From Bordetella parapertussis (lineage in GTDB: Bacteria > Pseudomonadota > Gammaproteobacteria > Burkholderiales > SG8-39): a stretch of 32,000 bases of DNA. Each line of letters starts with the position of its first letter. Position 1 is the first letter of the stretch. The notes below the pieces were generated by a model. The model was not told the DNA's origin. It saw nothing but the letters and a program-made list of their open reading frames with translations, and made no database searches. The stretch spans positions 16,344-48,343 of the forward strand of contig CAMAXP010000033.1 in the NCBI GenBank assembly GCA_945862265.1. The letters are read 5' to 3'. Below are positions 1 through 32,000 of this stretch, one piece after another. The position numbers and the translations under genes are program-made.

Positions 1-4121
<4,121 letters not shown>

Positions 4122-4122
<1 letters not shown>

Positions 4123-5579
4123 TGGGCAAAATCACCGGATTTCTCGAACATCAGCGCCTCAACGAAGCCGCCGAGGCGCCCGAGGCGCGCACGAAACACT
4201 ACCGCGAGTTCGTCATGCACCTTTCGGAGGACGAGGCCAAGGTGCAGGGCGCGCGCTGCATGGATTGTGGCATCCCGTTCTGCATGAGCGGCTGCCCGGT
4301 GAACAACATCATCCCGGACTTCAACGACCTGGTGTTCAAGGCCGACTGGGAAAAGGCGATCGAGACCCTGCACTCGACCAACAATTTCCCCGAGTTCACC
4401 GGCCGCGTCTGCCCGGCGCCTTGCGAGGAAGCCTGCACGCTGCGCATCAATAGCGACGCAGTGGGCATCAAGTCGATCGAACACGCGATCATCGACCGCG
4501 CGTGGGAAGAAGGCTGGGTCAAGCCGCAGGTGGCGCCCGCCAAGACCGGCAAGCGCATTGCGGTCGTTGGCTCGGGCCCGGCCGGTATGGCCGCGGCCCA
4601 GCAGTTGGCGCGTGCCGGGCACGATGTGGTGCTGTTCGAGAAGAACGACCGCATCGGCGGCCTGCTGCGCTATGGCATTCCCGACTTCAAGATGGAGAAG
4701 AGCCTCATCGACCGTCGCGTGGAGCAGATGCAGGTCGAAGGGGTGGAGTTCAGGACCAACCACGTAGTCGGCAAGGCCCCGGTAGGCGCGGGCAATGCCG
4801 CCGCCAAGGCCCTTGACCCGGCGACGATTGCCGACGAGTTCGATGCCGTGGTGCTGACCGGTGGCGCCGAATTGGCGCGTGACCTGCCCGTGCCGGGGCG
4901 CGACCTCGACGGCGTGCACTTCGCGATGGACTTCCTGCCGCTGCAGAATCGGCGCGTCGCCGGCGATGGCAAGGTGGAAGACCTCTGGGCCACCGGCAAG
5001 CACGTGGTGATCATCGGCGGCGGCGATACGGGTTCGGACTGCGTGGGCACGTCCAACCGGCACGGCGCCGCGTCCGTCACGCAGTTCGAACTGATGCCGA
5101 TGCCACCCGACCTGGACAAGAACCCGGTGTGGCCGTACTGGCCGCTGCGGCTGCGCACCTCCTCCTCGCATGAAGAAGGCGCGGAGCGCGACTGGGCCGT
5201 GGCAACCAAGCGGCTCGAGGGCGAGAACGGCAAGGTCAAGAAGCTGGTTGCCGTGCGCGTCGAATGGAAGGACGGCAAGATGCAGGAAGTCCCGGGCTCG
5301 GAGTTCGATATGCCGGCCGACCTCGTGCTGCTTGCGATGGGGTTCGTTTCGCCGGTGCAGTCGCTGCTGGAGTCGTTCGGGGTGCAGAAGGATGCGCGTG
5401 GCAATGCCGCGGCGACCACCGACGGCAACGGTTGCTACGCCACCAGCGTTCCCAAGGTGTTTGCGGCGGGCGATATCCGTCGTGGACAGTCGCTGGTGGT
5501 CTGGGCGATCCGCGAAGGGCGCCAGTGTGCGCGGGCGGTCGATGAATTCCTGATGGGCACGTCGGACCTTCCGCGGTAG
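4122..5579 (+). CDS. gltD: Glutamate synthase small subunit (NADPH-dependent)
   Basis: ATG at 4122 overlaps the gltB stop (TAATG). The protein begins [10 protein letters not shown]. It has Cys clusters CMDCGIPFC and CPAPCEEAC and two dinucleotide folds ([27 protein letters not shown]). The ORF-track extension back to 3924 lies inside gltB and is not used. Confidence 0.95.
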
Positions 5580-5604
5580 ACCTTAGCACTGCCCCGTTGC
5601 CCTG

Positions 5605-5639
5605 AAAGCCCCTGACCGCAAAGTCCGGGGCTTTTTATT
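5605..5639 (+). terminator. Rho-independent terminator after gltD
   Basis: Hairpin aaaGCCCCtGAC-cgcaaa-GTCcGGGGCttt (stem 5608-5616 with 5623-5631) followed by a T-run at 5632-5636. Confidence 0.7.
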
Positions 5640-5659
5640 CTGACCAAGGAGACCTGACG

Positions 5660-6280
5660 ATGCTGAAGCTTTTCTATTCCCCGGGCGCCTGCTCGCTCGC
5701 CTCGCACATCGCGCTGGAAGAAGCCGGTGCGCCGTACGAACTCATGCGCCTCAATTTCAAGGCTGACGACCAGAGGAAACCGGAGTACCTCAAGGTCAAT
5801 CCCAAGGGCAGGGTGCCCGCACTGGTCACCGACCGCGGCACTCTCACCGAGTCCCCGGCGATCCTTGCGTATATAGCGCAGACCTTTCCGGCCGCGAAAC
5901 TGGCACCCACCGATGCCTTCGATTTTGCCCGCGCGCAGGCCTTCAACAGCTACCTGTGTTCCACCGTCCACGTTTCCCATGCCCACCGCGTGCGGGGCAA
6001 TCGCTGGGTCGATGATCCCGCCGCGCTCAAGGAGATGCAGCGCAAGGTGCCCGAGACCGTCGGCGCCGCCTTCGCGCTGATCGAGAACGGCATGCTCGAA
6101 GGGCCGTGGGTGATGGGCAAGGACTACTCGATCTGTGATGGATACTTGTTCACGATGGCGCAGTGGATGGAGGGCGACGGGGTGGACCTGTCGAAGCTGC
6201 CGCGGGTGATGGAGCACCGCGCGCGGGTTGCGGAGCGGCCGGCGGTGAAGCGGGCGCTTGCGCAGGAGGCGGCAGCCTAG
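5660..6280 (+). CDS. Glutathione S-transferase family protein
   Basis: 206 aa. The N-terminal thioredoxin-like GST pattern is [23 protein letters not shown]...NPKGRVPAL...ESPAIL. SD AAGGAG at 5646-5651. Confidence 0.85.
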
Positions 6281-7413
6281 CTGTTAGGCTGCAGGCCCAG
6301 TCGGGCGGGTGAGAGCATCTGGGGGGTGAGGCCGAAGTGCACATAGCGCTCTGGAGTGGGCAGGCCTCGCACCAACGCAGCACAAGCCTCCCCCATCGCA
6401 GGCGAGGTCTGGATTCCATATCCGCCCTGCGCGGCGAGCCAGAAGAATCCCTTGCGCTCCGTGTCGTAGCCGCCGACGAGGTCGCCGTCTGCGACGAATG
6501 AACGCAGTCCCGCCCAGACCCGTGTCGGCCGCCGGATGCGCATGGTGGTGGCCTCTTCGATGCGTCCAATCCCGAGGGCAATGTCGTATTCCTCGGGCTG
6601 CACGTCCTGCGGGTCGACCGGGTCTTCGTTGGCGGGCGATCCGAGCAGCATGCCCGCGTCGGGCTTGAAGTAGAACGACTCGCCGGTGCCGAAGACCATG
6701 GGCCAGTGCGCGGTTTCCATACGCTCGGGGGGCGCGAAGATAAATGCCGAGCGGCGTTTTGGCTGCAATCCGATCTTGCGCGCGCCAGCGAGCTCGCCAA
6801 TCACGTCACACCAGGCGCCCGCGGCATTGATCACGATGGGTGCCCGATAGGCCATCCCACTAGCCTCGATCTCCCAGTCTGCGCCGATGCGTTCGCAGCG
6901 AGTGACTTCCGCGTTGCAAGTGATCTTGCCGCCTCGCGCTTTCAGTCCGCGCAAGTAGCCTTGATGGATTGCGTTCACGTCCATGTCCATCGGGTCCTGC
7001 TCTAGGACGGCCCGCAGGCCCGGCGCCAGCACCGGCACCCGTGCGCGTGCCGCGACTTCGTCGAGCCTTTCTACGTTCGGCGAGATGCCGCGGGCCGCCT
7101 CGTAGGCCTCGTCCAGCGCGGCCGTTTGATCGGCGGTTCCCACATACATCGCCCCGCGCGGCGAAAGCAGCGGATGTTCCGTGAAGCCTGGCGGAGGGGC
7201 CTCGAAGAAAGCGCGGCTCGCGCAGGTGAGTGCGCGCACCTGCTGTGTGCCGTAGCTTTCAATGAACAGGGCGGCCGAGCGCCCCGTGGTGTGATATCCG
7301 GGCTGCGATTCGCGCTCGAGGAGCAGGACGCGGCCATGTGGCGCGAGGAAGTACCCGATCGAAGCGCCGGCAATGCCCGCGCCGATGACGAGGAAGTCCG
7401 CCTGCTCGGCCAT
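6277..7413 (-). CDS. FAD-dependent oxidoreductase (DAO/amino-acid oxidase-type fold)
   Basis: N-terminal Rossmann motif [19 protein letters not shown]. It is the last gene of the minus-strand operon. The start is placed at MAEQADF (7413); the alternative upstream ATG at 7434 would overlap the preceding gene by 13 nt. Confidence 0.82.
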
Positions 7414-7421
7414 CCCGGCGC

Positions 7422-8432
7422 CTACGCGCCCCATACCGCGCGCATCACGCGCATCCAGTTCTCGCCGAGGATCTTGCGGGTCTCGCTGGCGCTGTAGCCG
7501 TGCGCGAGGAGCTTGGTGGTGAGGTTCGGCATTTCCTTCGGCGTGCCCATGCCCGCCGGGTAGTAGTGCGGTGGCGGCGGATAGACCTCGGCGCTCCAGC
7601 GGCGTACGGCAAGCTGCTGCTGGTACATCTTCCGCGCCTCGGTTTCGTTCGCTACGGGATACATGCCCTCGTAGTAATCGATCCCGAGTGCTGCATGGTC
7701 GATGCCTACGAGTTCGACCACGTGATCGAGGTGCCTGAGGAAGTCATCGATGGTGGGCTTGGGCGAAGGACCGACGAAAGCCGGGAACCCATTGATCCCG
7801 ACCAGCCCGCCGGTCGCGGCTGCGGCCTTGATCTGTGCATCGCTGATATTGCGGGGGCAGGGGAACACGGCCGCCGAGTTGGCATGCGAGAAAACGAACG
7901 GCCGGGTGGACGCTTCGATCGCTTCAAGCGTCGTCCTTTCGCCGGTATGCGAGCCGTCCACGATGATGCGCATCTCGTTCAGTCGCTGCACCAGGTCGCG
8001 GCCGAAGCGCGAGAGGCCCGCGTTGCCGGCCTCCTCGCAGCCGTCGCCCACGCGATTGCGGATGTTGTAGGTGAGCTGCACCATGCGCACGCCGAGCGCG
8101 TGGTACGCGTCCACGAGGTCCAGGTCGTTCTCGATCGGGTCGGCGCCCTGGAAGTGGAAAACCAGCCCGAGCTTCTTGTCCTTCTTGGCTGCGGTGATGT
8201 CGGCCGCCTGCCTCACCAGCACGAGATCGGCGCGCGAGTTGATCAGGCGGTGCCAACTGCCGAGGTTGCGCAGCGTCTCTTCCGCTGACGCTGTACTGCC
8301 CACGGTCGGCGAGCAGGCCGTGACGCCGCCCTCGATATACCAGTCGACGAACTCCTTCCTGCGCAGCAGCGGGCAGGTGCCGTCGATGACGATGGATTCT
8401 TGGTGCAGCTCGGGTCCGGGGGGCGTAGTCAT
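7422..8432 (-). CDS. Peptidase M19 (renal/membrane dipeptidase) family homologue, atypical metal site
   Basis: 336 aa, collinear with my recollection of the DPEP1 family: VIDG..., LGVRMVQLTYN, IVDGSHTG, PFVFSHANSA, HLDHVVELVGIDH. See the finding on missing zinc ligands. Confidence 0.8.
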   Translation of the reverse strand: MTTPPGPELHQESIVIDGTCPLLRRKEFVDWYIEGGVTACSPTVGSTASAEETLRNLGSWHRLINSRADLVLVRQAADITAAKKDKKLGLVFHFQGADPIENDLDLVDAYHALGVRMVQLTYNIRNRVGDGCEEAGNAGLSRFGRDLVQRLNEMRIIVDGSHTGERTTLEAIEASTRPFVFSHANSAAVFPCPRNISDAQIKAAAATGGLVGINGFPAFVGPSPKPTIDDFLRHLDHVVELVGIDHAALGIDYYEGMYPVANETEARKMYQQQLAVRRWSAEVYPPPPHYYPAGMGTPKEMPNLTTKLLAHGYSASETRKILGENWMRVMRAVWGA

Positions 8433-8489
8433 GTCCCATGATACCGCCCCGGCCTCGTGAAGCGCTCGGGCGCGAAGGTCGACTGACCT

Positions 8490-9677
8490 TTACGGCCCGG
8501 CCAGGAACTCCACGGCCTTTGCCACCCCGTCACGCCCGAACGGGATCTTCTGCACGGTCATCGCCGCTTCGACGCCGGCGAGGCACCCGAGGATCATCGC
8601 CGGGTTCAGGTCGCCGAGGTGTCCGATGCGAAACCCGCGCCCGGTTTGCGGGCCGAGCGCCCCGGCTACCGCGACCTGGAAGCGCTCTCGCGCTACGGTG
8701 CGCATGGCCTCGGCGTCGTGCCCTGGCCGCAACTCAATCGTGGTGACTGAAACGGAACGCGCCTCGGGCGGGCGGCAATGGAAAAAGGGCGCCCCGTCCC
8801 GGCTCCATGCTTCGACGGCGGCATGCACCGCGCCCGACAGCAGCCGATGGCGCGCGAACACTTGTTCCAGGCCTTCCTGGAACAACAGCTCCAGAGCGGC
8901 CTCCACGCCAAAGAGCAGGTTCTGCGGCGGCGTGCCGCAGAACTTGTTGTAGCTGTAGGCCGCCTGGCGGCGCTTCAGGTCCCAGTAAAAGCGCGGGCCG
9001 CTGTTCTTCGCGACCCCGTCGCTGGCGCGCTTGTCGAGGGCGACGAACCCCAGGCCCGGCGGGGACATCAGTCCCTTTTGCGAGGCCCCGACGGCCACGT
9101 TGGCGCCCAGCTCGTCCATCGCAAACGGGGCGGCGGCGAGGGAGGCGACCACATCGACCACGAACAGCGCCGGATGGCCGGAGGCCTCGATCGCGGCCTT
9201 CATTGCGCGCAGGTCGTTGGTGGAGCTGCTTGCGGTGTCGGTGTGCACCGCAAATACGGCCGCGATTTCGCGCTTGGTGTCGGCGCGCAAGGCGGCCTCC
9301 ACGTCGTTCGGGTCGGCCGGGTAGCCTTCCCGGAACGGTGTGCGAATAGCGCGGCGCCCGAGCCCCTCCGTCTGCACCGCCCAGGATTCGGAGAAATGGC
9401 CAGTGCCCGGGATCAGCACTGTGCCACCCGGCGGGACGAGGTTCTCCACTGCGGCTTCCCAGGCGCCATGGCCGTTGGACGCGAACATGAATACGTCAGA
9501 CGCCTTGGTCTGCAGCACCCGCTTCAGGCCGACTTCGATCGTGTCGATCGTCTCGCCGAGGCGCGGGTCGCCGTGGTCCAGCGGCTGGCGGTGCATGGCG
9601 TTGAGCACTTCGGGCGGCACGTGCGTGGGGCCAGGGGAGTGCAAGAAGCGGATTCCGGGGATGCGTTTCATGGTCAT
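8490..9677 (-). CDS. Class V PLP aminotransferase (serine/alanine-glyoxylate aminotransferase-like)
   Basis: LHSPGPTHVPPEVLNAM N-terminal block and a PLP-lysine block GASQKGLMSPPGLGF. The start is placed at MTMKRIPG (9677; 9671 also possible). The ORF-track start at 9731 adds 18 poorly supported residues. Confidence 0.82.
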   Translation of the reverse strand: MTMKRIPGIRFLHSPGPTHVPPEVLNAMHRQPLDHGDPRLGETIDTIEVGLKRVLQTKASDVFMFASNGHGAWEAAVENLVPPGGTVLIPGTGHFSESWAVQTEGLGRRAIRTPFREGYPADPNDVEAALRADTKREIAAVFAVHTDTASSSTNDLRAMKAAIEASGHPALFVVDVVASLAAAPFAMDELGANVAVGASQKGLMSPPGLGFVALDKRASDGVAKNSGPRFYWDLKRRQAAYSYNKFCGTPPQNLLFGVEAALELLFQEGLEQVFARHRLLSGAVHAAVEAWSRDGAPFFHCRPPEARSVSVTTIELRPGHDAEAMRTVARERFQVAVAGALGPQTGRGFRIGHLGDLNPAMILGCLAGVEAAMTVQKIPFGRDGVAKAVEFLAGP

Positions 9678-9746
9678 TGGTTGGCAGCAATTTGACTGGA
9701 GATCGGCTCCAGACGTGGGGTTGGTCGGCAAAGTGGCAGCAATTGG

Positions 9747-9989
9747 CTAAGGTGCCTCACCCAGCGCTAGAGCCGCGAACGAGGCAAGCCAGTGCTCACC
9801 TACGTAGTCGCCGCCAGTCGACTGCGGCAGGCCGGCGGCGAGCCAGGGAACGAACTCTGCATCGGGCAGCACAGCGCTCATCAGCTGCGCCTCGGTGAGC
9901 AGGTGGTCAAGCTTGCGCGGGTACTCGCGCGTGACGTTGGCAAGGGCGGCGCGCGCAAAGGCGCCGCCCAGTTCGGGAGTCAGGGTCAC
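9747..9989 (-). pseudogene. Short DUF2891-like remnant (possible internal deletion), translationally coupled to phnE
   Basis: The GTG at 9989 overlaps the phnE stop (TAGTG). The N-terminus LTPELGGAFARAALANVTREYPRKLDHLL resembles the start of ~330-aa DUF2891 proteins as I recall them, but the ORF ends after about 80 aa. The ORF-track upstream extension to 10082 lies inside phnE. Confidence 0.35.
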
Positions 9990-10777
9990 TAGATCACGCG
10001 CTTCCGAATTTGGGTCACTACGATCTCGGCGGCGACCACCACGCAGAAAATCGCGAACAGCACCATCGCAACCCGATCCCACTGGAAAAGGTTCAGCGCA
10101 GTGTCGAGCGCCATGCCGATCCCGCCGGCGCCGACGAGGCCCAGTACGGCCGATTCGCGCACGTTGATGTCCCAGCGGAACAGCACCACCGACCAGAAGG
10201 ACGGCTCCACCTGCGGCCAGTAGCCCTTCGCCAGTACGGCCATCCAGGGCGCACCTGCGGCCTGCAGCGCCTCGATCGTGCCTGCGTTGGCTTCCTCGAG
10301 GGCCTCGCTGACCAGCTTGCCGACGAACCCGATCGAACGGAACGCGATGGCGAGCGTACCGGCCAGCGCGCCCGGTCCGAACACCGCGACAAACAGCAGC
10401 GCCCAGACCAGCGAGTTCACCGAGCGGCTGGACACCAGCAGCAGCTTGGCGAAGTAGTTGACCGCCCGATTCGGGGTGACGTTGTGCGCGGCGAGGAGCC
10501 CGATCGGCAGCGCCATCGCCACGGCGAGGATGGTGCCGAGGCTGGCGATGTGCAGCGTGTCCATCAGCGCGTCATGCACGCCTTTGGGATAGTGGTAGAA
10601 CGCGATCGGCCACATGCGCCTGAACAGGTCCTGCATCTGTTCGGGGGCGTCGTAGAGGAACTCCGGGATGACCTCGACGGCGCGCGCCGAGGCGACGATG
10701 GCGGCCACGATGAATACGTAGACCGACCAGCGCGCCGCACGCTGTGCCGCGCTGAAGCGATGCCAGGCCCGGCTCAT
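9989..10777 (-). CDS. phnE: Phosphonate-type ABC transporter permease
   Basis: PhnE-type C-terminal block EALQAAGAPWMAVLAKGYWPQVEPSFWSVVLFRWDINVRESAVLGLVGAGGIG. The start MSRAWHRF at 10777 overlaps the upstream stop (ATGA). Confidence 0.85.
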   Translation of the reverse strand: MSRAWHRFSAAQRAARWSVYVFIVAAIVASARAVEVIPEFLYDAPEQMQDLFRRMWPIAFYHYPKGVHDALMDTLHIASLGTILAVAMALPIGLLAAHNVTPNRAVNYFAKLLLVSSRSVNSLVWALLFVAVFGPGALAGTLAIAFRSIGFVGKLVSEALEEANAGTIEALQAAGAPWMAVLAKGYWPQVEPSFWSVVLFRWDINVRESAVLGLVGAGGIGMALDTALNLFQWDRVAMVLFAIFCVVVAAEIVVTQIRKRVI

Positions 10778-11568
10778 TCCCCGTCCACCCGGCCGCGCTC
10801 GAGGAACACGCCGCGCACCCAGGTCGCCAGCACTTCGCCGACCATGATCATGCCGATGATGCACAGGAGGATTGCACAGACGAAGTCGTAGTCGAAGCGC
10901 TGGAACGCGGCAAACAGCGTCCCGCCGATGCCGCCTGCGCCGACGATGCCGACCATGGTCGAATTGCGCAGGTTCGAGTCGAGCTGGTAGGTGGCAAAGC
11001 CGATAAAGCGCGAGAACACCTGCGGCAGCACGCCGTAGCCGATCAGGCTCATGAAGGGTGCGCCCGTGGCCCGCACCGCCTCCACCTGCTTAAGGGAGAT
11101 CTCCTCGATCGCTTCGGCGAACAGCTTGCCGATGAAACCGATCGAGGCGACCGACAGCGAAAGGATCCCCGCCAGCGCGCCGAACCCGACGGCCTTGACG
11201 AACAGGATTGCGACAATTACCGGGTGGAACGAGCGGCACAGCGCGATCAGCGCACGCGCCGGCCATGTCACCCACACGGGCATCAGGTTGCGTGCGGCGA
11301 AGAGGCCGATCGGCAGCGAGATGATGATGCCGAGGAACGAGGCCAGCACCGCGATTTCCAGGCTTTCGGTGAGACCCTTGAGCAGGGTATCGGGTTGCGC
11401 GATGTGCGGAGGCAGCATCCGGGCGATGAAGCGCGCGCCGTTGTCCAGGCCGGTCATGAACCTGGCCCAGGTGAACTCCAGGCGCGAGCATGCGTAGACA
11501 ATGTAGGCCGCCAGCGCGAGCCATGCCGCGGCAGTAAGCGGGCTGCGCGAAAACGCCCGCGGGGTCAC
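10774..11568 (-). CDS. phnE: Phosphonate-type ABC transporter permease
   Basis: 264 aa. PhnE-type block [53 protein letters not shown]. The GTG start overlaps the phnC stop (GTGA). Confidence 0.85.
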
Positions 11569-12326
11569 TGCAGCCAGCCTTCGCCGCCGTAGATCGTCTT
11601 CAGCATTGCATCGTCGAGGCCTGCAGGGCCTCCGTCGTACACGATCCTGCCGCCGGACATGCCGATGATCCGGTCGGCGAAGCGTTTTGCGAGTTCCACG
11701 TCATGCATGTTGATCATCACCGGGATGCCGTTGCCGCGGCATACCCCGCTGATCAGTTCCATGATCTCCACCGACGTCTTGGGATCCAGCGACGAGGTGG
11801 GTTCGTCCGCCAGCAGCAGCTTGGGTTCCTGCATGATCGCGCGGGCGATCCCCACGCGCTGGCGCTGGCCGCCCGAGAGGCTGTCGGCGCGCTGGTTGGC
11901 AAACCCCGCCAGGCCCACTGTGTCGAGCAGCGAAAAGGCCCGGTCGATGTCGGCCTGGGGGTACCTGCGCAGCCAGGCCTTCAACGGCGACACGTAGCCG
12001 AGGCGACCGCACAGCAGGTTCTCCATCACGGTGAGCCGCTCCACGAGGTTGTACTCCTGGAACACCATGCCGATCTGCCGGCGCGCGAGCCGCAAGCGTT
12101 TGCGGTCGAGCTTCACGAGGTCCTGGCCCTGGAAGTGGATCTCGCCGCCGCTCGGCTCGACCAGCCGGTTGACGCAGCGGATCAGCGTGGACTTGCCGGT
12201 GCCGGAGGGGCCGATGATCGCCGTGATGCCGGTGGCGCCGATCTCAAGCGAGACGTCACGCAGCACCGGTTTGCCGCGGGTGTACGCCTTTTCGAGGTTG
12301 CGGATCGAAAGCGCCGATGCGCTCAT
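11565..12326 (-). CDS. phnC: Phosphonate-type ABC transporter ATP-binding protein
   Basis: 253 aa from [15 protein letters not shown]. Walker [10 protein letters not shown], signature LSGGQRQRV, Walker [13 protein letters not shown], and the PhnC-like [26 protein letters not shown]. The ATG at 12326 overlaps the upstream stop (ATGA). The long ORF-track extension to 13409 is an out-of-frame read-through of the phnD gene. Confidence 0.92.
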
Positions 12327-13318
12327 TTTTTTGCCGCCGCGCTGGCGCGAGCCTTTTCCTTCTCGAATGCCGTGGCCGTGAACGACTGGCCGCTGTCCTG
12401 CGCCACCTTGCGGATGATCTCCCAGTCCTTCCTGTAATCGATCGGCAGCCACCGGTCGGCGCCCTGGAAGCTCTTCACCATCTCGGGCGTATAGCGAAAG
12501 GCGTAGCTGCATTCGCGGATCTTCTGCTGCAGGGCCGGCGCGAGGTCGTGCGCCATCGACAGGCCGCCGGGCGGGAAACTGCGGCTCTTCCAGAGGATGC
12601 GGAAGTCGGACATTTTCACGAGCCCGCGCTCGGCCATGCGCACGAGGATGTCGTGCGCGATCGGGGCGGCGTCGAAGTCGCCCGCGGCCACGCCGGACAC
12701 CGAGTTCTCGTGCTTGCCCGAGAACAGCACCTTGTAGTCCTTGTCCGGCACCAGGCCCTCGGCCAGGAAGAGCGAGCGCGGCGCGAGGTTGCCGGAGTTG
12801 GAAGAGGGCGTGGTATGTGCGACGCGCTTGCCCTTGAGGTCGGAGAGCTTCTGGAACGGGCTGTCGGCCCTGACGATCATCCAGAGCTGGTAGCCCTGCG
12901 GGCCGTTTGCATCGCCCCGGATGCCGATCGGGATCGCACCGGCAACGTTGACTGCGAAGGCCGTGTCCCCGGACGACATCGTGCCCACGTGCATGCGCCC
13001 GGAACGCATCGCCTCGATCGCCGCCGCGCTGGAGAACACTTCGTAGTAGCGGAACTTGCGCGCCGTGCACTTGGCCAGGTGCTCGACGAAGGGCTCCATG
13101 AGTTTCCTGAACACCGCCGGGTCTTCGAGCGGCGAGTTGGAGAAGAACAACGTATCCGGGTCCTTGCGTCGCTTCGGGTCCTTGGGCGCGTCGGCCAGCA
13201 GGTCGCCGTCCTCGTCGCAGTAGGGCGTATCGAGTTCGCCGCGCTGCTTGCAGGCGTCCTGTGCGAGCGCCGGAAAGGCGAGTGCGAAGGCGGTGGCGAG
13301 AACCAGGGCGCGGATCAA
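12323..13318 (-). CDS. PhnD-family periplasmic substrate-binding protein, paralogue 1
   Basis: Signal peptide [19 protein letters not shown] and a PhnD-like anion-binding block [14 protein letters not shown]. The TTG start overlaps the upstream stop (TTGA). Confidence 0.82.
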
Positions 13319-14352
13319 GGCTTCTTCGCCTTGTCTTCGGCGGCTTTCCTCTTCGCGTCTTCTTCGCGCTTCGATTCCTTCTCGTAGGCGGTGCGATTGA
13401 AGGCTTCACCGCCGGTTTCGGCGACCTTGCGCACCACCTCCCAGTCCTTCTTGTAGGTTGCCGGGAAGAACCGGTCCGCGCCGTCGAAGGCCTTTTTCAT
13501 TTCCTCGGTGAAACGGTAGTCGTAGAAGCACTTCAGCATCTTGTCGCGGAAGACCGGCTCGAGGTCATGTGCATACGAAAAGGACGAAGTCGGAAACTTG
13601 GGGCTCCGGTAGAGGATGCGGAACTTGTTCTCGTCGATCTGGCCGCGCACGCCCATGCGGTGAAACACGTCGGAGGCCACCGCGGCCGCGTCGTAGTCGC
13701 CGGAATTCACCCCCAATATCGACTGGTCGTGCTTGCCGGAGAACAGGATGGTGTAGTCCTTGCCCGGGGCGAGGCCCTCGTTCGGGAATAGCGCGACGGG
13801 CGCCATGTGGCCGGAGTTGGAGGAGGGCGCGGTATGCGCGACTTTCTTTCCCTTGAGGTCGGAGAGTTTCTGGAACGGGCTGTCCTTCTTCACCACCACG
13901 ATCAGGTTGTAACCCTGGAACTCTTTTTCGTAGCCCTTGACCGCGAACGGCACCGCCCCGGCGATGTTCACCGCAAACGCGGTCGGGCCGGTCGAGAACC
14001 CGCCCACGTGCAGGCGTCCGGATCGCATGGCCTCGATCTCGGCCGCGTTCGACTGCACCTGGTAGAACACCACGCGCTTGCCGGTGCAGCTGGCGAGGTG
14101 GTCGGTGAAGGGCTTGAACACCTTTTCGTAGACCGCTGGGTCTTCCACGGGCGTGTAGGTAAAGACCAGCGTGTTCGGGGTCTTCAGCTTCTTCGAGTCT
14201 TTCGGCGTGTCGGCGACCAGGTCGCCGTTTTCGTCGCAGTACTGCGGATCGAGGTCGCCGCGATTCTTGCAGGCGTCCTGGGCGAGCGCGCCTGCGGAAA
14301 ACAGCGTGGCTGCAACGGCCCAGAGGCCGGACTTCAGCAATGTGCGTTTCAT
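13315..14352 (-). CDS. PhnD-family periplasmic substrate-binding protein, paralogue 2
   Basis: The start [24 protein letters not shown] (ATG at 14352) is preceded by AAAGGGA. It contains the block [14 protein letters not shown]. The ORF-track extension to 14571 overlaps paralogue 3 and is rejected. Confidence 0.85.
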
Positions 14353-14375
14353 GTCGCGTCCCTTTATGCCAACGG

Positions 14376-15383
14376 TCACTTCTTCTTCGCGCGGGCAGCC
14401 TCTTCCGCAGCACGTTCCTTGTCGAATCCGGTGCGGTTGTAAGGCGTCCCGGAATCCTCGGCGACCTTGCGCACCAACGCCCAGTCGTCCTTGTAGCTGA
14501 CCGGCAGGAACCGGTCGTCGCCCAGGAACTCTTTCTTCATTTCCGGGCTGAATCGATAGTCGAAGAAGCACTTGCGCACCCGCTCGGCGAGTTGCGGTTC
14601 CAGGTCGTGCGAGTGCGCGAAGGCCGAGGTCGGGAAGTGCCTGCTCTTGTAGATGATCCGCAGGTCGCCATCCTTGATGATGCCGCGGTTGATGAAGCGG
14701 TCGTAGATGTCGGAGGTGATCGGCGCGGCGTCGTAGTCGCCGTTGACCACGCCCATCAGCGACTGGTCGTGCTTGCCCGAATACAGCACCTTGTAGTCCT
14801 TGTCCGGCACCAGGCCCTCTGCCGGGAAGAGCGCGCGGGGCGCGAGGTTGCCGGAATTCGAGGAAGGCGCGGTGTGCGCCACCTTCTTGCCCTTGAGGTC
14901 GGCCAGCTTGTGAAACGGGCTGTCCTTCTTCACGATCACTACCTGGGTGTAAGTACGCGGTCCGGACTGGTCGCCCTTGATCGCGAACGGCACCGCCCCG
15001 GCGAGGTTCACCGCAAAGCCCACCTGCCCGCTGGCGAGGCCCGTCACGTGCAACCTCCCGGCGCGCATGGCTTCGATCTGGGCGGCGTTCGACTGCACCG
15101 TGAAGTACACGACTTTCTTGCCGGTGCAGCCGGCGAGGTGGTCCTGGAAGGGCTTGAACAGGTTCTGGTAGACCGCCGGATCCTCGATCGGGGTGTAGGC
15201 AAACACGAGGGTGGACGGGTTCTTCAGCCGCTTCACGTCCTTTGGGACGTCGGCGACGAGGTCCTTGTTTTCGTCGCAGTAGCTCGCGTCGAGTTCGCCG
15301 CGGGCCTTGCAGTCCTCCTGCGCGTGCGCGCCCGGGACAAATAGCAATATGGACGCCACCAGCGCGGTCCGGATCGGATCCAT
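14376..15383 (-). CDS. PhnD-family periplasmic substrate-binding protein, paralogue 3 (first gene of the operon)
   Basis: Signal peptide MDPIRTALVASILLFVPGAHA and block [14 protein letters not shown]. It is collinear with paralogues 1 and 2 over its full length. Confidence 0.85.
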   Translation of the reverse strand: MDPIRTALVASILLFVPGAHAQEDCKARGELDASYCDENKDLVADVPKDVKRLKNPSTLVFAYTPIEDPAVYQNLFKPFQDHLAGCTGKKVVYFTVQSNAAQIEAMRAGRLHVTGLASGQVGFAVNLAGAVPFAIKGDQSGPRTYTQVVIVKKDSPFHKLADLKGKKVAHTAPSSNSGNLAPRALFPAEGLVPDKDYKVLYSGKHDQSLMGVVNGDYDAAPITSDIYDRFINRGIIKDGDLRIIYKSRHFPTSAFAHSHDLEPQLAERVRKCFFDYRFSPEMKKEFLGDDRFLPVSYKDDWALVRKVAEDSGTPYNRTGFDKERAAEEAARAKKK

Positions 15384-15403
15384 GTCTTCCCCGAGGAATT
15401 GTT

Positions 15404-15460
15404 ACAGGCTTGTGGCAGTCAGTTTACCGGCAGGGGCCGGGGCCCAGCAAGCCTGTTTTC
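15404..15460. promoter_or_regulatory. Two-tier hairpin in the phnD/glmU divergent intergenic region
   Basis: Perfect 9-bp inverted repeat ACAGGCTTG (15404-15412) / CAAGCCTGT (15448-15456) followed by TTTT. An inner stem CCGGC (15427-15431) / GCCGG (15436-15440) lies within it. On the minus strand the structure falls in the 5' leader of the phn-type operon. Confidence 0.3.
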
Positions 15461-15531
15461 CGGCAATCTTTCAAAGGGTTCTGGCGGTTCCTGCAAGCAT
15501 TGCACGGAAGGGCGGATGTTAGAATCGCGGC

Positions 15532-16896
15532 ATGAAACTGAATGTCATCGTGCTGGCCGCGGGCCAGGGCAAGCGCATGCATTCGGACCTGCCCAAGGTC
15601 CTGCATCCGCTGGCCGGGCGGTCGCTGCTCGGCAGGGTCATTGACACCGCGCGCTCGCTTGCGGCCGCGAAGATCGTCGTCGTCTACGGTCATGGGGGAG
15701 CGCTGGTGCGCGAGGCCTTTGCGGGCGACACCGATATCGCGTGGGCCGAGCAGAAGGCGCAGCTGGGCACGGGGCACGCCGTGATGCAGGCGTTGCCGCT
15801 GGTCGATCCCGATGCCCATGTCCTCGTGCTCTATGGCGATGTGCCGCTGATTCGTGCCGACTCGTTGCGTGCCCTGGTCGAGGCTTCGCAGGGCGGCCTC
15901 GGCGTGATGACGGCCGTGGTGCCGGACGCGACCGGCTACGGCCGCATCGTCCGCGACGCCGGGGGCCGCATGCTGCGCATCGTCGAGCACAAGGACGCGA
16001 CCGAGGCGGAGCGCGCGATCCGCGAGTGGAATACCGGCTTCCTCGCCACCAGTACGGCGCGACTGTCGGGGTGGCTTTCGCGCGTGAAGAACGAGAACGC
16101 GCAGAAGGAGTACTACCTCACCGACGTGATCGCCCTCGCGGTGGCCGACGGCATCGCCGTGCAGACCACCCAGCCCGCGCAGGTCTGGGAAGTCGAAGGC
16201 GTGAATTCCAAGCGCCAGCTGGCCGAACTTGAGCGCGTGCACCAGCGCGAAGTCGCCAACACCTTGCTGGAGCAGGGCGTGACCCTGGCGGACCCGGCGC
16301 GCTTCGATGTGCGCGGCACGCTCGCCTGCGGCCGGGACGTGGCAATCGATGTGAACTGCGTTTTCGAAGGGTTGGTGAAACTGGGCGACCGCGTGCGGAT
16401 CGGCCCGAATTGCGTGCTGAAGAATGTCACGATCGATGTCGATACCCAGGTCAACGCGTTTTCGCTGCTCGAGGATGCCACCGTCGGCGCCGACTGCCGC
16501 ATCGGCCCCTATGCGCGCCTGCGCCCCGGCGCCGCGCTGTCCGACGAGGTGCATATCGGCAACTTCGTCGAGGTCAAGAACAGCAGGATCGGCAAGGGGT
16601 CGAAATCGAACCACCTCGCCTATGTGGGCGACAGTGACGTGGGCAGCAAGGTCAATATCGGCGCCGGCACCATCACCTGCAATTACGACGGCGTGAACAA
16701 GCACCGCACGGTGATCGGGGACGGCGTGTTCGTCGGATCCAATGCCACGCTGGTGGCGCCGGTCACGATCGCCGAGGGCTCCTACATCGGCGCCGGATCC
16801 ACCATCAGCAAGGACACGCCGCCCGGGCAGCTCACGCTCGCGCGCGCAAAGCAGATCTCCATTCCGGCCTGGAAGCCGCCAAAGAAGAAGGGGTAA
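15532..16896 (+). CDS. glmU: Bifunctional UDP-N-acetylglucosamine pyrophosphorylase / glucosamine-1-phosphate N-acetyltransferase
   Basis: 454 aa. [16 protein letters not shown] nucleotidyltransferase N-terminus and a C-terminal left-handed beta-helix with hexapeptide repeats ([46 protein letters not shown]). Confidence 0.97.
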
Positions 16897-16900
16897 GACC

Positions 16901-18727
<1,827 letters not shown>

Positions 18728-18798
18728 GTCTGCTAGTCAGTAATTTTGACTCTGCAACAGCACTTCACTGCACTTTTAGGCTGACCACTAAGGCGCTG

Positions 18799-19041
18799 TT
18801 GGTCAGTCGATACAGCGCGTATCAGCAGCAGCTACTAAAGCGAGTTACTGAGCTAAGGCTTGGTCGTGGACTATCGTTTCTGAGAATTGCGAAGACGCTT
18901 AGGGAAGAAGGCGTTCTGTCGAGCAAGGGGTTGGTGCTGTCAGCGCAGCACGTTTACTCGATATTCAAGAAGGGAACGTCGAGAAAGCGTAGATTGGCTA
19001 CAAAGGCGAAGGCGAGACTTGTGCAGCTAGATGTACGATAA
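18799..19041 (+). CDS. Small ORF resembling the HTH part of a serine-recombinase 'recombinase' domain; possibly a 5'-truncated remnant
   Basis: LLKRVTELRLGRGLSFLRIAKTLREEGVLSSKGLVLSAQHVYSIFKKG has the same residue pattern as WVKRIFKEIIKKTSIANIKQLLEANGVLPRRKGLWSLGSINALISN in the 30330 recombinase. Only a TTG start is available, and the frame stays open upstream across the glmS junction. Confidence 0.3.
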   Translation: MVSRYSAYQQQLLKRVTELRLGRGLSFLRIAKTLREEGVLSSKGLVLSAQHVYSIFKKGTSRKRRLATKAKARLVQLDVR

Positions 19042-19127
19042 GGCATTGACACTCAGACGCTAGCTAGAAATGCGCAAACTTGCGTATTGAAAAACACGCG
19101 TCCGCTTAACAACGCAGTGGAGAAATA

Positions 19128-20033
19128 ATGGCAAAAAAATCGAAGTCTGAAAATGATCTCGCTTCCACTGACGATGCGTCTAAAGATGTACCAAGCTACG
19201 ACGAACTAATCTTTCCCACGATCAAGGCACTAAACGCTTTAGGTGGGTCTGGAACGATCGAAGAAATCGTTAATAAAGTGATCGGACTAGAAAACATATC
19301 CCAAACTGCTGCAACTGCAATGCACTTGAATCACAGCATGACTGCACTTGAATATCGATTGGCTTGGGCGCGTACATATCTAAAGCGCGTGGGCGCAGTA
19401 GACAACAGCACGCGTGGAATTTGGACAGTTACGGAAGTAGGAAAGAACTACACGCAAGATGATTGCGCCAAAGTTCCTGGCGAAGTAAGAAAGCAAGACA
19501 AACTCGCTCGCGAAGCAAAGAATGCAACTAAAAGCGAAAACGATAGTGAAGCAGATGAAAACGGCAACGGAGTTCTAGATTGGAAAGAAGAACTACTCAG
19601 CGCCCTTCGCAAAATAACTCCTGATGCATTCGAGCGTCTATCTCAGAGATTGTTACGTGAAGCGGGATTTACGAAAGTTGAGGTCAAAGGAAAGAGCGGT
19701 GATGGTGGAATCGATGGAATTGGAATCCTTCGCGTAAATCTTGTTTCGTTCACGATTCTTTTTCAATGCAAACGATATAAAGGCAGCGTTTCCGCTGGAG
19801 CAGTGCGCGACTTTCGTGGCGCAATGCAAGGACGTTGCGACAAAGGATTAATCGTAACAACTGGAACGTTTACTGCTGACGCAAAGAACGAGGCAACGCG
19901 CGATGGTGCACCAGCCATTGATCTAATTGATGGCGAAAGCTTATGCGATCTGTTGAAGCAATTGCGACTAGGGGTAGAAGTAAAAGCAGTGGAGTCAGTG
20001 ATAATCAATTCAAAGTGGTTTGAGTCGATATAG
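19128..20033 (+). CDS. mrr: Mrr-family (type IV, modification-dependent) restriction endonuclease
   Basis: 301 aa. N-terminal Mrr winged-helix block (PSYDELIFPTIKALNALGGSGTIEEIVNKV) and a C-terminal Mrr catalytic core (FERLSQRLLREAGF...GKSGDGGIDGIG...LFQCKRYKGSVSAGAVRDFRGAM...GLIVTTGTFTADA). SD GGAGA lies upstream. Confidence 0.85.
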   Translation: MAKKSKSENDLASTDDASKDVPSYDELIFPTIKALNALGGSGTIEEIVNKVIGLENISQTAATAMHLNHSMTALEYRLAWARTYLKRVGAVDNSTRGIWTVTEVGKNYTQDDCAKVPGEVRKQDKLAREAKNATKSENDSEADENGNGVLDWKEELLSALRKITPDAFERLSQRLLREAGFTKVEVKGKSGDGGIDGIGILRVNLVSFTILFQCKRYKGSVSAGAVRDFRGAMQGRCDKGLIVTTGTFTADAKNEATRDGAPAIDLIDGESLCDLLKQLRLGVEVKAVESVIINSKWFESI

Positions 20034-20160
20034 CGTCGATATGCTTGAACGCTTTTATCTGAGCCATCTGCAAGGCGAGATGAACGTAGTGGCGCTGCAA
20101 TCGCAGAAGCACAAGAAGAAGACGAGTGCAAAAAATAAGGAAAAGAAAGTAGCGAGAAGC

Positions 20161-20196
20161 AAAAAAGAGAGAGCGCCTACGTAGCACTCTCTCTCA
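20161..20196 (-). terminator. Rho-independent terminator for the minus-strand AAA+ operon
   Basis: The minus strand reads GAGAGAGTGC-tacgtag-GCGCTCTCTC followed by TTTTTT (9 of 10 stem pairs). Confidence 0.65.
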
Positions 20197-20198
20197 CT

Positions 20199-20219
20199 TG
20201 TCGTTCAAAACGACATTCT
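20199..20219. repeat. Palindromic repeat copy 1 (TGTCG-TTCAAAA-CGACATTCT)
   Basis: It shares the core TGTCGTTCAAAACGACAT with the copies at 22611 and 22645. It lies 3 nt past the AAA+ gene stop. The stem here is shorter (7 bp). Confidence 0.8.
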
Positions 20220-20222
20220 CGA

Positions 20223-20873
20223 TCAAGCAGTTTTCGCAAACGACTCAGCGCGCACTCGCTTCGCCATATCTCTATAACTGCCATTCGATCTCCTAGCTAG
20301 CGCGATAAGCTCATTGTCTGTTGCGTTAGTCCAAGATGAATCGTTAGCCACGCCACGCACATAAGAAAGACACGCTGCCAATGGTGGTGCGTTCATTTCA
20401 AGCACATGAGAGCGATCTTTAATCGCGTCGTTTACCTCAGTAATGAAGTTCGTGGTTAACACAAAACACACGTAATTTTTGTTCATCGCTGATTGAAGAG
20501 AACGTTGTGCACTCTTAGAGAGATTGTTAACTTCATCAAGCACGACAAAGCTAAGCCCACTCGGACTGAATGGCGAGTTCAACGCTAGCTTTTGGACCAG
20601 AGCGACTTGCGCTTCGCCTTCCTTGCCTTGCTTGCATGGGAACACGCTCTTAAACGAGCCACCACCACCATAAGCTTGATCAATAAGCTCGGGCAATAGC
20701 GTCGCAAGCGTCGTCTTGCCCGTGCCATATGAGCCATATAGCAAAATTCCAGTCGTTCCACTTTCTGGAAATGGCATCGTACGATTGACAATCGCGTTAA
20801 GAATCTTCGCAGTCTTAGAGCTACTGAATGAAAAGTCATTAAGACTTGTAGGAGTAAAAGTAATTTGAGACAT
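20223..20873 (-). CDS. Truncated RFC/clamp-loader-like AAA+ ATPase (216 aa)
   Basis: Walker A GILLYGSYGTGKTTLA, Walker B FVVLDEVNNL, an RFC-box-like SKSAQRSLQSAMNK, and sensor-1 / SRC-like CFVLTTNFITEVNDAIKDRSHVLEM. There is no C-terminal collar domain. SD AAGGAA lies upstream. Confidence 0.75.
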   Translation of the reverse strand: MSQITFTPTSLNDFSFSSSKTAKILNAIVNRTMPFPESGTTGILLYGSYGTGKTTLATLLPELIDQAYGGGGSFKSVFPCKQGKEGEAQVALVQKLALNSPFSPSGLSFVVLDEVNNLSKSAQRSLQSAMNKNYVCFVLTTNFITEVNDAIKDRSHVLEMNAPPLAACLSYVRGVANDSSWTNATDNELIALARRSNGSYRDMAKRVRAESFAKTA

Positions 20874-20933
20874 ATAAATTCCTTGATTGAAGTAGCGTGA
20901 TACAGCGTGAGCTGTACCACGTGTAGCTTTTAA

Positions 20934-21734
20934 TTAAGCAGACGCAGCAGCAGAATTGCCGAGCGACGATTCGTTGTGATAAGCGATTAGCGCAGCCTTG
21001 ATCGCAGTCTTGTTCTTGACGACGCCATGAATTTCGAATTCGCCACTAGCGCGCATTACAAGAATCGCGAGCAACGCTTGATCGTAGTCAGTGACATCAA
21101 TGCGTTTTGAAACTTCTTCATCGCGAATAGATGTCAACGCAACTGCTGTCTGAATCGCAGTGCGAGCGCGTTCAGCACGATCAACAGGAGATAGCGAATT
21201 TGGCGTTTTGGAACGACGGAGTTCTTGCACGCCACCATGCTTTTCAATGAATGCTGCGAGATCATCGACAGCAATCTTCTTGTCGAGAGCGCAACGCAGA
21301 GCCAAGCTGTAAGTGCTGATGCGACTTCGATCAATGCTCTGCGTGTCATCGAAGAAGACGCACTTGACGACCTTGACGATGCCATGAGTGCCACTCTTGC
21401 ACTTGATTGCGTTTGTCTCGCAGAACGTCTTGAGTTCAGCGCGAAGAGCCTTAGCTGAGTCATTGCTCTGACCCATTGCGTGATAGAACGCATAGCACTG
21501 CGAGAGAATTCCATATAGCTGCTGATTGCTCGTGCGATACGCGTTAGTCTCCCAATGCTTACGCTCTTGAACGATAGTGCTGAGCTTAACTGCTGCCCCA
21601 ACAGCCTCTGTGAGCGACGCATGACCTTCTAGGTCGTAAGTGAGCTTCACTGAGACGTTGGTGGGGACAGTCACGCTAGGAATATTCTCTTGAGCGACTG
21701 CGTTGCTAACTGCTTCTTTAATTGCGACTTTCAT
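20934..21734 (-). CDS. Hypothetical protein (266 aa, apparently helical), first gene of the AAA+ operon
   Basis: Clean ORF with SD AAAGGAAA and coding-like composition. I recognise no family motif. Confidence 0.6.
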   Translation of the reverse strand: MKVAIKEAVSNAVAQENIPSVTVPTNVSVKLTYDLEGHASLTEAVGAAVKLSTIVQERKHWETNAYRTSNQQLYGILSQCYAFYHAMGQSNDSAKALRAELKTFCETNAIKCKSGTHGIVKVVKCVFFDDTQSIDRSRISTYSLALRCALDKKIAVDDLAAFIEKHGGVQELRRSKTPNSLSPVDRAERARTAIQTAVALTSIRDEEVSKRIDVTDYDQALLAILVMRASGEFEIHGVVKNKTAIKAALIAYHNESSLGNSAAASA

Positions 21735-21825
21735 GGTATTTCCTTTCTAAATGTGTCTGATGCGGTATTGATCAGATCACATGTACATTCTATAGACGTA
21801 TGACTGTATTTCCCATTTCCATCTA

Positions 21826-22602
21826 ATGGAGACTATTAAGGTGATAAGAAAAATAGAACAAAAAAGGGCTAGAAAATTCAAAGGAGTCACCCCACGCTTT
21901 GGAATGAAGAAGAACCCACGCCCTCTCAAAGATCAGCAAGTCAGTCCCTACTATTGGTGGTGGGCGTATCTGAAGAGAAGCAAGCAATACATCGCGTGCT
22001 GTAAGCGTGGTGGGAGGGGAAAGCTCGAAAAGCTTTACGCTGACTTTGGAGATGTCAGAGGCGATGACTTCAAAGCGTGGTGGACTGAAGGAGAGCGAGG
22101 TCGCGAGCTATTCGCTGAGCAGCAGTCAGTTCATGGCGTGATCGAGCTGAAGAGCAAAGACGAATGGCTAGATGAGTGGCGTAGCGATTCGACGTTGATC
22201 GTCGCCATACCCCTAGAATGGAGCAAGCGCTACTTGCAGAAACGACTGCTCGCGTTGCTAAGAAAGAGACACACGAGAGGACCAGGTCGTCTCGCGCTGA
22301 AGGGACGAGAGACAAGCGATGCGCGATACCCTCTAGCGCGAAACTTCAATGTGAACAGTCTGAAGACCGATCTTGCTGTGTACGACGCTATAGAAGCGAG
22401 CAAGAAGGCTGACGAAAAGAAGACGTACTACGAAATGGGAGTTGAGCTAAAGCTTGTTCGTACTGCACTGCCCACAGCACTAGATATCAAAATGAAGAAG
22501 CGTGATGCAGATAAAGCAAACTCGATGACTGTGGCAGTCAGCAGATCGTATACGAGGGCAAAGACAGTAGTCGAGAACGTGGGGAAGGGCGTTTTCCCCT
22601 AG
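21826..22602 (+). CDS. Hypothetical basic Trp-rich protein (258 aa), divergent from the AAA+ operon
   Basis: Distinctive N-terminal block SPYYWWWAYLKRSKQYIACCKRGGRGKLEKLYADFGDVRGDDFKAWW, and the protein ends in GKGVFP. No SD is obvious, so the start is uncertain (a GTG at 21841 is an alternative). Confidence 0.55.
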   Translation: METIKVIRKIEQKRARKFKGVTPRFGMKKNPRPLKDQQVSPYYWWWAYLKRSKQYIACCKRGGRGKLEKLYADFGDVRGDDFKAWWTEGERGRELFAEQQSVHGVIELKSKDEWLDEWRSDSTLIVAIPLEWSKRYLQKRLLALLRKRHTRGPGRLALKGRETSDARYPLARNFNVNSLKTDLAVYDAIEASKKADEKKTYYEMGVELKLVRTALPTALDIKMKKRDADKANSMTVAVSRSYTRAKTVVENVGKGVFP

Positions 22603-22610
22603 ATCCGCTC

Positions 22611-22635
22611 AAGATGTCGTTCAAAACGACATCTT
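22611..22635. repeat. Palindromic repeat copy 2 (AAGATGTCGTT-CAA-AACGACATCTT)
   Basis: Perfect 11-bp arms. The outer arm bases differ from copy 3 by compensatory changes on both sides. Confidence 0.8.
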
Positions 22636-22644
22636 TGGAGGGCG

Positions 22645-22669
22645 AGAATGTCGTTCAAAACGACATTCT
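22645..22669. repeat. Palindromic repeat copy 3 (AGAATGTCGTT-CAA-AACGACATTCT)
   Basis: Perfect 11-bp arms. It lies 9 nt from copy 2 and 13 nt from the 3' end of the tyrosine recombinase gene. Confidence 0.8.
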
Positions 22670-22682
22670 GAGGTGACGTGGA

Positions 22683-23282
22683 CTAGATCATCTCGACTGT
22701 GGTGCGCAGCATTGCAGGATTGAGATCGATGTATCGCTGAGTTGTAGCCAAATTTTTGTGCCCTGCCAATTCCATTAGCACGCGCACATTCGCGCCTTTG
22801 CTCGCAAGCAATGTGATAAAACTGCGGCGCCCACTGTGCGAGCTAGCTCCTACGATTCCAGCCCTCTTGTAGATGTAGTGCATAAGCTGTGCTGCTGTAT
22901 TTGGCGTAAAGCCACGATCTGGATGCTTCTGAGTACAGAAAAGCGCCCTAGTTGTGTCAGTCATAGTGACTGCTTTCAAATCCTTCAGCTTGAAGCGCGC
23001 TGACAGATACGCATGAAGCTCTTCTTGCAAGCGCTTCGGCAGAAGAACAGTCCGAGCACGATCACCTTTCGTCTGACTTGCAGAAAGTCTGATTTCGTCA
23101 AGAATCGACCCATCTGAATTCAGTACATCGCACAGACGCAGCGATGCGACCTCTCCAATTCGCATTCCTGCGAGATGTGTGGACAGAAACATCGCTTTGT
23201 TACGCGCACCGTGTTTGTGAGCAGCCATGTAGAGCAGAACACGACGCACCTCTTTCTCGTTCAGAACCTTCGCTTGTGACAT
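22683..23282 (-). CDS. Minimal tyrosine recombinase (catalytic domain only, FimB/FimE-sized)
   Basis: 199 aa. Catalytic pattern is R in LAGMRIGE, H-x-x-R in HSGRRSF, and GHKNLATTQRY with the terminal Tyr. There is no N-terminal core-binding domain. SD AGGAGA lies upstream. Confidence 0.85.
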   Translation of the reverse strand: MSQAKVLNEKEVRRVLLYMAAHKHGARNKAMFLSTHLAGMRIGEVASLRLCDVLNSDGSILDEIRLSASQTKGDRARTVLLPKRLQEELHAYLSARFKLKDLKAVTMTDTTRALFCTQKHPDRGFTPNTAAQLMHYIYKRAGIVGASSHSGRRSFITLLASKGANVRVLMELAGHKNLATTQRYIDLNPAMLRTTVEMI

Positions 23283-24407
23283 TTAGATCTCCTAGTAATC
23301 AAAGACTTGCTATGTATTTAGTGTGAACCCTTTGATTCGATCGGAGAAGCCTCAAGGCGAAAAATATGTTCCTTCCGTTTATCAATGGCTTACAGATATA
23401 CCAAATATATTATGTAGGAGCTTTGGTATTCAGCTCGAATCGCGCTGAGACGAATCCACATCTGAATTGATCTCAGACTACAGATCCACGCGTTGCGTTG
23501 GTCCTGTGCGGTCCTGAGCAGTTCTAGGGCGCAGCGTGATTGCTCGCAAGTCAGTCGATCTGAAGTGCAGATGCAAATAGTTCTTGGGTAGGGCAGAACG
23601 GAGTAGCTGACTTCGACTTGAGCCCATAGCTCTGTGCAGAATTAAATGCTTTTTCTACTACAGCGTTCATCATTCTTGAACTGAGCGCTTCGCACTCAGT
23701 AGCTGCTGCGAAAACTACGTTTTCTTGCAGCTTTCTTTTCAATCATTCTTTCCTAGACTCGGAATCTATGGGTTTGTAATTGGCTGAAACTATGTGTCTT
23801 AGAACTTCTTACCCCATTTGCAAGATTCGACCCACACTGAGCCTTAAGCAACAAGGCCCAATAAGTGGAAGATTTATTTGCTGAGTTCTTACCACGAGCA
23901 CTTCAGCACAACCTCAAGTAGAACAAGGTGAAGGGCAGTTTCGCTATCTCCTTTTACGTGCTGCTGATGAAACGCAACTATCTTGCAGTAGCCGAAGTGC
24001 CAACCACTGCAAAGTCGCAAGTTGCTGTGTGAGCATTTCTTGCTTATGACGCACAGCTGTACAAGCTGTCATCTTCGCGCCTAGATATTTCCCCTTGCAT
24101 CAGTTCGATGGCGATCTCGAACAGCGTCCAATACTGCAGATAGTGATTGCAAGTCTTCGCCACTACTCGAAGTTTCCATCCCTGTGAACATCAATGACCA
24201 GGTCTAGGGCATCAAATCAACTGCGTGATGCGGCGCGTTTATTAGTGGAAAGCAATGGCGCCCAACTGATGATCTAGTCTGCGTCACAGTTATTTATGCC
24301 TAACCAAAGAGAAGGAATAAAAAAGCAAAGCTATTTGGCGATGAACGGATAGGAATGAATTGGGCATGGCAATACAGTGAATGCACTCAAACAAAAGGAG
24401 ATTGACC

Positions 24408-24848
24408 ATGAGTGCATTGAATAGCTTGAAGCTTGTCGCAGCAGTACGTATCAACGTGATGTCGCCTGTCCAATTTCGCAGAAACAAGCTCGCTGCGAAG
24501 CTCGCAGATCAAATCGAACTAGCTAAGGCGATGAAAGAGGGCAAGACGTACGTGGCTACACGAGTGCGTAACGTGAAGGATCGAATCACGGGCGAAGTGA
24601 CGAGCGTCGAGCAGACGCGTAAAGTGCGTCCGTGGTGGTTTCGTGCTGAGAGCGGTAAGACTTGCGTTCAGCTCAAATACGGAACAAAAGTACTCGACTT
24701 CGCTAAGGGCAAGAATTCAGTTGAAGTCGCTAACGAGACTGAGTTGATCTCAGTCTTGGAGACGCTGAAGAAAGCATGCGAAATGGGCGAGCTTGACGCT
24801 CAGATGGCTACTGCGAGTGAGGCAGTGAAGGATCGATTTAATAAGTAA
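24408..24848 (+). CDS. Hypothetical protein (146 aa) heading the type III R-M gene block
   Basis: The ATG at 24408 follows SD AAGGAG (24395-24400) and begins MSALNSLKLVAAVR. It contains RKVRPWWFRAESGKTCVQLKYG and MGELDAQ. It resembles a conserved proteobacterial family of unknown function that I cannot name with confidence. Confidence 0.65.
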   Translation: MSALNSLKLVAAVRINVMSPVQFRRNKLAAKLADQIELAKAMKEGKTYVATRVRNVKDRITGEVTSVEQTRKVRPWWFRAESGKTCVQLKYGTKVLDFAKGKNSVEVANETELISVLETLKKACEMGELDAQMATASEAVKDRFNK

Positions 24849-24915
24849 AGTTTGCCAGAACTAATCCGTTGTCGAAGCACTGTTCATACATAAAAATGAT
24901 CGAGGAGCTAAAAGA

Positions 24916-24942
24916 ATGAGCAACCTAAGGACTAAAGAATGA
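24916..24942 (+). CDS. 8-codon leader mini-ORF (MSNLRTKE) coupled to the mod start
   Basis: Strong SD GAGGAG (24902-24907) lies 8 nt before the ATG at 24916. Its TGA (24940-24942) overlaps the mod ATG (24939-24941). mod itself has no SD. Confidence 0.3.
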   Translation: MSNLRTKE

Positions 24943-27083
24943 AGCTCACAGACAACGAAATACGTGACATTACTAAACTTCTAGAGGAGGGTAAGACTCT
25001 TCCTGATAAGTACCGCTTTATGTTGTTCGGAGACGAGCGGGAAATTGAACTCGTATGGAATGGAAAGTCTCAAGAAGTCACTAATGTAGTTATGCCCTTC
25101 CAGACTATTGAGCATGTTGATGAGCCTAGAGCTGAAGTTGACATGCGTATCCAACCAGAACTTTTTGACTTGGAAACTGGGCGACAACTGAAAGGTTGGA
25201 CAAATAAACTGATTTGGGGTGACAACAAGTTTGTATTGTCTTCGCTTAAGAGTGGTCCACTTCGTGATGAGATTGAAGCAAATGGTGGAATCAAATTAAT
25301 CTATATTGATCCACCATTTGATGTTGGTGCTGATTTCACGATGGAAGTCGAAATCGGTGATGAAAAGCTTTCAAAAGAGCCCAATGTATTAGAGGAAATA
25401 GCCTATAGAGATACATGGGGCAAAGGTACTGATTCATTTCTTTCAATGATTTATGAGCGCCTAATATTAATGCGAGATTTATTAGCAAAAGACGGAAGCA
25501 TTTATGTTCATTGCGACTGGCGTGTTACAGCAGTAATGCGACAAGTTCTCGATGAAGTTTTTGGACAATCTAATTTGATAAATGAAATAATATGGTATTT
25601 CAGCCAGGGCGGAAAAGGGACATCATATTTTGGTAAAAAACATAACACTATTTGGTTGTACGGAAAGAATGAAAATCCATTTTTCAATGAAAGTGCAGTT
25701 AGATTACCATTTACACCGCATAAACAAGATTCTTCAGGGAAAAATTATGGTGGCAGGATGGGAGCTGACGAAAATGGAAGGCAGTATGTCGAAAAATGGG
25801 GAACGGGGAAAAAGAAATTATATCGATACTATTTGGATGAGGGCAAGCTACCTGAAGATGTATGGACAGATATTCAATCAATACAATCTGCAGCCATTGA
25901 AAGAGTTGACTACCCAACACAAAAGCCTGAACCTCTTCTAGAGAGAATTATCAAGGCGAGCAGCAATCAAGGTGATTTGGTGGCTGATTTTTTCTGCGGA
26001 AGTGGAACTACTGCGGCTGTAGCAGAAAAGTTGGGAAGAAAATGGATTACATCAGACTTGGGAAAGTTCTCAATTCATACGGCTAGAAAGCGATTGATAA
26101 ATGTCCAAAGAGAGCTAAAAGCCGAGGCTAAAGATTTCCGTGCATTTGAAATTCTTAACCTTGGCAAATATGAACGGCAATTCTTCGTTTCTGGCTTGGA
26201 TGACCTTGATGCAAAGTCAAATTCTCAAATTGAACGAAACAAAGAACTTGCTTTCAACACTCTGATTCTCAATGCATACAAAGCAGAGCCTGTCTCGGGA
26301 TTTAGAACTTTTCGTGGCAAAAAGCAGAACCGAATTGTCGCTATTGGTCCAGTAAATTTGCCAGTCTCAAGACTCTTCGCAGAGCAAGTAGTCGCCGAAT
26401 GTGTCGAGAAGGGGGTAACGAAGGTTGACTTGGTTGCTTTTGAATTCGAGATGGGACTGTTCCCAAGCATTCAGGATGATGCTTCCTCTAGAGGGGTCGA
26501 CTTAGTTCTGAAGCACATTCCAAAAGAAGTCTTTGACAAGAGAGCAATAGATAGAGGTGAAGCACGGTTTCACGATGTTGCATACATTGAAGTCAAGGCG
26601 CATTTCAACGGTCTATCACTCGCAGTCGAACTAACAAATTACTCAGTCTTTTATACACAGGGAATCACCTCCATCACTGAAGAAAATCTCAAAAACGGTG
26701 GTAGTCAAGTTGTAGTTGAAAACGGGCAAGTCATAAAAATCAGCAAAGACAAAGACGGCTTGGTCAACAAGCGTGAACTGCTTACGAAGAATTGGCACGA
26801 CTGGATTGACTACTGGTCAATCGATTTCGACTTCACCAATCGAAAAGAGACTGTTCGCATCAAGGACAAGAAGACTGGTGAAGACAAGGACACTTGGACA
26901 GGCGATTTCATATTTGAAAATGAATGGCAATCTTTCAGAACTCGGCAAGACCGAACAATTGAGTTGAAGTCAATTTTCAAAGAACTACCCCCAGGCAAGC
27001 GCAAAGTCGCAATCAAAGTCGTTGACATTTTTGGCAATGACACGATGAAAGTCATTACAGTCACTATTGGGGAGAAGCGGTAA
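24939..27083 (+). CDS. mod: Type III restriction-modification methyltransferase (beta-class N6A/N4C MTase)
   Basis: 714 aa. Motif IV LIYIDPPFDVG (aa 121-130) precedes YPTQKPEPLLERII and motif I ADFFCGSGTTAAVAEKLGRKWI (aa 349-370). The stop overlaps the res start. Confidence 0.88.
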   Translation: MKLTDNEIRDITKLLEEGKTLPDKYRFMLFGDEREIELVWNGKSQEVTNVVMPFQTIEHVDEPRAEVDMRIQPELFDLETGRQLKGWTNKLIWGDNKFVLSSLKSGPLRDEIEANGGIKLIYIDPPFDVGADFTMEVEIGDEKLSKEPNVLEEIAYRDTWGKGTDSFLSMIYERLILMRDLLAKDGSIYVHCDWRVTAVMRQVLDEVFGQSNLINEIIWYFSQGGKGTSYFGKKHNTIWLYGKNENPFFNESAVRLPFTPHKQDSSGKNYGGRMGADENGRQYVEKWGTGKKKLYRYYLDEGKLPEDVWTDIQSIQSAAIERVDYPTQKPEPLLERIIKASSNQGDLVADFFCGSGTTAAVAEKLGRKWITSDLGKFSIHTARKRLINVQRELKAEAKDFRAFEILNLGKYERQFFVSGLDDLDAKSNSQIERNKELAFNTLILNAYKAEPVSGFRTFRGKKQNRIVAIGPVNLPVSRLFAEQVVAECVEKGVTKVDLVAFEFEMGLFPSIQDDASSRGVDLVLKHIPKEVFDKRAIDRGEARFHDVAYIEVKAHFNGLSLAVELTNYSVFYTQGITSITEENLKNGGSQVVVENGQVIKISKDKDGLVNKRELLTKNWHDWIDYWSIDFDFTNRKETVRIKDKKTGEDKDTWTGDFIFENEWQSFRTRQDRTIELKSIFKELPPGKRKVAIKVVDIFGNDTMKVITVTIGEKR

Positions 27084-29794
27084 TGGCAATTCATCCGAAC
27101 TTTCCCCTGTCTCCTCACGAAATTCTCACCCCAGATGTGAGATGGTTTCCAGCAGATGAATCGTTGCGTGAGTCTTCATTTGAAAAATTGCTCCCTCCGC
27201 TTGTGCATGAATTACGTAGGCGTGTCTTTGACTGGAGAAATAGAAATTACGAAGGTGTCAGCGCAACAACAAAGTCATTACTGACATGGTGGTTTGACAC
27301 TTCTCATCCGATGCCACAAGCGGACGGAACAATTGGTAATTTCCAATACTACTTTGCACAAAGAGAGTCAGTTGAAACAGTCATCTTCTTGCATGAAATC
27401 ATTCAAGTAGCAGACAAGCAAGATTTGCTTCGATTTGATACTAGAGGTGTTGTAACTCCAAGACTCATAGAAGAGACTTGGAGAAGGTATGTCATCAAGA
27501 TGGCAACTGGTAGTGGCAAAACAAAAACAATGAGTTTGCTACTCGCTTGGTCGTTCTTCCACAAGAAGTATGAAGAAGGTTCAGACCTTTCTAAAAACTT
27601 CTTGTTAATTACTCCAAACATCATTGTTCTTGACAGGATTAGAAAAGACTTTGATGGGCTTAAGATTTTTGAAGAAGATCCAGTCGTACCAGACAACGGA
27701 TTTGATGGTAGAGAATGGAAGTCAGACTTTCAATTGACACTTCACATTCAAGATGAAGTTGGACCAATCTCACCTACAGGGAACATTTTTCTTACGAATA
27801 TTCATCGTGTCTACGACGATAAAAGCGTTCTTCCAACTGAGAATGACGAAAATAGTATGGACTATTATTTTGGTAACAAGCCAAAAGGAAAAACAAACGA
27901 CTCATCGGTAGACTTAGGAAAAATAATTCGTGATATCGATGAACTGGTTGTAATCAACGATGAAGCCCATCACATCCACGATAGTAAGCTGGCGTGGTTC
28001 AAGTCTATTGGTGACATTCATAACAAGTTGAAACAAAAAGGGTCACAACTATCGTTACAAATTGACGTTACAGCAACTCCTAAACACTCTAATGGAGCAA
28101 TATTTGTTCAGACAATTGCTGACTACCCACTCGTAGAGGCGATTCGCCAAAACGTAGTTAAGCATCCTGTCTTACCTGATCCACCAAGTCGAGCCAAGTT
28201 AAATGAAAAGCAGAGTTCGGTTTATACAGAGAAGTATTCTGATTACATCAATCTAGGGGTGACTGAGTGGCGTAAGGTTTATCCAGAGCATGAAAAGCTC
28301 GGGAAGAAAGCTGTGCTGTTCATCATGACGGACGACACAAAGAACTGCGATGCTGTTGCGGAATACCTTGAGCAGACATTTCCTGAACTGAAAGGTGCTG
28401 TCCTAACGATTCACACTAATAAAAATGGTGAAATTGACGATAACCCTTCGTCTAAAGCATCAAAAGAGGAATTAACTTTGCTCAGAGATCAAGCAAACAA
28501 GATTGATTCCTTCTCCAGCCCATACAAAGCAGTAGTGTCAGTTCTCATGCTTAAGGAGGGTTGGGACGTTAGAAATGTTACGACCATTGTTGGACTTCGA
28601 GCATTTGCTTCTCAAGCAAAGATCCTTCCTGAACAAACGCTTGGTCGAGGTCTTAGGAGAATGTATCCAAGTTCAGAAGCCGAAGAATATGTGAGTGTGG
28701 TTGGTACGCAAGCATTCATGGACTTTGTTGAAACAATTCAAACAGAGGGCGTTGAACTTGAGAAGCGTCCGATGGGTGCTGGTACTAAAGCAATAGGTCC
28801 CATGATTATTGAGGTCGACGACGCAGATGATGACAAAGATTTAGACGAACTAGACATTGAGATTCCAGTTCTTTCGCCACGTAGCATACGAGAGTACAAG
28901 AATCTTGATGAACTTGACCTAGACACATTTGAGTTTGAGGTCTGTGAGTATCGTGAATTCACTGAAGAAGAGCAGCGACAGATTGTCTTTAGAGACATAA
29001 CAACAAATGAAATAACTCACACAACAATGCTGGAAGGCGCATTTGCTAGTGATTATCGAAGCGTAATTGGACACTTTGCCCAAGCTGTCTTGAAAGACTT
29101 GCGACTCTATGCGGCTTACGACCTGCTTTACCCAAAGATTCAAGAATTTGTAGAGTACAAGTTATTTGGTCAAAAAGTTACCTTAGAAGACGCCAACACT
29201 ATTCGAAATCTTTCAGAGCCTAACGCATCAAGAGCAATTTTCGATGTGTTTAAAAAAGCTATCAATAATTTGACTGTCCGTGATGTTGGTAACGCAGAGA
29301 TAAGAGACACGATCAAGATTAGAAACATGCGTCCTTTTGTTGTTAAGGATCAGAAGAATCTTCCAGCAAAGAAGTCTGTCTTCAACAAGATTGTTGGTGA
29401 TAGTGTTCTTGAACTTCGCTTCGCGCAGTTCTTAGAAAAGTGCCCAGACGTTGTTTCTTACGCCAAGAACTACTTCGCATTGAACTTCAAGATTGACTAT
29501 GTCGATGCGACTGGGAATATTGCAAACTACTATCCTGACTTTATTGTTAAATTGTCTGGAACTGAAGTCTATGTAATTGAAACTAAGGGTCTCGAAGACT
29601 TAGATGATCCATTGAAAGTCAGGCGCTTAAAACAGTGGTGTGAAGATGTCAACGCGACTCACAGTAACGTCAAGTTTGACTTTGTATATGTTGATCAGGA
29701 CGCGTTTGACATGTTTACAGAAGAGGGTGGTAAGTTGAAAGGGCAACTTAACTCATTCTCTGACTTGGTTAAATTTTTCACTGCTTACAAGTAG
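27083..29794 (+). CDS. res: Type III restriction enzyme Res subunit (SF2 helicase plus C-terminal PD-(D/E)xK nuclease)
   Basis: 903 aa. Walker A KMATGSGKTKT, DEAH box VINDEAHHIH, helicase C-terminal block MLKEGWDVRNVTTIVGLR, and nuclease motif YYPDFIVKL...VYVIETKG. The start overlaps the mod stop as TAATG, and SD GGGGAG lies upstream. Confidence 0.9.
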   Translation: MAIHPNFPLSPHEILTPDVRWFPADESLRESSFEKLLPPLVHELRRRVFDWRNRNYEGVSATTKSLLTWWFDTSHPMPQADGTIGNFQYYFAQRESVETVIFLHEIIQVADKQDLLRFDTRGVVTPRLIEETWRRYVIKMATGSGKTKTMSLLLAWSFFHKKYEEGSDLSKNFLLITPNIIVLDRIRKDFDGLKIFEEDPVVPDNGFDGREWKSDFQLTLHIQDEVGPISPTGNIFLTNIHRVYDDKSVLPTENDENSMDYYFGNKPKGKTNDSSVDLGKIIRDIDELVVINDEAHHIHDSKLAWFKSIGDIHNKLKQKGSQLSLQIDVTATPKHSNGAIFVQTIADYPLVEAIRQNVVKHPVLPDPPSRAKLNEKQSSVYTEKYSDYINLGVTEWRKVYPEHEKLGKKAVLFIMTDDTKNCDAVAEYLEQTFPELKGAVLTIHTNKNGEIDDNPSSKASKEELTLLRDQANKIDSFSSPYKAVVSVLMLKEGWDVRNVTTIVGLRAFASQAKILPEQTLGRGLRRMYPSSEAEEYVSVVGTQAFMDFVETIQTEGVELEKRPMGAGTKAIGPMIIEVDDADDDKDLDELDIEIPVLSPRSIREYKNLDELDLDTFEFEVCEYREFTEEEQRQIVFRDITTNEITHTTMLEGAFASDYRSVIGHFAQAVLKDLRLYAAYDLLYPKIQEFVEYKLFGQKVTLEDANTIRNLSEPNASRAIFDVFKKAINNLTVRDVGNAEIRDTIKIRNMRPFVVKDQKNLPAKKSVFNKIVGDSVLELRFAQFLEKCPDVVSYAKNYFALNFKIDYVDATGNIANYYPDFIVKLSGTEVYVIETKGLEDLDDPLKVRRLKQWCEDVNATHSNVKFDFVYVDQDAFDMFTEEGGKLKGQLNSFSDLVKFFTAYK

Positions 29795-29861
29795 CGTATT
29801 AATTATTAAAAATGCAAATCATCTGAAAGAGAGAAATAAAGAAAGAAAGCTAAATACTCAC

Positions 29862-30221
29862 ATGCGAATCGACGAAGTAGCGGGACTGAAGACTTTCATT
29901 GCAACGGTGAGGGTCAAGAATGGCTCAAACGTAACAACGACTAAGACACCAATTCAAGCAGATGGGCAGATGCAAGCTCGTGCCATCATGACGCGCATCT
30001 TTGGGGAAGGAAACGTGCTTGCAGTGCTTGAGACTTCTCAGATCGCTGAGATGGAAGGAGGCACGAAGACGCTATCTGCAGCGGAATTGCGCGTTAAGTC
30101 TCTTGCTGACCAAGCAAAAAAACTTCAGGCGCAAAAAAAGCAAGAGGTCGCAAGGCAGTCATTGGACAAGGCACAGAAGAGAATGGCTGCGGCAAATCGT
30201 CCAAAGAAAACCGCACTGTAA
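29862..30221 (+). CDS. Hypothetical protein (119 aa) with a Lys/Gln-rich C-terminal tail
   Basis: ORF between res and the serine recombinase. It has no clear SD. N-terminal block KTFIATVRVKNGSNVTTTKTPIQADGQMQARAIMTRIFGEGNV is followed by a charged helix-like tail. Confidence 0.4.
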   Translation: MRIDEVAGLKTFIATVRVKNGSNVTTTKTPIQADGQMQARAIMTRIFGEGNVLAVLETSQIAEMEGGTKTLSAAELRVKSLADQAKKLQAQKKQEVARQSLDKAQKRMAAANRPKKTAL

Positions 30222-30329
30222 GCGCCATTTTCCATAGCAGGAGGCTAGGAAAAGAACGTCTTCGGCTATACAGTTGCACTCAGTCGAACTTCATTTTCTT
30301 CGTTGAACTGAGTAACTATAAAAGTATAG

Positions 30330-32000: not shown

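Follow-up and report, generated by a model that had tools for sequence, protein, structure and literature searches.

Many short sites that part discrete gene modules, found in varied orientation and context, are a feature of the pdif (Xer) modules of Acinetobacter plasmids, and the same is seen at the locus described here. In the pdif case the XerC/XerD site is 28 bp long, has two unlike arms and a 6-bp spacer, and is acted on by the host Xer proteins. Integrons offer a second comparison: like the palindromes reported below, their attC sites are dyad elements which lie right after a stop codon or overlap it and keep their symmetry through compensatory changes, and both are linked to a tyrosine-recombinase platform, with site-gene-site units in varied contexts. 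With REP/BIME elements, our palindromes share a short conserved sequence, a location mostly at gene 3' ends and between stop codon and terminator, frequent tandem arrangement and several classes per genome. The FimB/FimE recombinases provide a fourth parallel, since here too a tyrosine recombinase of about 200 aa, devoid of the N-terminal core-binding domain, is encoded beside inverted sequences, and segments are inverted between relatives. Finally, Tycheposon-like or flexible islands of freshwater Methylophilaceae are variable, encode a tyrosine recombinase and lie next to glmS or tmRNA in genome-streamlined hosts (PMC10872708). These islands are described as bounded by tRNA repeats, and a palindromic motif is not mentioned (PMC10872708).

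The window analysed here is the whole 32,000-nucleotide stretch of DNA. Directly 3' of glmS it contains a low-GC island (40-51%; 18730..32000, its right boundary lying beyond the window), which starts with an 80-aa ORF. In contrast to the Methylophilaceae islands, this one has a large serine recombinase gene near the window end (30330 to window end), and its palindromes are internal. The core of the island family comprises a 424-aa tyrosine integrase, an AAA+ ATPase, two proteins of 266 aa and 258 aa, a tyrosine recombinase with the catalytic domain alone, a non-coding stretch of about 1 kb and a DUF6641 protein. The integrase is represented in the window by at most a remnant. Where canonical islands have the 3' end of its gene, convergent with the AAA+ gene, there is a 54-codon ORF (20020..20184, plus strand), which may be what is left of it; the resemblance between the two products (SVDMLERFY versus SAAMIERHY) is not statistically significant. 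The HI_0787-like gene of the related locus L084 was also considered as kin of this ORF and rejected as unrelated.

The next two genes are on the minus strand and encode a 216-aa AAA+ ATPase of the clamp-loader or RFC-small-subunit type (20223..20873) and the 266-aa protein (20934..21734), whose gene is always upstream of the AAA+ gene. They are followed on the plus strand by the gene of the 258-aa protein (21826..22602), which is all-alpha and carries the invariant motif SPYYWWW..Y..CC. The 80-aa, 266-aa and 258-aa proteins have no match in Pfam, NCBIfam, PHROGs or PADLOC, and of 20 relatives that the 258-aa protein has, one gives a weak match to Trans_reg_dom. PDB sequence searches gave no match; nor did the predicted structure of the 258-aa protein (pLDDT 85) in PDB or BFVD, or that of the 266-aa protein (pLDDT 66) in PDB. 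The recombinase gene (22683..23282, minus strand) encodes 199 aa in which the R-K-H-R-H-Y residues are present. Its product scores 88.4 bits on PF00589 (Phage_integrase; cut-off 27.1) and aligns with residues 103-273 of XerA; the catalytic residues fall into place, and an N-terminal domain is absent. The last core gene encodes the DUF6641 protein (24381..24848, plus strand), which literature searches did not find described; in relatives, a palindrome of the same family follows it.

An earlier, sequence-only reading of this DNA had pointed to three palindromic sites, and these are real. The exact 17-mer TGTCGTTCAAAACGACA occurs three times on the plus strand of the window (20199-20215, 22615-22631 and 22649-22665), with 0.01 copies expected by chance and three or more copies in none of 100 shuffles; all lie inside the island, and the 18.7 kb of host DNA in the window hold none. 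Copy 1 (20199..20215) has the AAA+ stop codon (20223) on one side and the intrinsic terminator of the operon on the other. It has the 17-mer and the right flank ATTCT in common with the other copies, its left flank being unpaired. Copy 2, AAGATGTCGTTCAAAACGACATCTT (22611..22635), begins 9 nt past the stop codon of the 258-aa gene, and between the end of copy 3, AGAATGTCGTTCAAAACGACATTCT (22645..22669), and the recombinase stop codon the distance is 13 nt; the sites bracket the AAA+, 266-aa and 258-aa genes as had been proposed. Copies 2 and 3 are indeed 25-nt palindromes with perfect 11-bp arms and the 3-nt centre CAA, and their outer arm bases change in a compensatory way (AAGAT/ATCTT versus AGAAT/ATTCT). 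Copy 2 is kept with identical outer arms in L001, L084 and L086.

The architecture assigned to these sites, 9-bp arms around an asymmetric 7-bp centre as in tyrosine-recombinase core sites, did not hold up. Formally, a Cre/Flp/Xer-type reading as TGTCG-N7-CGACA is possible, but conservation is limited to 17 bp and is no lower in the 'spacer' than in the arms. Because the symmetry extends into the proposed centre (TT..AA), the sole asymmetry is one C.A position; what remains is a 3-nt centre, and the conserved unit is a 17-bp dyad. One substitution, the C of the window, separates this centre from TTTWAAA, the consensus of the family. A direction-giving centre of the Cre/Flp/Xer type was rejected, since the consensus centre is symmetric but for one base pair and the orientation of the central base relative to the neighbouring gene is approximately random (8 A and 6 T at the AAA+ gene, 10 and 11 at the recombinase gene). 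The related suggestion that all centres point the same way is correct for the window, where TTCAAAA is identical at all three sites, and fails in L086 and L084, in which the arms of copy 3, next to the recombinase gene, hold the reverse-complemented centre TTTTGAA. The three centres of L084 differ from one another (TTGAAAA, TCCAAAA and TTTTGAA), and the partner centres of L086 are likewise non-identical.

The palindromes are local copies of a new 17-bp hairpin-forming motif family, whose mechanism still admits several readings and which literature searches did not find described. TGTCGTTCAAAACGACA is one base off the family consensus TGTCGTTTWAAACGACA, a dyad of the form T-GTCGTTT-W-AAACGAC-A. 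In 1.18 Mb of related loci, 43 perfect sites were observed against 0.0003 expected, and an enlarged set of about 200 related loci contains 200 perfect copies. Among sites with two mismatches, 48 of 105 are mirror-complementary, compared with about 2.3 expected; across the family, and not only in the window, the dyad symmetry is selected for, as the sequence-only reading had argued. All 17 positions are conserved, those of the 'spacer' or loop as much as those of the arms or stem, and the flanks are uninformative. Outside palindromes the half-site shows no enrichment (38 versus 60 +/- 27), and therefore the dyad is the functional unit.

Related islands hold 5-12 copies each, at most gene ends and in some cases inside ORFs; overall, 66% of the sites are intergenic and 34% lie within ORFs. 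As many as 40% are found within 40 nt of a stop codon, compared with 8% of random positions, and sites near start codons are depleted. Conserved positions lie past the stop codons of the AAA+, 258-aa, recombinase and DUF6641 genes, and one conserved intragenic copy is located about 45-60 nt into the 5' end of the 266-aa ORF. In high-GC hosts, the sites occur only in the low-GC island, and in a site-first sampling a core gene is present in 44 of the 120 contigs and, among the 26 that are at least 8 kb long, in 12 (37-46%), far above what a genome-wide repeat would yield; on the other hand, about half of the site-bearing contigs of at least 8 kb contain neither a recombinase nor a core gene. By its distribution, the motif is a marker of gene and module ends in a genomic-island family of mainly freshwater Betaproteobacteria. 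Within 100 nt of metagenome contig ends the sites are not enriched (6 versus 5.7 expected), and for this reason the identical ends of L001-L003 are not taken as evidence. Among annotated plasmids and phages, three Bradyrhizobium plasmids match and no phage does.

The location at gene ends invites an explanation at the level of transcription. According to the simplest version, the sites would be bidirectional intrinsic terminators: each window copy lies between convergent gene ends, and the region of copies 2 and 3 can fold (-37 kcal/mol, z = -4.4). This alternative, already raised in the sequence-only reading, is rejected as highly improbable. No T-run follows the palindromes on either strand, a terminator scan made no call, and one third of the sites are within ORFs. 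Moreover, the 266-aa/AAA+ operon has a separate, canonical terminator (20165..20195, minus strand; a stem of 13 bp and then a T-run) that directly adjoins copy 1 on its distal side, and so do nine relatives at the equivalent site (L007, L014, L015, L016, L024, L036, L081, L082 and L083).

The same order of stop codon, site and canonical terminator, in the window and the nine relatives, is what would be expected if the palindromes were REP-like RNA hairpins in 3' untranslated regions, transcribed ahead of the true terminator. Such hairpins could stabilise or insulate convergent transcripts, or be bound or processed by an RNA-binding protein that the island encodes, and module boundaries would coincide with palindromes only because both fall at gene ends. 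We consider this reading possible, but on balance rather unlikely. The bias towards stop codons and the depletion at start codons are in its favour, and like REP sequences the family sites are multicopy, mostly extragenic, at gene 3' ends and often paired in tandem. Symmetric variants at many stem positions coexist with canonical sites within one genome, and these variant classes, together with the compensatory mirror changes, are easier to reconcile with base pairing than with recognition by a single dimeric protein. The sense strand has 26 G.U pairs and 13 A.C pairs, a marginal bias that is a hint of selection acting on the RNA and in that respect speaks against a recombination site. However, the canonical stem is weak, with 6-7 bp including 3 G-C pairs, conservation is as high in the loop as in the stem, and the ORF-internal third of the sites includes the conserved position in the 266-aa gene. 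The confinement to horizontally acquired islands in high-GC hosts and the strong enrichment near a specific gene core with a recombinase are also at odds with an RNA hairpin and set the sites, which many genera have in common, apart from REP/BIME elements, as does the absence of a GTAG-type head.

A different kind of explanation treats the palindromes as duplex DNA. They could be bound by a dimeric protein of the island, perhaps the 266-aa or the 258-aa protein together with the AAA+ ATPase, and act as a roadblock or insulator or, as a multi-site array, in regulation or a partition-like process. The KorB and ParB operators scattered over IncP plasmids are the comparison for such an arrangement. 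A perfect dyad conserved at 17 of 17 positions between uninformative flanks, a half-site that is not enriched alone, and multiple copies per island all agree with it, and the copy inside the 266-aa ORF could be an autoregulatory roadblock. In L015 and L082, a shared TGT/ACA site variant tracks the kinship of the AAA+ and 266-aa proteins, for which the two loci are mutual closest relatives, as they are not for the recombinase or the 258-aa protein; with n = 2, this is too weak to tie variants to a protein. Against a dimeric binding protein, the sites are strongly biased towards 3' ends and depleted near promoters and start codons, as operators usually are not, and symmetric variants at many different positions share a genome with canonical sites. 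In none of the core proteins was a DNA-binding fold or family detected. In L081, furthermore, the same symmetric G/C change is present in all eight of eight sites, a concerted change that is hard to obtain by point mutation. We regard this explanation as improbable.

The concerted variants of L081 do fit sites that spread by copying or recombination. Our leading hypothesis, held tentatively and with somewhat less than even confidence, is that the palindromes are junction sites for module exchange, inversion or capture by site-specific recombination. The 17-bp dyad, a hairpin- or cruciform-forming element, marks the ends of genes and modules, and the modules would be swapped, flipped or captured at the palindromes; the candidate enzymes would be the island's own tyrosine recombinases, and the AAA+/266-aa/258-aa block would be one such module in a slot beside the small recombinase. 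The support is circumstantial and comes from comparing related loci: the module is found in both orientations, other cargo occupies the slot, and some breakpoints fall at sites. The abundance of the sites, their restriction to islands, the linkage to the core and the conserved 3'-end positions are also counted in favour of module junctions.

The layout itself recurs in relatives: beside the catalytic-domain-only recombinase, the 258-aa gene is followed by one or two sites, and the AAA+ gene by a single one. A site after the AAA+ stop codon is also present in L007, L014, L015, L016, L024, L036 and L081-L084; L084 keeps the layout of the window with all three sites, and L086, whose contig begins at the 258-aa gene, keeps the tandem pair beside the recombinase. 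Relative to the recombinase, the three-gene module is oriented one way at 39 loci and the other way at 11, and inspected examples of both orientations (L167 and L028) have a site at the module/recombinase junction. In L189, L120 and L152, the recombinase genes are 92-94% identical and the cargo between them in the site-bounded slot is unrelated, and the left breakpoint follows the site by 3 nt and the stop codon by 170 nt. A comparison of L015 with L082 shows 60-70% identity dropping to background where the site lies within the 5' end of the 266-aa gene, and three site-gene-site units were found in differing contexts. The sequence-only interpretation has survived in part: the selected symmetry, the bracketing layout, the two module orientations and the alternative cargo uphold it, but with 5-12 sites per island, some of them in ORFs, this is not a private three-site cassette.

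Several observations run counter to recombination at the palindromes. Homology breakpoints coincide with sites 141 times against 116 +/- 7.6 expected when gene 3' ends are controlled for; this enrichment is small and mostly accounted for by gene ends alone, a point that also suits the RNA hairpin, and sites lie near only 4 of the 52 breakpoints in pairs with 92% identity or more. The differing centres of L084 would not be tolerated by ordinary tyrosine recombinases in the strand-exchange region, and the random orientation of the central base, the shortness of the site and its conserved 'spacer' point in the same direction. Many islands have a recombinase and no canonical site (among them L018, L031, L033, L040 and L045), and insertions adjoining a site, namely a 110-aa ORF in L010-L012 and inserts of 230-470 nt, are one-sided, with no second flanking site. 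The sole rearrangement mapped to the nucleotide, an inversion between the window and L084, has its breakpoints not at a palindrome but at GCCNAACCAAAG, a different, asymmetric 12-mer, which also argues against the palindromes as sites of exchange. In the window, an inversion breakpoint relative to L084 is at GCCTAACCAAAG (24298..24309, plus strand), within the conserved motif TATTTAG-CNAAACCWAAT about 130 nt 5' of the DUF6641 gene; the 12-mer has no second copy in the window, and the longer motif around it is approximately single-copy per locus. The window reads TATTTAT-GCCTAACCAAAG at this motif, and its 20.2-24.3-kb block is oppositely oriented in L084. The deletion, circle or inversion junctions that an active cassette would leave were looked for in contigs with an identical recombinase or 258-aa protein, and none was found; the single arrangement there is that of the window, which likewise counts against recombination. 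Among pairs at least 78% identical, no recent inversion was seen other than an unrelated case between L018 and L031.

In contrast to the pdif sites of Acinetobacter plasmids, the element is a symmetric 17-mer, in other hosts, and the candidate enzymes are island-encoded. An identity with attC was rejected: the palindromes are 17-25 bp long, nearly invariant in sequence and perfect dyads without bulges, whereas attC sites are 57-141 bp, structure-defined and equipped with extrahelical bases and R''-L''/L'-R' boxes, and the 199-aa recombinase scores 48.8 bits on the integron-integrase model, whose cut-off is 265. This recombinase lacks the IntI-specific insertion, the flanking genes face both ways, and no attI site or Pc promoter is evident. 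On invertase models of the FimB/FimE type it scores a weak 30.6 bits against a cut-off of 222; moreover, palindromes take the place of a 9-bp inverted-repeat pair around a promoter, and no phase-variable promoter segment was identified. A bolder proposal, which we judge unlikely yet worth stating, is an undescribed system of module capture and shuffling in which the catalytic-domain-only tyrosine recombinase would act on 17-bp hairpin-forming palindromes at gene ends, perhaps together with the 424-aa integrase, the AAA+, 266-aa and 258-aa proteins and the orphan Polynucleobacter-1 RNA. It would be integron-like in effect, collecting defence and accessory genes in the flexible genomes of freshwater bacteria that are partly among the most abundant.

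Should the palindromes prove to be recombination junctions, they would account for the gain and reshuffling of restriction-modification and other accessory genes in the flexible islands of Polynucleobacter, Limnohabitans, Methylophilaceae and their kin, and site and enzyme, at 17 bp and 199 aa, would make up a compact recombination system. Even with a regulatory role or one at the RNA level, the motif would be usable as a metagenome marker of the island family. The analysis also brings together, as one conserved unit, four protein families of unknown function and supplies the first genomic context for the Polynucleobacter-1 RNA (RF01718), whose function, to our knowledge, has not been known since 2010. 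This RNA (24096..24236, minus strand) scores 83.8 bits against a gathering score of 37 and lies upstream of the recombinase gene, co-oriented with it. It is absent from some of the relatives tested and present in L001, L007 and L084, and in the clade of the window and in L007 it is the non-coding stretch of about 1 kb that holds it.

The triple occurrence of the palindrome core is real: the 17-mer TGTCGTTCAAAACGACA is present exactly three times in the window (20199, 22615 and 22649), each time on the plus strand, against an expectation of 0.01, and three copies were reached in none of 100 shuffles. Copies 2 and 3 (22611-22635 and 22645-22669) are indeed the perfect 25-nt palindromes that the sequence-only reading had described, each with 11-bp arms and a 3-nt centre; the 9-bp arms and asymmetric 7-bp centre of that reading are therefore merely one possible parsing and not a property of the sequence. 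Copy 1 (20199-20215) has only the 17-mer and the right flank in common with the other two, and a single C.A position is all that makes the window's palindrome asymmetric. A serine recombinase gene in the window contains a further palindrome (ATTGTCCACGTATCGTGGACAAT; 31084-31106), 23 nt long with two perfect arms of 10 bp, whose sequence is unrelated to that of the 17-mer motif.

Positions 1-18727 are chromosomal (65% G+C, with glmS at the end), and from about 18730 onwards the sequence is that of an island (40-51% G+C). Directly 3' of the glmS stop codon (18730-19041), the island opens with an 80-aa ORF (18799-19041), followed by an Mrr-type nuclease (19128-20033) and a 54-codon ORF (20020-20184), all on the plus strand. 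Beyond copy 1 lie a clamp-loader-like AAA+ ATPase of 216 aa (20223-20873, minus), a 266-aa protein (20934-21734, minus), a 258-aa protein (21826-22602, plus), palindrome copies 2 and 3 (22611-22669), a 199-aa tyrosine recombinase (22683-23282, minus) and 1.1 kb of non-coding sequence (23283-24380). A DUF6641 protein (24381-24848), a type III restriction-modification system (24939-29794), a 119-aa ORF (29862-30221) and a large CcrB/XisF-like serine recombinase (30330 to the window end) follow on the plus strand. The 199-aa recombinase matches XerA and XerD in their catalytic domain only, possesses the R-K-H-R-H-Y residues and is without a core-binding domain; for the 258-aa and 266-aa proteins, searches detected no relatives by fold or by known family. 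The 80-aa ORF and the serine recombinase also occur as a pair in the related loci L037 and L084 (359-600; 10076-11770), and in L084 the latter is the final island gene, with chromosomal genes after it; this suggests that the serine recombinase integrates the whole island beside glmS. The window ends before the right island boundary. In most islands examined (the window at 19128-20033 and 24939-29794; L004, L005, L013, L038, L084), the core genes adjoin Mrr-type nucleases or restriction-modification systems, the latter of types I, IIL (MmeI-like), II (BamHI-like) and III, so that defence cargo accompanies the core.

The palindromes are local members of a new and widespread motif family, of which we found no earlier description in the literature on Polynucleobacter-1 RNA, DUF6641 or Polynucleobacter genomic islands. 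Relatives of the 258-aa protein number more than 400, all unannotated, and 77 loci from named genomes carry it; their hosts are mostly Polynucleobacter, Limnohabitans, Methylophilaceae and other Burkholderiales, with some Rhodobacteraceae, and in most of these loci its neighbours are homologous to the AAA+, 266-aa, recombinase and DUF6641 genes. The consensus TGTCGTTTWAAACGACA, from which the window's 17-mer differs by one base, has 43 perfect copies in related loci (0.0003 expected) and 163 with up to three mismatches (about 5 expected); the flanks outside the 17-mer hold almost no information, and no enrichment of the half-site on its own was found in these loci. Sites recur just 3' of the AAA+ stop codon, about 45-60 nt into the 5' end of the 266-aa ORF (missing in the window's clade), on or overlapping the 258-aa stop codon beside the 3' end of the recombinase, just 3' of the DUF6641 stop codon, and at cargo gene ends. 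Other palindrome families also occupy gene ends in the same islands, among them AAGCGTC-N7-9-GACGCTT, TGTCCTTTWAAAGGACA and GTCGATTTAAGCGAC (L013 857-905 and 1324-1396; L016 1748, 3131 and 16948; L011 13151; L019 1237).

In high-GC hosts, no site lies outside the low-GC island. A motif-first scan of JGI metagenomes yielded at least 120 stretches; among the matches listed, a core gene was present in 44 of 120 and in 12 of the 26 contigs of at least 8 kb, and the rest carried genes of an accessory kind, for example a chromate transporter, NifQ or a Na+/H+ antiporter. The motif is therefore strongly tied to these islands yet often lies kilobases from any recombinase.

Sites are 66% intergenic (25% for random positions) and 34% within ORFs; 40% are found at most 40 nt from a stop codon and only 3.7% near a start codon, versus 8% of random positions in either case. 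Their dyad symmetry is under selection: among two-mismatch sites, 48 of 105 are mirror-complementary (about 2.3 expected), such variants affect many stem positions, several classes occur together in one genome, and L081 has the identical symmetric variant at 8 of 8 sites. A multi-copy protein-binding site, ranked third among the explanations, appears rather improbable. A REP-like RNA hairpin in 3' untranslated regions, ranked second, is somewhat less doubtful, though still unlikely; at sites after a single gene end, G.U pairs outnumber A.C pairs on the sense strand (26 versus 13), which faintly suggests that selection acts on the RNA. The terminator alternative that the sequence-only reading had entertained was rejected and ranks last, as a very remote prospect: the palindromes have no T-runs, a terminator scan did not call them, and a separate canonical terminator lies directly past copy 1 (20195 to 20165, minus strand), the order stop codon, palindrome, canonical terminator also being found in nine relatives (L007, L014, L015, L016, L024, L036, L081, L082 and L083).

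Our first-ranked, though tentative, explanation is that the palindromes serve the island family as module junctions or sites of recombination. Canonical islands have a 424-aa tyrosine integrase gene that converges on the AAA+ gene, and a site lies between the two; the place of the integrase in the window is taken by the 54-codon ORF only, whose resemblance to it falls short of significance. The recombinase, the non-coding stretch and DUF6641 form a block that flanks the AAA+/266/258 block on one side in 39 loci and on the other in 11, which amounts to an inversion of one block relative to the other, and for each arrangement there are examples with a site at the block junction (e.g. L167, L028). 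In L189, L120 and L152, recombinase and integrase genes are 92-94% identical and the cargo between them is unrelated; on the recombinase side, similarity stops 3 nt past the site, 170 nt beyond the stop codon. Between L015 and L082, the site within the 266-aa gene separates sequence of 60-70% nucleotide identity from sequence at background level, and protein phylogenies are incongruent across it; three site-gene-site units are common to otherwise unrelated contexts. Six Polynucleobacter loci have a perfect, conserved copy immediately upstream of the tmRNA gene (L013 970, L024 8883, L028 16555, L009 3401, L030 956, L063 16224), homology starting exactly at the palindrome and upstream sequence varying between genomes. 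A partial tmRNA 3'-end repeat marks island integration in L028 (about 20321).

Other observations speak against recombination at the palindromes. After correction for gene 3' ends, breakpoints near sites are only modestly in excess (141 versus 116 +/- 7.6), and in near-identical pairs just 4 of 52 breakpoints are near a site. Neither site enrichment at contig ends nor alternative junctions in contigs encoding identical proteins were found, several recombinase-bearing islands are without canonical sites, and small insertions beside sites have no second flanking site. An extra ORF of about 110 aa stands between the post-258-aa palindrome and the recombinase gene in L010 (3080-3430), L011 (10790-11130), L012 (7260-7600) and L027 (2420-2770), with no palindrome on its far side. 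In the closest relatives, L084, L086 and L001 (258-aa proteins 73-88% identical to the window's), the window layout is kept, with all three sites in L084 and the tandem pair in L086 and L001, whose contigs begin at the 258-aa gene; the site centres are different from or flipped relative to the window's, and the orientation of the central base to adjacent genes is inconsistent. The proposal that three directional core sites excise one cassette has only partial support: the conserved layout, both block orientations and swapped cargo are in favour, and the inconsistent direction, the lack of alternative junctions and the mapped inversion are against. In L086, the recombinase gene (96% identical) is cut at residue 26 by unrelated hydrolase genes (894-1418), and a second copy of its 3' end lies at the contig end (5616-5853).

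The mapped inversion distinguishes the window from L084, another glmS island whose ends are the same; it is the only rearrangement mapped to the nucleotide, and no palindrome is involved. The AAA+-to-non-coding block is inverted as a whole (window 20199-24309, L084 738-4890), with breakpoints at the 12-mer GCCNAACCAAAG, which occurs once in the window (24298) and inverted at both L084 junctions (739 minus, 5602 plus). It lies in the motif TATTTAG-CNAAACCWAAT, about 130 nt upstream of DUF6641 and conserved in most relatives, and may be what the recombinase actually acts on. A 20-nt inverted repeat (18/20 matching; 22673-22692 and 24268-24287) flanks the recombinase gene and non-coding stretch, one arm overlapping the recombinase stop codon beside copy 3 and the other 10 nt from the 12-mer motif; its conservation is lower in L001 and L084.

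The conserved non-coding stretch of about 1 kb between the recombinase and DUF6641 genes contains Polynucleobacter-1 RNA (RF01718; window 24096-24236, minus strand, 83.8 bits against a gathering score of 37; L007 12427-12562; L001 2377-2516; L084 808-951); at the gathering threshold, no match was found in L004, L005, L014, L016 and L063. It is always upstream of, and co-oriented with, the recombinase, which gives this orphan RNA a defined genomic context. The only mention found in the literature is a 2010 survey, which reported it as a candidate RNA from Burkholderiales and from samples of fresh water or estuaries (PMC2864571). The stretch has a second conserved non-coding element, the 26-mer hairpin ACTGAGCCTTAAGCAACAGGCTCAGT, identical across many distantly related loci (L007 12193-12218; also L008-L011, L013, L030, L035 and L040) and preserved in part only in the window (about 23833-23860).

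Follow-up and report, generated by a model that had tools for sequence, protein, structure and literature searches.

Organization of the locus

The window, by which is meant the whole 32,000-nt stretch of DNA analysed, harbours a low-GC island (18728-32000; 40-51% GC as opposed to 65% in the host) that is inserted directly 3' of the glmS stop codon and carries a large serine recombinase (30330-32000+). Three neighbouring genes in this island had been singled out in an earlier note, and their coordinates hold: 20223-20873 and 20934-21734 on the reverse strand and 21826-22602 on the forward strand, encoding proteins of 216, 266 and 258 aa, respectively. The first is an AAA+ ATPase of the clamp-loader clade, composed of an ATPase core and lid; the second, located upstream in the same orientation and across a 60-nt gap, encodes a partner protein; the third is divergently transcribed and encodes a tryptophan-rich protein, a candidate FseA/RovC-like transcription activator. 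The 266-aa/ATPase transcription unit has its own terminator, as had been claimed, a canonical intrinsic one at 20165-20195 on the reverse strand with a 13-bp stem and a T run.

On one side, the trio adjoins the dead 3' end of its own integrase. Positions 20020-20184 (forward strand) retain the last 53 codons of the island's 438-aa tyrosine integrase, including the catalytic-tyrosine motif MLERFY, and share 96% identity with the C-terminal end of the gene that is intact in a related locus (L004). The element in the window is one without an intact integrase of its own, carried by the large-serine-recombinase island at glmS. On the other side lies a conserved neighbour, a tyrosine recombinase of 199 aa (22683-23282, reverse strand) that is of FimB/FimE-like size and comprises the catalytic domain only. 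It matches Pfam family PF00589 (6e-25, residues 5-189), its catalytic R-K-H-R-H-Y residues are readable in the sequence (R41, K72, H149, R152, H175 and Y184) and an N-terminal core-binding domain is absent. Upstream of this gene is the Polynucleobacter-1 RNA together with a conserved, ORF-free extension of ~310 nt (23780-24236, reverse strand); the Rfam RF01718 match covers the full length of the model (1-141) at 24096-24236 (score 83.8 bits, gathering threshold 37; E 5e-17), and the RNA is also present in related loci. A conserved DUF6641 gene follows (24381-24848, forward strand) and here leads into type III restriction-modification (R-M) genes. The reported setting between Mrr and a type III R-M system is correct in that both are present, although the type III Mod/Res genes are separated from the trio by the recombinase, the RNA gene and DUF6641.

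The trio recurs together in dozens of freshwater bacteria, where the genes keep a fixed arrangement beside integrases, tRNA genes or glmS, the small tyrosine recombinase, DUF6641 and sometimes AlpA. The island backbone consists of the tyrosine integrase, the catalytic-domain-only tyrosine recombinase, the Polynucleobacter-1 RNA and DUF6641, whilst the cargo varies. This fixed arrangement inside integrative islands, beside integrases and a recombinase, bears out the suggestion that the genes might serve a mobile element. The cargo around related loci is defence-related only to a modest degree: a sample of 148 neighbours contained six porins, six integrases, three caspase proteins, four DNA methylases, one restriction enzyme and many housekeeping genes. 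Of the two features for which a neighbourhood survey had been proposed, co-occurrence of the trio across loci was observed, whereas enrichment for defence genes was no more than modest. In the islands examined, neither replication genes other than the ATPase nor a sliding-clamp gene were seen. The trio represents the quickly evolving middle of integrating genomic islands, of a family apparently not described before, rather than a stand-alone defence system.

A clamp-loader-type ATPase without a collar

The 216-aa protein matches the RFC small subunit (7e-11, NCBIfam), clamp loaders in PHROG (2e-14) and PDB entry 2chg (9e-5). A profile of its family strengthens the assignment, matching the RFC small subunit at 3e-34 over positions 3-214, T4 gp44 at 2e-27 and DnaX at 2e-18. 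The KYxP motif, Walker A, Walker B, TTN, the xRC arginine finger (DRS in the window protein) and GSxR are kept across 29 homologues, and the boxes of the family, including sensor 1 and sensor 2, stand in RFC order; residues G47, G50, K53, E114, T140, N142, R154 and R201 are invariant. All 29 homologues are 215-240 aa long and end 10-30 residues past sensor 2, and therefore the C-terminal collar (domain III, which forms the pentameric ring) is absent from every one of them, the RFC matches ending at about residue 208 of 320. Judged from its sequence, the protein is an RFC-type AAA+ ATPase with intact catalytic residues and without a collar, in accordance with what had been read from the RFC boxes of the window protein. 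It thus resembles the RFC small subunit, T4 gp44 and DnaX/HolB along the whole sequence profile, but stops after the lid, where these clamp loaders have the collar that holds the pentamer together, and it is encoded with a 266-aa partner in mobile islands and not with polymerase genes. In PADLOC-DB 2.0 the ATPase showed only generic AAA+ similarity, to TRIP13 (26 bits), and the other two proteins of the trio no match.

The partner protein and its pairing with the ATPase

The 266-aa protein, in which no motif had been recognised, remains without a family or fold match. Neither it nor the 258-aa protein matched Pfam, NCBIfam, PHROGs or PADLOC, and the fold and profile searches recovered no PDB match for either. 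The model of the 266-aa protein (pLDDT 77) has no recognisable DNA-binding or catalytic fold. Residues N70, L73, Y74, L77, R136, Y142, A149, G167 and G168 are invariant in its family; no Asp or Glu is, and there is neither a DDE signature nor a match to a transposase family. An IS21-type transposase/helper pair was rejected on these grounds.

The comparison set comprised 65 related loci, 54 of which have room for the gene arrangement of the trio. The 266-aa gene is divergent from the Trp-rich gene in 31 of the 54, and in 28 of them the ATPase gene also lies downstream of the 266-aa gene, at a median distance of 56 nt; the remaining 23 have the Trp-rich gene without the pair. Pairwise identities of the ATPase and the 266-aa protein are closely correlated (Spearman rho 0.83), whereas those of the pair and the Trp-rich, recombinase or DUF6641 proteins are correlated only at 0.19-0.32. 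The ATPase and the 266-aa protein hence form a co-evolving two-gene unit that is loosely tied to the Trp-rich gene, and the notion of the trio as a single module does not survive. The trio proteins are 24% to 94% identical between loci whose recombinase and DUF6641 proteins are 93-100% identical: the pair undergoes allelic exchange within a conserved backbone, and so, separately, does the Trp-rich gene.

The tryptophan-rich protein and the divergent region

The unusual block that had drawn attention to the 258-aa protein, YYWWWAYL(K/R)R(S/N)...CC...LYADFGDV...F..WW, proved to be the conserved core of a large family of 1328 clusters at 50% identity, none of which bears a function name. The N-terminal motif of this family, WW(A/E)(Y/F)L(K/R)R(S/N), reads WWAYLKRS in the window, WWAYLRRN in the family consensus and WWEFLRRN in several members. 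Activators of the FseA/RovC type (DUF6499 + DUF2285) trigger excision of integrative and conjugative elements (ICEs), and those of the FseA type carry an 'AWEFLRRN' motif in helix alpha-2 (PMC10359603). The Trp-rich protein resembles them in size (~250-266 aa), in its N-terminal helix W-(E/A)-(F/Y)-L-(R/K)-R-(N/S)-x-x-Y and in being encoded on integrative elements; its predicted C-terminus, a helix, a long turn with a short helix and a long helix, is compatible with the extended-turn HTH of DUF2285. It differs in that its gene is without a programmed frameshift and in that its PF20109 matches are sub-threshold: they occur in eight of 61 family members at 17-21 bits (best 20.9, cut-off 23.8) and cover 12-17 residues only. 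No DUF2285 match was obtained for the Trp-rich protein, and Foldseek and profile searches with it recovered no solved structure, RovC included, whose crystal structure is referred to in the FseA paper (PMC10359603).

The 91-nt divergent intergenic region (21735-21825) does hold the inverted repeat TCTGAT-N9-ATCAGA at 21756-21776 that had been put forward as an operator. As an operator, however, it is statistically indistinguishable from a chance occurrence of 6-bp arms in a gap of this length (an estimated ~0.4 expected for spacers of 0-20), and the closest relative, L009, keeps only CTGA...TCAG. Across loci, the divergent control region spans 34-417 nt. A simple scan of 19900-24500 found no sigma-70-like promoters, with 5.1 expected.

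Palindromic sites

The trio is bracketed by members of a palindrome family, TGTCGTT-N3-AACGACA, of 17-25 bp. Palindrome A (TGTCGTTCAAAACGACATTCT; 20199-20219) follows the stop codon of the ATPase gene and precedes the true terminator; since this canonical terminator is a separate structure downstream, the palindrome is not itself a terminator. Palindromes B (AAGATGTCGTT CAA AACGACATCTT; 22611-22635) and C (AGAATGTCGTT CAA AACGACATTCT; 22645-22669, 34 nt from B) are perfect 11-3-11 palindromes with differing self-complementary flanks, and C sits between the convergent Trp-rich and recombinase genes, an arrangement shared by L009. Three copies in 32 kb compare with 0.07 expected, and the 18.7 kb of host DNA in the window contains none; the bracketing palindromes already noticed are more informative than the proposed operator. 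The core sequence is common to relatives down to 33% protein identity.

Among 112 sites with perfect arms, 66% are intergenic, whereas intergenic DNA makes up 16%, and 40 lie within 30 nt of a stop codon (7.3 expected), following both backbone and cargo genes. The palindrome is also found in frame within the 5' end of many 266-aa genes, and in many loci both divergent genes contain palindromes in their first 50-190 nt. Through the cargo, sites are scattered at about one per 1.4 kb, with some close-spaced clusters (spacings of 34, 43, 43, 46, 46 and 46 nt) and composite, BIME-like clusters in which three-palindrome units and their spacers are conserved.

Recurrent palindromes are almost confined to loci with the pair, occurring in 20 of 33 such loci as against three of 33 without it (Fisher 1.9e-5). 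Thirteen loci carry the recombinase without detection of the complete pair. Recurrent palindromes are limited to two of these, L061 and L067, each of which has a match to the 266-aa gene; the other 11 have neither such a match nor recurrent palindromes. A Polynucleobacter locus without a canonical 266-aa gene (L046) has no sites in 20.7 kb, and in L037 sites are found only outside the core. In metagenomes, a backbone gene was present on the same short stretch in 39 of 120 cases with an exact palindrome, and about 58% of palindrome-bearing stretches of at least 8 kb are without one.

Symmetric variants of the site (GTCGTT, GTCCTT, GTCGGT, GTCGTG and GTCCTG..CAGGAC) are lineage- or module-specific. 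L025 contains two modules in tandem, which differ in their variant but have it at equal relative positions, and L022 has two site families alongside a single pair. The GTCGTG variant is common to L074 and L024, whose ATPase and 266-aa proteins are close but whose Trp-rich, recombinase and DUF6641 proteins are not; conversely, L073 and L074 have close Trp-rich proteins and different sites. This co-variation of site variant and pair rests on essentially one independent clade.

Breakpoints and rearrangements

In a comparison of L016 with L018, the divergent block (~60% identity) comprises exactly the ATPase and 266-aa genes, between sites at 8358 and 9808, and within a single 30-nt window in the coding region of the 266-aa gene identity leaps to 92%, so that a palindrome coincides with a sharp mosaic breakpoint. 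In L017 and L019 the boundaries are equally sharp with only a variant site or none. Elsewhere, the type III R-M genes of L022 are flanked by palindrome sites, and in three genomes the start of a 250-aa cassette coincides precisely with a site. Six of 24 loci have the trio inverted with respect to the recombinase, and a four-gene block is inverted between the window and L009. The analysis suggests that exchangeable modules are marked off by a short code of palindromes.

A proposed role for the pair

The reading that we favour, tentatively and with a probability of roughly 35%, is that the pair constitutes a palindrome-directed, ATP-driven DNA-handling module that serves the island in recombination or in the exchange of cassettes. 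In this module, the 266-aa protein would bind the palindromes in a sequence-specific manner, and the collar-less ATPase would assemble on this protein and spend ATP on building or remodelling a nucleoprotein complex at the site, much as the helper ATPases IstB, TnsC, MuB or TniB do. Such a complex may then license the exchange of strands at the palindromes, for which the adjacent tyrosine recombinase (catalytic domain only) is the most plausible enzyme. Modules or cassettes would be replaced as a result, and the inversions seen between genomes would arise, whilst the Trp-rich protein would be an FseA-like activator of the divergent promoters. Synteny, the co-evolution of the pair, its association with the palindromes, and the breakpoints and inversions argue for such a module. 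If correct, a widespread and unannotated gene set, including a Trp-rich family of >1300 clusters, would gain a context in integrative islands that shuttle cell-surface, R-M and other cargo among freshwater Betaproteobacteria, and a clamp-loader-type ATPase that lacks the collar and has a new partner would be found to act outside replication.

Several observations count against this role. The 266-aa protein lacks a recognisable fold for DNA binding or catalysis as well as invariant acidic residues, and IstB belongs to an AAA+ clade other than that of the clamp loaders. The association of palindromes with the pair could be partly taxonomic, the site-free Polynucleobacter locus being a counterexample, and both the site-free core of L037 and the two site families with one pair in L022 fit the role poorly. 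Ordinary homologous recombination would also place module boundaries near gene ends, and the boundaries in L017 and L019 are equally sharp with no more than a variant site. The palindrome stretches without a backbone gene, together with the BIME-like clusters, would also fit a REP-like spread independent of the proteins.

The analogy with helper ATPases comes from IS21 IstB, Mu MuB, Tn7 TnsC and Tn5053 TniB, where a small ATPase gene likewise lies directly 3' of the gene for a DNA-recognition or recombination protein; an ATPase gene directly downstream of its partner in a mobile element suggests ATP-controlled assembly on DNA. IstB is, however, a DnaC-like AAA+ protein, of another clade than the clamp loaders (a contrast drawn for IstB alone), the IS21 pair has a DDE transposase upstream of the ATPase, and the only recombinases near the trio are of the tyrosine or serine type. 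Integrons share with the islands short palindromes directly 3' of successive stop codons, beside a tyrosine recombinase gene and bounding cargo. An integron was nevertheless rejected: the island sites are sequence-conserved, near-perfect palindromes of 17-25 bp in place of long imperfect attC hairpins and also occur inside backbone genes, the recombinase is a catalytic domain of 190-200 aa that scores 49 bits against the integron-integrase model (cut-off 265 bits), and recombinase loci without the 266-aa gene have no recurrent palindromes.

Alternative explanations

The main rival, which we regard as possible though less probable than the exchange module, holds that the pair is the replication module of the excised island, with the 266-aa protein as an origin-binding initiator whose site lies partly inside its own gene and the RFC-like ATPase as its loader, which would bring in the sliding clamp or helicase of the host. 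The palindromes, notably the pairs and triplets 34-46 nt apart, would then be iteron-like origin elements, and hypervariability would reflect initiator-origin specificity and incompatibility. The nearest relatives of the ATPase are indeed all replication clamp loaders, and no other replication genes were seen in these islands; the site within the 5' end of the 266-aa gene, the close-spaced clusters, the initiator-like allelic replacement in a conserved backbone and the co-variation of site and pair are likewise as expected. The bacteriophage lambda origin lies inside gene O, and lambda O/P and SaPI Rep-ori offer parallels by analogy in their two-gene operon, a site in the first gene, mosaic allelic replacement and specificity groups. 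They share no sequence or fold similarity with the pair, however, and the second island protein is of the clamp-loader clade and not of a helicase-loader type. An origin would explain neither the dispersal of sites through the cargo nor their position at cassette and module boundaries, helicase and primase are absent, and the ATPase is without the collar needed for a canonical clamp-loader ring. An immunity-type regulatory switch, in which an FseA-like Trp-rich activator is opposed by the 266-aa/ATPase operon as antagonist or effector, is unlikely. On this view the palindromes would serve as operators or roadblocks, by which island genes are silenced or insulated, and allelic diversity would amount to hetero-immunity, as in lambdoid immunity regions. 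The divergent layout with its control region, the WEFLRRN-type motif and size of the Trp-rich protein, the dearth of sigma-70-like promoters (which fits activator dependence), and palindromes near the starts of both divergent genes in a hypervariable region of a conserved backbone all agree with a switch. Most sites, however, are at gene 3' ends and between convergent genes rather than at promoters, and the Trp-rich protein does not track site variants; an RFC-type ATPase as a repressor partner is without precedent, and the resemblance to FseA is tempered by the short sub-threshold PF20109 matches and the failure to recover the RovC structure.

The palindromes could instead be autonomous REP/BIME-like repeats (mRNA-stabilising or terminator hairpins, or recombination-prone DNA) mechanistically unrelated to the trio, whose members would be backbone genes of the same islands. 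We consider this quite improbable. REP/BIME elements, which occur genome-wide outside genes and have RAYT (HUH Y1) transposases, resemble the island sites in their location just past stop codons, variable self-complementary flanks and composite units with conserved spacers, and the many metagenomic copies without a nearby backbone gene, along with L037, are in keeping with such repeats. The island palindromes, however, appear to be enriched near one backbone rather than spread genome-wide, are associated with the pair and are missing from the host DNA of the window and from L046; their variants are module-specific even within one genome (L025), conserved in-frame copies occur inside coding regions, and curated transposase families had no match among the core proteins or the neighbourhood sample in a general family search not specific to HUH/RAYT. 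Very improbable, finally, is the stand-alone anti-phage or anti-plasmid system of three proteins that the earlier note had entertained. The trio does lie between Mrr and type III R-M genes, R-M or toxin cargo is close by in several relatives, and its proteins evolve quickly and are absent from viral contigs. Yet the PADLOC match is generic, an effector domain (nuclease, protease, NADase or pore) is undetectable in all three proteins, the neighbourhood is mostly non-defence cargo and the evolution of the Trp-rich gene is independent of that of the pair; the associations of the genes are with recombinases, integrases, the RNA and island-specific DNA sites and not with variable defence neighbours. 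A practical lesson for the mining of defence islands is that a conserved set of genes flanked by defence genes can turn out to be their vehicle and not a further weapon.

A bolder form of the exchange module, which we think doubtful, is that the 266-aa protein and the collar-less ATPase represent a new kind of site-addressed DNA-exchange machine and the island an integron-like platform on which cassettes, R-M systems included, are swapped and inverted among freshwater bacteria. The 266-aa protein would read the island-specific palindromes and the strand exchange licensed there by the ATPase would be the work of either the small tyrosine recombinase or, via its own invariant Tyr/Arg residues, the 266-aa protein. 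The ~450-nt Polynucleobacter-1 RNA could be a further component. From the analysis as a whole this Rfam motif, listed in 2010 without a function, gains a genomic home and testable partners.

Island setting

Comparison with related loci places the trio in the backbone of a family of integrative islands. Its members are a 216-aa AAA+ ATPase (20223-20873, minus strand), a 266-aa protein (20934-21734, minus strand) and a divergently transcribed 258-aa Trp-rich protein (21826-22602, plus strand), and all three ORFs described in the earlier note were recovered at these positions. Host DNA of ~65% GC stops at the glmS stop codon (18727), and GC content is 40-51% from there to the window end. The low-GC island starts at 18728, directly after that codon, and its distal end is occupied by a large serine recombinase (30330-32000) that continues beyond the window. 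From glmS, the gene order is an 80-aa ORF, Mrr, the trio, a 199-aa tyrosine recombinase consisting of the catalytic domain only (the small recombinase; 22683-23282, minus strand), a 1.1-kb ORF-poor gap, DUF6641, the type III genes Mod and Res, a 119-aa ORF and the serine recombinase. The 80-aa ORF (18799-19041) weakly matches a 'Recombinase' domain and recurs behind glmS in relatives. The same glmS/serine-recombinase layout is found in loci L009, L046, L051, L052 and L072, and other islands carry a tyrosine integrase beside a tRNA gene.

A trace of such an integrase is retained in the window. A 54-aa ORF (20020-20184, plus strand) preserves the final 53 codons, among them those for the catalytic-Tyr motif, of the gene for a 438-aa tyrosine integrase. 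The near-identical element L004 carries the intact gene, to which the common segment is 96% identical. Mrr adjoins the truncation point, the Mrr end of the island having taken the place of the remaining integrase gene, and the module in the window is therefore without its own integrase.

The inverted repeat TCTGAT-N9-ATCAGA proposed earlier as an operator is present at 21756-21776, but was rejected in that role because 6-base arms in a 91-nt gap are approximately at chance level and conservation is partial, CTGA...TCAG being the sole part surviving in the closest relative. A 20-nt inverted repeat (90% complementary; 22673-22692 and 24268-24287) around the small recombinase gene and the adjacent RNA was also dropped, as it occurs in the window only and did not turn up in other loci. 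A simple promoter scan of positions 19900-24500 gave 0 sigma-70 sites, against 5.1 +/- 2.2 in shuffled sequence, a depletion in the island core that would fit activator-dependent or non-sigma-70 promoters.

Proteins of the trio

Judged from its sequence, the 216-aa protein is a clamp-loader-clade AAA+ ATPase without a collar, as the earlier note had recognised. The single sequence matches NCBIfam models of the RFC small subunit (7e-11) and DnaX (4e-9), PHROG clamp-loader families (2e-14) and, in the PDB, the RFC small subunit 2chg (9e-5), and a profile of 29 homologues extends these matches to RFC small subunits (3e-34), T4 gp44 (2e-27) and DnaX (2e-18). The homologues keep a KYxP box, GxxGxGKT, the Walker B DE, TTN, an xRC arginine finger, which is DRS in the window ATPase, and GSxR. 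All 29 chains stop soon after sensor 2.

The 266-aa protein, in which no motif had been recognised, likewise gave no match in Pfam, NCBIfam, PHROGs or PADLOC. Its AlphaFold model is largely helical (pLDDT 77) and Foldseek returned nothing below E = 0.2 from the PDB or BFVD; PDB profile searches with the trio proteins of unassigned fold produced no convincing match. The residues invariant in the family include two tyrosines, one arginine and a GG pair, with no acidic residue among them. Homologues were few in word-indexed searches, 11 initially and 74 with a profile, and an identical protein occurs on metagenomic contigs with the same neighbours as in the window. Weak matches to Pfam DUF3175 (best 8.7e-6), itself a domain of unknown function, were obtained for 21 of 48 scanned members among the distant relatives (alignment A3) and connect the 266-aa family to that domain. 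In locus L006 a second 266-aa ORF (5975-6775, minus strand), without a family and without a phmmer match to the window protein, lies between DUF6641 and the small recombinase.

The Trp-rich protein also lacks a match in Pfam, NCBIfam, PHROGs and PADLOC, and belongs to a larger family, with 413 homologues by word-indexed search and 1328 clusters at 50% identity by exhaustive search. Its AlphaFold model is confident (pLDDT 89), with no PDB neighbour below E = 0.2 in Foldseek. A conserved helix, WW(A/E)(Y/F)L(K/R)R(N/S)xxY, corresponds to the 'AWEFLRRN' hallmark motif of DUF6499, a domain that in FseA packs onto a C-terminal extended-turn HTH; FseA switches on the excision genes of an ICE (PMC10359603). 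Some family members match Pfam PF20109, over 12-17 residues only and under the cut-off. We regard the FseA/DUF6499 likeness as a clue rather than a family assignment.

Relatives and co-evolution

A Trp-rich profile scan of species-representative genomes yielded 60 loci, mostly from freshwater Betaproteobacteria (Polynucleobacter, Limnohabitans, Methylophilaceae, Comamonadaceae and Dechloromonas). Six-frame ORFs of every locus were searched with the window proteins, and counts refer to the 54 non-redundant loci with enough room. The 266-aa gene is divergent from the Trp-rich gene in 31 of these (median gap 137 nt), and 28 also carry the ATPase gene, which follows the 266-aa gene after a median of 56 nt. 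The Trp-rich gene and the small recombinase converge in 18 loci. In 6 loci it is the ATPase gene that converges with the recombinase, which means an inversion of the trio with respect to that gene. Often a tyrosine integrase of full length (424-438 aa) converges with the ATPase gene, and DUF6641 lies 1-2.5 kb off, co-transcribed with AlpA in one island. Two tandem backbone modules (1750-5830 and 8000-14400) are present in the single genome of L025.

Pairwise identity of the ATPase tracks that of the 266-aa protein with rho 0.83 (300 pairs from 25 complete loci), but either protein correlates with the Trp-rich protein, the recombinase or DUF6641 with rho of only 0.19-0.32. By this measure the ATPase and 266-aa genes (the pair) are a tight evolutionary unit and the trio, which the earlier note had treated as a single module, is not. 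Recombinase and DUF6641 can be 93-100% identical between islands, yet the ATPase, 266-aa and Trp-rich proteins there range from 24% to 94%, so the trio genes are hypervariable alleles in a conserved backbone.

A phage or satellite origin was rejected: the Trp-rich protein matched none of 50,697 phage records, none of the IMG/VR contigs encodes a relative, and PHROG matches are confined to generic clamp-loader and integrase families. An identity as plasmid replication or partition genes was set aside as well, with only three partial matches, all to hypothetical proteins on Bradyrhizobium plasmids.

Palindromes around the pair

The palindromes that had been noticed bracketing the trio are real, with three copies of TGTCGTTCAAAACGACA in the window against 0.07 expected. 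Palindrome A (20199-20219) lies directly behind the ATPase stop codon. Palindromes B (22611-22635) and C (22645-22669), both perfect 11-3-11 repeats whose outer arms are not alike, are located in the gap where the Trp-rich and recombinase genes converge. A terminator function was ruled out for site A, beyond which the module has a separate canonical terminator (20195-20165, minus strand), in agreement with the earlier note.

The core TGTCG-N7-CGACA is also found in relatives whose proteins are just ~33% identical, and symmetric variants occur: GTCGGT..ACCGAC in L073, GTCGTG..CACGAC in L074, L024 and L036, GTCCTT..AAGGAC in L017 and L021, and GTCCTGATTCAGGAC in the first of the two tandem modules of L025. 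The L025 modules differ in their palindrome (GTCCTGATTCAGGAC versus AGTCGTTTWAAACGACT) at equivalent positions, in each case behind the ATPase stop codon and behind the gene in the place of the Trp-rich gene. Sites with perfect arms (n=112; median spacing 1.4 kb) are 66% intergenic, against 16% of the DNA, and 40 of them are no more than 30 nt from a stop codon, where 7.3 are expected. Many loci have one in-frame palindrome near the start of the 266-aa gene, in its first 50-130 nt (e.g. L016 9808-9824), a copy that the window gene lacks, and some have another near codon 65 of the Trp-rich gene (e.g. L045 10174-10190); these in-frame copies encode VVLND, VVQND or VVSND. In metagenome contigs the exact palindrome was found in at least 120 stretches, mostly from freshwater samples. 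Among the matches listed, 39 of 120 include a backbone gene within the stretch, which is usually short.

Recurrent palindromes accompany the pair, being present in 20 of 33 loci with both genes versus 3 of 33 without (Fisher 1.9e-5). In 13 loci that carry the recombinase but no detected pair, they are limited to L061 and L067, both with a match to the 266-aa gene, and they are absent from all 11 without any such match. The GTCGTG variant is common to L074 and L024; best hits between these two loci are reciprocal for the ATPase and the 266-aa protein and not for the Trp-rich, recombinase and DUF6641 proteins. The Trp-rich protein and the small recombinase are disfavoured as palindrome readers, as neither co-varies with the sites and both occur in palindrome-free loci.

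Palindromes and module boundaries

Targeted pairwise profiles told more about boundaries than a comparison of block ends over all loci. Between L016 and L018 the integrase is ~85% identical and the pair genes ~60%, and, starting at the palindrome in the 5' part of the 266-aa gene, all further sequence is at least 92% identical; the divergent block spans exactly the sites at 8358 and 9808. In further locus pairs the module edges are marked by boundaries just as sharp, some of them accompanied by a variant site, and in L022 the type III R-M genes have sites on both flanks. Over all loci, homology-block ends are weakly enriched at sites, with 4 of 74 within 15 nt versus 0.64 expected and a shuffle maximum of 4. 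The boundary data are consistent with recombination at or near the sites and fall short of proof that it is site-specific, because boundaries at module edges are also what exchange by homology between conserved flanks would give.

Two kinds of repeated unit were seen. One 250-aa gene unit occurs at different places in three genomes (L018 3401-4330, L039 956-1870, L067 16224-17130); its start coincides exactly with a palindrome, and at its other end are a tRNA-3'-end-like GGTTCGATTCC...CCA and a terminator, a structure that suggests tandem accretion of integrating units. Composite units of ~130 nt, which are conserved, recur across genomes and form some junctions (L022 866-1000 and 1305-1452; L037 11086-11225 and 20424-20572), consist of three palindromes in the layout GTCCTTTAAAAGGAC, 28 nt, TGTCGnTTnAAnCGACA, 24 nt, TGTCGTTTTAAACGACA, and look like BIME-type mosaic elements.

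Possible roles of the system

The reading we favour, at a probability of about 0.35, is that the 266-aa protein and the ATPase govern DNA transactions at the palindromes, with the Trp-rich protein as an activator. The 266-aa protein would read the palindromes and the collar-less RFC-like ATPase would serve as its ATP-driven assembly factor. The pair would then control transactions at the sites, and the most plausible of these is strand exchange carried out by the small tyrosine recombinase encoded alongside. Module swaps and inversions of the kind seen in comparisons of genomes would be the result. The Trp-rich protein may act as an FseA-like activator of the divergent promoters. The observations are comparative links between genes and sites, from which we infer binding, ATP use and recombination. 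Foremost among the rivals is an initiator-plus-loader replication module. The relatives of the ATPase and the presence of a site within the 266-aa gene speak for it; the dispersal of sites through cargo counts against it, and we consider it doubtful. A regulatory or immunity switch ranks next and appears improbable.

That the palindromes are simply an unrelated REP/BIME-like repeat is less probable still. Least probable is a true defence system, the candidate put forward in the earlier note. The genes do recur together in relatives, but the adjoining cargo is just modestly defence-related and no effector domain is detectable, and a stand-alone defence system was therefore dropped as the leading reading. 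Returning to DNA transactions governed by the pair, likenesses are known part by part (a clamp-loader ATPase, the FseA motif, a tyrosine recombinase, REP- and attC-like sites and an Rfam RNA). No described system has this combination, and the 266-aa and Trp-rich proteins are without a family or fold; literature searches likewise found no description of the island family or system. We file it as a mobile-element core module, and consider it rather unlikely that it represents a genuinely new palindrome-addressed cassette-exchange machine.

Polynucleobacter-1 RNA

The gap between the small recombinase and DUF6641 contains a match to the Polynucleobacter-1 RNA (RF01718; 24096-24236, minus strand, continuing to ~23780; 83.8 bits), which Weinberg et al. 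2010 (PMC2864571) list among candidate RNAs, from Burkholderiales and fresh water, without assigning it a function. A protein gene between the RNA and the recombinase was excluded, as similarities are spread over every frame of both strands, which indicates non-coding sequence. Of the 14 loci with a covariance-model match, all those in which the recombinase gene was detected have the RNA upstream of it and on its strand. The RNA may belong to the same machinery. Some 310 nt beyond the Rfam model are also conserved, with no reading frame and with several compensatory pairs, and the RNA is therefore probably ~450 nt long.
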